Shown here piece after piece: positions 1 to 64,000 of a stretch of 64,000 nt of DNA. The position numbers were made by a program, and so were the translations under genes. The DNA is from Candidatus Berkelbacteria bacterium (lineage in GTDB: Bacteria; Patescibacteriota; UBA1384; JACPKC01). The notes beneath the pieces were generated by a model. The model had not been told where the DNA came from. It did no database searches and saw only the letters and a program-made list of their open reading frames with translations. Numbering within the stretch: position 1 is the stretch's first letter; the number at the start of each line of letters is the position of its first letter. The DNA lies in contig JACPKC010000007.1 of the NCBI GenBank assembly GCA_016187225.1, positions 7,654 through 71,653 of the forward strand. Direction: 5' to 3'.

Positions 1-792
1 TGGCGTTTGAAGAGCGAGAAAAAAAATCACCCAATCGATGATGGTGTTGAAGAGACCTACCAAAGCGAACTTAACAAACTCGCGCCAAGCGCGACGCTGA
101 CTTGCAAGCTTTAGGATGGTTCGCGCCGAGCGGCCGAGTTCGCCCGAAATTTTACTCTCGCCAACCCGTCGATCGACAAAAGTGATTGGAATCTCAACGA
201 GTCGAAAACCTTTTTCGTGCCCCTGTAAAAGCATCTCGACCTGAAAAGCATAACCGGTTGCAATCAGTGTCGTTAAATCGAGCGACTCCAAAAATCCCCG
301 CGGATAAAGTTTAAAACCGGCCGTGGAATCGCGCACCGGTAAACCAAGTAGAATTTTCGTCACGATGTTGGCGCCGTATGAATTAACATATCTTTGCCAA
401 TCCCAGCCGACAATTTTACCGCCCGGAATATAGCGCGAGCCAATGACAATCGTTTTCGCTTGAAACTTCTCTATAAGTTGCGGCACGTCAGCGGGATTGT
501 GTGAAAAATCGGCATCCAGCGTAATGATGCCGTCGGCATTAGATTCAAGCGCCCAGGCGAAACCGGCGGCATACGCCGCGCCAAGGCCGGCTTTTTGCTT
601 GCGATGAAGAACATGAAGACGCGCTTCTTTTTGACTCAGCATAGAGGCCAGCTGACCCGTGCCATCAGGAGAATTATCATCGACGATTAAAACTTCTAGC
701 TCTTGGACGGGAAGCGCCATGAGCGCATCGAGGAGTTTTGTTAAATTTTCTCTTTCATTGTAAGTTGGAACGATCACGAGAAATTTAGGCAT
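1..792 (-). CDS. Family-2 glycosyltransferase of the polyprenyl-phosphate sugar synthase type (DPM1/ArnC-like) with a C-terminal GtrA-like membrane segment. Partial: the 3' end runs off the window start.
   Basis: My own minus-strand translation from ATG at 792 gives MPKFLVIVPTYNERENL...DDNSPDGT...ITLDADFSHNP...GSRY, the GT2 DxD/ED signature architecture. The last ~60 aa (FVKFALVGLFNTIIDWVIFF) look like a GtrA-type membrane helix. The frame stays open to position 1. The ORF track omits it because it is truncated. Confidence 0.7.
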   Translation of the reverse strand, partial: MPKFLVIVPTYNERENLTKLLDALMALPVQELEVLIVDDNSPDGTGQLASMLSQKEARLHVLHRKQKAGLGAAYAAGFAWALESNADGIITLDADFSHNPADVPQLIEKFQAKTIVIGSRYIPGGKIVGWDWQRYVNSYGANIVTKILLGLPVRDSTAGFKLYPRGFLESLDLTTLIATGYAFQVEMLLQGHEKGFRLVEIPITFVDRRVGESKISGELGRSARTILKLASQRRAWREFVKFALVGLFNTIIDWVIFFLALQTP

Positions 793-1528
793 AAAGTCCT
801 TTTTGACGATTCCGACGAATGCGATTTAGCTCGCGCAAGGTTATCCAGGCATCGCGCCCGGCACGGAGCTTGGAACCGGCGGCATCATACCAAGAAACTG
901 GCACTTCCAGAATGCGATAGCCGTGAACGCTGGCAATCGTCAGAATTTCAATATCAAATCCCCACCGATCAATTGTAGCTCGCTTAAAAATATCATGGGC
1001 CGCCTGACGCTCAAAGAGTTTGAAGCCATTTTGAGTATCGCTCAACTTGAGCCCAGTGGCCGCCCGAATTAGTAAATTGCCGATGCGACTTAAAATCCGC
1101 CTCGGCCAAGGTTGTTTGCGCTTGATTCGTGAAGCCATGAGATAGCGCGAGCCCACGATGATTTCAGCAGTCTGACGGTGGGGCCATAAGCGGCCGAGTT
1201 CCTCAATTGGCGTGGCGTTATCAGCATCAGTCAGAAGCAAAAAATCTCCCTTGACCGCAAGTATCCCTCGGCGCACCGCCGCGCCCTTGCCCTGGTTATC
1301 GGATAGGGTTAAAAGTCGGAGTGGAAGCGGATAATCAGCAATAAGTTGCGCAACAATTTGCGGCGTCTCATCTTGACTGCCGTCTTCCACCACTAAAACT
1401 TCTGTTTGCCAAGATTGCTTGCCGATATAATCAGCAATTTTTTTAAGCGTGTCCGGGAGACGGAGCGCCTCGTTATACGCTGGAATAACAATCGAAAGCT
1501 CCGGTGTGGTTTTCATCGCCGCTCCCAA
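785..1528 (-). CDS. Family-2 glycosyltransferase
   Basis: 247-aa ORF. The N-terminus LSIVIPAYNEALRL...VVEDGSQDET...LTDADNATP matches the GT2 fold signatures (DGS, DAD). It overlaps its neighbours by a few codons, which is operon-style packing. Confidence 0.8.
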   Translation of the reverse strand: MGAAMKTTPELSIVIPAYNEALRLPDTLKKIADYIGKQSWQTEVLVVEDGSQDETPQIVAQLIADYPLPLRLLTLSDNQGKGAAVRRGILAVKGDFLLLTDADNATPIEELGRLWPHRQTAEIIVGSRYLMASRIKRKQPWPRRILSRIGNLLIRAATGLKLSDTQNGFKLFERQAAHDIFKRATIDRWGFDIEILTIASVHGYRILEVPVSWYDAAGSKLRAGRDAWITLRELNRIRRNRQKGLYA

Positions 1529-2994
1529 ACTTCGGCCAAAATTGCGCCTCGAACAGCAACAGTATAAATTGGCTGGTAACGATCCTGCTCTGGATATTCG
1601 GCGATCAATTCTTGGCGCGCCCGATTGATAACGATATAATCCCCATTCGCCGGCTCAATTCGTTTGAAATCCGTTCGGAGCAAGCGCGCCGAACGATCAG
1701 GAATCGCGGCAAAAGTCACGGTTCGATCGGCTAAACCATTCTTATTCAACCAAAGCACAGCTTCTTCTACGCCCTCATTCCACCAACCAATTTGAAAGAG
1801 TTTTTGGGCCGCCATCTGACCTGCGCCGCCCGTAAATTCGTTGTAATAATCAAGCTGATACGGCTGATACCACCCCGCTTGAAGCGCCAGATAACTGACA
1901 AAAATAGCAGGGAGAAGCCAAGCCAGCCGCTGATTTTTAAGCCCATCCATAAGTCTGCCGACTACGCTCGCGACCGCGATTGAGACGGCCGGAAAGAGTT
2001 GTAGGAGATAGCGAATCCCGCCCTGACGCAGGGCATAAAACGAAAAAAGAAAAACCGCCACAATCCAGACAAACAAGATCCAATCCGAGCGGCGACCGCG
2101 CAGTAGCGTTCGAGCGAAAAAATAAAGACTCAAAATAACAACCAAGGCGGGTAAGGTAACAAGATAATAAATCAGATAGTAACTTGCTCCAGGCAGTTGG
2201 CGAACGCCCAAAAAAATCGTCTCAACTGCCGACCAATGCCCAAAGGTGATATTCAAATGAGCGCGAAAATCTTCCCAAAGCCACGGCCAGCTTGCCCAGA
2301 CGATGAGCGGCGGGAATAAGATCAAAGGCGCCAACCACCCAAGCTCTGGGAGCCGCCGACCACGCTTCCAGTCTGACCTAAGCACGATGATCGCCAGCAT
2401 GGCTAGAAGCGGATAAAGTAAGAGATTGGAAAGGCGCGTGCCCAGCGCCAAACCAAGCGCAAGCGTAGCCGCCGCGTACCAACGGCTATTTTGTTGTGGA
2501 CGGAAAAGCGCTTCCAAAAAGCAATACACGGTCAACGTGAAGAAAAGAGTGGTGGGCGTATCAAGCCCAAGCACACGATTCAACGCGATAAAAAGCGGCG
2601 AACAAGCCAAAATAATACCCGCTAAAACACCAACTTTTGGACTGTAAAGACGCCAACCGATCAAGATCGTTAACAAAATCGTCGCGCTTCCCATTAAGGC
2701 CGAAAGTAAGCGCCCAGGCTTAAAATCAACCTCATTTGCTTGAAAAGACCGCAAAGACACGAGTCCATAGAGCCATTTGGCGACTGGCGGATGTTCACGG
2801 TTGGCGTTCCACGCATCGGCCTCCCAAATCCCGTTGACGACGTTCGCGGAGTAATGCTTGGCCGCGTCGTAATAGGCGATCTCGTCCCAAGTTTCACCAG
2901 CCGCATTCAGGCCCCACAAACGCAAAGCGAGCGCCAAGAGAGGCACAAGAATAAGCGCTAATCGCCACGGCTGGGTTCTTTTCATAGAACTCAT
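1513..2994 (-). CDS. Polytopic membrane glycosyltransferase of the ArnT/PMT (GT39/GT83-like) family
   Basis: 493 aa with about 11 predicted TM helices. The N-terminal loop has the WDEIAYYDAAKHY motif (DE/Y-rich first extracytoplasmic loop) typical of polyprenyl-phosphate-dependent GT-C enzymes. It sits between GT2 genes. Confidence 0.6.
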   Translation of the reverse strand: MSSMKRTQPWRLALILVPLLALALRLWGLNAAGETWDEIAYYDAAKHYSANVVNGIWEADAWNANREHPPVAKWLYGLVSLRSFQANEVDFKPGRLLSALMGSATILLTILIGWRLYSPKVGVLAGIILACSPLFIALNRVLGLDTPTTLFFTLTVYCFLEALFRPQQNSRWYAAATLALGLALGTRLSNLLLYPLLAMLAIIVLRSDWKRGRRLPELGWLAPLILFPPLIVWASWPWLWEDFRAHLNITFGHWSAVETIFLGVRQLPGASYYLIYYLVTLPALVVILSLYFFARTLLRGRRSDWILFVWIVAVFLFSFYALRQGGIRYLLQLFPAVSIAVASVVGRLMDGLKNQRLAWLLPAIFVSYLALQAGWYQPYQLDYYNEFTGGAGQMAAQKLFQIGWWNEGVEEAVLWLNKNGLADRTVTFAAIPDRSARLLRTDFKRIEPANGDYIVINRARQELIAEYPEQDRYQPIYTVAVRGAILAEVWERR

Positions 2995-3065
2995 TGTAAG
3001 CCTTGAAGGCTGAATACTGTATACTGGTTTCAGACATTCACCATAAAAAATTTAGGAGGAACTTT

Positions 3066-4121
3066 ATGCGCTGGTTTGCAATTATTCTTTTACTGATCGG
3101 GCTGGGTTTTGCCGCCTTTACCTGGACAAAAAATAGCTCAAACGCAAGTCTTTCAAAAAACATGAGTCCGGTTTGGGGAGTACTCGTTCGCCCCTTTGCG
3201 CTCGATGTCGTGGGTAAGCCGACAACATGGGAAGTTGGCATCCCCGCTCAACTTAACTATACCCAAGAACTCGGAGCAAAACTAATTCGAGCAAATATTG
3301 AATCGAATGATCCCGCGATGGAGCTGATGATCAATGGCGCCCGGAGCCGCGATCTTGATGTTCTGCTTGTTCTTGAAGTCGACGGCAAGAATCCGGTGCT
3401 CGATGCGAGCATCCCCACAGCTGCGCTTTACGATCAGGGCTATGCCTTTGCAACCCAGTACGCTTCTAAATATGCCGGTCGTGTTCAGTATTACCAGCTT
3501 GCCAATGAGGTTAGCGGCACTGCCGCTCATCAAGCCAGCGACACTGGCCCGACTCTGAAGAACAGTTACGACCTTACTTATGATAAAAACCGCTACGAGC
3601 GGGTGCGCGAATACACGCGCGGTCTGGCTGATGGCGTCAAGGCCGCCGATCCGGGCGCCAAACGCATGGTCACTGGCCACTGGGTTCTGGTCGACATTAT
3701 GAAGTATCTTATTGACGACAAAGTCGACTTTGAGATTATCGGCTGGGATTGGTATTCGGATATGGGCATCGATCCGGCTAAAAAGTTGATCGACAACTTC
3801 CCCGCGCTCGATCTTCCAGGCTTGGCCAACAAATGGGGCAAGGAATTTTGGTTGGCAGAAGTTAATCGCGAATCTGGCTCATTCGACAATCAAGATCAGG
3901 CTCAAGCTAGTTATCTTGCCGCGGTTGCCAAGGTTGTTCAAGCAGACAAACGCATCAAAGGCATGACGATTCACATGCTACCCGACATGGCCGCCGAACA
4001 GAGTAAAACCACTGGCGCCCTTGGTCTGGTAACAGTCAAAGAAAATTCCGACGGAACTTGGAAATTCGACGAAAGAAAACCCGCCTTCGCCACCCTCCGA
4101 TCGATCTTTTTGAGGCAATAA
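3066..4121 (+). CDS. Secreted hypothetical protein, possibly a TIM-barrel glycoside-hydrolase-like enzyme
   Basis: Start chosen at ATG 3066 (MRWFAIILLLIGLGFAAF, a signal/anchor helix) because it is preceded by TAGGAGGA. An internal YYQLANEVSG motif resembles the NE[PV] acid/base motif of clan GH-A hydrolases. This is weak evidence. Confidence 0.35.
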   Translation: MRWFAIILLLIGLGFAAFTWTKNSSNASLSKNMSPVWGVLVRPFALDVVGKPTTWEVGIPAQLNYTQELGAKLIRANIESNDPAMELMINGARSRDLDVLLVLEVDGKNPVLDASIPTAALYDQGYAFATQYASKYAGRVQYYQLANEVSGTAAHQASDTGPTLKNSYDLTYDKNRYERVREYTRGLADGVKAADPGAKRMVTGHWVLVDIMKYLIDDKVDFEIIGWDWYSDMGIDPAKKLIDNFPALDLPGLANKWGKEFWLAEVNRESGSFDNQDQAQASYLAAVAKVVQADKRIKGMTIHMLPDMAAEQSKTTGALGLVTVKENSDGTWKFDERKPAFATLRSIFLRQ

Positions 4122-4185
4122 TAGGAGAGTTGTTAATCCACAAGCGTTCTCAAAGCGTAGCCCTTTTAAGTGTATACTGTGACTG

Positions 4186-4566
4186 ATGATACAGGCTGAA
4201 ACAACTTCTGAAGATACTCGACTCCGACGCTTGCTTTTTGTGCTGGAACTGTGGCTGGTGCCAATGTTGCTCTTTTTGGGCGCGGCCATCCTGGGTTTTG
4301 TGCTAGCTGGCGGCAAGCTTCACGCCCTGGACGTAAAATTTTCCTTCTACGCCACAGCTGGAGCGATCGGCTGTTCAATGTTTGCGCTTTTCTGCTGGCT
4401 GATTCGTTTGCGAATCGCTTCGTGGCGATTGCATGTGATCGCGCTCTTTTTAGCGCTTCTCGCTATTCCAACTCTTTTCCCCTTAAACCTCTTTTTCATT
4501 CCGCCACTTGCGCTCGCGTTCAGCTTTTTCCGCCCTGTTTTGCTCCTGGGCGAGCATCAAATCTGA
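4186..4566 (+). CDS. Small integral membrane protein (hypothetical)
   Basis: 126 aa with about 4 hydrophobic helices. The ORF overlaps convergently with the 3' end of the next gene. Confidence 0.35.
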   Translation: MIQAETTSEDTRLRRLLFVLELWLVPMLLFLGAAILGFVLAGGKLHALDVKFSFYATAGAIGCSMFALFCWLIRLRIASWRLHVIALFLALLAIPTLFPLNLFFIPPLALAFSFFRPVLLLGEHQI

Positions 4567-5752
4567 TCATCAAAGAGCTGGCAATAATTAGCCAAAAAAC
4601 GATCAAATTATCGTTTTTCCAGATCGGCATATCAACGAGACCGATCGCCAAAAAGACGCTCCAGCTTCCAAGCAAACCAGCCGCTACAAGCCTGGTATCT
4701 GTGTGCCGAACGGCTCTAAATAAATTTCTAAGCGCCAAGACCAATGCCAGCAACAACGCCGCCAAGCCGAGTAAGCCGGTTTCGAGCCAAATCCCAACAA
4801 ATAAATTATGCGGTGTGCGAGCATGCGGAGCGATATATTCAAGATAGTTCACGCGCGCGCGGGTTAAGGCCGTAAAGTCAGCTTGAAAATCGCCCAGACC
4901 TAAACCTAAAATCGGCGCTTGCCTAACGAGTTCGCCGGTCGCGCTCCAGAGTTGCCAGCGAACGTTATTGCTGGATGTAACCCGGCCGCCTTCATCAGTC
5001 GAACGCGAGAATTCCGGACGCACCAGCCACCAACTTAAAATCAAACTCAAAGTTATTACTCCTACGAACGTGCGTTGAATAAAAAGCGATCGCCAAAACT
5101 GTTTTGAGCTCAAGACAACGCCAATCGCGAAACCGAGGAGAGCGCCAACAATTCCGGCGCGTGAGGCGCTGATGAAAAGTCCCATTAAAATAATTATGCC
5201 TATACCGATGCGAACGAGTGGTCGAATCTTTTTGAGAGTGAAGACAAGCGGGAGAGCTGGCGCCAGGGCGAAAGCAAGATAGTTTGCTGAAGCATTTGCA
5301 TCGAGCGCATAAGGCCCAAGAGCGCGATCTGCTTGATTCCAGAGAATCAAAGCTAGCAAAGCAACGCAAGTACTCGAGACTACCAGAGCCATGGCTAGGC
5401 GCTCGAGATCGTTCTTGTTTCTCAAGGTCAACAAAGCAATAAGATAAACAAGGATTGGACCAAAAATAAAACCCTTAAAAAGCCCAAGGGCACGCCGCAG
5501 ATCATCGCTTAAAATAAGGCCGACGAAGGCGCCTAGTAAGAATAAAATTGGCGGCGCTAACCAGGATCGGCGCGAGCGCCACAACTGTCGAATTGAATCA
5601 TCGCTGATCGAGCGCAAAATCACCCAAACGAAAACGCCCCAAATTACTAATTCCAGCAACGTCGTCGGAATTCCACCGAGCGTAAAACGAATAAGATAGG
5701 CTGGCGTCAAAAACGCCACGAACGTGAGAAGTGTAAGCTTAGTTGGTTGCAT
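4520..5752 (-). CDS. O-antigen ligase/polymerase-like (Wzy_C family) polytopic membrane protein
   Basis: Polytopic protein with a large loop region carrying an ...ISASRAGIVGALLGF... motif that resembles the Wzy_C signature. The likely start is the internal Met (MQPTKL) to avoid a 118-nt overlap with the upstream paralog. Confidence 0.5.
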   Translation of the reverse strand: MQPTKLTLLTFVAFLTPAYLIRFTLGGIPTTLLELVIWGVFVWVILRSISDDSIRQLWRSRRSWLAPPILFLLGAFVGLILSDDLRRALGLFKGFIFGPILVYLIALLTLRNKNDLERLAMALVVSSTCVALLALILWNQADRALGPYALDANASANYLAFALAPALPLVFTLKKIRPLVRIGIGIIILMGLFISASRAGIVGALLGFAIGVVLSSKQFWRSLFIQRTFVGVITLSLILSWWLVRPEFSRSTDEGGRVTSSNNVRWQLWSATGELVRQAPILGLGLGDFQADFTALTRARVNYLEYIAPHARTPHNLFVGIWLETGLLGLAALLLALVLALRNLFRAVRHTDTRLVAAGLLGSWSVFLAIGLVDMPIWKNDNLIVFWLIIASSLMIRFDARPGAKQGGKS

Positions 5753-7136
5753 GAGATTTGAGAATAAGATTTGAGATTGCGACCAGAAAACCGATAAAAA
5801 CCCAAACATGGATAATATATAAAGTTGAGAAAAAGTTATACTGAACCAAGAGGCCAACGACCGCAGCGGTGGCGCCCAGAAGCACTGCCTGCAATAACGG
5901 CTCTTTCACAGCGCGGTAGGCAACTATTGCTCGCGCAAGCAGAAGGAGAATGAAAGCAAGAAAAGCGCCCAGACCAATCAACCCGGTTTCGGCTAAGATC
6001 TCAAGATATTGGTTATTAACAATATCGAAACTCTCGAGAGAGCGCGGATCCGGATAACCTTTCACGTAGAAACCAAAATTGCCGAGACCGATCCCAAGCC
6101 AGGGATGCTCTTCCCAGGCTTGCTTTGCCTGAATAAACGCGACTAGCCGACCCTGGGTTGATTCGCCGACCGCAAAATCCTGAATTTGAACATGTTCTGC
6201 GAATTGCTCGAGCGCATCTTCTCGCCCCTGACCAAGAAAAAAATAGACGCCCAATGTAGTAAGTATGAACAAGCCTAAACCAGCTAATAAGAATCGAGGC
6301 GCCAAAACAAAGCGTGGCAGAGTTAAGAAAATAACGCCTGCGGCGGCAAGGCCGCCAAGATAGGCGCCGCGCGAAACGGTCAACACAAAAACAATCAACA
6401 TCAAACTGAATAGAAGCCAATGCCAGAGTGTTTGGTAGCTCTTGACTCGGAGCAAAAGCAAACTTGCAAGAAGACTAATCGGAAGAAGGAGAAAGTTGCC
6501 CAAATACAAAGGCTCAATCGAAAAAGCCTGGATGCGCGGAAAACCAAGCACTTCTTTCGTATAGCCTTGATTGAGGCCTGTTAGCGAGCTGGGCAAGCCA
6601 ATTGCGTCACCCAAAAACTGGTAAAGACCAAAAGCAACGACCACGCCGGCGCTTATTAACAAGACTCTGATCACGCGCTTAAAATCTTCTTGTGAGCGGA
6701 TAAATTGGCTCACCAACCAACCAAAACTCGCGGTAAAAAGAATGAAGCCAAATACGAAAAGCGAGCGCGTGGACTCGCGCGCGCCGAAGACGCTTAATCC
6801 AGTCGCGATCAGAAAGATCAAGAGCGGCCAGCTTGGAATAAACGGCTGGGCGCGTCGGCGGCGAGTGAGTAATTGAAAGCCCAATGCCAGGAGTGTCAGA
6901 GCGCCGAGAAGAAAATTAATCCGTAAGGTCAGGCCGCCAACCTCTAAACTAGGAATGCGCTCAAAGGGCAGGAAAAAAATAATTGCGAGCCAGCCTTGCG
7001 TTGGGTTTTTGAAGATTGCGCGCGCGAGCCAAAGCGCGAAGCCAAGACCGAGGAGCAAGATCAACCCTTTAAAGTTTAAGATGAGCGCCATACCGATTGT
7101 CAAGATTGCGCCGAAGAGACTTGAAAACCAGATCAT
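5739..7136 (-). CDS. O-antigen ligase/polymerase-like (Wzy_C family) polytopic membrane protein, a paralog of the adjacent gene
   Basis: 465 aa and polytopic. A VSRGAYLGGLAAAGVIFL motif sits in the equivalent position to its neighbour. Together they form tandem paralogs in a glycan cluster. Confidence 0.55.
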   Translation of the reverse strand: MIWFSSLFGAILTIGMALILNFKGLILLLGLGFALWLARAIFKNPTQGWLAIIFFLPFERIPSLEVGGLTLRINFLLGALTLLALGFQLLTRRRRAQPFIPSWPLLIFLIATGLSVFGARESTRSLFVFGFILFTASFGWLVSQFIRSQEDFKRVIRVLLISAGVVVAFGLYQFLGDAIGLPSSLTGLNQGYTKEVLGFPRIQAFSIEPLYLGNFLLLPISLLASLLLLRVKSYQTLWHWLLFSLMLIVFVLTVSRGAYLGGLAAAGVIFLTLPRFVLAPRFLLAGLGLFILTTLGVYFFLGQGREDALEQFAEHVQIQDFAVGESTQGRLVAFIQAKQAWEEHPWLGIGLGNFGFYVKGYPDPRSLESFDIVNNQYLEILAETGLIGLGAFLAFILLLLARAIVAYRAVKEPLLQAVLLGATAAVVGLLVQYNFFSTLYIIHVWVFIGFLVAISNLILKSHATN

Positions 7137-8251
7137 TTAAGCCCCTCGTGATCGGCTTTTCTAAGCAATGACAAGACGTATTCTTCGTCACGTTCAACGT
7201 TTTTCTTGACCTCATATTCTTTAACAACGTGCCGACGTCCGCGCTGACCTGCAAGAACGCGGCGTTTCGCGTCCGCCAGAAATTGGCAAACAGCTCGCGT
7301 AATTGTCTCGGGAGCATGTTCCGGAACTAAAATTGCGCCGTGATTCTCGCCGACATATTCTGGAATAGCGCCTGAATTAGTCGTGACGACAGGAGTGGCG
7401 CAGGCTAAACTTTGCAAATTAATCATACCGACCTGCTCCTCCCAAGTCTTAGTCGTGACCGATGGCGCGACCGTCACCCACGCTTCTTGAAAGTATCGAG
7501 GCAGTTCGGCATTCTTGATCGGCCCTAAAAAGGTAGTGGCCGGACTATCTTTAATTTGAGCATTGAGCGGACTCTGGGGATCAATCGGACCGCCGATAAC
7601 GAGTTTGGCTTTCGGATAGAGTTCCAAGATCTTCGGCCAGGCGCTAAGCAGATCGGGCACGCCCTTAGCTTCTGAAACGCGACCAACAAAAAAAACGAGC
7701 GGGTAAGTAGAACGGCGTTTCGGATCCGAATCAAATTCAGCCACATCAATGCCCCAAGTGCCCCAATTCAGACGAGTGATTTTGTGTTCGGGCACACCGG
7801 CGGCAATTAGGTTGGCACGCGCACCCAGATTAAGATTGATCACACCGGCGGCGGCGCGTCCGTAGACTCCGAGAATGGTCTGCATAAAAAGTCCAACTGG
7901 CCAACCAAATTTTTCTAAAACTGGCCTATTTTCGAAAACCGGGAAAAAATACGGGGTGCGAGTGCGCCGAGCGTATTGAGCGACTATCCAGGCATTCTTT
8001 AAGGCCAAACGCGAGGCATACGGCTCTGGGCCCTGGATTATATCGGGCTTCGCCTCTTCAAGTAATCGAGCAAGTTGCGCTGAATCCCGATATCGAATCG
8101 GTGTCGAGGCAAAATCTTCTTCACGCATATCGCCATACGAAGCATCGGTGTAAAAATGCAAAATTTTGAGCTTCTTAAAATACTTGAGCGGATCTTCCAA
8201 GTCGCGGCGTAAAGTTTGGCTGACGAGCGCCAAAGTTGCGAACTTTTTCAT
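7133..8251 (-). CDS. GT4 (GT-B fold) glycosyltransferase
   Basis: 372 aa. The C-terminal half has ...FFVGRVSEAKGVPDLL...LVIGGP..., the E-x7-E-type GT4 architecture. Confidence 0.7.
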   Translation of the reverse strand: MKKFATLALVSQTLRRDLEDPLKYFKKLKILHFYTDASYGDMREEDFASTPIRYRDSAQLARLLEEAKPDIIQGPEPYASRLALKNAWIVAQYARRTRTPYFFPVFENRPVLEKFGWPVGLFMQTILGVYGRAAAGVINLNLGARANLIAAGVPEHKITRLNWGTWGIDVAEFDSDPKRRSTYPLVFFVGRVSEAKGVPDLLSAWPKILELYPKAKLVIGGPIDPQSPLNAQIKDSPATTFLGPIKNAELPRYFQEAWVTVAPSVTTKTWEEQVGMINLQSLACATPVVTTNSGAIPEYVGENHGAILVPEHAPETITRAVCQFLADAKRRVLAGQRGRRHVVKEYEVKKNVERDEEYVLSLLRKADHEGLK

Positions 8252-9543
8252 CTTGTCTCCCTGCTCGCAAGTGCCTGCTCAACGACTTTGCGATCAGAAA
8301 ATGGAATATGACCGCTTTTGACTGCCATGACCTCTTCGTCGCCCTTGCCAGTAATTAAAACCACATCGTCTACTCGGGCAAGATTTAAAGCTTTACGAAT
8401 CGCTTCATCGCGCCGCAGAATGGTAAAAAAGTTCCGATCGTGCTCAAAATACTTGGCGCGGCCAGCGCCTTTTTGAACACCCGAAACAACGGCTTGAATA
8501 ATTGCGGCTGGATCCTCACTGCCCGGATCCTCGTCGGTCACAATTACGATATCGGCATATCTACCCGCCAAGGCGCCAAGCAATGGCCGTTTTTCTTTAT
8601 ATCGATCGCCTGTGGCGCCACCCACATGAATTAAGCGACCTTTTATATCCGACCGAACGGTCTCAAAAACTTTTTTCAATCCGTCAGGCGTGTGCGCATA
8701 ATCAAGTATAATCTGATAACTCTGGCCGTGATTAAGAAATTCCATCCGCCCGGGCGAGGTTTGCAAGCGTTCCAAACCCTGTTTGATCGTTTCGAGATCG
8801 ATATTGGCGCCGAGCGCGGCGGCGGCGGCGGCCAAAGCATTTTCAACGTTAAATCGACCGAGAAGATTCAAATTGATTGAGAGCGCTTCATTGCCAGCAT
8901 GTAGAACGAAATGAGTTTTCAGCTGGCGATCACGAATATCACTTGCCCAGACATCGGTTGAGTTCTTAAGGGAATAAGTTAAGCGTCGGACGGCTGGATA
9001 CTTCAGAAACTCTGCCGCCGCTGGATCATCGCCATTAACAACGCTGACCCGATGCGGCCGAGCGAAGAGACGCTCTTTGGCGCCGCGATAACTGGCTTTA
9101 GTTGGATGATAGTCTAGGTGATCGACTGTGAGATTGGTAAAAATAACGGTATCGAATGGAATTCCCCAAACTCGTTCTTGAACCAAACCATGCGAAGTGA
9201 CCTCAATAATTGCCTCCGTGGCGCCGCGACCGATCATCTTTCGAAGCAAGAATTGGAGTTTGAATGAATCCAGAGTTCCCATTTTAAGATCGTTGCGCCA
9301 CATCTTGATCCCATCAGAAAAACGAACGGTGCTCATGAGGCCAGTTTTTAGACGGCGTTCTGTGAGAATACTGTGTAAAAACAAAGCAGTGGTTGTTTTA
9401 CCGTTCGTGCCTGTCACGCCGAAGATTCTTAACTTCCGCCCCGGAAAACCTGCGAGACTAGCCGCCAACACCGCCCGGCAAAGGTGGTAAACATTGAGCA
9501 CGCTTTTTGGGATTATCGAGCGAATTAGCGATTTGAGTTGCAT
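8248..9543 (-). CDS. Mur ligase family protein, MurE-like, with a shortened N-terminal domain
   Basis: P-loop GVTGTNGKTTT at residue ~43, DYAHTPDGL (the MurE-type DYAHTPD motif) and a C-terminal VTDEDPGSEDPAAI that resembles the MurE DNPR region. It is only 431 aa, so the usual ~100-aa UDP-binding N-domain is largely missing. Confidence 0.6.
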   Translation of the reverse strand: MQLKSLIRSIIPKSVLNVYHLCRAVLAASLAGFPGRKLRIFGVTGTNGKTTTALFLHSILTERRLKTGLMSTVRFSDGIKMWRNDLKMGTLDSFKLQFLLRKMIGRGATEAIIEVTSHGLVQERVWGIPFDTVIFTNLTVDHLDYHPTKASYRGAKERLFARPHRVSVVNGDDPAAAEFLKYPAVRRLTYSLKNSTDVWASDIRDRQLKTHFVLHAGNEALSINLNLLGRFNVENALAAAAAALGANIDLETIKQGLERLQTSPGRMEFLNHGQSYQIILDYAHTPDGLKKVFETVRSDIKGRLIHVGGATGDRYKEKRPLLGALAGRYADIVIVTDEDPGSEDPAAIIQAVVSGVQKGAGRAKYFEHDRNFFTILRRDEAIRKALNLARVDDVVLITGKGDEEVMAVKSGHIPFSDRKVVEQALASRETR

Positions 9544-9563
9544 AGAGTGATCCTCGTCAGAAC

Positions 9564-10661
9564 TTATCTTACACTTGCGCGGCGAGAGCGTGCATACGTT
9601 GCTTCATAAATCCGGATTGTTTCTTTGGCAGTGCGCTCCCAACTAAACCGGCGCGCCTGTTTTCGCCCCTTGCCAGCCAACTCACGCCGCAGAGACGCGT
9701 CGGCAATCAAACTGGTTAAAGCGCGCGCCCACGCCGAGAGATTGGTCGGCGAAAGTAAGATCCCGCCTTCACCCACCATCTCGGGCAAGGAAGAAGTGTT
9801 TGAACTCACAACCGGTGTACCACAACTCATTGCCTCCAACGGCGGCAAGCCAGCGCCCTCATAGAGAGAGGGAAAGGCAAAAATCGAGGCCGCGTTGTAA
9901 AGCAGTGGCTTATCGTGATCGTTAATATAGCCGGTAAAAACCACTGCGGACTGCAAACCAAGTTTTTCAACTAATTTAAAGAGGCCTTCGTAGTACCAGC
10001 CTTTCTGACCGGTAATCACAAGTTTCCAGCGATGCCCGACTCGTTTGCGCACCTCGGCAAAAACTTTCACCAAAAATTCCAAATTTTTACGCGGGTTAAG
10101 AGTGCCAACGTGGAGAATGAACTTATCGCCTGTTTGGTATTTAGCGCGAATACTGGTGAGGCTTTCTCGATCGCGGATCGGTTGAAAAACGCTATCGGCC
10201 GCCTCATAAATAACTGTGATTTTTGCCTCATCCAAGCCAAGAAGCTTAATCGCATCTCGTTTAGTATGTTCAGAAATGGCAATAATATGATCTGCGTAAC
10301 GGTAGGAAAACGGCATCCATTTGCCGAAATAAAGCCGCGAGCCGAGCGGGATATCGGCGCCATAGTGAATCGCGATCAGATCATGGAGCGTGACGACGAT
10401 TGGCCCCGGAAAAAGAATCGGCGCGGAAAAAGCCGGCTGATGCAAAAGATCGATTTTGAACCGACGAGCAAGTTGCGGAATTCGAACTTGATCCCACCAC
10501 CAGCGTTCGAGCGAGCGATAGTCGGCGCGTGAAATTGGAATAAGCTTTTTATACTCATTGATGCGATCAATGCGCTCAAGATTATTGACCAAATTTTCAA
10601 CGTAAAAACCAAAACCCGTCTTCTGCCCAACCGTGGTCTGCATGTCAATACCAATTTTCAT
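9564..10661 (-). CDS. GT4 glycosyltransferase
   Basis: 365 aa. YEGAGLPPLEAMSCGTPVV is the canonical GT4 EX7E region. Confidence 0.8.
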   Translation of the reverse strand: MKIGIDMQTTVGQKTGFGFYVENLVNNLERIDRINEYKKLIPISRADYRSLERWWWDQVRIPQLARRFKIDLLHQPAFSAPILFPGPIVVTLHDLIAIHYGADIPLGSRLYFGKWMPFSYRYADHIIAISEHTKRDAIKLLGLDEAKITVIYEAADSVFQPIRDRESLTSIRAKYQTGDKFILHVGTLNPRKNLEFLVKVFAEVRKRVGHRWKLVITGQKGWYYEGLFKLVEKLGLQSAVVFTGYINDHDKPLLYNAASIFAFPSLYEGAGLPPLEAMSCGTPVVSSNTSSLPEMVGEGGILLSPTNLSAWARALTSLIADASLRRELAGKGRKQARRFSWERTAKETIRIYEATYARSRRASVR

Positions 10662-10662
10662 T

Positions 10663-12123
10663 TCACACTTCTTTCTTCTTCAGGATCAAAGAAAGCATAT
10701 TTTGCGGCAGGGCGCCAGTCAGAATGCTCAAATAACCGTAAGTAATGATCGAGGCGCTTAAATTCAGAGCGAGTGGCGCCTCGCGAAGCCACCATGTGAC
10801 AACCCCCATCCCCAAGGTAGAAAGGACGATCTTGCCGAGTGAGCAGAACGCCGGCCGGAGCTTGGCGGCGCGCCAAACGATCCAACCTAACAATAACGCC
10901 ACCGCTAATTCGGTCGCAACGGTAGTGAGCGAAGCGCCGATATAAGACAAAATCGGAATCATCCCAAAATTTAGCCCGACATTCAAAATCACAAAAATCA
11001 GATTCGGCAAGATCAGGCTTCGCTGGCGCCCCATCGCAATCAGCAGATAGTTAAAAAACTGGGAGAAAAACGAGATGCCAACGGCAATGATGAGAATTTG
11101 CAATGCCGTGGCACCAGTGGCTGGCAGGGAGAGCCAGGTAATGGTGCTCGTGGTAACGTATTCAGCGCCGGCAACAAATTCAAGAATCGGTTGAGCTAAA
11201 ATCACAGTGCCGAGAATAAGCGGGAAAGCAATTAAAGCGAGGACGTCAAAAGCCTGCTGATAAAGGCGTGGCAAACGTTCATCCTGCGAAGCAAGATATT
11301 GAGTCAAAGTTGGAAAAACATTGCCGAGAAACATCGCTGGAATCGTTAGAAGAACCTCTAAAATTTTATAGGGCGCGCCGTAGATGCCAACATCAACACT
11401 TGACTGCATTAAAGACAGCATGACTGTATCGATTTTGAAATATACAACATGAAGAATCAGCACAATCCCCATTGGCCAGGCTTCGCGGATAATCTGCGAC
11501 CAAAAAGCAAGATCGAATTTCGGCTGAACGCGAACAAAATTTCGCCCTAAAACGAGGCTGGCTAAAAAATTTAGACCGTTGCCGAAAACGTACATCCAGA
11601 GAATGTCGATTAAGTCACCTTGATTGGCGATCACCCACAAAACGCCGAGCAGAATCACAACGCGACCGAGCAAATCTGTTAAAACGGCTTGATCCATGCG
11701 CAGATGGCGTTGGAAAACCCCAACAAAGGTCGAGTTGAGCGCGAGCCAGAGCCAGGCGAAAGCGATAACGCCAATGCCGAGTTTGATCGTTTCAGTGTAT
11801 TGCGGAATCAAGAGAGCGATCAGGAAACCAATCAAAAAAACAAGGATGCCGAAGATGGTTCTTAAAGTAAGAACATTCGAGATAATTTTGGCCTCATTAG
11901 CTTTTTCTTTGCTAATCTCCCGCAACATAATCCAGAAGAAGCCAAAATCTGCCAAGACGCCAAAAAACGAGACATAGGCAAAAATCGTTGTGTAGTCGCC
12001 ATAAGCGCTAACACCCAGATAGCGAGTTAATGAGGCGACAACAACAAGAGCGGTAACTGTCGAAACCACTCGGCCGATAAATTGGATCAGGGTATTAGCC
12101 GCTACTCGTTGAGCAAGAGACAT
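10663..12123 (-). CDS. MOP-superfamily polysaccharide/lipid-linked oligosaccharide flippase (Wzx/MurJ-like)
   Basis: About 14 TM helices. The start is taken at the internal Met (MSLAQRVAANTLIQFIGR) typical of Wzx N-termini. It sits directly downstream of the GT genes. Confidence 0.65.
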   Translation of the reverse strand: MSLAQRVAANTLIQFIGRVVSTVTALVVVASLTRYLGVSAYGDYTTIFAYVSFFGVLADFGFFWIMLREISKEKANEAKIISNVLTLRTIFGILVFLIGFLIALLIPQYTETIKLGIGVIAFAWLWLALNSTFVGVFQRHLRMDQAVLTDLLGRVVILLGVLWVIANQGDLIDILWMYVFGNGLNFLASLVLGRNFVRVQPKFDLAFWSQIIREAWPMGIVLILHVVYFKIDTVMLSLMQSSVDVGIYGAPYKILEVLLTIPAMFLGNVFPTLTQYLASQDERLPRLYQQAFDVLALIAFPLILGTVILAQPILEFVAGAEYVTTSTITWLSLPATGATALQILIIAVGISFFSQFFNYLLIAMGRQRSLILPNLIFVILNVGLNFGMIPILSYIGASLTTVATELAVALLLGWIVWRAAKLRPAFCSLGKIVLSTLGMGVVTWWLREAPLALNLSASIITYGYLSILTGALPQNMLSLILKKKEV

Positions 12124-12513
12124 CTTGTAGTTAGTATACAGCGTTTCTGGCGTTCCCGGCGGGATTCGCCCTGTCGGATGACAGGGCGCCATATCGATAG
12201 TTCAAGCACATTTCGCCGCCTTCGGCGGCGCAGAACCTCCCAAAATCCCAAACCGAAATGGCGAACTTTGTCAATTTCAAGTTTTTCTTTGGCGGCAAAT
12301 TCTTAAAAAAAGAGATCCCATATACAAAGACGGGATTTCAGAAAGGCAAATTTCACTATGATACAACTAATCTTCTTTCCTAACCTTATTTTCCAGGTCC
12401 CGCATTTCTTTTTCAATTTCACGCATTCGGTCGGCGTTTTCAGATCTCTCCTCCGAACTTTGGTTAGGTGCCCAAGCACAACCGAGCCATTCGTTGCGCA
12501 ACTGAATCCATTG

Positions 12514-12723
12514 CTATTTATCTCCTTCATTAGCGACGGTTACATCATACCAATGGCGGTTTGATTCGAAGTCTTGAGGATCACGACCACTAAATTCTTC
12601 AGAAGAGAGAACTTCATCAACAGAAGTTTCAAGACCATGTTCCGCGACATGAAATGTGACCGGCTTACCCTCCCCCTCTTTACGCTCTTGTGACGGCGTA
12701 CCACCTTCAAATTTTCCTGGCAT
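12514..12723 (-). CDS. Small acidic hypothetical protein (69 aa)
   Basis: Preceded by a clear AGGAGA Shine-Dalgarno 6 nt upstream of the ATG. It lies in an AT-rich spacer region with no recognisable family. Confidence 0.35.
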   Translation of the reverse strand: MPGKFEGGTPSQERKEGEGKPVTFHVAEHGLETSVDEVLSSEEFSGRDPQDFESNRHWYDVTVANEGDK

Positions 12724-13098
12724 AATTTCTCCTTTAATTAATATTTATGAATAAACTTCGACCTTGAACTCATTTCGTAATTCTCCCGAGACACAGGATA
12801 ATACAGCCGAAAATGTTCAGGGCTACGAAGCTGGAGATGGTTCGTTCGTAGCGTCGAGCGAGTTTCCTCATGTCGTTCCAAGGAATACCACTCGTAGAGA
12901 ATTATCCGACAACGGAAGGATTCATGCAATGAGTTCCTTGTATGATTATAATTGATTTAATTCAGAAATGCAGACAGCAATTATGAAAAAATTTTCTTTC
13001 CCCACAGAAATCGCCAATTGATTTTTGAGCCTAAAATTCCTTACAATTTGGCCGCTGCTTGCGGCGGCTGTGCACAAAATGGCTTGCAATTTCTTCAC

Positions 13099-13174
13099 TG
13101 GTGTTCCCGGCGGGAGTCGAACCCACAGTCTTCGGCTTCGGAGGCCGACGCTTTATCCATTAAGCTACGGGAAC
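13099..13174 (-). tRNA. tRNA-Arg (anticodon CCG), CCA encoded
   Basis: Manual fold: acceptor GTTCCCG/CGGGAAC, D-arm GCTT-AATGGATA-AAGC, anticodon arm TCGGC-CTCCGAA-GCCGA, T-arm GTGGG-TTCGACT-CCCGC, discriminator A, then CCA. Confidence 0.8.
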
Positions 13175-13275
13175 AAAAGCCGCTTCGCGCCAATAATCAA
13201 TTCCCCAATATCAATGACCAATGAGATTGGAATTTGTGATTTGGTTTTTGAATGTTCCCTGCTATCGATAAGACT

Positions 13276-13351
13276 TGGCGCGCCCGACAGGACTTGAACC
13301 TGTGACCTCCAGCTCCGCAAGCTGGCGCTCTATCCACTGAGCTACGGGCGC
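13276..13351 (-). tRNA. tRNA-Arg with apparent anticodon GCG (loop TTGCGGA), CCA encoded
   Basis: Manual fold: acceptor GCGCCCG/CGGGCGC, D-arm GCTC-AGTGGATA-GAGC, anticodon arm CCAGC-TTGCGGA-GCTGG, T-arm ACAGG-TTCAAGT-CCTGT, discriminator G, then CCA. G37 after the anticodon is consistent with a CGN decoder. Confidence 0.65.
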
Positions 13352-13814
13352 AAATTTATCTTAATAATTGATCGGCAAGTTTTCGTAGTGCCAGTTTACT
13401 TTACTAGAATTGACCATAAAGCCCTTGCCCGCGGCCGGATTGATCGCGAATTAACAATTACTTTTGTATCAGGCGTCGATCATAATGATTTAGCACCCAG
13501 CGCGCCTCTTGGTCGCGGCCAAGATCCGCTACTCATTCAATAGTGTATTGGGCATGCTTTTGAGGGTCGACGGTTTTTGGATCGGTATCCCAAAACAACG
13601 TCGGCCGAAATTTCATACTTTCATTTTAACCTGATTAAGATCAATTTTCAACTTTAGCCACAATGTGTTCAAAAGAAATTGAATTTCGTTTTAATCATCG
13701 CCATGACAATTTATTGGCAACTTTATTATCAAAGATTTCTCTTTGGAGTCTTTTGAGATCTATCATAAGTTTTGAACAAGTTGGTTGAGTAAATAATTTC
13801 GCTGAATGTAAAAC

Positions 13815-14057
13815 TTGGCGGTGAGATTTTACACTTTGCGCGAACCTTTTTTGAACGAAACGGCAACTGATTCGCTCCGCCGCCGCTCGCTGACGCTCGC
13901 CAGCCAGCAAAAAAGTTTTCTCTGCTTTTCTTTTGCGCGCGCCGGATTTTTTCTTCCTAACAGAGCAGGCGGCGGGGCTCAAACGCTCGGGCGCGGCGGA
14001 ATTCCCCCACCCCCCCTTCCGCCGCGCCCTCGCTGAGGCGGCGAAAAATTTTTGCGA
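13815..14057. repeat. Left inverted-repeat arm. Block X is 13815-13869 (55 bp) and block Y is 13954-14057 (104 bp), separated by 84 bp of non-repeated sequence.
   Basis: The reverse complement of 15933-16131 matches both blocks base-for-base. Only the spacer between the blocks differs (84 bp here, 40 bp in the right arm). Block Y contains a 13-bp-stem hairpin, GGGCGCGGCGGAA-(15-nt C-rich loop)-TTCCGCCGCGCCC. Confidence 0.85.
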
Positions 14058-14063
14058 TAAATC

Positions 14064-15047
14064 TTAGGTAGAAAGATATTTCTTTTTAAGCGAAATGGAC
14101 ATATAGCCAACGCCAATCATGGCAAGTCCCGCTATAACAAGAGCGAGAGGCCAACCTAATCCGCTTGAGAAATATTCAGAAGTGATTTTGAGAATATAGG
14201 CCATAAGAAAGAGTGTACCAAATGTAAGAAAGGCCTTACTCTTAATTTGAACGCTAAGAAATAACGCACCAAAAACGAGGCCGGGATAAATTAACTCCCA
14301 AAATACATTTTGGTTCGGCTTCCAACTTCCGAGCGTAAAAGCCGCCCCCAAAAAGCCGAGAATACCAAAGCCATAGAGAAAACCGGAAAGTGAAACACGC
14401 TCGTTTTTTGAAAAGGCATACCCTAACAACATATAAGTAATACCAGCGACTAATACACGGTATTCGTAGAATTTCCAATTGTCAAAATACGCACCGCCGC
14501 CAATCATAAAACTTGTGAAGCTGAAGAAAAGCCATGTTCCAAATAAAATACTAAACAAGGTAAAAATGTTTTTTCGGAACACAAGAAGCGACAATAAATA
14601 AGTTCCCAACATTATTCCTGAAATTAAACTTTGCGTTCCATAACTGCTGGCGTCAAAACCAGCGTTATCAAACACAACCCAAAGACCCATCGGCGTTACG
14701 AGGGCAGAAATAAGATAGAAGGCAGAGCCAACAGTTTCAGTACCTTTATTTTTGCTAAATAGTAATCCGACAAAATAGGCCGCTATGCCAGAGCCGAGCG
14801 TAGCCAAAACTTTTGTTCCAAATCCAAGTGTATGCCAATTTTGCCAAAGTAAAATTGAAATACCTAAAAAAACAATCGCGCTACCAATGTAGTATAAAAT
14901 TTCAGCGACACCGAGCTTTTTTGTCAAAACAACATCTGTTTTGATTCCGCTACCTGAATCGTAAGCCAAGTCTAATTCTTCTTTCGAAATTACTTTTTGC
15001 TCGGCGAGCGACTTTATGTATTGTAAAACTTCTTCTTTGGTTGTCAT
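14064..15047 (-). CDS. Polytopic membrane protein (hypothetical) with a ~55-aa cytoplasmic N-terminal domain
   Basis: 327 aa with about 8 TM helices. It sits in an AT-rich cassette, and its stop codon lies inside repeat block Y. Confidence 0.5.
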   Translation of the reverse strand: MTTKEEVLQYIKSLAEQKVISKEELDLAYDSGSGIKTDVVLTKKLGVAEILYYIGSAIVFLGISILLWQNWHTLGFGTKVLATLGSGIAAYFVGLLFSKNKGTETVGSAFYLISALVTPMGLWVVFDNAGFDASSYGTQSLISGIMLGTYLLSLLVFRKNIFTLFSILFGTWLFFSFTSFMIGGGAYFDNWKFYEYRVLVAGITYMLLGYAFSKNERVSLSGFLYGFGILGFLGAAFTLGSWKPNQNVFWELIYPGLVFGALFLSVQIKSKAFLTFGTLFLMAYILKITSEYFSSGLGWPLALVIAGLAMIGVGYMSISLKKKYLST

Positions 15048-15053
15048 ATATTT

Positions 15054-15584
15054 TTATTTTATCCAGCCAATAAAACGGAAATTATTATAATACGAGCTTC
15101 CGTTTAGCTGGAGATTTAATTTTTTACTTACATTATGACCTGATAAATATCGGGCATTGTAATCTGTTCCTCCCCAGAAAAACGGAAAGAAGCCACTATC
15201 CCGACTTCCATAAACCACCTCAAAATCATCGGACGATTTTACACTCGAATCAAGATTCAAGTTTTGAGCCTCTGTGAAAGAAATTTCTTTAGCCTCATTT
15301 TTGGCAACATCATAAATATACAATTTTGATTCCACTCGTGGCGGGTTGTAATTTTGATTTTCTGGTTGCTTAATCTCATTTTTTACCAACTTATCATTTT
15401 GAACAGAATACTGATGACCGCTGTTGTAGTAATAGTAGGAATCATCACCACTTACATATAAAAAATTAAAATGTGGTTTTATAAAAAGTCCGGGCAGATA
15501 AATGCTACCAGCCACGAACAAAATCATCAATATTGGAATAGAGATACCTAAAATTAAAGTTATATTTTTTTTGATTATTTCCAT
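15054..15584 (-). CDS. N-terminally anchored hypothetical protein (Tyr/Asn-rich ectodomain)
   Basis: 176 aa with a single N-terminal TM helix (ITLILGISIPILMILFVAGSIYL). The gene is AT-rich and sits 6 nt downstream of the previous gene in an operon-like arrangement. Confidence 0.45.
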   Translation of the reverse strand: MEIIKKNITLILGISIPILMILFVAGSIYLPGLFIKPHFNFLYVSGDDSYYYYNSGHQYSVQNDKLVKNEIKQPENQNYNPPRVESKLYIYDVAKNEAKEISFTEAQNLNLDSSVKSSDDFEVVYGSRDSGFFPFFWGGTDYNARYLSGHNVSKKLNLQLNGSSYYNNFRFIGWIK

Positions 15585-15643
15585 ATGTTTATATTTTACA
15601 TTATTATTTATAAAATTAAAATGCCGACAATGATAGTATATCC

Positions 15644-15841
15644 CTATTTTAATAAATCCTCCATAGGAACACCTAATGACTTGGCGATTTTTTGAATTGT
15701 TTGAACACTTGGTTTTGTAACAACGCCACCCTCAATTTTCGTAAGGGTAGAATATTTGATGTCCGCTTTCTTCGCCAAGTCGTCTTGCGTCAATCCTTGT
15801 TTTGTTCGTATTCGTTTTATGTTTTGTGATATTGTTGCCAT
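15644..15841 (-). CDS. XRE-family helix-turn-helix transcriptional regulator
   Basis: MATISQNIKRIRTKQGLTQDDLAKKADIKYSTLTKIEGG...IQKIAKSLGVPMEDLL is a textbook HTH_XRE/Cro-C1 domain. The start is taken at the internal Met, because the longer ORF begins in low-complexity sequence. Confidence 0.8.
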   Translation of the reverse strand: MATISQNIKRIRTKQGLTQDDLAKKADIKYSTLTKIEGGVVTKPSVQTIQKIAKSLGVPMEDLLK

Positions 15842-15932
15842 AATATCCAAAGTTTGATAGTATAGAGTTATGAGGTTATTTGTCCTTTGCTCACAAACTA
15901 ATGATAGCAAACTTTGTGGATTTTTACCAGTA

Positions 15933-16131
15933 ATCGCAAAAATTTTTCGCCGCCTCAGCGAGGGCGCGGCGGAAGGGGGGGTGGGGGAATTCCGCCGCGC
16001 CCGAGCGTTTGAGCCCCGCCGCCTGCTCTGTTAGGAGCAGAAGCCAGCAAAAAAGTTTTCTTTTCCTTTTAGACAGTTGCCGTTTCGTTCAAAAAAGGTT
16101 CGCGCAAAGTGTAAAATCTCACCGCCAATAG
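15933..16131. repeat. Right inverted-repeat arm. Y' is 15933-16036 and X' is 16077-16131.
   Basis: Exact reverse-complement match to 13954-14057 and 13815-13869. The outer end terminates in CCGCCAA, which is the reverse complement of TTGGCGG. Confidence 0.85.
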
Positions 16132-16243
16132 AAACTTCGCGATTTGAAAGGGTTGCTCCGCGCGGCCGCGCTCCGCAAAATGGTTTGCCGCTTCGCGGCA
16201 AAAAGGCTCACTGGGCAAAAATCAAAGACGGCGGATTTGTTTG
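16125..16243. repeat. Inverted repeat Z flanking the 5' side of the recombinase gene
   Basis: CCGCCAATAGAAACTTCGCGATTTGAAAGGGTTGCTCCGCGCGGCCGCG...GACGGCGGATTTGTT. The reverse complement of 17655-17785 is identical except for an 11-bp insertion (AGGCGGCCGCG) in the right copy. It shares the 7-bp end CCGCCAA with X'. Confidence 0.85.
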
Positions 16244-16262
16244 TTTCGTATCTAAAAACAAT

Positions 16263-17834
16263 ATGAATATCAAACCAAAATATTTTCTCTACGCTCGTAA
16301 ATCAACGGAAGATGACGACCGCCAAGTAATGAGCATTGAGGCACAACTTTTTGAATTGCGAGAATATGCGCGTAGAGAAAATTTTGAAATTCTGGAAGAA
16401 TTTCAAGAGGCGAAAAGCGCAAAGACACCGGGTAGAGAAATTTTCGGCGAAATGATGGCGAAGGTAGAAAAATCTGACGGCGTAGGAATTTTGGCGTGGC
16501 ATCCTGACCGTTTGGCTCGCAATTCCATTGACGGCGGACGCATCATTTACGCCGTAGACACGCACAAAATTATTTCTTTGCGCTTTTCGACATTTTGGTT
16601 TGAACCAACCCCGCAAGGTCTCTTTATGTTGCAAGTGGCGTTCGGACAATCTAAATATTACTCGGACAATTTGGCTGAAAATATCAAGCGAGGAATCCGC
16701 CAAAAATTGCGTCGGAAAGAGTGGCTCGGTCTCGCGCTTTTCGGTTATCAAAACAATCCGCTAAAACGCAATATTGAGCCGCACCCGACCGAAGCGCGGA
16801 TTGTGAAGTTGGCATTTGAGGAATATGCGAAAGGTGGCCACTCTTTCGTTTCTCTTGCGCAATTTTTGGCGGATCTCGGCGTTGTTTCCAAAAACCGAAC
16901 GCCACTTGCCAAAGTTTCCATCAAACGACTTCTAACAAACAAAGCATATCTTGGTTTTCTGAAACACAAGGGCGAATGGTTGGATGGAAACTTTGAACCA
17001 ATTCTTTCTCCCGCATTGTTTGAAGCCGTGCAGAAAATTTTGAAAACGAAAGAGCGGCCGCGCCATCGCCGCGCAAAACACGATTTTCCATTCACCGGAT
17101 TATTTCGTTGCGCGGAGTGCGGCAGTATGATTTCAGCACAATGGGCGGTCAATCGCTGGGGCACTAAATATCGCTATTACAGATGTTCCAAAAAACGCGG
17201 CCGCTGTTCGCAACCATATATCCAAGAATCGGAGCTGGCGCGGCAAATCAAGGCACGGCTTCAAACAATCTCGCCTTGCGACAATCTCACTGATTGGATG
17301 TTGGATAAAGTGAAAGAATGGAAACGCGAGGAAACTTCCGCATCGCAAAGCGAGTTTCAAAATCTTTCCGAAAATATCAAAATGGCAGAAGCGAAAATGG
17401 AAAAATTAGTTTCCACATATTTAGATGGCGACATTCCCAAACAAACTTATCTCAAAAAGAAAGACGAGATTTTGCTCGCTTCTGCCGTTTTGGAACAAAG
17501 GAAGAAAGATTTTGAAAACGGGAGAAAAAATTGGGTCGAACCCCTGCGGGAATGGATTTTAGATACGAAACAAGCCGATTTTTTGAGCAAATCGGAAAAT
17601 TATCACGAAATCAAAACATTTGTTCAAAAAATCGGAACGAACCCTCGGGTTCGTAACAAATCCGCCGTCTTTGATTTTTGCCCAGTGAGCCTTTTTGCCG
17701 CGAAGCGGCAAACCATTTTGCGGAGCGCGGCCGCCTCGCGGCCGCGCGGAGCAACCCTTTCAAATCGCGAAGTTTCTATTGGCGGAGACGGGAGGATTCG
17801 AACCTCCGAGAGGATTGCTCCCCTAACGCATTAG
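16263..17834 (+). CDS. Large serine recombinase (resolvase/invertase catalytic domain, recombinase domain and zinc-ribbon)
   Basis: N-terminal YARKSTEDDDRQ (catalytic Ser within the Y-x-R-x-S-T motif). A C-terminal CAECGSMISAQ...YYRCS zinc ribbon is followed by a coiled-coil region, which is typical of large serine recombinases. The start is taken at MNIKPK; the ORF track's upstream start at 16077 lies inside repeat Z. The 3' 180 nt read through repeat Z' into the tRNA-Ser gene. Confidence 0.8.
   Translation: MNIKPKYFLYARKSTEDDDRQVMSIEAQLFELREYARRENFEILEEFQEAKSAKTPGREIFGEMMAKVEKSDGVGILAWHPDRLARNSIDGGRIIYAVDTHKIISLRFSTFWFEPTPQGLFMLQVAFGQSKYYSDNLAENIKRGIRQKLRRKEWLGLALFGYQNNPLKRNIEPHPTEARIVKLAFEEYAKGGHSFVSLAQFLADLGVVSKNRTPLAKVSIKRLLTNKAYLGFLKHKGEWLDGNFEPILSPALFEAVQKILKTKERPRHRRAKHDFPFTGLFRCAECGSMISAQWAVNRWGTKYRYYRCSKKRGRCSQPYIQESELARQIKARLQTISPCDNLTDWMLDKVKEWKREETSASQSEFQNLSENIKMAEAKMEKLVSTYLDGDIPKQTYLKKKDEILLASAVLEQRKKDFENGRKNWVEPLREWILDTKQADFLSKSENYHEIKTFVQKIGTNPRVRNKSAVFDFCPVSLFAAKRQTILRSAAASRPRGATLSNREVSIGGDGRIRTSERIAPLTH
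17655..17785. repeat. Inverted repeat Z' (right copy, 131 bp including an 11-bp insertion). Its outer end, TTGGCGG, overlaps the tRNA-Ser 3' end.
   Basis: See Z. The terminal ATTGGCGG spans 17778-17785 and the tRNA-Ser CCA is encoded at 17780-17782. Confidence 0.85.
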
Positions 17835-17869
17835 CAGTGCGTTGCCTTCAGCCACTCGGCCACGTCTCC
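17780..17869 (-). tRNA. tRNA-Ser (anticodon GCT), type II with a long variable arm, CCA encoded
   Basis: Manual fold: acceptor GGAGACG/CGTCTCC, D-arm GCC-GAGTGGCTGAA-GGC, anticodon arm ACGCA-CTGCTAA-TGCGT, variable arm of about 17 nt, T-arm GGAGG-TTCGAAT-CCTCC, discriminator G, then CCA. Confidence 0.85.
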
Positions 17870-18012
17870 TGATCCACAAGTACTATATTGTACGCACACA
17901 CTCTCGAGGCGGCAAGGTTAAACAAAAGCATTGAAGGCGACCCGGCGCAAGGCCGGAATAAAGTGAATGAAGAAAATGACCGACTCCTCTTCACTGCGCG
18001 GAGAGTTTAGAA

Positions 18013-20343
18013 TTATTGACCTGTCGCGAGTGGCGTTCGATTAAGTTGCCGCTCAACTGAAGCAACCAGTTCGCGGGTCTTCCAAATTACGTCGGGATTA
18101 ACGGAGATGCTATTGATCCCGCGACGAACTAAAAATTCGGTAAATTCCGGATAGTTGCTTGGGGCTTGGCCACAAATAGAAACCGTGACCTTCTTTTTCC
18201 GGCACGCCTGAATAACATGCTCGATCGAGCGCAAAACTGCCGGATCGCGCTCATTAAAAGTGGCCGCTAAAGTTTCATTATCCCGATCCACTCCAAGTGT
18301 GAGTTGCGTCAAATCGTTTGAGCCAATCGAGACACCCTGCAGACCGATATCGAGGAACTCTTCGATCATAATCACGTTGCTCGGCACCTCGCACATCATA
18401 TACAGACGAAAAGTACGATCATAGGTCAGGCCAGATTTATCGACCATCGCCTTAACCTGTTTCATCTCATCGACCGTTCGCACAAATGGAATCATCAGAT
18501 AAAGATTTTCATAACCGCCCCGACCGCGCACCTCCTGAAGCGCCTCGAGTTCAGCGGCAAAAAGATCTGGGTCGGCGACATAACGCGCCGCGCCGCGATA
18601 ACCAATCATCGGATTTTCTTCATGCGGCTCAAACTCCGCACCGCCCTTCAAGCTCCGATACTCGTTGGTTTTAAAATCGGAAGCGCGATAAATCACTGGA
18701 TGCGGGTGAAAGGCGCGCGCAAATGTTGTCATGCCGGCGGCGAGTTTTTGCACATATTCAGCCCGCCGTCCAGTTTGAACCATTGCTTTAGGATGTTCGC
18801 CTAAAGTCGCGATCATAAATTCCGCCCGCAAAAGTCCAACGCCATCGACTGGCTCTTTGGCAATTTCCGCCGCTTTTTCCGGTGTTGCCAGATTCACCAT
18901 CAGTTTAGTAGCGGTTTTTGGCGCTGTCCTGGGATCGCGCGGATGCTTTTTAGAATCAACTTTTGAAGCCTCCTCGTGAGTCAGCCCGATCGCACCTTGA
19001 TAAATCTTGCCGTTGGCGCCATCAACTGTGATTGTTTGGCCCTCATGCAAAATATGCGTGGCGGTGCCCGTGCCAACAATTGCCGGAATCCCAAGTTCGC
19101 GCGAGACGATCGCGGCATGACTTGTCCGGCCACCCGCATCAGTTACAATCGCCGTCGCTCGCCGCATTGCCGGCACATAATCCGGACTCGTCATTTCGGC
19201 TACTAAAATATCGCCTTCTTTGACACGATCGATTTCCTCGGAAGATTTCAACACTCTCACCGTTCCCACGGCGATTCCGATACTCGCTCCGGTGCCAGTT
19301 AAGAGCGGCGGAGTTTTAATCTCCGCAACCGGCAATGGTTCAACGCCGGAACGAACGGGAATTTTCTTTTTTATAGTTGTCACGGGCCGAGACTGGACAA
19401 AAAAGATTTGATTCTTGGCAATCGCCCACTCGGTGTCCTGCGGAAACTGATAGTGAGCCTCAATTTGCTTGCCCAATTCTGACAGGGCAAGAATCTGCGT
19501 ATCGGTCAATTTTTGTTGAGTTTGCGCCTCGGCCGGAACTGCAAAATGCGCATTTTCCCCCTTCCCCTCGGTCTTGCTGATTTTCCAAGTTTGAGTGGCC
19601 ACTTCGCGTTCGAGAATTTCGAGGGGTTCTTTTTGAACTGTGTAGCGATCAGGCGTGAGCGAACCCGACACAACGGCTTCACCTAATCCCCAAGCAGCAT
19701 CAATCGTAATAACCGACTTATCACTTGTGAGTGGGTCGAGTGTAAAAAGAATGCCGGCAACTTCGGATTGAACCATCGCTTGAATCGGCACCGCGATCGC
19801 GACCTTGAGATGATCATATTTTTGAACCGATCGATAGTAAATTGCTCGGGCGCCAAACAAACTCGCCCAGGCCGCCCGAACCGCTTGCGCCACATTCGCG
19901 CCGCCCGAAACATTTAAGAAAGTCGCCTGCTGACCGGCAAAGCTGGCATCTGGTAAATCTTCGGCCGTTGCCGAGGATCTGACTGCCACATAGGCTGATC
20001 CGCCCGGGCGCAAGCGAAGTTCAGTATAGCGCTCGGTAATGATTGATTCTAAATCGCGATCAAACGGCGTATTCAAAATTTTCGCTTGGATTTCTTGAGC
20101 TTTTGCCTGAAGGGTTTTCGAATCCTCTGGGTCGAGAGAAGTTAAAGCTTGCTGGATATAACGATCGAGCTTATTGACTTGAATAAACTTGCGATAGGCC
20201 TCGGCCGTCACGATAAATCCAGGCGGCACCGGAATACCGGCCTGAACGAGCTCGCCAAGATTAGCGCCTTTGCCGCCCACTAAATCAACGTCAGTTTTGT
20301 CAACTTCCTCGAACCAGACAACCTTGGGTACTGGATTTGCCAT
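18013..20343 (-). CDS. ppsA: Phosphoenolpyruvate synthase (pyruvate, water dikinase)
   Basis: 776 aa. The N-terminal VVWFEEVDKTDVDLVGGKGANLGEL, the phospho-His motif GGRTSHAAIVSRELGIPAIVGT and a C-terminal PEP-utilising TIM barrel are all present. Confidence 0.85.
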   Translation of the reverse strand: MANPVPKVVWFEEVDKTDVDLVGGKGANLGELVQAGIPVPPGFIVTAEAYRKFIQVNKLDRYIQQALTSLDPEDSKTLQAKAQEIQAKILNTPFDRDLESIITERYTELRLRPGGSAYVAVRSSATAEDLPDASFAGQQATFLNVSGGANVAQAVRAAWASLFGARAIYYRSVQKYDHLKVAIAVPIQAMVQSEVAGILFTLDPLTSDKSVITIDAAWGLGEAVVSGSLTPDRYTVQKEPLEILEREVATQTWKISKTEGKGENAHFAVPAEAQTQQKLTDTQILALSELGKQIEAHYQFPQDTEWAIAKNQIFFVQSRPVTTIKKKIPVRSGVEPLPVAEIKTPPLLTGTGASIGIAVGTVRVLKSSEEIDRVKEGDILVAEMTSPDYVPAMRRATAIVTDAGGRTSHAAIVSRELGIPAIVGTGTATHILHEGQTITVDGANGKIYQGAIGLTHEEASKVDSKKHPRDPRTAPKTATKLMVNLATPEKAAEIAKEPVDGVGLLRAEFMIATLGEHPKAMVQTGRRAEYVQKLAAGMTTFARAFHPHPVIYRASDFKTNEYRSLKGGAEFEPHEENPMIGYRGAARYVADPDLFAAELEALQEVRGRGGYENLYLMIPFVRTVDEMKQVKAMVDKSGLTYDRTFRLYMMCEVPSNVIMIEEFLDIGLQGVSIGSNDLTQLTLGVDRDNETLAATFNERDPAVLRSIEHVIQACRKKKVTVSICGQAPSNYPEFTEFLVRRGINSISVNPDVIWKTRELVASVERQLNRTPLATGQ

Positions 20344-20366
20344 ACCCCTCCTCGCACGAGCTATGC

Positions 20367-21434
20367 CTATTTTATCACAGAGTCAGTCTCTTCCTTGGGA
20401 GCAGCCGAAAGAGCTGATTGATTATGGACTTTTTCAATAATCAAGGCGCGCACCTTGGTCATGGCAGGCGGCTGATTTTCAAAGTAAGCGCGAGCGGCGT
20501 CTCGACCCTGGCCAAGCTTAATTTCACCCCACTGAAACCACGAGCCGGCTTTTTCCAAAATGCCATGTTCAACGCCAAGATCGAGAATATCGCCGGCGGC
20601 GCTGATGCCGCGCGGAAAAATTATCTCAAATTCGGCTTTAGTAAAGGGCGGGGCAACTTTATTTTTGACAACTTTGGCTCGCACGCGGTTGCCGATCACG
20701 CGATCGCCCTGCTTAAGCTGTTCCGTGCGACGAATTTCAATCCGAACCGATGAGTAAAACTTGAGCGCCATGCCGCCGGTTGTTGTTTCCGGATTGCCAA
20801 ACATCACACCGATTTTCATGCGGAGTTGATTGATAAATATAAGACAGGTTTTCGATTTTGAAACTGCCGCGGTGAGTTTGCGCAAAGCCTGACTCATTAA
20901 CCGTGCCTGAACACCCATCTGTGAATCACCCATCTCGCCTTCGATTTCTGAACGCGGCACCAAGGCCGCAACTGAATCAACGACAATCACGTCAATTGCA
21001 TTTGAGCGAATCAAGGTTTCGGCAATCTCAAGCGCTTGCTCGCCCGAATCAGGTTGGCTGACCAATAAATCTTCAAGTTTCAAACCAATGTTGCGCGCGT
21101 ATTCAGGGTTAAAGGCGTGCTCGGCATCGATAAAAGCCGCAAGTCCGCCCAGCTTTTGAGCTTCAGCCGTAATGTGCATCGCGAGTGTAGTTTTGCCCGA
21201 ACTCTCCGGCCCATAAATTTCGATAATGCGGCCCCGAGGCACGCCGCCAACGCCTAAAGCTAAATCCAGGCTTAGCGAACCAGTCGGGATAACCTGAACA
21301 TCGAGCTTGCGATTATCGCTTAAGGTTGTAATTGAACCCTTGCCAAACTGCTTTTCGATCGTTGCCAAAGCAACTTCAAGAGCTTGCCTCCGCGCTTGCG
21401 ATTCCGTTGCATCCGGAATCGAACTTTTGGTCAT
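20367..21434 (-). CDS. recA: Recombinase RecA
   Basis: Walker [18 protein letters not shown], the L1/L2 loop regions and 355 aa overall. Unambiguous. Confidence 0.95.
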
Positions 21435-21504
21435 CTAAACTCCTTTTCTCATTAGAATTAATCACTCGCAGATACTACCCAAATGAATCTATATATGAGC
21501 GTGG

Positions 21505-22353
21505 CTATTCCACAACGATTACCTTAATCCTCGCCTTCTCGCCCGGACTATGCAGGCCCAATCGATATTTCTTTATGTTATTAGGAATCTCGACTGTTCC
21601 CGACTCTAACCACTGTTCTTTATAATAACGTAGCTTTCCTATACTCTCTAGCAGTTCTTGCCCTGACTCAAGTACAGGTATTATTTTCCCTCCGAGTCTC
21701 AAGTATTGAAGATCCCTAATTGTCAACAGTACCAAAACAAGCATTGCCGATAACATGACAATAAGTAGCTGAAAGAACAACTGATTCGTGCTTATGTAAA
21801 AAAGGCAGAATAAAATAATAGCCACAAGACTTATAAGCACGATCCATTGACCATTTGTTAGTTTTTCTTTCGCAATCGTGGAATTTTTATTTCGTACTTC
21901 TTCAATCGATTGCAGTGTTGCAAACATGTTTGCATAAGTAGAACTCACGCTGTGTGCCTTAAGACCATAGATGACGTCATAGATATTATTGAATTGTAGC
22001 ATTGTACCTTTGTAGGCATAATCGTAGTTATTAAGATCTCCCTCGAAGGAAGCAATATAATAGTCATCAATTGCATCACTAATTTTATTAGCGAATGGTT
22101 CACCAAATACCTTGGCCATTTTAAACAACGAAAAAAAGTAAGCGTCCTCATCAGACACTAAACTTCGCATCGTACTATATCGATCATTAAGCCTAGAGAT
22201 GAAAAAGCCAGAGAAAATTGCGAATAGAAAAGAAGAGATCGTAAGAATAGTCTCAACAATCGATGTTGAACCCACCCCATGAATGTAGATTGCTAGGACA
22301 CCGAAAAACAATGCCGAAATGATACTGCCCGTGACCGCGTCTATGTATTTCAT
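21505..22353 (-). CDS. Hypothetical membrane protein (2 N-terminal + 2 C-proximal TM helices), AT-rich
   Basis: 282 aa with a composition markedly more AT-rich than the neighbouring recA. No family recognised. Confidence 0.45.
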   Translation of the reverse strand: MKYIDAVTGSIISALFFGVLAIYIHGVGSTSIVETILTISSFLFAIFSGFFISRLNDRYSTMRSLVSDEDAYFFSLFKMAKVFGEPFANKISDAIDDYYIASFEGDLNNYDYAYKGTMLQFNNIYDVIYGLKAHSVSSTYANMFATLQSIEEVRNKNSTIAKEKLTNGQWIVLISLVAIILFCLFYISTNQLFFQLLIVMLSAMLVLVLLTIRDLQYLRLGGKIIPVLESGQELLESIGKLRYYKEQWLESGTVEIPNNIKKYRLGLHSPGEKARIKVIVVE

Positions 22354-22508
22354 ACATAAAGTATATCATCAGAGACTACTGGAAAACACACTCCGTACTG
22401 GTTCTGCATAGCACCCTGTCACTGCTGGGTAACGGCCACCTGGTAGCGATATCTGTTTTGCTTTTTGGCCCGGACAGGTATTGCCCGAACCTTTTTTATA
22501 ACAAGAAA

Positions 22509-22532
22509 CTTTCCCACTTTCATCATTACGAG
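22509..22532. repeat. P1 intergenic repeat copy (CTTTCCCACTTTCATCATTACGAG)
   Basis: 23/24 identical to 33108-33131. It lies upstream of the GC-rich secreted-protein gene. Confidence 0.6.
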
Positions 22533-22568
22533 CCGAAGAAATTATCTCCCTCCGAGTCCGAGAATGCT

Positions 22569-23804
22569 AATATGGGAGGGATTGGAGGGAGAGTGTTGCT
22601 ATTTCTTCAGAATAGACCCGGGTTTGCCCGAATACTTTTCATCGGGGTGGTAAGTGTTGCTGTTGTACTCGGTCTCTTACTTATCACCGGACATGCCAAG
22701 GCAGCGGTGTTGATACAGAAGGGTGATACGCTGATGAACCAAGGTCAGTATCAGGCAGCTAAAGTTGCATACGAGGAAGCCGAGCGCTACTGGTCATTTC
22801 AGAAAGCCGAGCTCAGACCAAAAATTGAGCAGGTGAAGACGCTCATTGCCCAAGACGTCGCGTTTGCCGAGGGTGACGCCCAGCGGGCAACAGGCGAGTG
22901 GCAAGCGTGCGTGAATGCGTTTTCCCAGGTCACTGAAGCGCATGCCAACTACAACGCGGCTTCGGCCGCTGTAACCGAGTTCACCAGCAATCTCACTCCT
23001 GTCCCAGCCGCAAATACTAAATCAGCATCGAATACACCAGCCAAGAAAATGACGACGAAGACGACAACCGTACCAGCGGCGTCCGAATCAGCGCCGACAC
23101 CAGTGCCAGAGACTCCTTCCTCGACGGAGTCGTCGAATAACTCAACCCCGGAACAGACTGTCAGCGAGGCGTCTGAACCAGTAGAAGAGCAACAGCAATC
23201 ATCGACGCCGTCCTGTACTTCCAATACCAACCCAAGCTTTACCCACCACATTACTGATTTAGGCTTGGTTGCCAAGGTGGTCAGTCCGCCCACGAAGGCC
23301 GGAACAGATCTCAAACCCCATGGCTACGTCGATACACAGTTAACCAGTGCGCCGGTCTACGCGCCGATCGCGGCCACACTCGAGAGTGGCGCCTTCTATC
23401 AAGAGGGGAACCCCGACGGCGAATATCTCCTCGTCTTCAAGGCGAGTTGCGAGGTCACATTCCGGTTCGACCACATAACAAACCCAATCCAAGTCGTCAA
23501 AGACGCTTTTCCGACGAAGCAATCCCACACCCGGACAAATGCACCGGCGAGCGCCGTCTCGTTCATGGCCGGCGAACAGATCGGCACGACTACCGGCACC
23601 ATTGACGGCATCTGGGACTTTGGCGTCTACAATTCAAGTACGTCCAATCGCTACGCCGACGATCCAATCTACAACTGGAGCAGTAACGCAACGACAGCGG
23701 TCTGCCCATGGAGCTACTATTCGACAAGTATGTACGCCCAATACAGCGCACTCTTTGGGAGCCTCGGCGGCAACCCACCCGACGGTGAGCCGTTCTGTTC
23801 GTAA
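22569..23804 (+). CDS. Secreted/anchored hypothetical protein with a Ser/Thr/Pro-rich linker and a C-terminal globular domain
   Basis: Start taken at MGGIGGRVLLFLQ... with the hydrophobic anchor FIGVVSVAVVLGLLLI. A TPVPETPSSTESSNNSTPEQT linker follows. The gene is GC-rich relative to the flanks. Confidence 0.5.
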   Translation, partial: NMGGIGGRVLLFLQNRPGFARILFIGVVSVAVVLGLLLITGHAKAAVLIQKGDTLMNQGQYQAAKVAYEEAERYWSFQKAELRPKIEQVKTLIAQDVAFAEGDAQRATGEWQACVNAFSQVTEAHANYNAASAAVTEFTSNLTPVPAANTKSASNTPAKKMTTKTTTVPAASESAPTPVPETPSSTESSNNSTPEQTVSEASEPVEEQQQSSTPSCTSNTNPSFTHHITDLGLVAKVVSPPTKAGTDLKPHGYVDTQLTSAPVYAPIAATLESGAFYQEGNPDGEYLLVFKASCEVTFRFDHITNPIQVVKDAFPTKQSHTRTNAPASAVSFMAGEQIGTTTGTIDGIWDFGVYNSSTSNRYADDPIYNWSSNATTAVCPWSYYSTSMYAQYSALFGSLGGNPPDGEPFCS

Positions 23805-23856
23805 CGGCGCGACGAGCATGACAATGATCCTATTCGGGATCTAGAGTAATAAAAAA

Positions 23857-23878
23857 AGAGACCTAATTTTAGGTCTCT
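23857..23878 (-). terminator. Rho-independent terminator for the minus-strand gene 23891-24736, lying between convergent genes
   Basis: AGAGACCTAA-TT-TTAGGTCTCT forms a perfect ~9-bp stem. On the minus strand it is followed by TTTTTTT. Confidence 0.6.
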
Positions 23879-23890
23879 CTACGAGGGGCG

Positions 23891-24736
23891 CTAATGCCAA
23901 AAAATGACATCCTCGCCCCAAAAATTCTCGACGAAATCTTTTAAAATGGTCGGCTTTCCGACCTTGCCCTCGCGGAGCGCGCGCAGAGCCTTTGCCTCGA
24001 TCTGGCGCACGCGCTCTTTGCGAATTCCGAGCTCGGTCGCAACCTCGAGATAAGTTCTCGACTGGCTCCCCCGAAGCCCGCGGCTGGCTTGCCAGGGCTC
24101 AAGACCGACCCGCCAAGCAAGCACCTTGTACTCGCGCTCGGTCAAGAGCGCGCGCAGGGCGCTGACCATCGCCTCGCCCCGCCCCGCGACGATTGGAACG
24201 AGAAGTCGCCTATGCTGTTCGACGACGAACTCTCGCTTCTGTTCATGGAATTGGTGCACAGAGGCAGGCAATTCTCCGTCAGTCAACATTTGCTTGATCC
24301 AGGCAAGGTGGATCTGATGGTACTCACCACCATAGCTGGCGGCCGACACGATCCGATAGATCGCGCTAAGCGGATAAGGCAACGCCTTGACAAGCGCCTC
24401 CCACCATAGGTCCATATCCATGCACCAGGTGAAAATGACCACGTCGTGCCGGCATGAATCTAGATCGATATCGATCTCTTTGAAGAGCATATTGGCCAAC
24501 TTGTAATTCCTACTTTGCCCATACTCTGCCTGGAGCCAGGCGCCGAACATTCGTCGCCATCGGTCCTTTTCCGACACTTTGGGCAGTTCCGACACGCCCA
24601 GCTCCTGGCGCACGATCTTGGCGATGGTGACAGGGGACTTGGGCGCCTCAATGTTCCCCTCTTGCATGACGCTCGGTATCTGGGCAATCGGAATGCCCGC
24701 CGTGAAAAGATTCGCCATCATTTTGTGATTTTCCAT
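23891..24736 (-). CDS. Sigma-70 region-4-containing protein (C-terminal HTH only), hypothetical regulator
   Basis: The C-terminal LTEREYKVLAWRVGLE...RTYLEVATELGIRKERVRQIEAKALRALR is a strong sigma70 region-4 match. No recognisable region 2 is present in the N-terminal 200 aa. The gene is GC-rich. Confidence 0.5.
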   Translation of the reverse strand: MENHKMMANLFTAGIPIAQIPSVMQEGNIEAPKSPVTIAKIVRQELGVSELPKVSEKDRWRRMFGAWLQAEYGQSRNYKLANMLFKEIDIDLDSCRHDVVIFTWCMDMDLWWEALVKALPYPLSAIYRIVSAASYGGEYHQIHLAWIKQMLTDGELPASVHQFHEQKREFVVEQHRRLLVPIVAGRGEAMVSALRALLTEREYKVLAWRVGLEPWQASRGLRGSQSRTYLEVATELGIRKERVRQIEAKALRALREGKVGKPTILKDFVENFWGEDVIFWH

Positions 24737-24842
24737 TTTTTTAATTCCTCCTAATCAAATTATCCCTAGAATCTAGGGAACTAAAACTTCTACCACCAAA
24801 GAGGGTGGCCTGTCAAGCGCGTAGCTTCGGCCAAGCGCTTGT

Positions 24843-25559
24843 TTAGCGTGGAATATCCGCTAGAAGCTGAAGGGTTTTGATAGTTTCTTTTTCAGCCTTA
24901 TTTTTCGCCGCAATTTCAATTGTATTGACGCCGTCGATTAAACTTACAGCCTCGCGAAAGTGACCGTCTTGATTAACTGTAACGGGTTGATCGTTAATAC
25001 GTAACTCCGCGCCTGGATCGGTAATACCGGCAACTTCAACCTCTTGCACTGAAACTGAAAGGGCTGAACCAGGCGTGACGATCTCAAGCGGCGGGGCGGC
25101 AGCAAAACTGGCAACCTGAAACCACATATAACCCAAAACACCCAACACGAATAGACTCAAAGCGCTTCCCCAAATAATTTCGGGAGTGATATGCCATTGG
25201 CGACGCCGTTCGATCAACTCATCGGCGCTGTGTGGACGCAGAAGGGTTGCCTGCGTTTTAGCCGAAACGCGAACGCTTTGAGTTTGGACATAGCTTGCGA
25301 GCTCGACCTCGTAGGCAGTCAGCGCGCTCTCGGGTTTCAACCCAAGATAGACGGCGTAGCGCGTCAAAAAACCGCGCACATAAACGCGGGCTGGCAATTT
25401 ATGATAGTGCCCCAGTTCAAGCGCTTCCAAGTGACGCATTGGTACTTTTGTCTCGGTCTCGGCAGTGCGTAATTCAATATGCCTACGCTTCCGCGCCTTC
25501 AAAAGTTTGGCTCCCAAAGTTTGAGAGCTTGCAATCCGTTTTTTGCGAAAAGGAGTCAT
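24843..25559 (-). CDS. RodZ-like cytoskeleton-associated protein (N-terminal XRE-type HTH, single TM)
   Basis: LGAKLLKARKRRHIELRTAETETKVPMRHLEALELGHYHKLPARVYVRGFLTRYAVYLGL matches the RodZ N-domain consensus. A TM helix lies at about residues 135-155. Confidence 0.55.
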   Translation of the reverse strand: MTPFRKKRIASSQTLGAKLLKARKRRHIELRTAETETKVPMRHLEALELGHYHKLPARVYVRGFLTRYAVYLGLKPESALTAYEVELASYVQTQSVRVSAKTQATLLRPHSADELIERRRQWHITPEIIWGSALSLFVLGVLGYMWFQVASFAAAPPLEIVTPGSALSVSVQEVEVAGITDPGAELRINDQPVTVNQDGHFREAVSLIDGVNTIEIAAKNKAEKETIKTLQLLADIPR

Positions 25560-25658
25560 CTTCGGGTTTTTGAGCGTTAAAATAAATAGAGTTAAAAGCT
25601 AACTTCAGAATTATTGTAACGCAGATTGTTTAATCAATATCTGTTGATAAGTAAAAGT

Positions 25659-25967
25659 CTACCTTTGTTTTCGGGTATGTGAAACAAGACGGTCGTGAAT
25701 ATCGAGCATGCTCTGTTGAGCTTCTTGTCGTCGTTTAATTACAGACACATCATCTTGAAGATTGGAAACATCTTGCTTGAGATCGGAGACATCGGCTTTC
25801 AAGACAGAAACATCTTGCTTAACTGCTGACATATCTTCTTGAAGACAGATAAGTTTTTCTCCGTGCTCTACGAGTACCTCATTGATTGCGGCAAAGAACG
25901 GCTCAAGCGCCACGATGATTTGTTGAAGCTGTTCCTGGCTGAAGGCTGATTCATGTGGTTTTGGCAT
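25659..25967 (-). CDS. Small coiled-coil protein with tandem DVSxLKxDVS repeats (hypothetical)
   Basis: 102 aa. The central DVSVLKADVSDLKQDVSNLQDDVSVIK repeat is encoded by an imperfect nucleotide tandem repeat at about 25740-25830. Confidence 0.4.
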   Translation of the reverse strand: MPKPHESAFSQEQLQQIIVALEPFFAAINEVLVEHGEKLICLQEDMSAVKQDVSVLKADVSDLKQDVSNLQDDVSVIKRRQEAQQSMLDIHDRLVSHTRKQR

Positions 25968-25989
25968 AAAACTACTCTATCACTAATTT

Positions 25990-28110
25990 TCAAAAAGTAT
26001 CGGGTGGTGGAGTGCGAACTGGTGGTGATTGATGAGTGGTTGGGAAGTTGCCGCCGCCAAGCGTTTCTAGACCAATAAGAACATCACGTGGCTTGGCGCC
26101 ATCGGGCGGACCGATGGCGCCTTGTTGCTCGAGTAAATCCAAAAGGCGCGCCGCGCGGGCATAACCAATCCGTAAACGCCTCTGCAAGAGCGAGGCGCTC
26201 GCTTTGCCAGCTTGCACGACCACGGTTTTTGCCTCGCCAAATAAATCGTCGTCGATGGCGCTCTGGCCACCCGCGCCAGCGCCCACTGCCCGAGGCGCAA
26301 AATTTTCGATCTCTTCATCGTATTGAGGCGGCGCCAGTTGTTTAAGAAATTCCGTCACGCCGTCGATCTCTTTTTCAGTGACAAAACAACCCTGAACACG
26401 ACGCGGTTTGCCAACATATTCATTCGAGAGAAAAAGCATGTCTCCGTTGCCAAGGAGTTTTTCGGCGCCGGCAATATCAATAATGGTGCGCGAATCAATT
26501 TGACTTGCGACCGCAAAAGCCATGCGCGTGGTGATATTCGCCTTGATGAGACCAGTGATAACATCCACGCTTGGCCGTTGCGTTGCCACTACTAGATGAA
26601 TGCCGACCGCGCGCGCCATTTGCGCGAGGCGCACAATCGCACCCTCCACTTCCTTGGCAGACTGTTGCATGAGGTCGGCTAATTCATCGATGATAATAAC
26701 GATATACGGCAGAGGCGAGTCTTTGTGTTTGGCGTTGTAGCTTGCAATATCGCGACTGCCAACCTCTTGAAGCTGATGATAGCGCCGTTCCATCTCAACA
26801 ATTGACCATTTGAGCGTGTTGACAGTTTTATCCGGCTCGGTGACAACTGGAGCGAGAAGATGTGGCACGGCATTATATTGAGTGAACTCAACTCGCTTCG
26901 GATCAATCAGTAAGAGGCGCAAGTCGCGCGGCGTATTTTGATATAAAAGTGTTGTGATAATAGTGTTGATGGCAATGGACTTACCCGAACCAGTTGCGCC
27001 GGCAATTAAGAGATGAGGCATCCTTTTAAGATCAACCGCCACCGGCGCGCCAGCGGCGTCTCGCCCGAGCGCCAAGGTCAAATTCGATTTCACACTCTTA
27101 AAATGATCCGTTTCGAGCACCTCGCGCAAGGTGACGATCGCAGGCACTTTATTCGGCACTTCGATGCCAACCAGTGATTTACCAGAAATCGGCGCCTCGA
27201 TGCGAATCGAGGGCGCCGCGAGCGAAAGCGCCAAATCATTAGCCCGGGCCGTAATTTGATTGAGTTTAATTCCTTCGGTTGGCTTGAGTGTGTATTGCGT
27301 GACCGTTGGGCCGATATTGACATCGCCCATTGCTACCTCAATTCCAAAATCCTTGAGCGCTTTTTCAATGATCTCAACATTTTTGACCACATTCCCGGCA
27401 GTGGCTTTGCCGGTTGGCAAATTTAAAAGCTCAAAAGGCGGAAACTCCCAATCGCCAACCGGAGTCGCGATGACTGGCTTAGCAGTCGCGCTCGCTGAAT
27501 TCGGCATCTGTGAAACTTGCATGCTACCTCGCGCGCCGGCCAAGCGATCGCGCACTGCTTGAAAAACTGAAACGCGCGCATTGCCGGCGGCCGATGTATC
27601 GTGGATTTGCGGCTCCTCGCCTTTACTCGTAAAAACAAGTTCAAAGAGAGATTTCAACGAGGTGTTAAAAATAAGCAACAGACTCGCAAGCACGAGAAAT
27701 GCGAGCGCCAGCGCACCTGCGATTTCACCAAAAAATTGAGTGAACAACGCTGAAATTTCAGTCCCGATCAAACCGCCAAACGGACTCAAGAGCCCAGGTA
27801 AAAAAGTAAAGAGAAAGATCACGCCGAGCAATAAACCCCAGCGAATTGCAAAACGACTTGGGTTCCAAAGAACTAGACCGATTCCCAAAAAGACAACTGG
27901 GATTAAGTAGCTCACCGGCCCAAAAAGTTTACTGAAAAAACTTGTCAGATTAGCGCCAATTGCGCCGGCGCCGCCAAAAAGAGCCAGTAAACCGATCAAG
28001 CCAACAACTATAAAAAGCGTCGCCACGACCTCACGGAGTGTATCGGGATTCACCGACCAATCAAAGTAGGCAAAAACTGATTGTTTGCGCCGACGGCGAC
28101 GACGAGCCAT
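25990..28110 (-). CDS. ftsK: DNA translocase FtsK/SpoIIIE
   Basis: Walker A LLIAGATGSGKSIAINT, N-terminal TM helices, a C-terminal gamma-like winged helix, and 706 aa overall. Confidence 0.9.
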   Translation of the reverse strand: MARRRRRRKQSVFAYFDWSVNPDTLREVVATLFIVVGLIGLLALFGGAGAIGANLTSFFSKLFGPVSYLIPVVFLGIGLVLWNPSRFAIRWGLLLGVIFLFTFLPGLLSPFGGLIGTEISALFTQFFGEIAGALALAFLVLASLLLIFNTSLKSLFELVFTSKGEEPQIHDTSAAGNARVSVFQAVRDRLAGARGSMQVSQMPNSASATAKPVIATPVGDWEFPPFELLNLPTGKATAGNVVKNVEIIEKALKDFGIEVAMGDVNIGPTVTQYTLKPTEGIKLNQITARANDLALSLAAPSIRIEAPISGKSLVGIEVPNKVPAIVTLREVLETDHFKSVKSNLTLALGRDAAGAPVAVDLKRMPHLLIAGATGSGKSIAINTIITTLLYQNTPRDLRLLLIDPKRVEFTQYNAVPHLLAPVVTEPDKTVNTLKWSIVEMERRYHQLQEVGSRDIASYNAKHKDSPLPYIVIIIDELADLMQQSAKEVEGAIVRLAQMARAVGIHLVVATQRPSVDVITGLIKANITTRMAFAVASQIDSRTIIDIAGAEKLLGNGDMLFLSNEYVGKPRRVQGCFVTEKEIDGVTEFLKQLAPPQYDEEIENFAPRAVGAGAGGQSAIDDDLFGEAKTVVVQAGKASASLLQRRLRIGYARAARLLDLLEQQGAIGPPDGAKPRDVLIGLETLGGGNFPTTHQSPPVRTPPPDTF

Positions 28111-28161
28111 AACCCTCCAGGTTTATTTATCTTAAAGCGTAAAGTGGAAAGCGTAAAGTGA

Positions 28162-30054
28162 TCAAACTTCAATCACAACTGGAATAATCATCGGCTGACG
28201 TTGGGTGTATTCATATAAAAACTTGACAAGATCATCGCGGAGCGCGCGTTTGACGTACTCCCAATCCAACGGTGAGTTTTTACTATGCCGATCAAATAAT
28301 TGCTTGATTTCATGGCGCGCTTTAATGATTAAACCTTTGGCATCGCGCATATACACAAAGCCGCGCGAAATAATATCCGGGCTTGAGATAAGTGTGCCTT
28401 TGCGTTTATCAACCGTTAAAATAACCATAAAAATCCCTTCCTGCGCCATTGCCTGTCGATCGCGAAGCACGATGTTGCCCACATCTCCGATCCCCAGACC
28501 ATCAATCATGACATAGTTGGCCTGAATTTTTTCCGCCCAGCGCGCTTGGCCTTTTTCCACTTCGAACACCGAACCGTTCTCGCCAACAAAGATGTTCGCC
28601 CCCGGCACACCCATTTGAAGTGCAATCTTGGCGTGCGCCTTGAGCATTCGGTATTCGCCGTGAATCGGAATAAAATACTTCGGCTTGAGCATCGCGATCA
28701 TCATCTTAAGCTCTTCCTGCTTAGCATGCCCCGAAGTATGAATGTCCAGCTCGCCGCCATAAACAACCTCGGCGCCCTGGCGAAAAAGATTGTCGATCGT
28801 TTCGTGAATCGCATGCTCATTCCCAGGAATTCTTGAAGCCGAAATAATCACCGTGTCGCCCTTAGTCAACTTGACTTGTCGGTGCTCGCCCGAAGCCATT
28901 CGCACAAGCGCGGAATACTCTTCGCCCTGCGAACCAGTTGAAATAATAGTTAACTGGCTAGGCGGAATATTGGCGATACTCCGAATATCGACAAAGATAT
29001 CTTTAGGCGCATTTACATAGCCGAGTTTCAAACAAACATTGACGTTGCGCTCCATCGAGCGGCCGGAAACCGCGACCTTGCGGCCATATTTAGCTGAAAG
29101 ATTAATTGCAATTTGAATGCGATTGATATTCGAGGCAAACGAACTCATGATAATCCGTCCGGCCGCTTTTTCACGAAATATTTTCTCAATATCCATACTC
29201 ACTACACGTTCGGAGATTGTATAGCCGGGGATTTCGGCGTTGGTTGAGTCGTTCATGTGCAAAAGCACGCCCTGCTCACTCATCGAAATCAACTTGGCGT
29301 AATCTGAAGGCTCGCCCCAAATTGGCGTATGATCAAATTTCCAATCGGTCGTGTAGGCGATTAACCCCTCGGGCGTGTCGATCGCCAGTCCGACGTTGTC
29401 GGGAATGGTGTGGGTGAGCGTAAAGAGATCGATTTTAAAGACTCCAAATATGAGACGACTTCGCGCTTTCACAACGCTAACGCTGGCTTTGATATCGTGT
29501 TCCTTAAATTTCGCCTCAATGAGCGCCGCTGTCAGCGGCAAACCGTAAAGCGGAATGCCTTGCAGGCGAGGATAGATGTAGGGAATGGCCGAAACATGAT
29601 CCTCGTGGCCGTGCGTGAAGATAATCGCCCGGACTTTATGTCGATTTTCGAGAAGATAGGTAATGTCGGGAATAACAAGATCGATGCCTGGCATTTGATC
29701 GGACGGGAAGAGCCCGCCAGCATCAACAACAATAATATCGTTGCCATATTCAAAGGCCGTCATATTCATTCCCACTTCCGAGAGACCGCCGAGGGGGATC
29801 ACGCGGAGTTTAGTTTGCGGCGCCGCATACACGCGGCGCGCCAAGGCAGTTTGAGCACGCAGGGCAATGCCAGGCGTTTCCGGTTTTTGTTGCATGCGCT
29901 GTTTAGGCGGTCGGATCCTGATTTGACGCCCCGGTCGCCGTTCCGGCGCTGTTTTAGGTTGAGGCTTCGGACGCATCGGTCGGCCAGCGCTTAGCTGGCT
30001 TGCGCGCGGCGCGCGCGCTGGTTGTTTAGAAGCGTGATATGCAGTTAATGCCAT
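28162..30054 (-). CDS. rnj: Ribonuclease J (metallo-beta-lactamase/beta-CASP) with a ~70-aa Arg/Pro-rich N-terminal extension
   Basis: The HGHEDH motif, a beta-CASP domain and the C-terminal domain are present. The core starts at about LRVIPLGGLSEVGMN. The upstream 70 aa are basic and low-complexity. Confidence 0.85.
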   Translation of the reverse strand: MALTAYHASKQPARAPRASQLSAGRPMRPKPQPKTAPERRPGRQIRIRPPKQRMQQKPETPGIALRAQTALARRVYAAPQTKLRVIPLGGLSEVGMNMTAFEYGNDIIVVDAGGLFPSDQMPGIDLVIPDITYLLENRHKVRAIIFTHGHEDHVSAIPYIYPRLQGIPLYGLPLTAALIEAKFKEHDIKASVSVVKARSRLIFGVFKIDLFTLTHTIPDNVGLAIDTPEGLIAYTTDWKFDHTPIWGEPSDYAKLISMSEQGVLLHMNDSTNAEIPGYTISERVVSMDIEKIFREKAAGRIIMSSFASNINRIQIAINLSAKYGRKVAVSGRSMERNVNVCLKLGYVNAPKDIFVDIRSIANIPPSQLTIISTGSQGEEYSALVRMASGEHRQVKLTKGDTVIISASRIPGNEHAIHETIDNLFRQGAEVVYGGELDIHTSGHAKQEELKMMIAMLKPKYFIPIHGEYRMLKAHAKIALQMGVPGANIFVGENGSVFEVEKGQARWAEKIQANYVMIDGLGIGDVGNIVLRDRQAMAQEGIFMVILTVDKRKGTLISSPDIISRGFVYMRDAKGLIIKARHEIKQLFDRHSKNSPLDWEYVKRALRDDLVKFLYEYTQRQPMIIPVVIEV

Positions 30055-30090
30055 ATAATTTTAGTTTCCTTTCAATATTAGGATTCATCT

Positions 30091-30684
30091 TTATAAACTG
30101 GCCTGCGTGACAGCCAAAACTTTATAAATGACTTGAAAATCCTGTCGAATTTGTTCTTTTAATTCCTCTTTGTGTAAACCGGCGGCGGGATGAAAAAGCG
30201 CGACATACCATTGATGAGGCGCGTCAGTTGCCGGATTTGGACGATCAAAAGCTTGACCATGAACGATTGAAATTGGCCCGACGTCGGGTAAAAACTTACT
30301 TTTTGAGTGGCGACCCAAGGTAACAATGACCTTCGGCTGAAGAAGCTGAATTTGAGCGGCAAGATACGGCCAACACGCATCGAGTTCTTCTGGCAAGGGA
30401 TCCCGATTGCCTGGTGGCCGAGCGTGTACCATGTTGGTAATAAAGACATCTTTTCGTTCTAAATTAACCGAAGCAAGCATCTCTTCCAAAAATTCGCCAG
30501 CGGCGCCGACAAATGGTCGTCCAAGTTGATCCTCGTGAAAACCTGGCGCCTCACCGATAAACATAACCTTTGCTCGCGCATTCCCTTCTCCCGGGACAAC
30601 TCTAGTTTGGTCTGTGCATAAGCCGCACGATCGACACTGGCGCATCGCGGCCGCTACATCTTCGAGCGACTGATAAGCAATCAT
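30091..30684 (-). CDS. Uracil-DNA glycosylase, family 4 (Fe-S type)
   Basis: GEAPGFHEDQLGRPFVGAAG motif and the CRSCGLC cluster cysteines. 197 aa. Confidence 0.8.
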   Translation of the reverse strand: MIAYQSLEDVAAAMRQCRSCGLCTDQTRVVPGEGNARAKVMFIGEAPGFHEDQLGRPFVGAAGEFLEEMLASVNLERKDVFITNMVHARPPGNRDPLPEELDACWPYLAAQIQLLQPKVIVTLGRHSKSKFLPDVGPISIVHGQAFDRPNPATDAPHQWYVALFHPAAGLHKEELKEQIRQDFQVIYKVLAVTQASL

Positions 30685-30807
30685 TTAGAGAACTCTTCAA
30701 GAAGAAGGTAAGTTTAGCACCGATGACTGTAATTGTCAAATTTCTGTGGGTTCGTCATAGAAATTTTCCCGTTTTTTTAGATTGAAGTAATTAGAAGTCT
30801 TTTTACT

Positions 30808-30891
30808 TCATTTTGATAGAAATAATTCACCTTTATCATTAAAAATCATTGCTCCTACCGAAACCCCAATATAATTGAGCCCCTTTTTCAT
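30808..30891 (-). pseudogene. Remnant of a NUDIX hydrolase gene (first ~27 codons, then a stop)
   Basis: The minus strand encodes MKKGLNYIGVSVGAMIFNDKGELFLSK followed by a stop. This is the canonical start of a MutT/NUDIX domain, truncated before the Nudix box. Confidence 0.45.
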
Positions 30892-30932
30892 TGCTTCATT
30901 CCACAAAACCAATATTCCTTTCTCACAAGCGG

Positions 30933-32984
30933 CTAGTCTCCTGGGTGAAAAGTAGGATCGTTGTAGCGTTCTCGACCTCGAATGACATCTCGTCGATATC
31001 GATCTCCGATAGGAGTTACAGCAGAATGCAATTCTTGATCCAAAGCCATTAATTCGTGCGTCAGATTTCCCGACCATAAAATGCCGGGATCGAGGTTCGT
31101 CGTGGCTCGGTAGTGACGTGTTAGCTCGACAACTTGTTGAGTAATGCGCTGTGTCAATAATTGAGCGGCAGTTCGATTATCCTGATTGGCAAGTTGGTCA
31201 AGAAACGAATCAACCTCATTTTTGTCGTAGTGGTTAGGCGCCGCAGTTAATTCGTGAAATCGAATCAGCGCCTGGACCAGGGAATCACTTGGAAAATTCG
31301 CTTGTCGTTCATATGACATGTTCTGGAGCTGTTTGAAACCCTTATGGTCTAGCCAGCAGAGGAGCTGAACCAATGTAGGCGACATTCCAGTTGTGCCACT
31401 TTTATTCGCATAGGTCAATTTCGTATTCACATCCTCAATCAGATGGGCCAGCGCGCCATTGTTTGTTTTTGCATCACTGATGAGCCGATCGAACGCTTTG
31501 TCGCCAAATACTGGTGGTTCGTAGGGAGTCGGTTCGGTATTCTGCACGAGTCGTCGGAGCACATCGATGGCGGGTATTTTAGTAGTGGACGCAGAATCAT
31601 CGCTATTCCATTCATGAACATCTTGATCGACGAGAAGGTCATAGCTTGCTCGGTCAAGAAGTAAATCCTTCTTTTTATTATCGTATTCGGAACTATTCCC
31701 GCTAAAGTAGGAGGTTTTTGGAACGATCTCCTCTATCTTAGAACTGTCTCCACTCTCGTAGTAGTAAACCATGGCGGCCAGCATATCGTGGACGTATGGA
31801 CGTTGATCATGGATGAAATCTCGTAGAATACCGAAAAGCGGCATAATACTTAGAGCATCCAGTCGATTTTGCTCAAAGCGACTTTTGTCCAGCGTCGGAA
31901 TCGTTCGAGCAATGACCATGCGCTCATTCACATGGAGCGGATCGGCTTTTGTGACTTGCGTCTGCACTAAAAAGTCTCCAATCCCAAAATCGCCGCGACG
32001 CATACCCCATTGATTCCTCGCTTCCTGCAATAACGCAACATCTGGATGTCTCGCAATCATTTTGGGAAACAATTGCTCGCGGAATCCCTGAATAATCTCG
32101 GCGGTCATCGGGTGGTTCCTTGTATACATCCGAATTACGTCAAGCATGGATTTGCATAACTCTTCTTCGGTAGTGAGAGAAACGGCCTCGGCGGCAAGTT
32201 CTGTTACTGACTGTAATAGCGAGGCGTCGCCAATGCACCAAACTGTCTCGAGGAGATGTGGAGCGAAGTTCGTGAATGATTTACTTGCAAGTACCTCGGG
32301 TGGTTGCTCGTTAAGCTGTTCTTGCCATACAATCCCAGCTACCAGGAATTCAGAGAATCGTTGCGGAGAATATTGGGTTGAAATTTTGCTCGGAAGATTC
32401 AGTAAACCCAATGCCTGATTCAGGCGTTCTCTTCGAGTCTCCAAGTCTAAAGTCGCCGATAAGAAACGCTCGGCATACTGATCAACGAATTTGAGAATTG
32501 AGTGTTTTGTCTCCGGATTCTTTAATAGTCGGGTAGCGGCTTCGACGTCGAAAGAATTTGCAGGCGCATCACGCCAAGTTTCCTTTTTCCAATCATAACG
32601 AGGCGAACGAAGTTTCGACGTAACAGTCATCACGTCGATAAAATCTCCCTCGCTCATCCCAGTAGCTGCTTCTGCAATTTTCCGACGCTCATTCTCATCT
32701 GTCCCAACATTAGGAAACCGATCCTTCATGAGCTGTTCAAACGGAGAGAATAGTCGTGTTTCAATCTTTGGGATCTCGGTTTGAGCCTCGCCCCATGTGC
32801 TGAATTCGGAAAAATTAATAGCCTTTTCAGGGTGAGTTTGAACATAATCGAGCCCTACCCAGTCATCATCTTCATCCAAACGATCATTTTTAATCGTTTT
32901 AGGAGTATGTGAATCTTTTGCTTTATCTGAAAAATTAAATTCCTCATTTATCTGCATCATCTCACCTATTATAAGCATAAGCAC
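30933..32984 (-). CDS. Large hypothetical cytoplasmic protein (683 aa) with no recognised domain
   Basis: A long, clean ORF with no TM helices. Its upstream region carries the P1/P2 intergenic repeat. Confidence 0.5.
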   Translation of the reverse strand: MLMLIIGEMMQINEEFNFSDKAKDSHTPKTIKNDRLDEDDDWVGLDYVQTHPEKAINFSEFSTWGEAQTEIPKIETRLFSPFEQLMKDRFPNVGTDENERRKIAEAATGMSEGDFIDVMTVTSKLRSPRYDWKKETWRDAPANSFDVEAATRLLKNPETKHSILKFVDQYAERFLSATLDLETRRERLNQALGLLNLPSKISTQYSPQRFSEFLVAGIVWQEQLNEQPPEVLASKSFTNFAPHLLETVWCIGDASLLQSVTELAAEAVSLTTEEELCKSMLDVIRMYTRNHPMTAEIIQGFREQLFPKMIARHPDVALLQEARNQWGMRRGDFGIGDFLVQTQVTKADPLHVNERMVIARTIPTLDKSRFEQNRLDALSIMPLFGILRDFIHDQRPYVHDMLAAMVYYYESGDSSKIEEIVPKTSYFSGNSSEYDNKKKDLLLDRASYDLLVDQDVHEWNSDDSASTTKIPAIDVLRRLVQNTEPTPYEPPVFGDKAFDRLISDAKTNNGALAHLIEDVNTKLTYANKSGTTGMSPTLVQLLCWLDHKGFKQLQNMSYERQANFPSDSLVQALIRFHELTAAPNHYDKNEVDSFLDQLANQDNRTAAQLLTQRITQQVVELTRHYRATTNLDPGILWSGNLTHELMALDQELHSAVTPIGDRYRRDVIRGRERYNDPTFHPGD

Positions 32985-33107
32985 GGGGAAGTTTATGTTA
33001 CGTAGGATTCAAATTATTGCAATAATTTTAGCCGCTCCTTTGAGACTGCTAGAGGAAATCGGATTGTTGCGGTCAATCCAACACTAAATGTCGGCATTCT
33101 ACAAAGA

Positions 33108-33192
33108 CTTTCTCACTTTCATCATTACGAGGAACCAAGGGCGACGAAGCAATCTAGTAGAATAGGATCACCACGCTTCGCTCGCAATGACA
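33108..33192. repeat. Intergenic repeat family, composite copy. P1 is 33108-33131 (CTTTCTCACTTTCATCATTACGAG) and P2 is 33135-33192.
   Basis: P1 recurs at 22509-22532 (23/24 identical) and, with a 12-bp insertion, at 40768-40804. P2 recurs at 60086-60142 at about 85% identity (CCAAGGGYGAYGAAGCAATCTA...CCACGCTTCGCTCGCA-TGACA), preceded by a degenerate P1. Confidence 0.7.
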
Positions 33193-33235
33193 TCAAATTT
33201 TACTCGAGACCATTAAAAATCCTCTTTCAATGGTC

Positions 33236-35368
33236 TTATTCTGCTTGTTTGATCGACAAACCGATTCGGCCACGTTCGGAGTCAAGTTCGAGCACTTTGA
33301 CACGAACCTTATCGCCAACCTTCAATCGACTTGAGACGTCGGGAATCCGCTCGTTAGCCACTTCTGAAATATGTACCATCCCGACTTTGCCGGGCAAAAT
33401 TTCAACCAGAGCTCCAATCTCCTGACCGCTCATTCTGTTTTTTTGAATCGAGGTGACTGTGCCAGTGTATGTTTTACCAACTTCGGCCTCAACGACTTGC
33501 GCCTCAATGAGCTCAACAGCCTTGCGGCCAAATTCGGCGTTCGTCGAGGTTACCATGACCGTGCCATCTTCTTCAATATCAATTTGAGTAATAACTTTGC
33601 CGCCCGAAAGCTCGATAATTTTGTTGATATTTTTGCCGCCCGGACCAATGAGATCGCCAATTTTATCTTGAGGAATCTTAACTGTCAAAATACGCGGCGC
33701 ATATTCGGAAAGTTCAGAGCGCGGAGCGGGTAGGACCGAAAGCATGTGTTCGAGCACTTTGAGACGAGCGGTTTGGGCGCGCGCGAGCGCTTCTTGAATA
33801 ATCAGCAAGGTTAAACCCTTAACTTTCATATCAAGTTGAATGGCGGTGACGCCGTTCTTTGTGCCGGTTACCTTGAAATCCATATCGCCGCCAAAATCTT
33901 CGATACCTTGAATATCAGTCAGAAGCTGATAGCGCACAGAGGAATCTTCATTGAAACCTTCTTCGGTCACAAGACCGATCGCGATGCCTGCCACCGGCTC
34001 TTTAATCGGCACGCCGGCATCCATGAGCGCCAGAATCGTTCCGCAGGTGGCCGCCATCGACGATGAACCATTTGACGAGAGCACTTCCGAAACAACGCGA
34101 ATTGTATAAGGGAAACCTTCTCGATCAGGAATAATCGGCTCAACAGCGCGTTCAGCGAGCGCGCCATGACCAATTTCCCGTCGGCCAGCGCCGCGCATCG
34201 GCCGCACCTCGCCAACCGAATAGGGAGGGAAATTATAGTGGTGCATAAAACGCTTTTCGCCCTCAAGCTCCATCGTATCGATGAGCTGTTCGGCCCCTGG
34301 CCCAGCCAGCGTTGCAATCGAAAGCACTTGGGTGTCACCGCGAGTAAAAAGCGCCGAACCATGTGTGCGCGGCAAAAAATGCGGCTCCGAAGAAAGCGGC
34401 CTGATTTCGTCGAGCTGGCGGCCATCTGGGCGCACGCCGTCTGCCAAAATCACTTGGCGAAATTCTTTTTCAAGAAGTTGTGTGAAGGCGCCTTTAATAT
34501 CCATCTGTTTGTAATTGCCCTCAAAAGTTGAGAGCGCTTCAGTTTCGTATTCCTTCACCATCTGTTCTCGTTTCGCTCGATCAAGTTCGCGCACCGCTTG
34601 CGCCAAACGTTCGCCAAGATGACTCTTAAGCTCAACATGGATGTCAGTGCCTTCAAGCGTGACGTCAACACTCGCTGACTCTTCCTTGTGATAATCTTTT
34701 TTGATTTGAGCTTGAAGCGCAAAAAGCGGTTGCATTGCCTGGTGCGCGGCCGCAATCGCTTCCAGAATGCGTGTTTCAGGCACTTGGTCGGCGCCCGCTT
34801 CAAGCATCATAATCCGCTCTTCCTTGGCGCCCACAACTAAATCGAGCGGGCTTTGAGCCTGTTCCGGCATCGTCGGATTAAAAATGAACTGCCCTTCTTT
34901 TTCACCCACTCGAAAACCAACGATCGGACCCTGGAACGGTGCGCTACTCATCATGAGAGCGGTCGAGGCGCCGAACATGGCCAACATATCCGGATCCTGT
35001 TCGCCATCCATTGCAAGCACGGTCGCAATCACCTGCACATCGTTGCGATAACCCTTGGGAAAGAGCGGTCGAATTGTCCGATCGATCAAACGAGCATTCA
35101 AAACAGCGTTGTCGGTTGGTCGACCCTCGCGTTTAATAAAACGTGAGCCGCTGATCTTGCCAGCGGCGTACAGGCGTTCTTCGTAGTCAACGATCAAGGG
35201 GAAAAAGTCAACGCCTTCTCGGGGTTCATCGGCAACCACGACTGTCACCAAGACCGCGGTTCCGCCCAAACGCACCACCACGGCGGAATCAGCTCGTTCG
35301 GCAACGTGACTCGCGGTTAAAGAAATTTCTTTATCGCCAAAATCAGCGGTATATTCTTTGCGTTCCAT
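33236..35368 (-). CDS. pnp: Polynucleotide phosphorylase
   Basis: Two RNase PH domains followed by KH and S1 domains (GKTYTGTVTSIQ...). 710 aa, immediately downstream of rpsO. Confidence 0.9.
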   Translation of the reverse strand: MERKEYTADFGDKEISLTASHVAERADSAVVVRLGGTAVLVTVVVADEPREGVDFFPLIVDYEERLYAAGKISGSRFIKREGRPTDNAVLNARLIDRTIRPLFPKGYRNDVQVIATVLAMDGEQDPDMLAMFGASTALMMSSAPFQGPIVGFRVGEKEGQFIFNPTMPEQAQSPLDLVVGAKEERIMMLEAGADQVPETRILEAIAAAHQAMQPLFALQAQIKKDYHKEESASVDVTLEGTDIHVELKSHLGERLAQAVRELDRAKREQMVKEYETEALSTFEGNYKQMDIKGAFTQLLEKEFRQVILADGVRPDGRQLDEIRPLSSEPHFLPRTHGSALFTRGDTQVLSIATLAGPGAEQLIDTMELEGEKRFMHHYNFPPYSVGEVRPMRGAGRREIGHGALAERAVEPIIPDREGFPYTIRVVSEVLSSNGSSSMAATCGTILALMDAGVPIKEPVAGIAIGLVTEEGFNEDSSVRYQLLTDIQGIEDFGGDMDFKVTGTKNGVTAIQLDMKVKGLTLLIIQEALARAQTARLKVLEHMLSVLPAPRSELSEYAPRILTVKIPQDKIGDLIGPGGKNINKIIELSGGKVITQIDIEEDGTVMVTSTNAEFGRKAVELIEAQVVEAEVGKTYTGTVTSIQKNRMSGQEIGALVEILPGKVGMVHISEVANERIPDVSSRLKVGDKVRVKVLELDSERGRIGLSIKQAE

Positions 35369-35381
35369 AATATTTAGTCAG

Positions 35382-35479
35382 TGATCAATAATTAGTTGTC
35401 TGCCGCAATCAGTGAAAGTTATTTTCGCAATGATCAATAATTAGTTGTCTGCCGCAATCAGTGAAAGTTATTTTCGCAA
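35382..35479. repeat. Perfect tandem duplication (2 x 49 bp) in the rpsO-pnp intergenic/leader region
   Basis: TGATCAATAATTAGTTGTCTGCCGCAATCAGTGAAAGTTATTTTCGCAA is repeated head-to-tail with no mismatch. The second copy overlaps the rpsO stop codon region. Confidence 0.9.
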
Positions 35480-35833
35480 TTTTAGATCTACGATCATTTT
35501 TTTATAACCTGCTTCGTTAGTGCGCCCCAAATAGTTCAAGAGTCGGCGACGCTTGCCAAGCATAATTAAAAGACCGCGCCGCGAATCATTATCTTTCAGA
35601 TGTTTTTTGAGGTGCTTAGTAAGTTCGGTAATTTGCTGACTCACTCGAGCAATCTGAACTTCGGTTGAACCAGTATCATTTTCATGGCTCTGATATTTGG
35701 CGATGAGCTGATCGCTGGCGCTCACTCGAGGCGTAATTGCTTTGGCAGTTTTTGAGGTTTTAGCAAGCGCTTTTGAAGTCTTTTTAGTGGTTGTGAGCGC
35801 GGTCATTTTCTTCTCGATCTTTTGAATTGCCAT
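35468..35833 (-). CDS. rpsO: 30S ribosomal protein S15 with a ~35-aa Lys/Ala/Thr-rich N-terminal extension
   Basis: The C-terminal 85 aa (TGSTEVQIARVSQQITELTKHLKKHLKDNDSRRGLLIMLGKRRRLLNYL) align with S15. The gene lies upstream of pnp, a conserved operon arrangement. Confidence 0.85.
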   Translation of the reverse strand: MAIQKIEKKMTALTTTKKTSKALAKTSKTAKAITPRVSASDQLIAKYQSHENDTGSTEVQIARVSQQITELTKHLKKHLKDNDSRRGLLIMLGKRRRLLNYLGRTNEAGYKKMIVDLKLRK

Positions 35834-35920
35834 AATCTTTACTCCACATGTTTAAGTTTACGAGTGTAACATGTTTCGATCACTTACACAATCAGCCTTA
35901 TTGAAAGTATCCCTTCTTCT

Positions 35921-37309
35921 TTATTCGCCCACAAGGCTTGCTTGACGCGCTTTGAGGCTGGCGAGATCGGGAATTCTAGACTCGACCGCAACATCTTTAG
36001 GCAGGCTCGCCGCGCTCGAACCAGAGCGTTGAAAAGCTCGAATTTTCTCAATCACCTCTTCTTCATTATCAACGAGCGAACCGTTCTGAACCCGGAAAGC
36101 CGCCGCCATCTCATGTCCGCCGCCGCCAAAAAGCTCCGCAATTTTTGACACTGAAACTTCTTTATTGACACCGCGCAAACTCCCATTGAGGGCAAGCTGT
36201 TTTTCTGACAAGAGCAAGGCAAAATCGATATTCGGCACGGTTTTGAGAAGCTCGTCGATCACGCCCGCGGTTTCCGATTCAGTTGCTCCAAAGGCGCTAA
36301 AATCCGAGGCGCTGGCTGTTGACCAGATAAAGCGATGCTCGCGATCCTCGCGAATGTTGGCAAGAATTTTACCCCAGAGTTTCAAAGTTGAGAGCGGTTT
36401 GGTTTTGTAGATGTGCTGAACGATCTCTTGCTGGCGGGCGCCCGCCGCCACCAATTGAGCCGCGACTGTAAAGGATTTGGGTGTTGTGTTGGTGTTCTGA
36501 AAAGAGCCGGTGTCAGTTGTAATGCCAGTTAAGAGCAAGGTCGCGATATCGGCATCGAGCAAGGAGCCACTCTTAGCGCTCGCGCTTTCTTTAAGCATTG
36601 AGGTCAACGCCTCCAAGAGTGAAACTAAAATTTCAGCGGTGCTGGTGGCGGCAAGATCAACCCAATTTACTTTTCCGAAATAATCATTGCCCGGATGGTG
36701 ATCGATATTAATGATTGGTGTTTCATAAAACAAATTCGCATGATTTTGGTAAACTGGCCCGAGTCGCTCAACATCGTTGGTGTCGAGCACGATAATTAGA
36801 TCAGCCGTTGAGCTCCCGCCACTGAATGAGAAAAGTTCAGGCGTAATCTGGCCGCGCGAAGGCTTGATAACAATATTGAGTTTTTTGGCCTCGGGGTAAT
36901 TTTTATAGCCGAGTTTATCGACGTCAACGGTGGTTGTATTGAGCGTAATTGTAAACTCATTGCCGCCATCGCTCACCTGATTGGTGATCTCCAAAACATT
37001 GGGCAAAAAGTTCATAATTGACGGCGCTTTGTCAGAGCAAATCGGTTGAACTGTTTTGCCGAGTTTGCGCAGAGCAAGTGTGAGGGCAAGCATCGAGCCA
37101 ATTCCATCGCCATCCGGATTCTGGTGCGTAAAAATGACAATTTTGTTCGCGCGGCGGATCAAGTCGATGGCAAGTTGTTTCGGAGTTGGTTCCATAAAAA
37201 TGAATAATCGCCCCTCCGCTCCAACTGATATAAGCCGCTCATCGTAGAGAACTTGTCCGAAACTGTCAACGGCGACTAACATGCCAGCTCTTGCTAAAAA
37301 TGCAATCAT
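35921..37309 (-). CDS. DHH/DHHA1-family phosphoesterase (NrnA-like oligoribonuclease/pAp phosphatase)
   Basis: IFTHQNPDGDGIGS (DHH motifs I-II) and the DHHA1 GGGH motif are present. The true start may be the internal Met at about 37195 (MEPTPKQL). Confidence 0.65.
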   Translation of the reverse strand: MIAFLARAGMLVAVDSFGQVLYDERLISVGAEGRLFIFMEPTPKQLAIDLIRRANKIVIFTHQNPDGDGIGSMLALTLALRKLGKTVQPICSDKAPSIMNFLPNVLEITNQVSDGGNEFTITLNTTTVDVDKLGYKNYPEAKKLNIVIKPSRGQITPELFSFSGGSSTADLIIVLDTNDVERLGPVYQNHANLFYETPIINIDHHPGNDYFGKVNWVDLAATSTAEILVSLLEALTSMLKESASAKSGSLLDADIATLLLTGITTDTGSFQNTNTTPKSFTVAAQLVAAGARQQEIVQHIYKTKPLSTLKLWGKILANIREDREHRFIWSTASASDFSAFGATESETAGVIDELLKTVPNIDFALLLSEKQLALNGSLRGVNKEVSVSKIAELFGGGGHEMAAAFRVQNGSLVDNEEEVIEKIRAFQRSGSSAASLPKDVAVESRIPDLASLKARQASLVGE

Positions 37310-37320
37310 AAGATAAGGTT

Positions 37321-37608
37321 TTGAGCATTATGCCGAATACAGCATCAGCTAAAAAAGCCTTGGGTCAAGATCGACGGCGGGCGATTCAAAATCTAACGGC
37401 CCGCACGCAACTTAAACGCGCCCTCAAAAGCGTAAACTCCGAAAGTCTATCGCAAACAGTTTCATTCCTCGATAAAGCAGTCAAACGCAACTTGATTCAC
37501 AAAAACCGAGTGGCGCGAATCAAAGCGCGACTTTCAAAAACACTTGGCATTGCTAAGAGCAAACGCGCCGGCGCCGCTAGTAAAAAACGCCTGCGCGCAA
37601 AAGCTTGA
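37321..37608 (+). CDS. rpsT: 30S ribosomal protein S20
   Basis: MPNTASAKKALGQDRRRAIQN...RVARIKARLSKTL. A short, basic, all-helical protein that matches the S20 pattern. Confidence 0.8.
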   Translation: MSIMPNTASAKKALGQDRRRAIQNLTARTQLKRALKSVNSESLSQTVSFLDKAVKRNLIHKNRVARIKARLSKTLGIAKSKRAGAASKKRLRAKA

Positions 37609-38251
37609 TTGCTATAATGAACGCGTGCACTCTCCAAACGCGTTTCCCAATCTAAATTCTCAAGCACCAGTCGCTCTGCCGGAAACAAATTTAGGCGAGC
37701 GTATTTTAGGTTCGGAAAAACTTTACAAGCGTCTAAGTTATGGCTTTGAGCTTTTGCGAGGGGTTTTAATTCTCGTCATCCTCACAACACTCGTGCATCT
37801 CTTTGTGGCTACGGTTTTTCGCATCAGCGGCGAGAGCATGTTACCCAATTTCCAAGATGGGCAATTCATTTTAATCGATCGAATCAGCTATAATCTGCAT
37901 CCGCCAACCCGAGGCGACGTGATTGTTTTGCGCTTTCCTGGCGACGCGAACCGGCGCAAATTCATCAAGCGGATTGTCGGGATGCCCGGCGAGAAGATTG
38001 AGATCAAACAGGGCAAAGTTTTCGCCAACGATGTGCCGCTGGTGGAATATTATCTGCCCGCCGATTTCATGAGCTACCCCGATTTAGTCAAAGTTTTGCG
38101 CTCGGATGAGGTCTTTGTCATGGGCGACAATCGCCCAAATTCAAACGATTCTCGCTTCTTTGGCCCGCTCCCGATGGATCGAATCATCGGCAAATCACAG
38201 GCAATTCTTTCCGGCAAGGCCTTCGGCTGGATTGCCCAACCGGCGTTTTAG
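37544..38251 (+). CDS. lepB: Signal peptidase I
   Basis: Catalytic box B SGESMLPNF, box D GDNRPNSNDSRFFG, and an N-terminal TM anchor. The annotated ATG overlaps rpsT by 65 nt. An in-frame GTG at 37625 is an alternative start. Confidence 0.8.
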   Translation: MALLRANAPAPLVKNACAQKLDCYNERVHSPNAFPNLNSQAPVALPETNLGERILGSEKLYKRLSYGFELLRGVLILVILTTLVHLFVATVFRISGESMLPNFQDGQFILIDRISYNLHPPTRGDVIVLRFPGDANRRKFIKRIVGMPGEKIEIKQGKVFANDVPLVEYYLPADFMSYPDLVKVLRSDEVFVMGDNRPNSNDSRFFGPLPMDRIIGKSQAILSGKAFGWIAQPAF

Positions 38252-38266
38252 AGAATCCTACATTTG

Positions 38267-39760
38267 CTACACAGCGTAGGGTTCGCGGGCCTTGGCAAGA
38301 TCGGTTGCCACCGAACCGATAATCGGAAAAAGATTGTTGGCAAAATCCTCTATTAAATGAATGTCGCCGGTACTGGCATACCAATCAGGTGGATTAAATT
38401 TGAACTGCGCAAAGCGTTCAGTCCACTCGACTTCGACACCCAGAATCACGGCGTAGGGCAAGTATTCTTCATAGAGGTTTGGATTTTTAGCAATCTCGAT
38501 CGGCTGCGAGCCCACCAAAAAATTGCGAAACTTAATCCATTCTTGATATTCTTTATCGCCCTGCTTAGTGCGCCGTGGCAGAAAAGGTGTCACCTGTTGC
38601 ATCACGATCCCAACAAAGAAGAGACCCGCCCAGCCAAGTAAGTAGAAGTACGGTTCAGGTCCGAAGAAAAGACTTGTGAGAAACCCAATGAGAGCGATAC
38701 TCACTACTAGTAAAGCAAGCATCCGATAACGGCGATACATTGCTTCAGGGTTGCGCACAAACCAACCCAGCTCAACCGCTTCGTCGTACATAGCAAGGTA
38801 GGTTTCGGCAACTTTTTGCGAAAAGATATGCCGGCCGAGACGCATCTGAATGTCTTCGTTTGTGCTCGATCGCACGTCGGCTAGAAAAATTTTGTCGAGC
38901 AAGGTGCGTTCGAATGGTTTCAGATCGGTTGGGGAAGAAAGAAGTGGCGCGCCTACGTGATCGATCGAGCGGCGTTTGCCAAAGGAAAAACCATCCTTGC
39001 GATGAATAACCTGAATGTAACCACGCTGGGCTAAATCCAGGAGAGTGGCGGCAAGGGAGCGTGGCGAAACCTTGCCCTGGACTAAAATGCCAACGATCGA
39101 AGGCGAAACTTTGGCTGGCAAATCGTTGCGTTCCTCGACAATTTTAGGACCGCGCCAACCTCTAACGGCTTTGCGAAGCATTGCTGAAAACAAAATCAGC
39201 GCCAAAATTGGCAAGCCGAGCGCCAAACTCAGCCAAACGCTTGGATCAAGCGTTCGCAAACTATCAACGCTCTGCCGCCAAAAATTCGGCTTCACAACCC
39301 CTTTAGGCAAAACGAGATCGAGGCGATATTGAGATTTTGGCGTAAGATTTTGCGCTTTATAGATGACGCGATTGTCGTTCACAATCGGATCGCTCAAACT
39401 GACGCCTTCGGTTGCAAAATGGCGAGCAATCACGAGTTCCGCCGACACTGGCCTGGGTAAAGTAATAGTTGTTGTCAACTCGTCGATAAAACTTTGATCG
39501 GCCTCGTAAGCCTGATAATTAAAAATATCCCGCTCTCGATTAAAGACGATTAAACCAGGTAATTTTTCGCCATTCACAGTCGTCGTGCCGCCATCTTCAA
39601 GACGAATGTCTAGGCTGGCAACTGAAGTGCTTACCAAAGCAATTCGGCGAGTGGCCGCTTCGCTCGTCTGCGAACGCACATACCCCACACCCGCGCCAGC
39701 TAAGACGCCGATCAGCAAGAAAAAAACTAAGTGCCGACTATAGAGCCCAATCGAAACCAT
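38267..39760 (-). CDS. Membrane protein with a large N-terminal ectodomain (DUF2207-like topology), hypothetical
   Basis: Signal/anchor helix, a ~160-aa ectodomain, one TM helix, a cytoplasmic region, then two C-terminal TM helices. 497 aa. The family assignment is tentative. Confidence 0.45.
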   Translation of the reverse strand: MVSIGLYSRHLVFFLLIGVLAGAGVGYVRSQTSEAATRRIALVSTSVASLDIRLEDGGTTTVNGEKLPGLIVFNRERDIFNYQAYEADQSFIDELTTTITLPRPVSAELVIARHFATEGVSLSDPIVNDNRVIYKAQNLTPKSQYRLDLVLPKGVVKPNFWRQSVDSLRTLDPSVWLSLALGLPILALILFSAMLRKAVRGWRGPKIVEERNDLPAKVSPSIVGILVQGKVSPRSLAATLLDLAQRGYIQVIHRKDGFSFGKRRSIDHVGAPLLSSPTDLKPFERTLLDKIFLADVRSSTNEDIQMRLGRHIFSQKVAETYLAMYDEAVELGWFVRNPEAMYRRYRMLALLVVSIALIGFLTSLFFGPEPYFYLLGWAGLFFVGIVMQQVTPFLPRRTKQGDKEYQEWIKFRNFLVGSQPIEIAKNPNLYEEYLPYAVILGVEVEWTERFAQFKFNPPDWYASTGDIHLIEDFANNLFPIIGSVATDLAKAREPYAV

Positions 39761-39791
39761 TCTCCTCCTAGTAAACGTGTTCCTCGATAAT

Positions 39792-40760
39792 TTATGCTTG
39801 GCAAAACCGCTGAACTACAAAAAGTTCCAGACCGGTATCTGCATCCATCATACCACGCTTAACTTTGAGATCGAGATTTGAGAGCGCTTGAAAAAATTGC
39901 GCTACGGTTTTCGAAGTGAGTTTTTTGGCGGACGCAAGATGCTTGCTAATCACGAATGGTTTCAAATTTGTGTGAGCCGCGATCGCCGTCGATGATGTCA
40001 AGCCTCGATCGAGCGCATCGCGAATCAAGGCGAGGGTGCGGATCGAGCTTGCGAGCAGGGCAATGAGGTATTGTGAATTCTCCCCCTGCTCTAGGAGGAG
40101 ACTAAGTTGCTTGAAGGTTGATGCTTGATTGCCAGAAACAAGAGCGTCGGTAAGCTGAAAAACATTGATCATCGGAGCTGATCGCACCAAGAGTTCGACG
40201 TGATCAGGGGTAATCTCGCGCTCTTCCACTGGTTCGTCGGCGAGATAAGTGGCGAGCTTCTCAAGTTCGGTCGCCAAGCGCCAACTATTGCCACCGAGTC
40301 GAATAATCAGTTCCTGCCGGGCTACCGGGCCGATCTTGACCGTGCGCAAAGTCAGAAACTCCTCGATCCAACGCTCAAGCAATAAACCCGCCAGCGGAGC
40401 AAATTCTTGAGACTTCGCCTGCTTGACTAGCGTTTTAAAAATTTGAGTCCGTCGATCTGGCAAGCCCGATTCATAGACAAGAGCGACCGTGCTTTCGGGA
40501 ATCTTTGGCATGAGATCAAGAAATTTTTCCTGAAGCGGTTTAGCGCCTTTGGAAAGTAGATTTTCAATAATCACCAGGCGCGTTTTAGCCAGAAATGGGA
40601 AAGCCAGTAAAGAATTTGCCAAGACATCGGGCTCAAGTTCGGCCGCGAGATGATGACTTAAGTTCGTATCGCCCAAACTCGCGTCAATATACCTCGTCTT
40701 GAGTTCGTGAAGTTTCTGGAAACTCCGATACCCATCCTCACCATAGAAGAAAATAATCAT
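39792..40760 (-). CDS. holA: DNA polymerase III delta subunit
   Basis: The N-terminal MIIFFYGEDGYRSF..., 322 aa length and a three-domain clamp-loader delta architecture are present. Confidence 0.7.
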   Translation of the reverse strand: MIIFFYGEDGYRSFQKLHELKTRYIDASLGDTNLSHHLAAELEPDVLANSLLAFPFLAKTRLVIIENLLSKGAKPLQEKFLDLMPKIPESTVALVYESGLPDRRTQIFKTLVKQAKSQEFAPLAGLLLERWIEEFLTLRTVKIGPVARQELIIRLGGNSWRLATELEKLATYLADEPVEEREITPDHVELLVRSAPMINVFQLTDALVSGNQASTFKQLSLLLEQGENSQYLIALLASSIRTLALIRDALDRGLTSSTAIAAHTNLKPFVISKHLASAKKLTSKTVAQFFQALSNLDLKVKRGMMDADTGLELFVVQRFCQA

Positions 40761-40767
40761 AATAGAA

Positions 40768-40804
40768 CTTTCTCACTTTTCTCTTTAGATGTCATTGCGA
40801 GGAG
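40768..40804. repeat. P1 intergenic repeat copy with a 12-bp insertion (CTTTCTCACTTT-tctctttagatg-TCATTGCGAGGA)
   Basis: It lies in the holA/antitoxin divergent intergenic region, immediately upstream of the holA start. Confidence 0.5.
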
Positions 40805-40884
40805 GATACTGTCTTCGAGGATAAGTTTCGGGAATTTGCCACCCCCGCTTGCGTCAAAGATAAAGTTACAGTTATCATTATGTT

Positions 40885-41163
40885 ATGAAGCTTAAGCAAC
40901 CAATTACAATCCATCTTTCAGGGCGGCAGGTTAAAGAGATCAATCGCAGTTATAGGCGTCTTGGTTATCGCTCCCGTTCCTCATATCTGCGCGACATTTT
41001 AGATTTAACCGAAGCGACTCAAATCCACCAAAAACGTCCTTTGAACGAGATCAAGACAGAACTGGCCGCCACTTACCCCAATAACCCTAAATTAGTTAAT
41101 GAGATTGTTAGCGGTTTAAGCAAATCTTCACTCTATGCCAAGCGTCGCGCACCTGCGTCCTGA
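40885..41163 (+). CDS. Ribbon-helix-helix (CopG/ParD-like) antitoxin
   Basis: ITIHLSGRQVKEINRSYRRLGYRSRSSYLRDIL is a classic RHH beta-strand plus helix. It overlaps the downstream toxin ORF. Confidence 0.6.
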   Translation: MKLKQPITIHLSGRQVKEINRSYRRLGYRSRSSYLRDILDLTEATQIHQKRPLNEIKTELAATYPNNPKLVNEIVSGLSKSSLYAKRRAPAS

Positions 41164-41389
41164 TCTTGTAAAGACACTGCGGCGTTATCAGCTCGAGAAA
41201 AAATTTGCCAAACAGCTAGCGCTCTTTATTAACAATCCTCGTCACCCATCACTTAATACCGAATTACTTGAACCGAAAAAGCGGGGGCTTTATTCATTAC
41301 GAATCGATCGAAAATTTCGGGCAATCTATATTTTTCTTAGCCGCGATTTAGCGGAAATTATCAGCATCACGCATCACTATAATGATTAA
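41135..41389 (+). CDS. RelE/ParE-superfamily toxin
   Basis: ...KKFAKQLALFINNPRHPSLNTELLEPKKRGLYSLRIDRKFRAIYIF...DLAEIISITHHY matches the RelE fold pattern (Kxx-kQl..l, yelRi..kyRiiY, hHY). The gene is 84 aa and overlaps the antitoxin by 29 nt. Confidence 0.55.
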   Translation: MPSVAHLRPDLVKTLRRYQLEKKFAKQLALFINNPRHPSLNTELLEPKKRGLYSLRIDRKFRAIYIFLSRDLAEIISITHHYND

Positions 41390-42609
41390 TCTCCTCGAAT
41401 GTTTTCCATCTCTGCCCAATTCTTGCCGCATTTAGCCTCGGTCACGATTGGCACGGCTAAATCAATCACCCCTTCCATAATCTTTTGGATCCGACTAATT
41501 ACCGACGACTGGACGTTAATTGATTGCGGCGCCTCGAAAACAAGTTCGTCATGCACCTGAAGAAGCAGGGCCGCATCTTTTTCTTCAATCTTTTGATTGA
41601 TCTCGATCATTGCCAGAGCCATAATTTCAGCTTCAGCGCCCTGAATCGGATGGTTGATCGCAACGCGTTCGGCAAATGAACGCAAGGTTGAATTTGAGCT
41701 GTTGATTTCTGCCAGATAGCGACGACGACCGAGGAGAGTTTCGGCATAGCCGCGCTCCCTCGCCTCGGCCTGCGCAATTTCAACCCATTCGCCAAGTTTA
41801 GGGTAAGTCGCAAAATACTGGTCGATAAACGCCTGGGCTTCCTCGTGACTGATATGCAACGCCTCTGAAAGCCCGTAGGCGCCTTGGCCAAAAAGCACCC
41901 CAAAGTTAATTGCCTTGGCGACCCTTCGATCAACACTCATCTTGGCGGCGGTGGCAGTATGAATATCTTCGCCCTTGAGAAAGGCTTGCTTCAAGTTTTC
42001 ATCACCTGAAAGATGGGCGGCAATGCGCAGTTCAATTTGAGAATAATCGATTGAAAATAGTTTTTTGCCTCGAGGCGCGCTAAAAGCGGCCCGAATCTTA
42101 CGGCCGTCTTCGCTCCGAACGGGAATGTTCTGTAAGTTCGGGTTCCGGCTCGAAAGACGCCCGGCGGCGGTGTCAATTGAGTAGTGCGTATGCAAACGCC
42201 CTTCGGCATCGACGAGTTTTGGAAGCGGTTCTATATACGTAGAGAGAAGTTTTTTCTTTTCGCGATATTCTAGCACAAGCGGAACGATTGGATGCAGGTT
42301 GAAAAGTTTATTCAGTTGAGCGGCGGCTGTCGAGCGACCGGTTTTGGTTTTACGAATATGAATCTCGTCGCCAGAATCAAGATGCAGTTCGGCATAGAGA
42401 ATGCCCGCGAGTTGGCGTGGCGAATCAAGCGTAAACTCGTGGCCAGCCTCACGATAGATTTTTGCTCTCAACACATCCAGCTCGACCGCGTAACTTCTGG
42501 CGAGTTTGTCCAGATAGCGAGTGTCAAGCAAGATGCCGCGAGTCTCCATCGAACGGAGAATCGGCTCAAGCCGAGCCTCTAATTCTTTGATCGATAGTAG
42601 ATTTCTCAA
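41386..42609 (-). CDS. polA: DNA polymerase I, polymerase domain only (family A; no 3'-5' exonuclease domain)
   Basis: Motif A LFSIDYSQIELRIAAHL, motif B RRVAKAINFGVLFGQGAYG and motif C LQVHDELVFEAP are present. The ORF begins at the thumb subdomain with a TTG start that overlaps the stop of the upstream 5'-nuclease ORF (TTGA). Confidence 0.85.
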   Translation of the reverse strand: MRNLLSIKELEARLEPILRSMETRGILLDTRYLDKLARSYAVELDVLRAKIYREAGHEFTLDSPRQLAGILYAELHLDSGDEIHIRKTKTGRSTAAAQLNKLFNLHPIVPLVLEYREKKKLLSTYIEPLPKLVDAEGRLHTHYSIDTAAGRLSSRNPNLQNIPVRSEDGRKIRAAFSAPRGKKLFSIDYSQIELRIAAHLSGDENLKQAFLKGEDIHTATAAKMSVDRRVAKAINFGVLFGQGAYGLSEALHISHEEAQAFIDQYFATYPKLGEWVEIAQAEARERGYAETLLGRRRYLAEINSSNSTLRSFAERVAINHPIQGAEAEIMALAMIEINQKIEEKDAALLLQVHDELVFEAPQSINVQSSVISRIQKIMEGVIDLAVPIVTEAKCGKNWAEMENIRGD

Positions 42610-43529
42610 AACAATGTCTCCTGTTTGGTTGCGCTCTGGCTTTTGGGTAAACGAGTAATTAACGATCTAAAACCCAGTTCGGCAAACATTTTTTTCGCCC
42701 GGTCTTCAGCGTAATGTTTCACGCGACAAGCCGATAGATCAAGTTCAATCGGCACATCGATTCGAATTGTGGCAAGTTTTTTAGAGATAAAAGCGCTATC
42801 GGCAAACTTGCACAGCTTCTCGCGAAGTTTTGCCGACACTTGAGGTATTTCAACTGATTCAAGGTCGCACTGCAAAGACGCATAGAGTTTTTCGATCGAA
42901 CCAAAAGCGTGAATAAGCTGTTTGGCAGTTTTTTCACCCACTCCGGGCACACCCGGGATATTGTCAGACGCATCGCCCCGAAGCGCTTTGTAGTCTACAA
43001 CCGATTCAGGCCCAAAGCCATAATGTTCACGCACTTTCCCGGAATCAATAAGTTCGGCTACTCTGGCGCCACGACTCACGTTGAACACCTTGATCTTTCG
43101 ACTAACAAGTTGATAGGCGTCGTGGTCGCCGGTGACGATGAGCGTCTCGACTTGTCGATTTTCTGCTTGCCGAGCAAGCGTGCCAATCACGTCATCGGCT
43201 TCATATCCAGGCACGCTGAAACCGGGCAGATCAAAGGCCGCCACGACCTCGCGCACGATTGGAAATTGAGTCTTAAGCGCCTCGGGCGCTTCGGGGCGAT
43301 GCGCTTTATAGGCGGCAAAATCTTCGTGGCGAAAAGTTGGCCCGGGCTCATCAAAGGCAACTGCCAAGTAGAAGGGATTGAGAGTTTCGATCACATGCAG
43401 GAGGGTTGAGGCAAATCCATAGACGGCATTCAACGGTTGACCGCGGTGTGTGAGCGGCGGAATTGCATGAAAGCTCCGATGAACCAACGCGTGCGCGTCA
43501 ATCAAAACAAGCTGACGCTTATCTTGGCT
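42606..43529 (-). CDS. 5'-3' exonuclease (FEN-like N-terminal domain of Pol I) as a separate ORF
   Basis: MSQDKRQLVLIDAHALVHRSFHA..., acidic-cluster and HhH motifs. The start is taken at Met74 of the tracked ORF to avoid overlap with valS. Confidence 0.8.
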   Translation of the reverse strand, partial: SQDKRQLVLIDAHALVHRSFHAIPPLTHRGQPLNAVYGFASTLLHVIETLNPFYLAVAFDEPGPTFRHEDFAAYKAHRPEAPEALKTQFPIVREVVAAFDLPGFSVPGYEADDVIGTLARQAENRQVETLIVTGDHDAYQLVSRKIKVFNVSRGARVAELIDSGKVREHYGFGPESVVDYKALRGDASDNIPGVPGVGEKTAKQLIHAFGSIEKLYASLQCDLESVEIPQVSAKLREKLCKFADSAFISKKLATIRIDVPIELDLSACRVKHYAEDRAKKMFAELGFRSLITRLPKSQSATKQETLF

Positions 43530-45738
43530 CATAAATCTCTGGCCAGGATGCAATCGCAAGCAAATCTGAATCACGCTGGTGCGCAGGCAATCTCTGCCAA
43601 ATCGTTTCGGTGATAAAGGGCATAAACGGATGGAGAAGTTTAAGGGAAGTCGCGAGAACGGCGTAAAGAATTTGAGCGGTTGAGTTTCGAGTTGACTCAT
43701 CATCAAGTTGTGCCTTGCTCGCCTCAAGATACACATCGGCAAACTCATGCCAAATGAAATGGTAGATTCGCTCGGCGGCTAAGTGGAGCTGGAAAGTTTC
43801 CATGTCTTGAGTGATTTGATCGACGGCTTGGTTGAGCGCCGCTAGGATGACCCGGTCGGCCTCGGTTTTGGGACGAATGGCATTCTTCTGGCGGCTACTG
43901 TTAACGGCTAGTTGTCCACCATCCGAACTCATCAAAACAAACCGAGCGATGTTCCAAACTTTGTTGGCGAAGTGTTTGTAGGCTTTTACTTTCTCGAGAT
44001 CAAACTTGACGTCGCTACCTGGCGCCACACCGACGATTAGGCTCATTCGAAGCGCGTCTGTGCCGTACTCGTCAATCACTTCAAGCGGGTCAATGCCGTT
44101 GTCAAGTGATTTGCTAAATTTCCGCCCGTCCTTAGCGCGTACGACCCCATGGATGAGAACCGTCCGGAATGGAATCTCACCCAGGAGATAGCCGGACATC
44201 ATAATCATTCTCGACACCCACAAAGTCAGAATTTCATAACCGGGGTTAATCACGCTCGTCGGGTGAAATGTTTTGATATCTTCAGCAGTAGCCGGCCACC
44301 CGAGTGTTGAAAATGTCCAAAGCGCTGAACTAAACCAGGTATCGAGTGTGTCCGGGTCCTGTTCCCAACCCTCGCCGTCAGGCACCTCGACTCCGACGTA
44401 GAGTTCGTCGCCTCGATACCAGACCGGGATACGGTGGCCATAGAGAATTTGACGGCTAACGCACCAATCGCGAAGGTTATCAACCCAGTGAGCATAGATC
44501 TTGCGAAAATGCTCCGGAACAATTTCGATCTCGCCGCTCTGAACAACAGTTTGCATAATCTCTTGTAAGGTTGCCTCACTCCCGCTTTTGAGACCCTGCA
44601 GTTTTGAGTTTGCAAGATGGAACGGCTTGTCAACATCGACGAACCACTGAAGTTTCGGCAAAGGTTCAATTACCCCGCCGGTTCTTTCAGATTTGGCAAG
44701 GCTATGAAGAATCGATGTTTCTTTCTCAATTAGGCCTTCGGCTCGAAGTTTGGCCACTATAAGCTCTCGCGCCTCGATAATTTTCCGACCATTAAATTCA
44801 GGCGAGACGTTCTCGATTTTGGCGGACTCGTTAATCACAGCCTTGAGTGACAAATGATGACGCTCGGCCATCTCCCAGTCGATCATCGAGTGAGCCGGGG
44901 TAACGCCGACGGCGCCAGTGCCAAATTCAGGATCGACGGCTTGATCGGCAATAATCTTGATCTCAAGAGGCAAACCCACAAATCGCACTTTGTGGGTTTG
45001 CCCGACATATTCTTTGTACCGCGCATCGTCAGGATGGACGGCAACGGCAACGTCGCCCAACTTTGTTTCCGGCCGAGTTGTGGCAATGGGAATCGGAAAC
45101 TCTTTTGCATACCGAAAAATGTAAAAAGTGGTCGAGACTTCTTCATAGACAATCTCGTCGTCGGAAAGAGTCGTTTGCCCCTTCGGATCCCAATTAACAA
45201 CGCGGTTGCCGCGATAGATCAGTCCATCGTCATACATCCGCTTGAAAGCAGTCCGAACGGCCCGCTCTCGCTCCTCATCAAGCGTAAAAGCCAAACGCGA
45301 CCAATCGACCGAATCGCCCAGTCGCTTCATCTGTCCGAGAATTTGGCTCTGATTTTCAAGCGCGAATGCCTGAACTCGCTCAAAAAACTCTTCCCGAGAA
45401 AAATCATGCCGCGTTTTCTTTTCTTTTTTATAGAGGTCTTTCTCGTATCGAGCCGTGGTGGCGATCGCGGCGTGATCGGTGCCAGGCGCCCAAAGAGTGC
45501 GATCGCCGCGCAAGCGATGATAACGAACTAACGCATCTTGAAGGCTATGTTCAAAAGCATGACCAATATGGAGCGTGCCAGTCACGTTCGGCGGTGGCAG
45601 AGCAATTGAAAACGTCTTGCCCGTTCGGGATGCTTGCGGCGCAAAAACGCCCCACTCTTCCCAGAGTTTATAGATCTCGCGTTCGTGATTCTCCGCAGTG
45701 TAACGCGGAGGCAGGTGTTCTGTATCGTTCATTGCCAT
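43519..45738 (-). CDS. valS: Valyl-tRNA synthetase (short form lacking the C-terminal coiled-coil)
   Basis: PPPNVTGTLHIGHA (the ValRS-specific HIGH region) and KFSKS (the KMSKS motif). 739 aa. Confidence 0.85.
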   Translation of the reverse strand: MAMNDTEHLPPRYTAENHEREIYKLWEEWGVFAPQASRTGKTFSIALPPPNVTGTLHIGHAFEHSLQDALVRYHRLRGDRTLWAPGTDHAAIATTARYEKDLYKKEKKTRHDFSREEFFERVQAFALENQSQILGQMKRLGDSVDWSRLAFTLDEERERAVRTAFKRMYDDGLIYRGNRVVNWDPKGQTTLSDDEIVYEEVSTTFYIFRYAKEFPIPIATTRPETKLGDVAVAVHPDDARYKEYVGQTHKVRFVGLPLEIKIIADQAVDPEFGTGAVGVTPAHSMIDWEMAERHHLSLKAVINESAKIENVSPEFNGRKIIEARELIVAKLRAEGLIEKETSILHSLAKSERTGGVIEPLPKLQWFVDVDKPFHLANSKLQGLKSGSEATLQEIMQTVVQSGEIEIVPEHFRKIYAHWVDNLRDWCVSRQILYGHRIPVWYRGDELYVGVEVPDGEGWEQDPDTLDTWFSSALWTFSTLGWPATAEDIKTFHPTSVINPGYEILTLWVSRMIMMSGYLLGEIPFRTVLIHGVVRAKDGRKFSKSLDNGIDPLEVIDEYGTDALRMSLIVGVAPGSDVKFDLEKVKAYKHFANKVWNIARFVLMSSDGGQLAVNSSRQKNAIRPKTEADRVILAALNQAVDQITQDMETFQLHLAAERIYHFIWHEFADVYLEASKAQLDDESTRNSTAQILYAVLATSLKLLHPFMPFITETIWQRLPAHQRDSDLLAIASWPEIYEPR

Positions 45739-45772
45739 TCCAATATACGCTTCGCATTAACAGGAGTAAATA

Positions 45773-46330
45773 CTACTCAAACGCTTTCACTTTCCGCGCC
45801 GCTTCAGCGGCCAGCTCGGTCTTGCCAAGATTCTTATAGCCAACCTCCAAGAGTTCATAGGTATAGCCATGAATCGGATCGGCTTTTTGAGCAATTTCAA
45901 GATACCTCACCGCCTCGCGGGTGTGATCGAGCGCCAAAGTATTATCTAAATTCCAAAGCTGATCCGCCCGTTTTAATTCGGCAAAACCGGCATAAACAGC
46001 CGCGTCTCGATAGTTTGGATCCTTCAAACTCATTGCCCGCAAATAAATCGAACCCAGCCGATATTCTTCTTTAGAAACTAGTTCGACTCCGCGCTTGACC
46101 AGGAGAATCGGGTCGATATTCTGGCGCGAGAGCGTTTCGAGAAGCGCGGTTTCGGCGCGAAAACCTACCGCCTCATTTTGAGCCGACTCCGCGCTGACGC
46201 TCGCCGCCTGGCTAGTGCCCCAAATAAGCAAAGAACCAGCAACAATCAGAGCGCTCCCATAAAGAAGAACGCGCCTCTGCCACGGGGCAAATTGAGAATC
46301 AAATTCCCTCATCTTCAGTATAGTAATCAT
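45773..46330 (-). CDS. Secreted helical-repeat (TPR-like) hypothetical protein
   Basis: Signal peptide (LLYGSALIVAGSLLIWGTSQA) followed by helical repeats. 185 aa. Confidence 0.4.
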   Translation of the reverse strand: MITILKMREFDSQFAPWQRRVLLYGSALIVAGSLLIWGTSQAASVSAESAQNEAVGFRAETALLETLSRQNIDPILLVKRGVELVSKEEYRLGSIYLRAMSLKDPNYRDAAVYAGFAELKRADQLWNLDNTLALDHTREAVRYLEIAQKADPIHGYTYELLEVGYKNLGKTELAAEAARKVKAFE

Positions 46331-46351
46331 TCATGCGGAATGAGTGAAGAG

Positions 46352-47440
46352 CTAGGTCAAGCGCATCGAGGCGTCGGCGACTAAAGGCTTCGACAAATAA
46401 CGGCGCGGCGTTTCAAAGTAACGCACCAAGCCGGCGGCGCCGATCATCGCGGCATTGTCGGTTGTATATTCCAGTTCGGGCAAAAAAAGCGGCGTCGAAA
46501 GTTTTACGAGTCCATCACCCAAACGTCGACGGAGTTCGTAATTGGCGGCAACACCGCCCACAAGCGCGACGCTGGTCGGTCGATGTTCTTGAGCCGCGCG
46601 ACACGTTTTGGCAATCAGCACATCAAGAATTGCGTCTTCAATCGCGGCCGCGGCGGCATCGGTGTCGCGCGGCAAAACGATATCGCCACGATTGAGCGCG
46701 TAACGAACCGCTGTTTTTAAGCCTGAAAAACTAAAGTTGAAATCTTTACTCGCGAGCATTGGCCGCGGCAAAACGATTTTCAAGTTCGCGCCATTCTCGC
46801 GAGCGCGCGCGGCGGCTTGGGCAATTTCCGGCCCGCCTGGATACCTCAACTCGAGCAAGCGCGCCGTTTTATCGAAAGCCTCGCCAGCGGCATCGTCAAC
46901 GGTTTTGCCAAGAATCTCGTAATCGAAATGTTCGCGCATGAGAACGAGACTTGTGTGGCCGCCCGAAACTGTGAGAATCAACAGGGGAAAACGCGGCAAG
47001 GTCTGCGCGGGTTGCAGAAAAGTTGAATAGATATGCCCTTCCCAGTGATTGACCGGAATCGTTGGCTTGCCCATGATGGCGGCCAACTGACTGCCGGTGG
47101 TTGCACCGATCAAAAGCGGACCGATCAAGCCTGGCCCGACCGTGACCGCAATGGCGTCAAGCGTTTTGAGAGCGCGATAAATTTGAGAGCCGGCTTGAGT
47201 TGGCCTCTTAATCAAACCTGCCTCTTTGAGAGCGAGGGCGATGACTGGAATGATGCGGCGAGTATGTTCGCGCGCCGCGAGATCGGGAAAGACGCCGCCA
47301 TATTCGGCATGAAGCGCCGCCTGACTGGCCACGACATTCGACAAAACAGTAAAAGGCGCGTCGAGATTCCCCTCGATAATTGAAGCGGCTGTCTCATCGC
47401 AACTCGTTTCGATCGCCAGAATTCTGGGTAGCGACTGCAT
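46352..47440 (-). CDS. tsaD: tRNA N6-adenosine threonylcarbamoyltransferase TsaD (Kae1/YgjD family)
   Basis: ILAIETSCDETAASIIEG and HxxxHxxGG-type metal-binding motifs. The start is taken at MQSLPRIL. Confidence 0.85.
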   Translation of the reverse strand: MQSLPRILAIETSCDETAASIIEGNLDAPFTVLSNVVASQAALHAEYGGVFPDLAAREHTRRIIPVIALALKEAGLIKRPTQAGSQIYRALKTLDAIAVTVGPGLIGPLLIGATTGSQLAAIMGKPTIPVNHWEGHIYSTFLQPAQTLPRFPLLILTVSGGHTSLVLMREHFDYEILGKTVDDAAGEAFDKTARLLELRYPGGPEIAQAAARARENGANLKIVLPRPMLASKDFNFSFSGLKTAVRYALNRGDIVLPRDTDAAAAAIEDAILDVLIAKTCRAAQEHRPTSVALVGGVAANYELRRRLGDGLVKLSTPLFLPELEYTTDNAAMIGAAGLVRYFETPRRYLSKPLVADASMRLT

Positions 47441-47543
47441 ATTTTGGAGTATGCTCCAACTCCCCACTTATTCAACCTCATTGCAGACCTCGACTCACCC
47501 TTGACGATTTACTCTTCGCGCATTACCCACTACTCTTATATAT

Positions 47544-48587
47544 ATGCGCGAACCAAGCTTTCTCCAATCGAGTGAGTGGGAAGAATTTCAGCGCCGCCTC
47601 GGTGTCGCGACGCAACGCATCGGGGGGGCGCTGATTGTAGAACGCGCAACGCCTCTCGGGCGTTATTGGTATCTCGCGCGCGCCCGCCTGACCGCCGAAC
47701 TCTTAACAGAAATCCATGCCCAAGCTAAAAAAAACGGCGGCCTTTTTATTCGCATCGACCCGCAGGAAAAATTATCAATCAGTAATTATCAAATCTCGAC
47801 GACTCTCCCGACCCAACCCCAAGATACTCTCGTCCTCGACCTTACGCCAAGCGTCAACGAGCTCTTCAAAAATTTTCACGAAAAAACTCGTTACAATATT
47901 CGCTTGGCCGAACGCAAAGGAATCACTGTCACCCGGGCTTCCACATCAAACTCGAAGGAGCTCTCTGCTTTTTTAGCGCTCTCAAATAAAACGAGTCAAC
48001 GCCAGAACTTTCACTATCATTCAACTCATTACTATCAGATCTTGCTCCGCGTTCTCGGATCAAACGAAACGCCTCTCAACGCGTGTCTGTCGGCTGGCAA
48101 GGCGAGGTTGACGGTTAACGCCTGGACTGCCTGGCGCTACGATCAGCCGGTTGCCGCCATCCTTACTCTTGCCGACGCTCAAACTAAACAGAGCTATTAT
48201 CTTCACGGCGCCTCTGATCACACCGCGCGCACCCTGATGGCGCCCCACTTGCTTCAGTGGGTTGCAATCCAGAAAGCCAAAGAACTCGGTTGCGCCACTT
48301 ACGATTTTTGGGGCATCGCGCCTCCGAAAAGCGTTGCCGTCATTGCGAAGAATCGAGAGCGACGAATTTCATGTCATTGCGAAGAATCGAGAGCGACGCA
48401 ACAATCTGATTCATGCGCATTTGACCCAGCTCACCCGTGGGCGGGAATCACCCGCTTCAAACTCGGCTTTGGCGGCGAAGTTGTACACTACCCAGATTCA
48501 GTCGACCTCGTGCTTTCGCCCGCGCCCTATACACTTTATAAGCTTCTGCGTCCCATCGGCCGAGCGTTAAGATACATGCTATACTAA
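47544..48587 (+). CDS. FemAB/FemX-family peptidyltransferase (peptidoglycan interpeptide bridge formation)
   Basis: The N-terminal FLQSSEWEEFQ and the size and composition are typical of Fem-family GNAT-fold enzymes. The gene contains an internal 26-bp direct duplication. Confidence 0.6.
   Translation: MREPSFLQSSEWEEFQRRLGVATQRIGGALIVERATPLGRYWYLARARLTAELLTEIHAQAKKNGGLFIRIDPQEKLSISNYQISTTLPTQPQDTLVLDLTPSVNELFKNFHEKTRYNIRLAERKGITVTRASTSNSKELSAFLALSNKTSQRQNFHYHSTHYYQILLRVLGSNETPLNACLSAGKARLTVNAWTAWRYDQPVAAILTLADAQTKQSYYLHGASDHTARTLMAPHLLQWVAIQKAKELGCATYDFWGIAPPKSVAVIAKNRERRISCHCEESRATQQSDSCAFDPAHPWAGITRFKLGFGGEVVHYPDSVDLVLSPAPYTLYKLLRPIGRALRYMLY
48339..48398 (+). repeat. 26-bp direct duplication (GTCATTGCGAAGAATCGAGAGCGACG x2, 8-bp spacer) inside the Fem-family gene
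   Basis: Copies lie at 48339-48364 and 48373-48398. They encode VIAKNRERRISCHCEESRATQ, which is probably an insertion relative to Fem homologues. Confidence 0.85.
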
Positions 48588-48626
48588 AAGGACTTTTTCA
48601 CTAATTTTAATCTCTACCGGAGGGGT

Positions 48627-49973
48627 ATGTTTAGGTTATTGATTGATCTGCGCTCAATTTGGAGAAACTTGTCCAAAAGCTTTGTCAGAACTATCCAGGC
48701 TTTTGGGTTATTTTTGCTTATGTCCGGCATTTTCTTAAGCCAAATAGCTTTACCGACCCAATTAGTTCAGGCCGAAACTGCTATCAGCGCCGGCAGTATC
48801 GAAGAGGCTCAACGCCTTGCGACACCTCAAGGGTCTGTAGAATTTTCGAAAACGGTCGATGAAAACAAAAAAACGGTTAAAATTACAGTTAATTTTCGAA
48901 AACCCCAAGCGGGCGACGACATTTCAAAAACGCTTGATGTGACATATAACAATATCGTTGTTGCCGCTTATCATTTTTCAAGTTACAAACTCCTCCTGCA
49001 GGAAAAAAGTGGTAATAATCCTCAATTTCTGCGAGAAGGCGGGCTGGGCGAAGGTCAAATAAATGATCAGACAGCAAATGAAAGAAGTATCTCCAGTATT
49101 CATGATCTTAAATTGCCTTCATCTGGTTCGGAGACATATCGCTATAAGGTGAGCGCTACCTATGTGACTACGTCCAAGATAACTCAAGCTGCGCTTAATC
49201 AGATTACTGACCCATTCATCAGAACCGCCATCAACACGCTTCTGGGTAAAATTCCAGAAAAAATTTTCGGGGAATCGAGTGTTTCTGAAGTCACGCTCTA
49301 TTCAGATGGAACAACGAGCTTGAATGACGCAGAAGGCGACACAAAACCAGTTTTGACTGGCACTGCCAGCTTCGAAAATAACAAAAATCGATACGCCGTC
49401 ACGCTTAATTGGACAGTCGACAAACAACCAGATGACTCACCTCCCTACACTCTTTATCGACGCGTTAAAGAATCGACAGACACTGATTTCAGGAATTGGG
49501 CGTCAGTTTCTTCCCCAAGCGAAACCACCGAAACAGATACCGTTAAAGTCAATCCCGACACTTCTAAAACTGTCGAGTATTCAGTCATGGCTAACTATAC
49601 AGATTCAAGTATTCAATCGAGTCAAAAAACCAGTAATAGCGTCTCTTTTGAACTTAGCGCCGATAAAGACGGCAAACCGGTCGATAAGAACGGCAAGTCG
49701 ATAAAAGGACGGATTCCTGGGGCCAAGGGCGAAACGCCAGACATTACCAAACTCGGCAACCAAGCAAATACCACTGGCGAAAAATCGAGCGGTGTCGGTG
49801 GCGACTGCGATAAGGTGATTGAAAAGATTCAATTTGAAGGTATCAGCGGGCAATTTGCGGAATTTCTTGCTAAACCAATGGCGCAGTTTGCATGTTTACT
49901 TGCCGATCAAGTTTATCAAATGATGCTTAAAATGCCTCTCAAGATTGACGCCTGGATACGCACCACAACATGA
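48627..49973 (+). CDS. Secreted/N-anchored hypothetical surface protein (448 aa)
   Basis: Good RBS (GGAGGGG) and an N-terminal anchor helix. A Thr/Ser-rich ectodomain precedes a C-terminal amphipathic segment. The stop overlaps the next start (ATGA). Confidence 0.55.
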   Translation: MFRLLIDLRSIWRNLSKSFVRTIQAFGLFLLMSGIFLSQIALPTQLVQAETAISAGSIEEAQRLATPQGSVEFSKTVDENKKTVKITVNFRKPQAGDDISKTLDVTYNNIVVAAYHFSSYKLLLQEKSGNNPQFLREGGLGEGQINDQTANERSISSIHDLKLPSSGSETYRYKVSATYVTTSKITQAALNQITDPFIRTAINTLLGKIPEKIFGESSVSEVTLYSDGTTSLNDAEGDTKPVLTGTASFENNKNRYAVTLNWTVDKQPDDSPPYTLYRRVKESTDTDFRNWASVSSPSETTETDTVKVNPDTSKTVEYSVMANYTDSSIQSSQKTSNSVSFELSADKDGKPVDKNGKSIKGRIPGAKGETPDITKLGNQANTTGEKSSGVGGDCDKVIEKIQFEGISGQFAEFLAKPMAQFACLLADQVYQMMLKMPLKIDAWIRTTT

Positions 49974-52216
49974 AAAAATTGATCCTCCTCATTTTGGCAA
50001 TCACCGTCCTGACTATTTTAGAACCAAGTCCTGTCTATGCGCTTAATAGTCTTCAAGATCTTATCCGAAAAGAAGATGGCGGCTTGCGTCAGCTCTGGGA
50101 ATTTTCTCGGTCTTTGATCAATTATCTGATGGTGGCGTTCTTAATGATGGTTGCCTTCGCCAACACGCTCCGCATCAACATCGATACCTATGGCGTTAAA
50201 AAGGTTCTGCCTAATCTGATTATCGCCTTTTTGCTGGCTAATTTTAGTTTGTTTTTAGCTCAAATCGTGCTCGATCTCGCTGATTCCTTAACTTGTTCGT
50301 CATATATGATCGCTAGCAAAGAAGCTTGTGGCACGCAAAGCATGAGCCCAGCCGCTTCAGTGATGGTTGATTTTGCCAGAGGAATGGGCGGGGGCTCAAA
50401 AACAGCGGCTGGGATCATTCTTGGCGTTGGTGGGGTAGGAGGACTCGCGGCAGGCGGTCTGGCCGGGGCCTTAATTAGTTTGATTCCGGGAGTGAATTTT
50501 GCCGCCGGCGCCGCCGCTTTGATAGGCGTGGCTCTCGCTTGCGTAATCATATTCTTACTCGCCCTCGTTCCAACTATTTTGATGCTAGTTCTCTGGGCAA
50601 TGTTTATTATCCGTTTTTACTTTCTTCAATTTTTAATTGCCGCCGCGCCCGCCGCCTTTATCCTAATGGCTTTCCCATTCGGAAAAAATATTTTTAATAA
50701 GTGGCTTAATCAATTTCTAACCTGGGCATTTATGAAGCCGATCGCGTTTCTCCTGATGGCGCTCGGGAGTATTATCATCCAGAATCCGCTCGGCGATGCA
50801 ATGGGCTGGGTGGTGAGTTTTTTTGTGGCGGGCGGAGCGATCATCGCCGCAGTGACCGTGCCCTGGAAACTTGGATCAGCGGTCAATAGCATGATAAGCG
50901 GTTTATTGCGTCGGGCTGGCGCCTTTGGCTGGAATAGTACTCGTTTAGGCTTAGCCGGCGTAGGAAGTAAGCTAAAAGATCGCAAAGATTGGGCGGGTAG
51001 GCTTGGTCGAGGTATGAGTGCGACCGCGGGTGTAATGTCGGCTCCAATAGCAATCAAAGAGGTGCTTGACAAAAATCGCCACGATGCCGAACTCGAAGCC
51101 CGAGCCGAAGGCGCGAGCATGATTGGCAACAAAACTTTGCGGCGGCAAGTTGATGACACGCGCATTGCCGAAAAAGCTAAAGAAATTGAAGATAAATCTG
51201 CGCCCGAGCTGGGCGAAATGCTTGGCGAAGCCGCTAAAAGACACGATAAACATCTGGTCCAAGCAATTCTGCAAAAACTCTACAAAGATGGCAATGCAGA
51301 ATTTACTCTCTATGACATGGTTCAGAATAAGATGCTCGATGAAGAAGGCGCCCTGACCGATCTTGCCAAAGAGATTGGTTTGAGCACAGAAGAAATTACG
51401 GATCTTAAAAAGAAGGGCCCAACCGGCAAAGGTTTGAGCAAGCTCACGATGAGCATGCTTGGCGCTCAATTTGAGGATGTTGAGGTAACAGAATATAAGT
51501 TGGACAAGGATGGCAAGTCAACACAAGAAGAAGTTACAAAGACAAAGATTAAGGACAGCGGTGATTTTGTGGCTCGAATGCGTGAACGCCTTGAAGGGAT
51601 TGCGCTTGGCCAAAACCGCACGCATGAATTTGGAACGATTGAACGTGATCCCAAAAAACCCGGCGATCAATTTCTTAGAAGCGATGCCGAGATTGCTAAA
51701 ATAGGCGCAACTATCGGCAAAGATGACCCTCAAGTCATGCTCGCTAAGGCCGAGGGCGACGCGTGGTTGAAACATCGCGGCGAGGAAAAAGGTCTGCAGG
51801 ATACTGTCCTCCAGCGGATCGAGGACGGCAGTATCAACCTTGGCACTTTTGAGCATATCGATCGATTATCTGGCAAGGTGCGCGGTTTGATTAATAGTGA
51901 TCCCAAAGTAGCGGCCGGGGTTCAGAGAGATTTGACTAAAAAATCACAAGAGATGTTGGCGAAATACAATTCTGCTATGAAGACTGGAGACTTTGGAAAA
52001 GCAAAACAACATTATCTGGCTTATGCGACCGCGGAAGTCGCCAAATTAGGCCTGAAATCAGACTACTCGCGCGAAGAAGTGAACGTGGCCCGAAAAAAAT
52101 TTATCGAGAGATCAGATAAAAGATTTGGTTCTTTACTTAAAGAGACGCCTCAATCTCAAGAACCTCCTATACCACTCGGGGGACCCGCAGATCCCAATAA
52201 TATGCCTAACCCATGA
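49970..52216 (+). CDS. Polytopic membrane protein with a Gly-rich loop region and a long charged C-terminal domain; VirB6/TrbL-like (tentative)
   Basis: Signal peptide, at least 6 TM helices with GxxxG-rich segments, and a 400-aa hydrophilic tail. It sits in an operon that ends in PrgI/VirB4-like genes. The family assignment is inferred from topology and context only. Confidence 0.4.
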   Translation: MKKLILLILAITVLTILEPSPVYALNSLQDLIRKEDGGLRQLWEFSRSLINYLMVAFLMMVAFANTLRINIDTYGVKKVLPNLIIAFLLANFSLFLAQIVLDLADSLTCSSYMIASKEACGTQSMSPAASVMVDFARGMGGGSKTAAGIILGVGGVGGLAAGGLAGALISLIPGVNFAAGAAALIGVALACVIIFLLALVPTILMLVLWAMFIIRFYFLQFLIAAAPAAFILMAFPFGKNIFNKWLNQFLTWAFMKPIAFLLMALGSIIIQNPLGDAMGWVVSFFVAGGAIIAAVTVPWKLGSAVNSMISGLLRRAGAFGWNSTRLGLAGVGSKLKDRKDWAGRLGRGMSATAGVMSAPIAIKEVLDKNRHDAELEARAEGASMIGNKTLRRQVDDTRIAEKAKEIEDKSAPELGEMLGEAAKRHDKHLVQAILQKLYKDGNAEFTLYDMVQNKMLDEEGALTDLAKEIGLSTEEITDLKKKGPTGKGLSKLTMSMLGAQFEDVEVTEYKLDKDGKSTQEEVTKTKIKDSGDFVARMRERLEGIALGQNRTHEFGTIERDPKKPGDQFLRSDAEIAKIGATIGKDDPQVMLAKAEGDAWLKHRGEEKGLQDTVLQRIEDGSINLGTFEHIDRLSGKVRGLINSDPKVAAGVQRDLTKKSQEMLAKYNSAMKTGDFGKAKQHYLAYATAEVAKLGLKSDYSREEVNVARKKFIERSDKRFGSLLKETPQSQEPPIPLGGPADPNNMPNP

Positions 52217-53313
52217 CGACCGAACCTCAACCCCAAATCACTATCGCGAATTATCAAAAAACGCTTACCCAAGCAGTCGGGCAACTTCGCGAGTTTTTGA
52301 TTCCGCTCAAACGCGGGGAAATAACCTCGATTCCGCTTGATCCTCTCATCGAGCGAGTCACTAAATTTCACAAACGTTTCCAGGCGCGGCTGACAGCCGA
52401 CACAGCTCTGGGCTTGCCAAAAACAGAGATCGCCGAGCATCTCGTGCAAGAAACGGTCTCGCAAATTCATAATTTAACCGCGGTTCTGGATGAGATCCAG
52501 GCGACTCAACCCAAAACAACATCCGCAATCGACCTCCCGCGCGCGGCGCTTCGTTACAACCAACGCGCGGCCGTGTTAACTCAACTCTTAACTTCGAATC
52601 TCCAGTTGCAAAATACAACCGTTCTCAAAGAAGAACATGCCCGAATCGCCGAAGTCAATGCGGTCAGCGCCGAACATGAAACCTGGGTGCCACTGCAAGC
52701 CTTGAGCCAAAAAGGGAGCGAAGACCTTTTGCGTATTATTACTCGCGCGATCCCGGTTGATCCTTTGATCGACGAGGACATCAGCTCGCTTTTGGGAGTG
52801 TTTCTGCGAGGCGCGCATACGGAAACAGCTATCCAACGCCTCGAGACCGGGCAACAATCACTCCGAGGTGATTCTGTCGCGCTTCGCGCCCTGGCGGACT
52901 CGCAACAATTTCGCGATGTTGTGGCCGCCACTTTCGTGCCTTTGTTTTCACGCCTTTTGAAGCAAGAAAAAATCGAAGCCTATGAGGATGAGTTTCGAAA
53001 CGTCTACTTTACGGTGGTTAAGGAAGTTCAGAAGTATTACCAGTATAAGAAGCAAGCACAACCGCCGGCGCCAACTCTGCAAGTGCAGGCCGATGACCAG
53101 CCCAAGCCGACACCAGCGCCAATACCAAGTCAGACAAAGCTCGTGCCCCCGCAGTCTGCACCGCCGGCGCCGCCGAGTCTTCCAAAAACGCCTCAATCTC
53201 CACCATTCTCAATCGAACCCACGACCGCCGAGGTGGTTGGAATCAAGGTCAACCGCAAGGGCCAAGGCAATACGCCAGGCAAACGACCGATCACACCCAT
53301 CCCAACAGAATAA
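52213..53313 (+). CDS. Hypothetical soluble protein with a Pro-rich C-terminus (366 aa)
   Basis: Translationally coupled to the upstream gene (ATGA overlap). No recognisable domain. Confidence 0.5.
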   Translation: MTTEPQPQITIANYQKTLTQAVGQLREFLIPLKRGEITSIPLDPLIERVTKFHKRFQARLTADTALGLPKTEIAEHLVQETVSQIHNLTAVLDEIQATQPKTTSAIDLPRAALRYNQRAAVLTQLLTSNLQLQNTTVLKEEHARIAEVNAVSAEHETWVPLQALSQKGSEDLLRIITRAIPVDPLIDEDISSLLGVFLRGAHTETAIQRLETGQQSLRGDSVALRALADSQQFRDVVAATFVPLFSRLLKQEKIEAYEDEFRNVYFTVVKEVQKYYQYKKQAQPPAPTLQVQADDQPKPTPAPIPSQTKLVPPQSAPPAPPSLPKTPQSPPFSIEPTTAEVVGIKVNRKGQGNTPGKRPITPIPTE

Positions 53314-53470
53314 CTGCCATACACCTACGAGGTGAAAGGAACGAGGTGTCATTTGGATAGTGATTGCGACCGTTGACAAATCCCTCCTGTTTATGGTATG
53401 AAGTCTCGTTTCGCTTGCGATAAACGGGCGGAACAATTTTTGCCCCAAATGGGGCCGGAGGGATTTAACA

Positions 53471-54982
53471 ATGAGGTTTTTTGTTCTGGTGATTTTGGTT
53501 GCTTTTTTTTCTTTTTTGACGGCGGGCGCGGGCTTTGCCCAGGATCCGATGATCCTCTACCCAAACGCCGGGGCGCGTTTTCAGGTCGATCCTGAAAAGC
53601 CCCTAAAGATGTACTTCATGGGCACCGCGCCGGCTGGCGCCGAGTGGGTACGGGTGAAATGGGACGGGCAAAACTTGCCCGGGCTCGTCGACGTGAAGCC
53701 CGATGGAACCTGGCGAGGTTTCGTCTCGCTCGGCTCGCTTGAAAGGCAAAACGGCGCGTATCTTTCGCGCGACAAGGAATTTGTCGCGCAAGCGCTCGAT
53801 GAAAGTCGAACGCGCCAGATCGGCGATCAACGAACCGTCACGGTTGCGGTTGTGCCGGCGCCGGCGCGCATCGAGGTTGATGACCTCGAACGAGAGATGC
53901 GGATGCGCGCCGAGCGCCAACAAGTACCGGCGTGGATCTGGTGGGGTTTGGGCGCCGTGATGATTGTAATTCTCTGGTACCGCTTTTGGCCGCGGTGCCT
54001 CGTTTACGAGGATCCGACACCGCGGTACGCGGCCGGCCACGAGATTAAACTCAACCGGCCGAGCCATAAGGGGCTGTGTTGGGGAGGTTTCGCGGTTGAT
54101 GAGCGAACTCCATTACCGCCTGGCCTCTCCTTTGTGGATGGCCAACTCGGCAACGCCCCGCCCCGAACCTCGGCGTCCGGCATCCTGGCCGGAACGCCAG
54201 GAGCGCCAGCTCCGCCTGCACCAGGAGCGCCAGCAATGGCGGCCGGCACCTACGACGTGCGCATCATCGGCGGGCTTTTTGCCACCACCGGCCCCTGGAG
54301 CTATCTCGGATGGTGCCGAACAACCGTGACTATCACGGTTGAGGCTCAAACGCGGCGCGTCGTGAAATACAACGACGACATCGCCGTGGTTTGGGAGGCC
54401 GGCAAATGGGCAAGTGTCAAGCCCAAGACCGAGCCCAAGGACATGGAATGGCAGTTCGCCATTGTGACCGTTGTGCCACGGGCGCCCTGGCTCGCCGTTA
54501 ATCCAACGACGGGCGAATTGAGCGGCAGGCCACCCGCCCCACCGGTTCCACCCGTGGCAGGAGCGGCGCCCCCGCCAGACACCTGGCAAGTGGTAGTCTG
54601 GGCCACGAACGTGCGGACTCCGATCGGAGTCGTGCCGATCACGGTCACGATCCACGCCCAAGCGCCGGAGGCCCAGACGCGCCAACCGAGCCTCACCTAC
54701 GAAGTGGTGAGAATGGCTTGTCGGCCTGGCCAACTGGTCTCGCCGAACGCGCCGCGACTCGACCCGCCCGGCACGCTGGCAAATGGATACACCATTCTGC
54801 CAGACCTGCCAGGCGGCATGGTCTGCCGGCCAAGTGATGGGATCATTGCCGGCACACCAGGGGCGGAGCGAGACGGCCAGACCTACACGATCCAGGCGTG
54901 GAACGGCCCGGCCTTCGTCGCCCAGGCCGCCGTTTGGATCGAGGTCAAGGCGCCTGGAGCGCCAGCGGGCGGTGGCAAATGA
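53471..54982 (+). CDS. Secreted protein with a TM anchor and three putative-Ig (He_PIG/dystroglycan-cadherin-like) repeats; GC-rich
   Basis: Signal peptide MRFFVLVILVAFFSFLTAGAGFA. The repeats LPPGLSFVDGQL...GTYDVRIIGG, NPTTGELSGRPPA... and YTILPDLPGGMVCRPSDGIIAGTP...QTYTIQAWNG match the L-P-x-G-L-x(n)-G-x-[LI]-x-G-T-P...G-T-Y pattern of putative Ig domains. Confidence 0.6.
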   Translation: MRFFVLVILVAFFSFLTAGAGFAQDPMILYPNAGARFQVDPEKPLKMYFMGTAPAGAEWVRVKWDGQNLPGLVDVKPDGTWRGFVSLGSLERQNGAYLSRDKEFVAQALDESRTRQIGDQRTVTVAVVPAPARIEVDDLEREMRMRAERQQVPAWIWWGLGAVMIVILWYRFWPRCLVYEDPTPRYAAGHEIKLNRPSHKGLCWGGFAVDERTPLPPGLSFVDGQLGNAPPRTSASGILAGTPGAPAPPAPGAPAMAAGTYDVRIIGGLFATTGPWSYLGWCRTTVTITVEAQTRRVVKYNDDIAVVWEAGKWASVKPKTEPKDMEWQFAIVTVVPRAPWLAVNPTTGELSGRPPAPPVPPVAGAAPPPDTWQVVVWATNVRTPIGVVPITVTIHAQAPEAQTRQPSLTYEVVRMACRPGQLVSPNAPRLDPPGTLANGYTILPDLPGGMVCRPSDGIIAGTPGAERDGQTYTIQAWNGPAFVAQAAVWIEVKAPGAPAGGGK

Positions 54983-55129
54983 GGTAATCGGTCTCCCGGC
55001 GGCGCCGGCGATGGGCCTTAAATACGACGAGTAATGCCCTGGGGTTTGATCCCCAGGGCATTTTTTATCTCAAAGAACTTTCTCACTTACTCGAAAAAAA
55101 TACTTTTTCAACGGTCTCCTCATAGAGAC

Positions 55130-55159
55130 TTGACAAAACAGCCTGACTTGTGATTTAAT
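55130..55159 (+). promoter_or_regulatory. Sigma70-like promoter (TTGACA, 18 bp spacer, TGaTTTAAT extended -10) with a ~200-nt leader
   Basis: -35 TTGACA at 55130-55135, a TG at 55151-55152 and TTTAAT at 55154-55159. The gene start is at 55359. Confidence 0.4.
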
Positions 55160-55358
55160 CTCACGTTTTAACAATTCGGAATCGATGACGACGTAGCCAT
55201 TGTTGGTGAAACGTGAATAGTGAAGCGTTTGATGCTTAATCGCTGACTCTTAACGACTCGCGCTTTACCACCGGATGGGTGCGTCGTCGTCGACAAGAAA
55301 TCCCGGCCGGGTTCGGTCGGCGGCGCGCTCCCAAAAAACCAGAAAGGAGGTGGCTCGC

Positions 55359-56111
55359 ATGTTGCGAACCACCGCATTGATCATCACTATTTTTTTCTTT
55401 TTCTCCTCTGCCTTTCCCGTCTGGGCGGAGACCGAGGTCGAGGCTCTGCAGAGCCTCCTCGGAACCGCCACCGCAACCTGGACGAAGGACCAGGGGTGGC
55501 GGGTTACCTTCCCGAAAGGGAAGCAATACCCGGCGGAGGCGGCTCACGCCGTCGAGGCGCTGTTGAATCGGGGAGAGGGACGGGTTGAGAAAGGAAAAAT
55601 CCGCCTCAACCCGAAGGCCGATATCGGCCAGCTCAAGCTGGCGGACGCCCGGCTGGCGTTCGTCCTGCAGGGGGTCGCTCGCGACCTCCGGCAACAAAAC
55701 CTGGAGATGGCGGGGCGGATGGCGGGCGTGGAGACCCGCGCCGACAACCTCGAGGAGTGGCAGAAAAATGTGGCGCCACTCCTCAAGGGAATCGGCCAGC
55801 CGAGCTGGGTGGCGTGGACCGCGCTCGCGGTTGCCATTCTGGCACTGATCGCGGCGCTTTGGAAGCGCCGCTCAACGGTCGAGCCGGCCGAGGAGCAAGA
55901 GGAGCCGGCTCGATCGCCGACTCGGCAACAACCGGCTCCGCCGGCGCGGCCGACTCCGCCGTCCCAGGGGGGACCCAAGCCAACGCTTCCGGCTCGGCCA
56001 GGACCGGCGCCAGCCATCCCCTCCCCAACGCCCGCCGCGCCCCCGGCTCGGCCGGCGCCTCTGCCGGTTCCTAACACGGAGCCGGAGGAGGAAAACGATT
56101 CGGCCGCTTAA
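55359..56111 (+). CDS. Secreted single-pass membrane protein with a Pro-rich cytoplasmic tail (hypothetical), GC-rich
   Basis: MLRTTALIITIFFFFSSAFPVWA signal peptide, a TM helix WVAWTALAVAILALIAALW, and a C-terminal P/A-rich tail. Confidence 0.55.
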   Translation: MLRTTALIITIFFFFSSAFPVWAETEVEALQSLLGTATATWTKDQGWRVTFPKGKQYPAEAAHAVEALLNRGEGRVEKGKIRLNPKADIGQLKLADARLAFVLQGVARDLRQQNLEMAGRMAGVETRADNLEEWQKNVAPLLKGIGQPSWVAWTALAVAILALIAALWKRRSTVEPAEEQEEPARSPTRQQPAPPARPTPPSQGGPKPTLPARPGPAPAIPSPTPAAPPARPAPLPVPNTEPEEENDSAA

Positions 56112-56130
56112 AAACGGCCGGGGTACCGAA

Positions 56131-56164
56131 GAGAGGTCGTCTCACGACGCCTCTCTTTTTCTTT
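56131..56164 (+). terminator. Rho-independent terminator after the GC-rich gene pair
   Basis: GAGAGGTCGTC-TCAC-GACGCCTCTC followed by TTTTTCTTT. An additional CGGCCG palindrome hairpin spans the stop codon (56101-56120). Confidence 0.55.
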
Positions 56165-56171
56165 GCCCCTT

Positions 56172-56180
56172 TGTTATAAT
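56172..56180 (+). promoter_or_regulatory. Extended -10 promoter (TGtTATAAT) for the downstream operon
   Basis: TGTTATAAT at 56172-56180, RBS AAGGAGGG at 56191-56198 and ATG at 56202. Confidence 0.5.
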
Positions 56181-56201
56181 ATGAACAATAAAGGAGGGAA
56201 G

Positions 56202-56567
56202 ATGGCAGATCACTTCACCACAAATCCACTTGATCCGGCGGCGTTATTTGAAGAGAATATTTTTGTTCTGCTTGGCTTAAACGATCTACCTGAAGAAAAA
56301 AAGGCGGCTCTGCGCGAACAGATGTTAAGTTCAGTTCGCGACCGCGCTTTGGTTCGCATCTACGATCTCTTGCCCAAAGAAGAACAACAAAAATTCAATG
56401 AGGCACTTGAAAAAGAAGACCAAGAAACCATTCAACAACTTTTGAGTCGCAATAAACTTGACCTGTCTAAATTAATGGTCGAGGAAGCAATTCTTTATAA
56501 ATTGCGCCTAACGCAAGCAAGCGAACAACTTGAGGATGCCGCCCATGCTGAAAAATCAGCCACCTAA
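56202..56567 (+). CDS. Small acidic hypothetical protein (first gene of the operon)
   Basis: ATG with a strong SD. 121 aa, helical and acidic. Confidence 0.55.
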   Translation: MADHFTTNPLDPAALFEENIFVLLGLNDLPEEKKAALREQMLSSVRDRALVRIYDLLPKEEQQKFNEALEKEDQETIQQLLSRNKLDLSKLMVEEAILYKLRLTQASEQLEDAAHAEKSAT

Positions 56568-59500
56568 TAGCGTCAACTCACCGGATTCAGACGAAGAAGG
56601 TTCAAACGAATCTCCTGAAAATGATTCGCGCGACTCGGCTGATGAAGTTATCGAAGAAATCTCGCAAGAGCTTAATAAACGTGAAAAGGAAATTAGTGAT
56701 CTTGTCAAAGAATTTTGTCGATTAGATCGCGAACGCCGGCAAGCGCGTTTTGGCGGCGGCGACCAAGCGGTCGGCAAGTTGTGGAATCCAAAAGAAATCG
56801 CTCGCCGCTGGGGCAACCTGCGCGATTCACTCCACCGCGTGGGCGCGCGCGTTTTTAATGAGAAATCAGGCACATTCGCTTTTGACAAAAACAAGTATGA
56901 GAAACGAGTTTTAGCCGCCCTTGGAGAATCAGCGGCTGGCTTTATAGGCGCTGGCGCAATTTTATTCTCCGGTTTTGGAAGTTATGTGGCGCCCACTCTG
57001 TTTGGGCACTTCTTAAAAGAGGGCATCGACGGCCTGGCAAAAAGCACTCAATTTATACTGGGCAAAAAACAGTGGAACGCCGAGATGGTGACTCAAGTTG
57101 CGTTCGACCTAAAAATCAAAAAATTTCTTGAAAGTGGCAAGGAATATGATGAGGGGCAATTTACTCAAGCCAAAGTCGAACTTATCGATATGGATGCCGA
57201 AATTGCCAGCCTTCAAGCCAAACACCATGCCTCGGATAAAAAATGGACCTTTTGGCGCAAGCTGACTTCAGGCTTTGCAACTGGCGGGGTCGCGTATGGC
57301 GTCACGGGTGTTCCGCTTGGCGTCCACAATTTCGATCCAGGCATTGGTGATGGTTTTACCAATGTAGTCGACAATACGTCGCAACATGGAATAATTGGAT
57401 CCTTGCGCAAATTCCATCGCGTCCTCTGGGGAGCGCAAGGTGGAGAATTTGCGTATGGGCCTGGAGAGTACGAAAGTATAAAAAAAATCGTTGACGATCA
57501 TGGCGGAGTACTCGAAAAAGTAACACACTTTCTAGGAGAGACCCGCCATACACTTGGCCACGGCTTGCCGTCGGGCCTGAAAAACTCGCTTTGGATCGCC
57601 GCTGGATATTTGGGGATTCAAAGTATCTGGGATGGCGCGCAAGGCAGAAATGCGGGCACGCAAACTCGCAAAAGGATTGAAAAAATGATCCACGATGATT
57701 ACGTGTCGTCGGCGCCACCAACTGAAGCGGGGCAAGCGCCAACGCCCGAGCCTCCATTGTCTCTAGGAACGCCAGGCGACGAATCACCGCCTTCGCCTGA
57801 ACCCAAACTACCCTCTGTTCCATCTCCTCAACCACCCGAGGACGCGGTGCAACGAACAAGTAAAGAGGAGAAAAAGATTAAAGACTTTCAATTGGCTTTT
57901 AGTCAACCGTGGATTCTGCGAAAAGATGGTCTACCTCTGGATATTGTAGGCAAAAAAATTAAGGTGATTTTCGGGCGAGGAAATGTCAAGAATGTCAAGA
58001 GTGATATTTCAGCCTTCACGACAGTCCACGACCAAGACACTCGTCGCGGCCGCGTAGTAGTCTATTTGTCTAACGAGATAAAAGAGAAGCTAACAGTCCA
58101 TCTGGATAAACGCGGTGTTAGTGGAGTATTCAATGATGAAACTCGAGTTGCAGACATAGAGCTTTTCGTCGCTGGCATTCGCGAGGATCAAGGGCAGGCG
58201 CAGTTGGAAGTTAGCTTTCAACGTCCCTCAACACCATCAACCCCAACCCAATCGGAACCTCAAGTTTCTATGCCAGCGCCAATCCAGGAACAGGAAACGG
58301 AGATAAGGGAAGGGATTGAGGGGTTGGAGTGGCGAGAGAGGCTGACTTTTGAACAATTTAAGCAAATTCTTGACAACGCGACGGCGCTTTATCGGCACGA
58401 AATTGAAAACGGAAAACCGATTTTTGAGGGCGTAGAAAAGATTGACCAATTGCAACCGGTTGCAGAAATTACCCGCGACGACGCGTTGATTGTTTTCCCT
58501 AAAGATGTGCAAGTCTTCACTCTTGGCGACCTGCACGGCGATACACGCGTCCTGCATTCTTTTCTGAAAAAAACAGACCTTGTCGCAAAAATGCAACGCG
58601 GGGAAAAGGTGGCGCTTCTCGTTCTCGGCGACATGCTGGATCGCGGCGCTCAAAGTTCAGAACTCTTGGCGACCTTGCTCTCGCTCAAGCTTGCATTCCC
58701 AAAACAAGTAGTTCTCCTGCGCGGCGATCACGAGGATGTTGCAATAAATTGTGATTTTGTACAAAATGCTCGGAATTCCTACCACACAAAGACATTTGGT
58801 GCGCATGAGATACTAGGTAACACCGAGACTGAGTGGGAAAAAAAGTTTGGTGCAAAGAATACAGAGATAATTAAAAACACTCACACGCTTCTCTACGGAG
58901 GCCTCCCCTATGCCGCGGTGCTACCAAACGGATTTGTGGCAACCCATGCCGGTGTGCCTTATGAACTGAATAGATTAGAGGCATGGACGACACCCAACGA
59001 AAAACGGCAGACACAATTCATGTGGGGCGATTATACTGATAGAGAATTACTATCGGGTCTTGGTGATGCTGATAACGCTTCAGTATTGACCCGAGAAAAT
59101 CCCGGCCGCGTCTACATGTTTGGCAATCAATTAATCCGGCATTTGAAAGAAAAATTCGGCATTCAGGGTCTGGTCCGCGGCCACGAGCATGACCGACAAC
59201 CATTTCGGAATCAAGATAGCACTGTCTTTACCCTCGTCTCTTCAGGAGAGGTGGTGAGCGACACTAATAGACTCCGCTATGGCTTATTGCAAAGCGATGG
59301 TACGTTCTCCGCATACCCCTTGGAGTTTAAGCCCGAATACCCCAAGGGCGTGTTCCTTGCCGCGACTCAATCTCGGGAGCAAGGTCAGTCAAAACTTATT
59401 GATCGCTACTACGAGCTTGTCAGCACTTTGAAGAATGACTATCTCAATAAAATTGTAACGGTTGAGGTGCGCCGATCAAGGCTTGACGGGTATCTTAATT

Positions 59501-60027
59501 ACCGAATTCCTCAAATTCAAGACTCGCTAAACGATGAAAATATTGTTCTCGAGATGCCTCAAAAAGAACGCAATCGAATGCGCGCGGAGCTTGACCAGAA
59601 AAACAAAAGCGAAGCCCAACTTAAAATTTCTGAAATAAAATTTGTTCTCGGTAAAGATTCCAAGCCAAAGATTAAGATTGAACTCCAAATCCCCGAACAT
59701 GAGCCCGAACCAAGTCCTGAACAACAAAAACCTTTGCTTTCAAATTTCTCTGCTCAAGAGAATGAGATTCTCGATCAGTTGGTCGACCGAGCCAGCGATC
59801 CAGACTCGTACATATTAGTTTTAAGCGAGGCAGAGCTTGAACTTTGCAGAAAACTCGTTCTTCAAATCCCTTGGCAAGTAATCCGCAAGGGCAAGCGAAG
59901 AACTTCCAAAGAGAATGAGGCTTGCGACAAGCTTCAGGTAGCTCTTGAGTCGCCGGAGGGATGTATCCAAAACTCTCAAGAATTTGCCGAGAATATTACT
60001 TGTATGAGGTTGTTCATTGAGGATTAG
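56530..60027 (+). CDS. Giant membrane-associated protein with a C-terminal PPP-family (calcineurin-like) Ser/Thr phosphatase / metallophosphoesterase domain
   Basis: Motifs in order: GDLHGD (GDxHG), GDMLDRG (GDxxDRG), RGDHE (a GNHE variant with N to D), HAG, and RGHEH. Two hydrophobic helices lie in the N-terminal third, with acidic low-complexity regions. 1165 aa. Confidence 0.7.
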   Translation: MRMPPMLKNQPPNSVNSPDSDEEGSNESPENDSRDSADEVIEEISQELNKREKEISDLVKEFCRLDRERRQARFGGGDQAVGKLWNPKEIARRWGNLRDSLHRVGARVFNEKSGTFAFDKNKYEKRVLAALGESAAGFIGAGAILFSGFGSYVAPTLFGHFLKEGIDGLAKSTQFILGKKQWNAEMVTQVAFDLKIKKFLESGKEYDEGQFTQAKVELIDMDAEIASLQAKHHASDKKWTFWRKLTSGFATGGVAYGVTGVPLGVHNFDPGIGDGFTNVVDNTSQHGIIGSLRKFHRVLWGAQGGEFAYGPGEYESIKKIVDDHGGVLEKVTHFLGETRHTLGHGLPSGLKNSLWIAAGYLGIQSIWDGAQGRNAGTQTRKRIEKMIHDDYVSSAPPTEAGQAPTPEPPLSLGTPGDESPPSPEPKLPSVPSPQPPEDAVQRTSKEEKKIKDFQLAFSQPWILRKDGLPLDIVGKKIKVIFGRGNVKNVKSDISAFTTVHDQDTRRGRVVVYLSNEIKEKLTVHLDKRGVSGVFNDETRVADIELFVAGIREDQGQAQLEVSFQRPSTPSTPTQSEPQVSMPAPIQEQETEIREGIEGLEWRERLTFEQFKQILDNATALYRHEIENGKPIFEGVEKIDQLQPVAEITRDDALIVFPKDVQVFTLGDLHGDTRVLHSFLKKTDLVAKMQRGEKVALLVLGDMLDRGAQSSELLATLLSLKLAFPKQVVLLRGDHEDVAINCDFVQNARNSYHTKTFGAHEILGNTETEWEKKFGAKNTEIIKNTHTLLYGGLPYAAVLPNGFVATHAGVPYELNRLEAWTTPNEKRQTQFMWGDYTDRELLSGLGDADNASVLTRENPGRVYMFGNQLIRHLKEKFGIQGLVRGHEHDRQPFRNQDSTVFTLVSSGEVVSDTNRLRYGLLQSDGTFSAYPLEFKPEYPKGVFLAATQSREQGQSKLIDRYYELVSTLKNDYLNKIVTVEVRRSRLDGYLNYRIPQIQDSLNDENIVLEMPQKERNRMRAELDQKNKSEAQLKISEIKFVLGKDSKPKIKIELQIPEHEPEPSPEQQKPLLSNFSAQENEILDQLVDRASDPDSYILVLSEAELELCRKLVLQIPWQVIRKGKRRTSKENEACDKLQVALESPEGCIQNSQEFAENITCMRLFIED

Positions 60028-60085
60028 TCATTGACCCTAGAACCAGTTCCGTAAATCCTGCGTAATCTTTTGCCATTGCGAGGTG

Positions 60086-60142
60086 CCAAGGGTGATGAAG
60101 CAATCTAATAGGATAGGGTCGCCACGCTTCGCTCGCATGACA
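60086..60142. repeat. P2 intergenic repeat, second copy (with a degenerate P1 at 60068-60083)
   Basis: See 33135-33192. Confidence 0.65.
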
Positions 60143-60225
60143 AAGTCTGTTTGCGATGACGTCTAAAGAGAAAGGTGAGAAAGTCATAAACATTTTTGTT
60201 ATAGTAAAAATATCTAGGAGGGAGA

Positions 60226-62844
60226 GTGGAACAGCAGGGGTCGCGCAAAGAGACGCTGGCTGAATTGGTTGGTCTGGAAATCCAGTCGCTCAATCAAGCA
60301 CCAACCAAGCCATCCGCCGTAAAGCGGGTTGGGTTAGAGCAGGGTGAGATTGTTTCGCCTCGCTTGAGCGAGACTCGCAATGACAAGAGCGACAAAATTT
60401 TTCGCAATAATAGAGAAAGCGGTGTGCCTCTTTCCGTTGAACACGCCGAGCGATTGGAGCAGGTTCGAGAACAAATTCAAGACCTGAAAACGATCGCCGA
60501 ATGCGCGCGCCAACTGACCGTCCGCTTAAGCGAACTCGCGGCTCAACAAAAGCCCGACTTGCCAGCCGAGGTCGCAAAAATATGGGCAAATGCCAGCAGT
60601 CAAATCGCCAGGTATTTGAATCAGCCGGTCCAGATCGGCGCTGGCGCAACGCCGCACTCGCTCGAGGAAGCGCAAGAACAGTTTGAACACTGGATCAGCT
60701 TGTTTTGCGAAAATGCCGCTGGTCCCGACGGAACTGGCCTTCAAGATGATCCCGACCGTCTCCGAAGCTTCCAGGGAAAACTCGAAAATATCGAACCGCT
60801 TGCAAGCACACTCGCCAAAAACGGGCGCGCGCTCGTGGCGCAGAAAGAACTTACTTTAGAGTATCTCCAAGCAAGCGCCCAGGAAACTTATGCCAAGGCG
60901 CATAAAAATACCGAGCGACTCAAGGCGATCGATCAAGCGGCGCGGCCTCTTCAGGCGCATTGGCTTGAGGCTCTTCAGCAGGAAAAACGCGAACTCGAAC
61001 AGTTGAAGGCTGATCTCAAAAAAATCAGCGGGGAACACCAGCTTTCAGCAACGCTCTTGGCAAAGACAGATGAAGGCATTCAAATTCTCAACCATCTTTC
61101 CACCGAACCGCTCGAACAAGCGCAGATTTCAATTGCCGAATGGGTGGGCAAATTTCGCGAGGCTGAAGATTTTACCGCTGAAAAAGTCCGCGAGCGGATT
61201 CAAACCGACCTCAAAACTCCATTTCAAAAACTTGCCGGACGCATTGAGGAATTGAGGCGCGCGTATGATCCCGACCGCTTAAAAAAAATTTATGAGGCCG
61301 AGCTAAAAAAAGAGCGCGGGGTAGTGATTGAGGAGGCGCAGAATCTTTTAGGCGCGCTTAAAGCCCGAACGAGCGTGCTCACCAACTTGCGGCGCGAAAA
61401 ACTCGGCTCAAAGCCAGACGTGCGGTTCTTTGGCGAAATTGCCAAACAAGTCAACACCGCGATTACCGCTTTGAGCGAGGCCGAGATGAGCTTGCTCGAA
61501 GCGATCAGCGCGCTCAAAGATGCTCCGCTCGTCTCCAAAAACGCCGCGAGTTTTACCGAAAGCCAGGCGAAGGCTAAAAAATTACTCATCCAAACTCAAA
61601 ATTTTGCCGCTCGCAACAAAATTGAGGAACTTTTGGCCACGAGCTGGAAAACCAGCCTGACGCCGCTCAAGGAAGTTCTTGAAACCGCCCGCAAGCGGGA
61701 GATAAGCGCCAAAGCGCTGGCGGATAAGTACAGCCGACATCCTGGCTTCGATACCGCGCTTGCCGCTGACCTGAAAATTAAAACTCAAGCGTTAACCACT
61801 GCTTGCGCCCGAGCAACGGAATTTATCACCGATCACGAAAAGCAGTCAGGCGGGGCCAAGGAGCTGACTGCCCAGCGCGAGCGGCTTATGCAAACAATTC
61901 AAGCGGCGGCGCAAGCGCTTGAACCCTACACCGATGAGACGCGCCTGATGGCCAAGCTTGAAGCCAACAAAGAGCGAACTGAAGAACGACGAGTTGAAGA
62001 GGAACGGCAGGCGCGCGAAGAAGAGGCAAGGCGACGCTCAACACTCTTGCCGCGTCTCGTTACTCTCACGCATGAGGCAAGCCATCTAGCGAGTCAATTT
62101 CGCCGGGCGCTCGGTTATGCCACCCAACTCGAGCAGTACGACAGCTCGCGCGCGCTTGAGTTATACCAAAAGCTCACTGCGCTCGCTGAAACGAATTTCA
62201 ACTCTCAAGTCAGCGCCCTTCCACCGCTTGGCGAGATCATCTCGCAAGGCAAATTTCTCACGGAGCTAAAAACGCGTTTTGAATCTGCTGAACATTCAAC
62301 GAATGAAATTGAAATCGAGATTAGCCAGATCGAAGTCGCCTTGGGTGAAAACGGCCGCGCGAGCGAGCTTTTCCGCGAATTTAATGATTTGGAAAATAGA
62401 TATCCACTGACCGCCTATCGAACGCGCGGTCAATTAAGTCATCTGCTAACCGTCCGAGTTGATCAGTTTGAGCAAAAACTTTTTCGTAGGCGGACGCCAG
62501 AACTCGACATCTTTCGCGAAGAGGTTGTGTGGTTGCGTGAAGAGATAGAGCGTTTTCAAAACGAACCACCGCAAAAAGCGACAGAGCGAGGCGCCAAATT
62601 AGAGGCGCGCCTGAAAGCGCTTGGCGAACGCTTGGCGTCACTCGAAGAACGAACTGAAAATGAGTTTGTTGAGCGCGAGGCTGTCTCAACTCAAGAAAAC
62701 CGCGCTTTGCGGATGAAGCTTCAGGCGCTTTTGCGCGATCAATCGGACTATCAAAGTTATCCAATCAAAATCGACCAGGAAGCGAATCATCCTCAACCCC
62801 AAGTATCTCAAGACGCGAGTGAGACAATTCGGATTCATCGCTAA
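60226..62844 (+). CDS. Giant coiled-coil hypothetical protein (872 aa), GTG start
   Basis: GTG at 60226 preceded by TAGGAGGGAGA. The sequence is almost entirely heptad-like, with E/K/R/Q/L-rich helices and no TM segment. Confidence 0.6.
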   Translation: MEQQGSRKETLAELVGLEIQSLNQAPTKPSAVKRVGLEQGEIVSPRLSETRNDKSDKIFRNNRESGVPLSVEHAERLEQVREQIQDLKTIAECARQLTVRLSELAAQQKPDLPAEVAKIWANASSQIARYLNQPVQIGAGATPHSLEEAQEQFEHWISLFCENAAGPDGTGLQDDPDRLRSFQGKLENIEPLASTLAKNGRALVAQKELTLEYLQASAQETYAKAHKNTERLKAIDQAARPLQAHWLEALQQEKRELEQLKADLKKISGEHQLSATLLAKTDEGIQILNHLSTEPLEQAQISIAEWVGKFREAEDFTAEKVRERIQTDLKTPFQKLAGRIEELRRAYDPDRLKKIYEAELKKERGVVIEEAQNLLGALKARTSVLTNLRREKLGSKPDVRFFGEIAKQVNTAITALSEAEMSLLEAISALKDAPLVSKNAASFTESQAKAKKLLIQTQNFAARNKIEELLATSWKTSLTPLKEVLETARKREISAKALADKYSRHPGFDTALAADLKIKTQALTTACARATEFITDHEKQSGGAKELTAQRERLMQTIQAAAQALEPYTDETRLMAKLEANKERTEERRVEEERQAREEEARRRSTLLPRLVTLTHEASHLASQFRRALGYATQLEQYDSSRALELYQKLTALAETNFNSQVSALPPLGEIISQGKFLTELKTRFESAEHSTNEIEIEISQIEVALGENGRASELFREFNDLENRYPLTAYRTRGQLSHLLTVRVDQFEQKLFRRRTPELDIFREEVVWLREEIERFQNEPPQKATERGAKLEARLKALGERLASLEERTENEFVEREAVSTQENRALRMKLQALLRDQSDYQSYPIKIDQEANHPQPQVSQDASETIRIHR

Positions 62845-62884
62845 CTGCTCATGTTATACTAGGTAGGAATACCCAGGAGGGCTG

Positions 62885-63364
62885 ATGCGGTATCGCGTTC
62901 CGCAGAATATTGATATGGAGGATCGGATTATTGGGCCGCTGACAATGGCTCAATTTGTCTATCTCATGCTCGGCGGCATGATTATTTATGTTTCCTATCT
63001 GCTTTTCATCCCACCGGTCTTTTTCGCAATCGCTTTTGGAGTCGGCATCTTAACCCTCTCAATGACTTTTCTTAAAATCCAGGACCAGCCTTTCCCAAAA
63101 TTCATCGCGGCGACCCTTTTGTATTTGGTCAAACCCAAACAACGGACTTGGCAAAAAGACCCAACGCTCCAGCACATGAAGGTGATTGAAAAAACCGCAA
63201 CCACGCCTGAACAAAAATCTGTCCCGGGGCAAACCGTGACTAAAATCGAGCTCAATGATCTATCGCAACTTTTAGATACCGGAGGCAGAATAGAGCCGCA
63301 AAAACTTCAAACCCAGCCTGCTCTGGAGGAAAAATCCAAAAAAATCGACACGAGTTGGAAATAA
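62885..63364 (+). CDS. PrgI/VirB3-like small membrane protein of Gram-positive-type type IV secretion systems
   Basis: MRYRVPQNIDMEDRIIGPLTMAQFVYLMLGG followed by two TM helices matches the PrgI-family N-terminal signature. It sits immediately upstream of a VirB4-like ORF, as in prgI-prgJ. Confidence 0.5.
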   Translation: MRYRVPQNIDMEDRIIGPLTMAQFVYLMLGGMIIYVSYLLFIPPVFFAIAFGVGILTLSMTFLKIQDQPFPKFIAATLLYLVKPKQRTWQKDPTLQHMKVIEKTATTPEQKSVPGQTVTKIELNDLSQLLDTGGRIEPQKLQTQPALEEKSKKIDTSWK

Positions 63365-63369
63365 TCATT

Positions 63370-64000
63370 ATGTTCCGCACTCGCGCCAAACGCACCCAAA
63401 AAAGCACCCAAGCCTATTTAGATATCGCCGCGATTAAAGATGGGGTTGTGGTTTTGCAAAATGGCGGCTTGCGCGCCGTGTTGGCGGTGACGTCAGTTAA
63501 CTTCGCCTTAAAATCGCCCGAGGAGCAAGAGGATATCGTCTTGCGCTATCAAGGTTTTTTGAACTCTCTCCACTATCCTTTGCAAATTATGATGCAATCG
63601 CGCAAGTTAGATCTGGCCGACTACCTAACGCGCCTGCGCCAGCGAGGCGAAACAGAAGGCAACGAACAGATCAAAAATCAGATCGCGGCCTACACTGATT
63701 TTATGGAAAAACTTCTCGCGGTCGCCAACATTATGGATAAACGCTTTTATGTGGTGGTCAGTTACGATCCGGAGTCGCTCAAATCCAAGAGCTTTCTCGA
63801 CAAACTTCTCCATCCGTCCAAGCAAATTACAATTAGCATGACGGAGCAGGAATTTCAGCGTTACACAACTCAACTCAATGAACGAGTCAACTTGATTGGT
63901 TCAGGACTCGCTTCAATCGGACTCAAGGCCGCAATGCTCACCACTAAACAACTGATCGAGCTTTACTACTCAACATATAATCCCGAAGAAGCGGTTAAAG
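63370..64000 (+). CDS. VirB4/PrgJ/TraE-like type IV secretion ATPase, N-terminal 210 aa (partial; continues beyond the window end)
   Basis: My own translation from ATG 63370 gives MFRTRAKRTQKSTQAYLDIAAIKDGVVVLQNGGLRAVLAVTSVNFALKSPEEQEDIVLRYQGFLNSLHYPLQIMMQSRKLDLADYL... This is the characteristic N-domain pattern of Gram-positive VirB4 homologues. The frame is open to the last base of the window. Confidence 0.55.
   Translation, partial: MFRTRAKRTQKSTQAYLDIAAIKDGVVVLQNGGLRAVLAVTSVNFALKSPEEQEDIVLRYQGFLNSLHYPLQIMMQSRKLDLADYLTRLRQRGETEGNEQIKNQIAAYTDFMEKLLAVANIMDKRFYVVVSYDPESLKSKSFLDKLLHPSKQITISMTEQEFQRYTTQLNERVNLIGSGLASIGLKAAMLTTKQLIELYYSTYNPEEAVK

Follow-up and report, generated by a model that had tools for sequence, protein, structure and literature searches.

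The locus described here raises the question of what a phosphatase domain is doing inside a very large, membrane-associated protein encoded among T4SS genes in an ultrasmall Berkelbacteria genome. T4SS of Patescibacteria are without relaxases and their cargo is unknown (PMC12102498, PMC11665869), and the protein is a candidate for such cargo or for an accessory factor. A sequence-only reading of the window (the whole stretch of DNA analysed, 64,000 nucleotides) had named it a candidate effector. That prediction is still the best supported, backed now by a payload-swapping family and an obligate partner gene.

The gene and its operon

An open frame of 1165 codons runs on the + strand from TTG 56530 to TAG 60027. 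ATG 56545 is the more likely start (1160 aa, against 1165 aa from the TTG) because a GAGGA Shine-Dalgarno lies 8 nt upstream and both NCBI and Logan gene calls chose it. The product is NCBI MBI2589853.1, 'metallophosphoesterase [Candidatus Berkelbacteria bacterium]', and since two independent SRA assemblies carry the identical protein, the frame is not an assembly artefact; the gene is real.

Features of the locus are collected in the table below. The phosphatase was correctly recognized at the outset, but it is central (aa ~600-945) rather than in the C-terminal third, and is followed by an orphan tail of ~220 aa for which no homologs are detectable. Likewise, the acidic N-terminal stretch is present (aa 1-50), but of two hydrophobic helices described, one is convincing. 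Pro-rich linkers lie at aa 395-445 and 565-590; a homolog search with the middle region between them found none.

Features of the target gene and its neighbours (window coordinates)
Feature	Position	Strand	Basis or remark
748-aa polytopic membrane protein	49970..52216	+	at least 6 hydrophobic segments in first 300 aa (TM scan)
Conserved first gene of block, 250-278 aa	55359..56111	+	N-terminal signal/TM, C-terminal TM, Pro-rich tail (TM scan)
DUF5663 partner gene, 121 aa, soluble, helical	56202..56567	+	Pfam DUF5663 E=2.6e-4
Target gene	56545..60027	+
N-terminal carrier module, aa ~40-400	56647..57729	+	family alignment; local HMM E=6e-106; AF2 pLDDT 67.6
Hydrophobic segment, aa 126-162, RVLAALGESAAGFIGAGAILFSGFGSYVAPTLFGHFL	56905..57015	+	Gly-rich; Kyte-Doolittle maximum 1.7; AF2 helix-turn-helix
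Pro-rich linker	57712..57864	+	aa 401-450 contain 14 Pro; in relatives the payload switches at the equivalent linker
Middle region, fold unassigned	57865..58323	+	beta-rich in low-confidence model (pLDDT below 50); second Pro/Thr/Ser linker after it
PPP-family (PP1/PP2A/calcineurin-type) phosphatase domain, aa 599-945	58324..59364	+	Pfam PF00149, PDB phmmer, AF2, Foldseek
Motif III, RGDHE	58720..58734	+	D733 (GAT, 58726-58728) in place of metal-ligand Asn of GNHE
C-terminal tail, aa 946-1165	59365..60024	+	helical in low-confidence model
872-aa soluble helical protein	60226..62844	+	between target and PrgI; Glu/Lys/Ala/Leu-rich, coiled-coil-like by eye
PrgI (VirB3-like) T4SS membrane protein	62885..63364	+	Pfam PrgI E=2.8e-8, 34.6 bits against cut-off 27; two-TM stretch
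TraC-like gene, 5' part (N-terminal part of split VirB4)	63370..64000	+	translation; runs off window end

The target cassette lies inside a Patescibacteria MPF-FATA-like T4SS operon, as had been suspected. PrgI falls within the window; the context was confirmed only by following the contig beyond the window (L002), where the TraC-like gene is followed by a VirB4-type ATPase and then a TM-anchored SLT hydrolase. The 748-aa membrane protein, which has no Pfam match, may be the cluster's VirB6/PrgH analogue, and the 872-aa protein has no homolog in the other loci. All phosphatase-bearing members of the family with enough flank are adjacent to T4SS genes: L009 has the same set as the window, and L004 and L007 have a VirD4/TraG-like ATPase. 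The first gene of the block has homologs in the same position in L009 and L001; that position is held by two-TM genes of the same architecture in L004 and by genes of similar size in L007 and L008. No T4CP gene was found in the 54-kb part of the contig examined.

The phosphatase domain and its altered third motif

The ordered PPP motifs read from the translation are all exactly where they had been placed (GDLHGD, aa 666-671; GDMLDRG, 700-706; RGDHE, 731-735; HAG, 806-808; RGHEH, 883-887), and a PF00149 Metallophos match (E=1.8e-14, 55.1 bits against a cut-off of 21.5, aa 665-888) together with the fold bears out a genuine PPP-type phosphatase with a GDHE variant. The domain span includes N-terminal lead-in helices and an insertion of ~45 aa C-terminal to motif III. 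Its best PDB phmmer matches are BSU1, PP1 and calcineurin, the AF2 core reaches pLDDT 80-96, and the top 50 Foldseek matches to that model are all eukaryotic-type PPPs (PP1/PP2A/PP5/calcineurin; E~1e-15, target TM 0.7-0.81). Across 72 aligned relatives, motifs I, II, IV and V are invariant, as is the motif III His, and the target has them all; His734, the general acid, is unchanged, the D704/R705 pair is too, and all catalytic residues are kept except for the change from GNHE to GDHE. By sequence and modelled fold the domain is confirmed as complete and of the eukaryotic-type PP1/PP2A/PP5/calcineurin class.

A non-protein substrate, whether Ap4A (as for ApaH) or 2',3'-cyclic/3'-phosphate RNA ends (as for CthPnkp and lambda phosphatase), can draw on a weak NCBIfam likeness to ApaH over motifs I-II (E=1.8e-4), on PHROG matches that include an 'RNA ligase' family containing a phosphatase domain, and on the cleavage of cyclic nucleotides by lambda phosphatase, whose physiological substrates are unknown (PMC2190708). 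ApaH, PrpA, PrpB and lambda phosphatase do belong to the same metallophosphoesterase superfamily and have the first three motifs in common with the target. Nevertheless, scores for ApaH, PrpA and PrpB (20.9, 18.1 and 14.5 bits against cut-offs of 176, 326 and 332, over ~75 residues at motifs I-II) miss by so wide a margin that these identities, and with them the earlier suggestion of an Ap4A-like hydrolase, were rejected. The full-length sequence and fold match PP1/PP2A/PP5/calcineurin instead, a likeness that extends to the LxLKxxFPxxVxLLRG.HE block and to the W-x-D motif, and the top 50 fold matches contain no lambda-PP or ApaH structure; a nucleotide or nucleic-acid end as the substrate is very unlikely.

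The Asn replaced in the target had been called near-invariant. GDHE occurs in 8 of 122 related domains (~6%), scattered among GNHE relatives; each GDHE protein has its nearest relatives among GNHE proteins, with the remaining metal ligands invariant. Judged from these relationships, the variant is polyphyletic and not near-unique. Compensating co-variation was sought among the relatives and none was found.

It is conceivable that GDHE, together with HAG, leaves a weak phosphatase or a pseudo-phosphatase whose main role is to bind phospho-ligands, or an enzyme that uses a different metal or substrate; this reading is compatible with either of the localizations considered below. The equivalent engineered Asn-to-Asp change in Dbr1 (N85D) keeps about 5% activity (PMC5113202), and conservative replacements of CthPnkp Asn263 are inactive (PMC2190708). 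In the target, the PROSITE-type LRGNHE signature is broken, the loop with the PP1 R221-equivalent Arg is shifted, and the insertion follows motif III. Yet Asp is a competent metal ligand and the general acid and Asp/Arg pair remain; recurrence of GDHE among GNHE relatives, with the other ligands invariant, argues that selection maintains a working metal site. An impaired or re-tuned domain seems improbable.

A carrier module with exchangeable payloads

The carrier module has no match in Pfam and no relative in the PDB by fold or by profile, and family alignment marks it as a previously undescribed, conserved, Berkelbacteria lineage-specific unit of ~360 aa. Its parts, in an AF2 model that is only moderately confident (pLDDT 68), are a lead helix bearing an RxRF/YG motif, a hydrophobic segment rich in Gly, long helices, and a small beta element in which the motifs GVPLG (aa 260-264) and HxLGHGLP (aa 340-347) are invariant. 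The segment at aa 126-162, the only convincingly hydrophobic one in a Kyte-Doolittle scan of the target, may form either one TM helix or a hairpin in the membrane, and supports the membrane association first proposed. Two more family-conserved Gly-rich segments fall under the usual TM thresholds in the target, and a glycine-zipper signal is not above chance.

The partner gene accompanies the module faithfully. Besides the Pfam match given in the table, the Logan-called copy has a precomputed DUF5663 match, which is unmarked. Compared with the proteins encoded just 5' of all other module genes, the window's DUF5663 protein shows 30-37% identity, and DUF5663 stands directly 5' of the module gene in all loci with upstream sequence (the window, L001, L004, L007, L008, L009 (twice) and L011-L016). 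In the window, the partner gene is preceded by an extended -10 element of its own (TGTTATAAT, 56172-56180) and by a strong RBS (AAAGGAGGG), and its last 23 nt overlap the 5' end of the large gene. Such overlaps are frequent across loci, and the two genes are apparently translationally coupled.

Payloads, joined to the module by a Pro/Gly-rich linker, include PPP, an unclassified domain (P0026, P0052, P0093 and others), GT9 (P0087 and L006; Pfam 1e-15) and, in P0132, an HExxH protease with a Metallophos of another kind. In L009, two copies of a 1,688-bp block, made up of DUF5663 and codons 1-420 of the large gene, match at 100% identity, and the payload changes within the linker; identical N-termini with a swapped payload are, by analogy, the pattern of polymorphic toxin/effector loci. 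Homology to the module extends to the divergent phosphatase branch P0103/P0016/P0037 (hhalign 91.6%, E=8e-7), P0011 has phosphatase and module in reversed order, and in L001 a PPP gene stands alone some 1.9 kb 5' of DUF5663-module-PrgI. On this evidence, the link between phosphatase and module recurs independently. Because GT9 needs cytoplasmic nucleotide-sugar and the target has no signal peptide, the payload probably faces a cytoplasm, as expected for T4SS substrates; the surface-exposed phosphatase once considered is unlikely, with GT9 in the same position of a sister protein.

Several module paralogs whose payloads are of GT type (L011, L012, L013, L015 and L006) have dnaG-rpoD, tRNA synthetase or TPR-GT2 genes as neighbours, and T4SS genes are absent within 10 kb of them. 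The module is thus not confined to T4SS loci and might be no more than a membrane tether. The main rival to export follows this line: a resident, cis-acting enzyme, held by a single TM or hairpin and facing the cytoplasm at the epibiont's own membrane, would act on the producer's T4SS or envelope-assembly components or regulate the machine, as an accessory or regulatory subunit rather than a substrate. The GT9 and unclassified-payload paralogs in housekeeping or glycosyltransferase neighbourhoods are consistent with residence, as are payloads that are all enzymes normally acting on the cytoplasmic membrane face, the Lys-rich N-side flank of the hydrophobic segment (KWKKW, family consensus), typical of a stable membrane anchor, and the position of the target gene amid structural T4SS genes. 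The T4SS signals BID, XVIPCD and E-block were not recognized in the target, and no immunity-like gene is evident beside it. Structural or regulatory subunits, however, are rarely found as tandem cassettes in which the N-termini are identical and the catalytic domains swapped; a small partner gene that is always present is seen more typically where a chaperone serves a substrate; the 64-kb window has no Ser/Thr kinase; and the searched text of the Patescibacteria T4SS survey mentions no such component (PMC12102498). Residence is somewhat unlikely on balance.

A proposed T4SS substrate and its parallels

We tentatively propose, as a reading a little short of probable, that the target is a substrate or effector of the T4SS with a chaperone as its partner. 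Membership of a family that swaps payloads, and a small partner gene that is always present, strengthen this proposal; that the payloads (GTs, phosphatase) are not classical toxins counts against it, as does the absence of a T4CP gene from the contig part examined. DUF5663 would bind and stabilize the module, possibly shielding its Gly-rich hydrophobic segment, and the module would dock the protein at the membrane beside the T4SS encoded in the same operon. The T4SS may then deliver it into the bacterial host cell of the epibiont, or insert it into the host membrane, where the phosphatase could strip phosphate from Ser/Thr (possibly Tyr) phosphoproteins. TM domains occur in about one-third of T4SS effectors (PMC12981334).

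As an enzyme, the domain has the fold and motif order of eukaryotic-type PPPs such as PP1, PP2A, PP5, calcineurin and BSU1 (GDxHG, GDxxDRG, G(N)HE, H(G)G, W-x-D, R-x-H-E), at about 18-20% identity to solved structures, and its LKLAFPKQVVLLRG.HE block is near-identical to that of ~300-aa prokaryotic PPP homologs (P0003-P0009). It differs in GNHE Asn to Asp, HGG to HAG, the insertion, the shifted Arg loop, and its setting within a 1160-aa protein with a membrane-associated module.

As a locus, it resembles several polymorphic effector families. T7SS LXG toxins with small helical partners have the same layout. T6SS prePAAR effectors likewise link a conserved N-terminal domain to C-terminal enzymes that can be exchanged, with a small partner gene immediately upstream, and polymorphic effectors, like the module family, also occur as duplicated cassettes whose N-termini are identical. 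The partners of T6SS effectors are Eag chaperones, which shield their N-terminal TMDs (PMC7773334). The target family differs in having no sequence or fold homology to these, a T4SS instead, no immunity genes seen, and phosphatase and glycosyltransferase-like payloads rather than nucleases or pore-formers.

The T4SS itself matches the Patescibacteria MPF-FATA-like systems of Quinonero-Coronel et al. 2025 in composition (PrgI/VirB3, TrsD/TraC-like, VirB4, VirB1-like SLT), in being chromosomal and in having no relaxase seen in the window or L002 extension; the searched text of that survey mentions no phosphatases, DUF5663, carrier module or candidate substrates (PMC12102498). The belief that no T4SS component with such a domain had been described gives way to WipA and WipB of Legionella pneumophila Dot/Icm, translocated metallophosphoesterases of Ser-Thr-phosphatase fold with DXH, GDXXDR and GNHE; export of WipA depends on the small IcmSW chaperones (PMC5454105, PMC5572681). 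Theirs is a type IVB system of a Gram-negative pathogen aimed at eukaryotic cells, without module or DUF5663, but as described they and the target, a putative export substrate, have a common logic of phosphatase payload, helical accessory region and chaperone, the last being the proposed role of DUF5663.

The PPP domain and its GDHE variant

The phosphatase gene was read as an unbroken + strand frame of 1165 codons from TTG 56530 to TAG 60027. ATG 56545, which has GAGGA 8 nt to its 5' side and is also chosen in public gene calls, is probably the true start, giving a product of 1160 aa. The protein is identical to NCBI MBI2589853.1 ('metallophosphoesterase [Candidatus Berkelbacteria bacterium]', an automatic annotation only). 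Contigs of two separate SRA runs encode it as well, so neither the fusion nor the GDHE codon is an assembly artefact.

A Pfam scan of the protein found Metallophos (PF00149) as its sole domain, at 55.1 bits against a gathering threshold of 21.5 (E=1.8e-14) and over profile positions 6-190 of 191; no BID, XVIPCD, E-block or Arg-rich tail was recognised. This search had been proposed in the sequence-only reading, and each of the five ordered PPP motifs named there lies where it was placed (see table). In 72 aligned related domains no exception is seen at Asp and His of motif I, at Asp and Arg of motif II or at the His of motifs III and IV, while the motif V His is kept in 71; the protein retains every one of these residues. 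Some details need correction. The domain occupies aa ~600-945, not the C-terminal third, and is followed by an orphan tail of ~220 aa with no homologs in a HMMER search of 1.84 billion representative proteins. In place of two hydrophobic helices, clear hydrophobicity is found in one segment only, aa 126-162.

Sequence and structure comparisons agree on the class. The best phmmer matches of the domain among PDB sequences are BSU1, PP1, rdgC and calcineurin (E 1e-10 to 1e-6). The AF2 model for aa 440-1165, for which 32 homologs served as input, has pLDDT 80-96 over aa ~600-940, and the best 50 Foldseek matches in the PDB are all eukaryotic-type PPPs (PP1/PPZ1/PP2A/PP5/calcineurin; E~1e-15), with target-normalised TM of 0.7-0.81 for catalytic-subunit-only chains and lower values for longer fused chains. 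The model thus predicts a full PPP catalytic fold of about 290 aa. Because motif order, catalytic residues and fold are all present, both objections that the sequence-only reading had raised against itself fall away: motif order and spacing align with PPP enzymes, and a generic non-catalytic fold is not supported.

Its suggestions of an Ap4A-like (ApaH) or PrpA enzyme did not hold up. The domain scores 20.9 bits against a cut-off of 176 for ApaH (NF001204), and 18.1 against 326 and 14.5 against 332 for PrpA/PrpB (NF008516, NF007425), these matches covering only ~75 residues around motifs I-II. NCBIfam scores and fold ranking together rule out the ApaH, PrpA/PrpB and lambda-phosphatase classes. 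The nearest stand-alone homologs are proteins of ~300 aa with 26-30% identity, in which the block LKLAFPKQVVLLRG(N/D)HE is near-identical to that of the fusion. Lack of the Arg equivalent to PP1 R221 was considered as a sign of inactivity and set aside, the loop being variable throughout the whole subfamily and not diagnostic. The same subfamily also occurs inside giant metagenome proteins of 3000-5200 aa (P0012, P0017, P0057, P0097 and others). Taken alone, the PPP domain is an additional member of a known family.

The PROSITE-type pattern for PPP motif III is [LIVMN]-[KR]-G-N-H-E, which the LRGDHE of this protein does not satisfy; AAT to GAT at the Asp codon is one transition. The GDHE variant is real but less special than the sequence-only reading took it to be, as ~6% of relatives carry GDHE: among 122 domains (top hits with recognisable motifs I-III), 108 have GNHE, 6 GNHD and 8 GDHE. 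By neighbour-joining, every GDHE domain has GNHE carriers as its closest neighbours (P0019, for example, lies at a distance of 0.31 from the GNHE protein P0055), and the smallest clade enclosing all GDHE domains is the entire tree. The change is therefore polyphyletic, neither unique nor clade-defining. No columns co-varying with it were found in the alignment of related domains, where a change from HGG to HAG is independent of it. Given this scatter and lack of co-variation, GDHE is best read as a recurrent natural variant kept in otherwise intact active sites, and it is ordinary within its PPP subfamily. Mutagenesis of other enzymes suggests, by analogy, that N-to-D can be strongly deleterious: yeast Dbr1 N85D has ~5% activity left (PMC5113202), and CthPnkp activity is not restored when Asn263 is replaced conservatively (PMC2190708). 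The domain of the fusion may be fully active, re-tuned for another metal or weakened. As a recurrent natural active-site state, GDHE should be useful for studies of metal selectivity in PPP enzymes.

Features of the window and of locus L009 (NCBI GCA_964481135.1), with protein positions of the phosphatase fusion
Feature	Position	Strand	Observation
Surface-polysaccharide/envelope cluster	785-12192		PMT_2 mannosyltransferase-like gene, two Wzy_C O-antigen-ligase-like genes, two GT1/GT4 genes, Mur ligase, flippase
Low-GC stretch	14000-17834		GC 0.377 at 14-16 kb; beside the recombinase; may be an integrated element
Large serine recombinase	16077-17834		Resolvase + Recombinase + Zn ribbon
Split DNA polymerase I	41386-43748	-	5'-3' exonuclease 42606-43748; PolA polymerase domain 41386-42609
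Polytopic protein	49970-52216	+	748 aa; at least 6 hydrophobic segments in first 300 residues; no Pfam match
Terminator-like hairpin	55033-55062		Strong; after the 503-aa gene
Two-TM protein	55275-56111	+	N-terminal signal/TM, C-terminal TM; Pro/Ala-rich tail lifts local GC to 0.63
DUF5663 gene	56202-56567	+	Directly upstream of the fusion gene
D733 codon	58726-58728	+	GAT
Helical protein	60226-62844	+	872 aa; soluble; Glu/Lys/Ala/Leu-rich; coiled-coil-like by eye
PF00149 match	aa 665-888		Metallophos
Motif I, GDLHGD	aa 666-671		In order, canonical spacing
Motif II, GDMLDRG	aa 700-706		In order, canonical spacing
Motif III, RGDHE	aa 731-735 (LRGDHE 730-735)		Asn to Asp; His734 kept
Motif IV, HAG	aa 806-808		Metal ligand H806 present
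Motif V, RGHEH	aa 883-887		H885 present
L009 duplication, copy 1	L009:4569-6256		1,688 bp
L009 duplication, copy 2	L009:9574-11261		100% identical to copy 1, direct
L009 stand-alone DUF5663-like copy	L009:15817-16227		Third in cluster
L009 253-aa protein	L009:16841-17602		C-terminal part DUF5663-like

A module with a DUF5663 partner and variable payloads

An exhaustive HMMER search with the whole protein returned 2476 matches at E<1e-3, of which only the protein itself lies below 1e-30. They fall into two classes: the majority match the phosphatase only, while about a dozen match aa ~40-400 only (P0002, P0026, P0030, P0038, P0052, P0062, P0087, P0093, P0128, P0130, P0132 and P0133). Aligned as a family, the latter define an N-terminal module of ~340 positions: a lead helix ending in R-x-R-Y/F-G, a Lys-rich stretch, a Gly/Ala-rich hydrophobic segment of 33-40 aa, long helices, an invariant GVPLG, a small beta element and an invariant H-x-L-G-H-G-L-P-like motif. 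No Pfam family covers the module, and a profile search of the PDB gave no relative; the AF2 model of the module (pLDDT 67.6) likewise has no fold relative in the PDB (Foldseek best E=0.012, TM<0.25), and a word-indexed homolog search seeded with the module alignment gave no matches. Glycine-zipper enrichment was tried and rejected, there being no excess over composition-matched shuffles. All named carriers are Candidatus Berkelbacteria, and one related locus came from the genome scan and seven from the metagenome scan.

Beyond a Pro/Gly/Tyr-rich linker, the C-terminal domains vary, with at least four payload types among the module HMM matches. Most members carry an unclassified domain of ~450 aa without Pfam or PDB match; assignment of this domain to GT-A was rejected, its only in-register hhalign match to a GT2 N-terminus being weak (probability 2%). 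Others carry GT9 (P0087 and locus L006; Pfam 1e-15) or an HExxH region followed by a different Metallophos domain (P0132; weak Tox-MPTase3 match, E=0.0024, under threshold), and the window member carries the PPP domain. In P0011 the order is reversed: a local HMM places the module after a PPP domain. P0011 (locus L005) is a 761-aa protein on one 2.7-kb metagenomic contig, and its last ~50 residues resemble a frameshifted low-complexity tail. In the PPP-bearing P0103, P0016 and P0037 (1062-1356 aa), the N-terminal regions are divergent module homologs (profile-profile 91.6%, E=8e-7, 183 columns). The module-phosphatase pairing thus recurs in differing arrangements.

Wherever upstream sequence exists, a DUF5663 gene (~110-140 aa, soluble, helical) lies directly upstream of the module gene: in the window, L001, L004, L007, L008, L009 (twice) and L011-L016. 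DUF5663 copies are 26-41% identical between loci, and the local HMMs recover the window pair at E=6e-106 (module) and E=4.7e-45 (DUF5663). The DUF5663 stop and module-gene start overlap by 23 nt in the window and by about 29-38 nt in L007 and L008. An extended -10 element of its own and a strong RBS serve the window pair; the terminator-like hairpin closes a unit two genes upstream of it. A literature search found no publications on DUF5663, and it has no PDB relatives.

L009 holds two such cassettes in tandem. Besides an 87 bp leader and DUF5663, its duplicated block takes in codons 1-420 of the large gene, and the copies diverge within the Gly/Pro linker, one leading into the unclassified domain and the other into protease plus Metallophos. 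This indicates, as judged from the two copies, that the cassette was duplicated recently and that payloads were exchanged at the linker. The extra DUF5663-like sequences in L009 suggest that the partner family has diversified.

A T4SS gene cluster around the fusion

Genes for TsaD, LeuRS, a split Pol I, PNPase, FtsK, RecA and others mark the window as chromosomal. Every gene from 47.5 kb on has the + orientation. They run FemAB, an anchored 448-aa protein, the polytopic 748-aa protein, a 366-aa protein, a signal-peptide 503-aa protein, the two-TM protein, DUF5663, the phosphatase fusion, the 872-aa helical protein and PrgI (Pfam, 34.6 bits against a cut-off of 27, E=2.8e-8). The same contig read past the window end (L002) continues with a TraC-like gene, a VirB4 ATPase (TraG P-loop 2e-26, AAA_10), a TM-anchored SLT hydrolase (3e-23) and a TM-anchored 348-aa protein. 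Grouped on one strand, PrgI/VirB3, VirB4 and a VirB1-like hydrolase correspond to the gene set of a Patescibacteria MPF-FATA-like T4SS, and the cluster matches the relaxase-less type described for these bacteria (PMC12102498). The T4SS-like operon suspected earlier is therefore borne out, with proof requiring the sequence beyond the window end. The 748-aa protein may be a divergent VirB6/PrgH belonging to this system. Homologs of the two-TM protein hold the same first block position in L009 and L001. A 772-aa gene of L009, equivalent in position to the 872-aa gene, shows weak module similarity (E=4e-10).

Several relatives share this setting. L001 has DUF5663, module and PrgI, with a stand-alone canonical PPP gene ~1.9 kb upstream (27% identity to aa 599-905 of the fusion, E=3e-25); in L009 and L010 cassettes lie upstream of PrgI, TraC-like, VirB4 and SLT/CHAP genes; and in L004 and L007 the PPP-bearing protein is followed by one gene of no known function and then a VirD4/TraG-like ATPase. 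T4SS adjacency was found for four of the four judgeable phosphatase-bearing members, plus the stand-alone PPP gene of L001. Four loci with GT9 or unclassified payloads (L011, L012, L013, L015) have no T4SS gene within their 10-kb flanks, their neighbours being dnaG-rpoD, Asp/Lys-tRNA synthetase or a TPR-GT2 gene; the downstream side of L006 is likewise without one. The DUF5663-module pairing is thus obligate but T4SS adjacency partial, and a strict T4SS link of the module is rejected.

Possible delivery or tethering, and comparison with known systems

The fusion is without a signal peptide, and GT9 needs cytoplasmic nucleotide-sugar; together with the order in P0011, this would place both module ends on the side of a cytoplasm. 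We infer that the Gly-rich segment forms a hairpin or inserts only under certain conditions, rather than being a simple N-in/C-out anchor. Indirect pointers to a T4SS substrate are the place of the gene in the operon, its chaperone-like partner and the polymorphic payloads. In the reading preferred here, which we rate a little short of even, DUF5663 would act like an effector chaperone for the module, the module would be a membrane-inserting carrier recognised by the T4SS, and the phosphatase would be delivered into the host bacterium. Precedents from other systems could fit such a route: WipA and WipB are PPP-fold T4SS effectors, WipA needing IcmSW (PMC5454105, PMC5572681), T4SS effectors with TM segments exist (PMC12981334), and Eag chaperones serve T6SS effectors (PMC7773334).

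The module might instead tether enzymes at the epibiont's own membrane, where the phosphatase would regulate T4SS or envelope assembly. Module paralogs outside T4SS loci, payloads that are not toxins, and the lack of a secretion signal in the Pfam scan and of an immunity gene are all consistent with this alternative, which we regard as the less likely of the two. Delivery is favoured by the swapping of payloads, by the partner gene and by the finding of no kinase partner in the 64-kb window. A resident tethered phosphatase would still point to phospho-regulation at the T4SS in otherwise minimal genomes.

A large part of bacterial diversity belongs to the Patescibacteria (CPR), which live attached to other bacteria. 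Their chromosomal T4SS is described as widespread, without relaxases and essential in the sole species tested; its role is called "completely unknown", with effector delivery only a speculation (PMC11665869, PMC12102498). The searched text of the T4SS survey (PMC12102498) mentions neither a phosphatase, DUF5663 nor substrates. Our literature search found no description of the module, its obligate DUF5663 partner, payload polymorphism or embedding in Patescibacteria T4SS loci. The fusion is a candidate secretion substrate, modular, partnered by a putative chaperone and equipped with a PPP payload. A candidate cargo or accessory family can now be recognised by sequence from its DUF5663 partner, conserved module and swappable enzyme, giving experimentalists working on Patescibacteria T4SS cargo and function (PMC11665869) defined proteins.

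On a broader and more doubtful reading, DUF5663-module cassettes would be the first identifiable Patescibacteria T4SS substrate family, a polymorphic effector system that reprograms the host. The small chaperone would keep the membrane-inserting module soluble, the T4SS would hand the module to the host bacterium, and interchangeable cargo (PPP phosphatase, glycosyltransferases, or protease plus phosphoesterase) would be carried across or into the host membrane; the phosphatase member in the window would then be an inter-bacterial phospho-signalling effector. Polymorphic toxins have an immunity gene downstream, whereas none is evident behind the payloads of this family. The downstream genes are large and differ between loci (872 aa in the window, 454 in L004, 525 in L007, 311 in L008, 624 and 772 in L009), and BLAST at 1e-3 found no cross-locus homology among them, the 872-aa window protein included. 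The family resembles polymorphic effectors and toxins in its constant N-terminus, interchangeable C-terminal domains and recombination at the linker, and the pattern seen in L009 is, by analogy, that of polymorphic effector loci.

Follow-up and report, generated by a model that had tools for sequence, protein, structure and literature searches.

A probable Patescibacteria-type T4SS core with VirB4 divided over two genes at the edge of a Candidatus Berkelbacteria window

The window analysed here, a stretch of 64,000 nt from Candidatus Berkelbacteria, ends inside an open reading frame (ORF) that directly follows a short gene for a membrane protein. The pair had been predicted to consist of a PrgI(VirB3)-like gene and the beginning of a gene for a VirB4 ATPase. 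This raises the question of what the interrupted ORF encodes when read to its end, and what kind of T4SS the two genes would belong to. The two genes are as follows:

62885..63364, plus strand: PrgI/VirB3-like small inner-membrane protein of 159 aa, with two predicted TM helices and a hydrophilic C-terminal tail
63370..64000, plus strand: TrsD-like protein, equivalent to an N-terminal sub-domain of VirB4 that stands alone; the window contains the initial 631 of the gene's 717 nt

In the raw sequence, the first ORF is preceded by the Shine-Dalgarno motif AGGAGG at 62875-62880. Kyte-Doolittle hydropathy peaks at residues 15-33 and 39-57 correspond to two TM helices, so that ORF, quoted sequence and hydropathy all agree with the predicted 159-aa protein with two TM helices. 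The proposed PrgI(VirB3)-like character was borne out by the Pfam PrgI profile PF12666, which scored 34.6 bits (E 2.8e-8) against a gathering score of 27 and aligned residues 4-88 with profile positions 1-90 of 91. Thus, profile score, small size with two N-terminal TM helices and location next to virB4 are all those of a PrgI family member. Between the TAA stop codon (63362-63364) and the ATG that follows at 63370 lies an intergenic gap of 5 nt, exactly as predicted.

From this ATG, the second ORF stays open to base 64000, yielding 210 codons that match the quoted sequence. An exact-sequence look-up of the PrgI-like protein retrieved two longer Logan contigs, L001 and L002, each from a different sequencing run; they agree with the window at every position over 11,116 and 8,287 bp, respectively, and likewise with each other. 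On L001, the complete gene spans 10486-11202 (717 nt, 238 aa; 0 mismatches to the window), and on both contigs it ends 28 codons beyond the window, at window-equivalent position 64086. In the 238-aa protein, neither a P-loop nor a match to AAA_10 or the TraG P-loop was found, and no TM helix was revealed. The ORF is, hence, not the VirB4 ATPase gene that had been expected to run past the window edge, since both contigs show a stop codon after 238 aa without a P-loop. The absence of an ATPase domain from this ORF had been named in the original prediction as its refutation, and the literal VirB4 claim is dropped.

Instead, comparison with protein families pointed to the N-terminus of VirB4. The 210-aa fragment matched the NCBIfam models for TrsD/TraD (6.7e-9), Mbov_0397 VirB4 (3.8e-8), CD1110 VirB4 (5.9e-8) and VirB4_CagE (1.2e-4); these matches are weak but form a consistent set, all lying on the N-termini of VirB4-type models. 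With the full 238-aa protein, TrsD/TraD (NF041427) was the top NCBIfam match at 35.5 bits (E 8.4e-9), aligning residues 10-151 with model positions 12-159 of 201. The curated subfamily cut-off of this model is 200 bits, and the protein is therefore regarded as a distant relative of TrsD outside the curated subfamily. A local Pfam scan of the fragment and of the full protein gave nothing above threshold, solely a TraC_F_IV signal at 13-16 bits, while PF26593 (TraC-like) is assigned to the exact 238-aa protein by precomputed annotation. An AlphaFold2 model based on 38 homologues (pLDDT 80.7, pTM 0.69) was compared with the PDB via Foldseek; 13 of the 15 top hits were TrwK/VirB4 chains of the R388 T4SS, the best being 8rtb_A (E 2e-3, probability 1.0, 183 columns, TMq 0.41). 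EPSP synthase, as suggested by a single-sequence PDB search, was dismissed as spurious (E = 1).

The 210-aa query has more than 2,600 homologous proteins. Among the 120 matches listed, all are 208-327 aa long and carry PF26593 alone, and among those listed with a named source, nearly all are from Berkelbacteria or other Patescibacteria, including HYW32_02440, the NCBI entry from Candidatus Berkelbacteria that is identical to the 238-aa protein. On the strength of the NCBIfam matches, the precomputed PF26593 annotation and the fold comparison, the ORF at the window edge is identified as a complete small TrsD-like gene and not a truncated virB4. The annotation is, hence, corrected to a 238-aa TrsD-like protein. 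What stands of the VirB4 assignment is the homology to the N-domain, as seen in the N-terminal NCBIfam alignments and the TrwK hits; what falls is the ATPase, as the protein ends at 238 aa without such a domain.

The ATPase is encoded by the next gene on the Logan contigs. In its own frame, it overlaps the TrsD-like gene by 8 nt at window-equivalent 64079-64086 (ATGGTTAA), is preceded by an SD-like AGGGGG 6 nt ahead of the start codon and encodes a protein of 678 aa with Walker A (GAGKS) and Walker B (VVVDEAW) motifs. A check for these motifs within the next ~2 kb had been proposed; both are indeed present downstream, but in this separate gene and not in the edge ORF. The NCBIfam model of the CD1110-family VirB4 (NF045971) scored 369.8 bits with the 678-aa protein, exceeding the cut-off of 325 bits, and spanned model positions 182-734 of 752; the ATPase gene, thus, has no counterpart to the initial ~180 of them. 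Matches to P-loop_TraG (2e-26), AAA_10 and DUF87 were obtained with Pfam, and the PDB search returned the VirB4 C-domain 4AG5 (6e-43) as well as TrwK (8e-8; TrwK residues 445-737). The best NCBIfam profile matches of the ATPase are monoderm VirB4 families. Next after the ATPase gene lies that of a VirB1-like SLT lytic transglycosylase of 397 aa (3e-23).

Aligned to the same full-length VirB4 models, the two proteins occupy successive parts:

Mbov_0397 VirB4 model: 238-aa protein on positions 99-281 (2.1e-8), 678-aa protein on positions 284-893
CD1110 VirB4 model: 238-aa protein on positions 10-127 (1.3e-8), 678-aa protein on positions 182-734
VirB4_CagE model: 238-aa protein on positions 10-184 (1.6e-4), 678-aa protein on positions 241-729

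When the two proteins were fused in silico, residues 9-850 gave one alignment to Mbov_0397 positions 100-893 with 295 bits. In the 678-aa protein, the C-domain structure 4AG5 covers residues 257-613, which places the split inside the VirB4 N-domain and not between the N- and C-domains. VirB4 is, thus, present in two pieces, where the TrsD-like protein corresponds to the first N-terminal sub-domain and the ATPase gene encodes the remaining N-domain together with the RecA-like ATPase domain. This explicit colinear tiling of a full-length VirB4 by TrsD and ATPase suggests a concrete structural role that TrsD may have.

A scan of species-representative genomes revealed at least 581 relatives, and 80 loci from other Patescibacteria genomes were examined. 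Directly upstream of the TrsD-like gene, a PrgI homologue was found in 74 of the 75 loci with enough flanking sequence, in line with the conserved order, VirB3-like then VirB4, that had been claimed. Of the 72 loci with sufficient downstream sequence, 67 have the ATPase as an ORF of its own behind the TrsD-like gene, and a TrsD-like/ATPase fusion was found in none of the 80. In the loci examined, the TrsD-like ORFs comprise 222-412 aa (median 229), and the spacer that separates them from the ATPase gene varies between -56 and +192 nt. The five loci without a separate downstream ATPase, which include Peregrinibacteria- and Peribacteria-labelled ones, have elongated PrgI homologues and may be the Gracilibacteria exception described in the literature. 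Judging from the PrgI score (E 2.8e-8), the more than 2,600 homologues of the second ORF and the order kept in 74 of 75 loci, the two genes are not a chance pair of ORFs.

The conserved split also bears on the idea that the two genes are the remains of a single full-length virB4, either a frameshifted pseudogene or an assembly error. The 8-nt overlap of ORFs in different frames and the colinearity of the joined ORFs with the full-length VirB4 model are compatible with this. However, the two Logan assemblies, built from different runs, agree exactly at the junction, and an NCBI genome also encodes the 238-aa protein in identical form; the ATPase gene has its own SD-like motif; and separate TrsD-like and ATPase ORFs occur in the 67 loci from other species, with no slippery site shared between them. 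The same split is also known from Bacillota plasmids and pGO1-type systems (PMC12102498). Because of its conservation in 67 independent loci, a frameshift or an assembly error as the origin of the split is effectively refuted, and we consider it extremely improbable. Since the split is kept with spacers ranging this widely, it reflects neither an assembly artefact nor a conserved programmed frameshift; a programmed frameshift between TrsD-like and ATPase genes was rejected, as in most related loci the genes do not overlap and are separated by variable spacers.

Several known systems resemble the locus. In the TrsC-TrsD-TrsE set of pGO1/pSK41, a VirB3-like membrane protein is likewise combined with a homologue of the VirB4 N-terminus (~200-230 aa) and a VirB4 ATPase, the pGO1 order being taken from the literature. 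With 35 bits, where the TrsD subfamily requires 200, the 238-aa protein stays outside that subfamily as a distant relative, and pGO1 is a conjugative plasmid with relaxase and coupling protein, in contrast to this locus as scanned. The ATPase is akin to the CD1110-family VirB4 of Bacillota (CTn2 type), passing the equivalog cut-off (369.8 versus 325 bits); in the CD1110 model, full length (752 positions) is attained in one fused protein, whereas here its N-terminal part is found in the separate TrsD-like gene. On Pontibacillus NZ_CP062975 and C. difficile BI1 NC_017177, a small PrgI-family or unannotated protein is followed by a hypothetical protein of 274-322 aa, a VirB4 of 621-640 aa and a peptidoglycan hydrolase, and the hypothetical proteins are 25-30% identical to the TrsD-like protein. 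The presence of the same module on Bacillota megaplasmids implies that the split predates CPR or extends beyond it. The present locus differs from these modules in its CPR host and in its hydrolase, which is of the SLT type, while theirs is an M23 endopeptidase.

A more remote likeness is that to TrwM(VirB3)-TrwK(VirB4) of R388, whose TrwK chains are the top Foldseek hits of the 238-aa model, albeit at a sequence identity of 11-15% only. Unlike the system described here, R388 is of the diderm MPF-T type, in which VirB4 is a single chain and an outer-membrane core complex is present. In the R388 inner-membrane complex (PDB 7O41, 8RTB), VirB3 holds the VirB4 N-domain, which makes it a structural template for a model of the PrgI/TrsD-like pair.

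Among Patescibacteria, the arrangement is widespread. Quiñonero-Coronel et al. (2025) surveyed 3,035 genomes and found VirB4 in 2,417 of them, with 2,425 of 2,474 patescibacterial VirB4 proteins falling in one clade nested in MPF-FATA; VirB4, TrsD and PrgI are mutually adjacent across the phylum, where TrsD is the commonest component (1,664 copies adjoining virB4) and PrgI/VirB3 was found near virB4 in 880 cases (PMC12102498). The affinity to MPF-FATA agrees with that survey, and the locus is another instance of the published PrgI–TrsD–VirB4 arrangement and nothing qualitatively new. The biological gist of the original prediction, a T4SS core of VirB3 and VirB4, survives. The T4SS cluster of Southlakia, in which no relaxase or coupling protein can be recognised, has been shown to be essential for epibiotic growth (Wang et al. 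2023; PMC10633639). The present locus is like this Patescibacteria-clade T4SS (Southlakia epibionticum SEML1_0006-0019) in being chromosomal in a CPR host, with adjacent PrgI/VirB3, TrsD homologue and VirB4, a cell-wall hydrolase downstream and, in the ORFs scanned, neither relaxase nor coupling protein nearby. An SLT-type VirB1 directly after virB4, as found here, is uncommon outside Paceibacteria (PMC12102498). Patescibacterial T4SSs matter, as they occur in ~80% of CPR genomes and are essential for epibiotic growth in the sole species tested.

The window is part of a Candidatus Berkelbacteria chromosome, since housekeeping genes such as RecA, FtsK, PNPase and an aaRS are close by. In total, the genes recognised in it include those for TsaD, a class I aaRS, PolA (two genes), holA, FemAB, RecA, FtsK (alpha and gamma domains), RNase J, PNPase, a PEP-utilising enzyme, a Mur ligase and glycosyltransferases. 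A serine recombinase is encoded at 16077-17834, 45 kb from the T4SS core. Relaxases and coupling proteins of the VirD4/TcpA type were searched for with Pfam and NCBIfam on selected ORFs of ~73 kb, i.e., the 64-kb window and 9 kb downstream, and none was found among the ORFs scanned; such genes may lie elsewhere in the genome. Among the ORFs scanned in this region, the cluster is, thus, not accompanied by the relaxase and coupling protein that mark a conjugative T4SS.

These data allow the possible functions of the cluster to be weighed. If the genes were the mating-pair-formation module of an integrated conjugative element (ICE) or plasmid that conjugates DNA, it would be understandable that the top family matches are conjugal-transfer ATPases (CD1110, the ICE-derived Mbov_0397, TraC), that the module of PrgI, TrsD-like protein, VirB4 and peptidoglycan hydrolase also resides on Bacillota plasmids and that a serine recombinase is present in the window. 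The missing relaxase and coupling protein in the region scanned argue against conjugation, as do the FtsK alpha and gamma domains of the sole FtsK-like protein and the housekeeping genes flanking the cluster. The recombinase lies too far off, with RecA, FtsK and PNPase in between, and an ICE reading based on it was rejected because of this distance and the intervening housekeeping genes. Furthermore, ~80% of Patescibacteria genomes carry the module, which is inherited within classes, whereas relaxases are rare, being present in 103 of 3,035 genomes (PMC12102498). Conjugation is, therefore, judged to be very unlikely.

A T4SS-derived machine working inwards, comparable to archaeal Ced or H. pylori ComB, could import DNA or host material and, thereby, feed an organism unable to make nucleotides. 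Patescibacteria are devoid of nucleotide synthesis, the T4SS is essential while ComEC is not (PMC10633639, PMC12857230), no relaxase or coupling protein was seen with the cluster in the ORFs scanned, and the ATPase weakly matches the DNA-import ATPases CedB (7e-12) and CedD (2e-6). The Ced matches, however, are far below those to conjugative VirB4 proteins and reflect the common ATPase fold, and no CedA-like or ComB-specific partners were seen; uptake is regarded as unlikely. We consider it highly probable that the window ends in the core of a chromosomal, Patescibacteria-type T4SS with a split VirB4, which is derived from MPF-FATA and most likely interacts with a host. Since no relaxase or coupling protein was found nearby in the ORFs scanned and the homologous Southlakia system is essential for epibiotic growth, the machine would most likely serve host-bacterium interaction, by protein export, a pilus or other transfer, rather than conjugation.

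For this host-interacting T4SS, a mechanism may be proposed by analogy with R388. Just as VirB3 holds the N-domain of VirB4, PrgI would tether the soluble TrsD-like protein to the membrane, and the PrgI/TrsD-like pair could provide the docking site for the ATPase hexamer. The hexamer, in turn, would power assembly of the translocation channel and perhaps of a pilus, while the SLT enzyme would locally open the peptidoglycan. A farther-reaching version, in which the detached TrsD-like sub-domain is a functional innovation, acting as a PrgI-bound adaptor for reversible engagement of VirB4 in a relaxase-less machine that imports host material through a new host-contact apparatus made of the neighbouring 872-aa, 348-aa (beta-propeller-like) and ~1,850-aa proteins, is considered quite improbable.

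Further T4SS components were looked for around the core. A co-directional gene block extends from ~47.5 kb through the T4SS core and includes the following gene:

49970..52216, plus strand: polytopic membrane protein of 748 aa, the first 300 of which contain ~9 TM helices

No Pfam hit was obtained with this protein, even at E up to 10. Three homologues were found, carrying the precomputed annotation PF19590, and one of them (P0124) scored 20.5 bits with TrbL/VirB6 PF04610, below the cut-off of 25.9; the 748-aa protein is a weak candidate for a VirB6-like channel subunit. From 45,000 to 9 kb past the window end, no small ORF with at least two TM helices was found that could encode a VirB2-like pilin; the scan, which began at 45 kb and reached the end of L001, returned solely PrgI and an antisense ORF inside it. 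In this respect, the locus is unlike the Saccharibacteria cluster, having no VirB2-like pilin array nearby. A VirB8-like protein was not identified in the ~73 kb inspected. A 1165-aa metallophosphatase and a DUF5663 gene were rejected as parts of the T4SS, the former not being conserved in three related Berkelbacteria loci and the latter being conserved in one of the three.

Unlike the Patescibacteria-clade T4SS described so far, the core is embedded in Berkelbacteria-specific neighbours. Upstream of PrgI, at a distance of 40 nt, lies a lineage-specific conserved gene:

60226..62844, plus strand: 872-aa helical, coiled-coil-like protein

Downstream, the SLT gene is followed by that of a 348-aa protein, in which a single TM helix at the N-terminus and weak signs of a beta-propeller were detected, and, thereafter, by a gene for a giant protein of ~1,850 aa. 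The order at the locus, thus, is 872-aa helical protein, PrgI/VirB3-like protein (159 aa), TrsD-like protein (238 aa), VirB4 ATPase (678 aa), SLT (397 aa) and 348-aa protein. The 872-aa protein belongs to no Pfam or NCBIfam family, and none of the 80 more distant Patescibacteria loci yielded a homologue. At the same position in three Berkelbacteria loci, homologues were detected with E values of 6e-58 (L085), 3e-52 (L086) and 2e-13 (L087). These three relatives share the order 872-aa-like protein, PrgI, TrsD-like protein, ATPase, SLT, 348-aa-like protein and a giant protein of ~1,850-2,000 aa, by which a conserved, Berkelbacteria-specific extension of the cluster is placed on record.

All four Berkelbacteria loci share a conserved giant protein, 1,850-2,003 aa long and with a TM region near its N-terminus, whose gene lies downstream of the T4SS core at a distance of a few genes (E-values between 1e-40 and 1e-46 for the stretch read). 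Its positions are:

L001 (a longer contig running past the window end), 19496-20480, continuing beyond
L085 (related Berkelbacteria locus), from 13125
L086 (likewise), from 18577
L087 (likewise), from 11828

The giant protein belongs to no Pfam family; it might serve the T4SS as a surface or contact protein.

Upstream, the core is preceded by a co-directional block of genes, to which those for two Pro/Ala-rich proteins belong, and GC content rises sharply to 0.63 at 54-56 kb of the window. The neighbours on this side are:

within 53471-56111: Pro/Ala-rich protein, 503 aa, with a signal-like N-terminus and a weak He_PIG Ig domain
within 53471-56111: Pro/Ala-rich protein, 278 aa, with 2 TM and a proline-rich tail
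56530-60027: 1165-aa protein whose residues 665-888 form a calcineurin-like metallophosphatase domain (1.8e-14)

The metallophosphatase gene is the second one upstream of PrgI and follows a gene for a DUF5663 protein; its product was not kept beside the T4SS in the three related Berkelbacteria loci compared.

Among the Patescibacteria loci fetched, five (L024, L045, L052, L070 and L080) have an elongated PrgI homologue of 220-356 aa and lack an ATPase ORF after the TrsD-like gene. Where a lineage label exists, these loci are assigned to Peregrinibacteria or Peribacteria. They may represent the Gracilibacteria exception described in the literature, and an alternative genetic code (UGA = Gly) could contribute to the pattern.

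Among Bacillota plasmids, 132 records also carry TrsD-like proteins (25-30% identical), and 117 of these records are typed 'non-mobilizable'. Two of these loci were inspected:

L083: Pontibacillus NZ_CP062975
L084: C. difficile BI1 NC_017177

Both revealed the gene order small protein, TrsD-like protein, VirB4 and peptidoglycan hydrolase, with the small first protein being a PrgI-family member in C. difficile and unannotated in Pontibacillus, where an Mbov_0395 pilin-like gene is additionally found. T4SS modules without a detectable relaxase therefore extend beyond the CPR.

Elsewhere in the window, DNA polymerase I was the second usually one-piece protein found split, its two genes overlapping by 4 nt:

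42606-43748, minus strand: 5'-3' exonuclease, 380 aa
41386-42609, minus strand: family-A polymerase domain, 407 aa

The region 13099-17869 has the appearance of a small element integrated at a tRNA gene and comprises:

13099-13174 and 13276-13351: two tRNA-Arg genes
16077-17834, plus strand: large serine recombinase, 585 aa
17780-17869, minus strand: tRNA-Ser(GCT)

The 3' end of the recombinase gene overlaps the tRNA-Ser(GCT) gene, and GC content at 14-16 kb is 0.377, compared with ~0.49 elsewhere.

Finally, two tandem, overlapping genes are surrounded by a glycosyltransferase, flippase and Mur-ligase cluster:

4520-7136, minus strand: two Wzy_C (O-antigen ligase-like) membrane proteins, 445 and 465 aa
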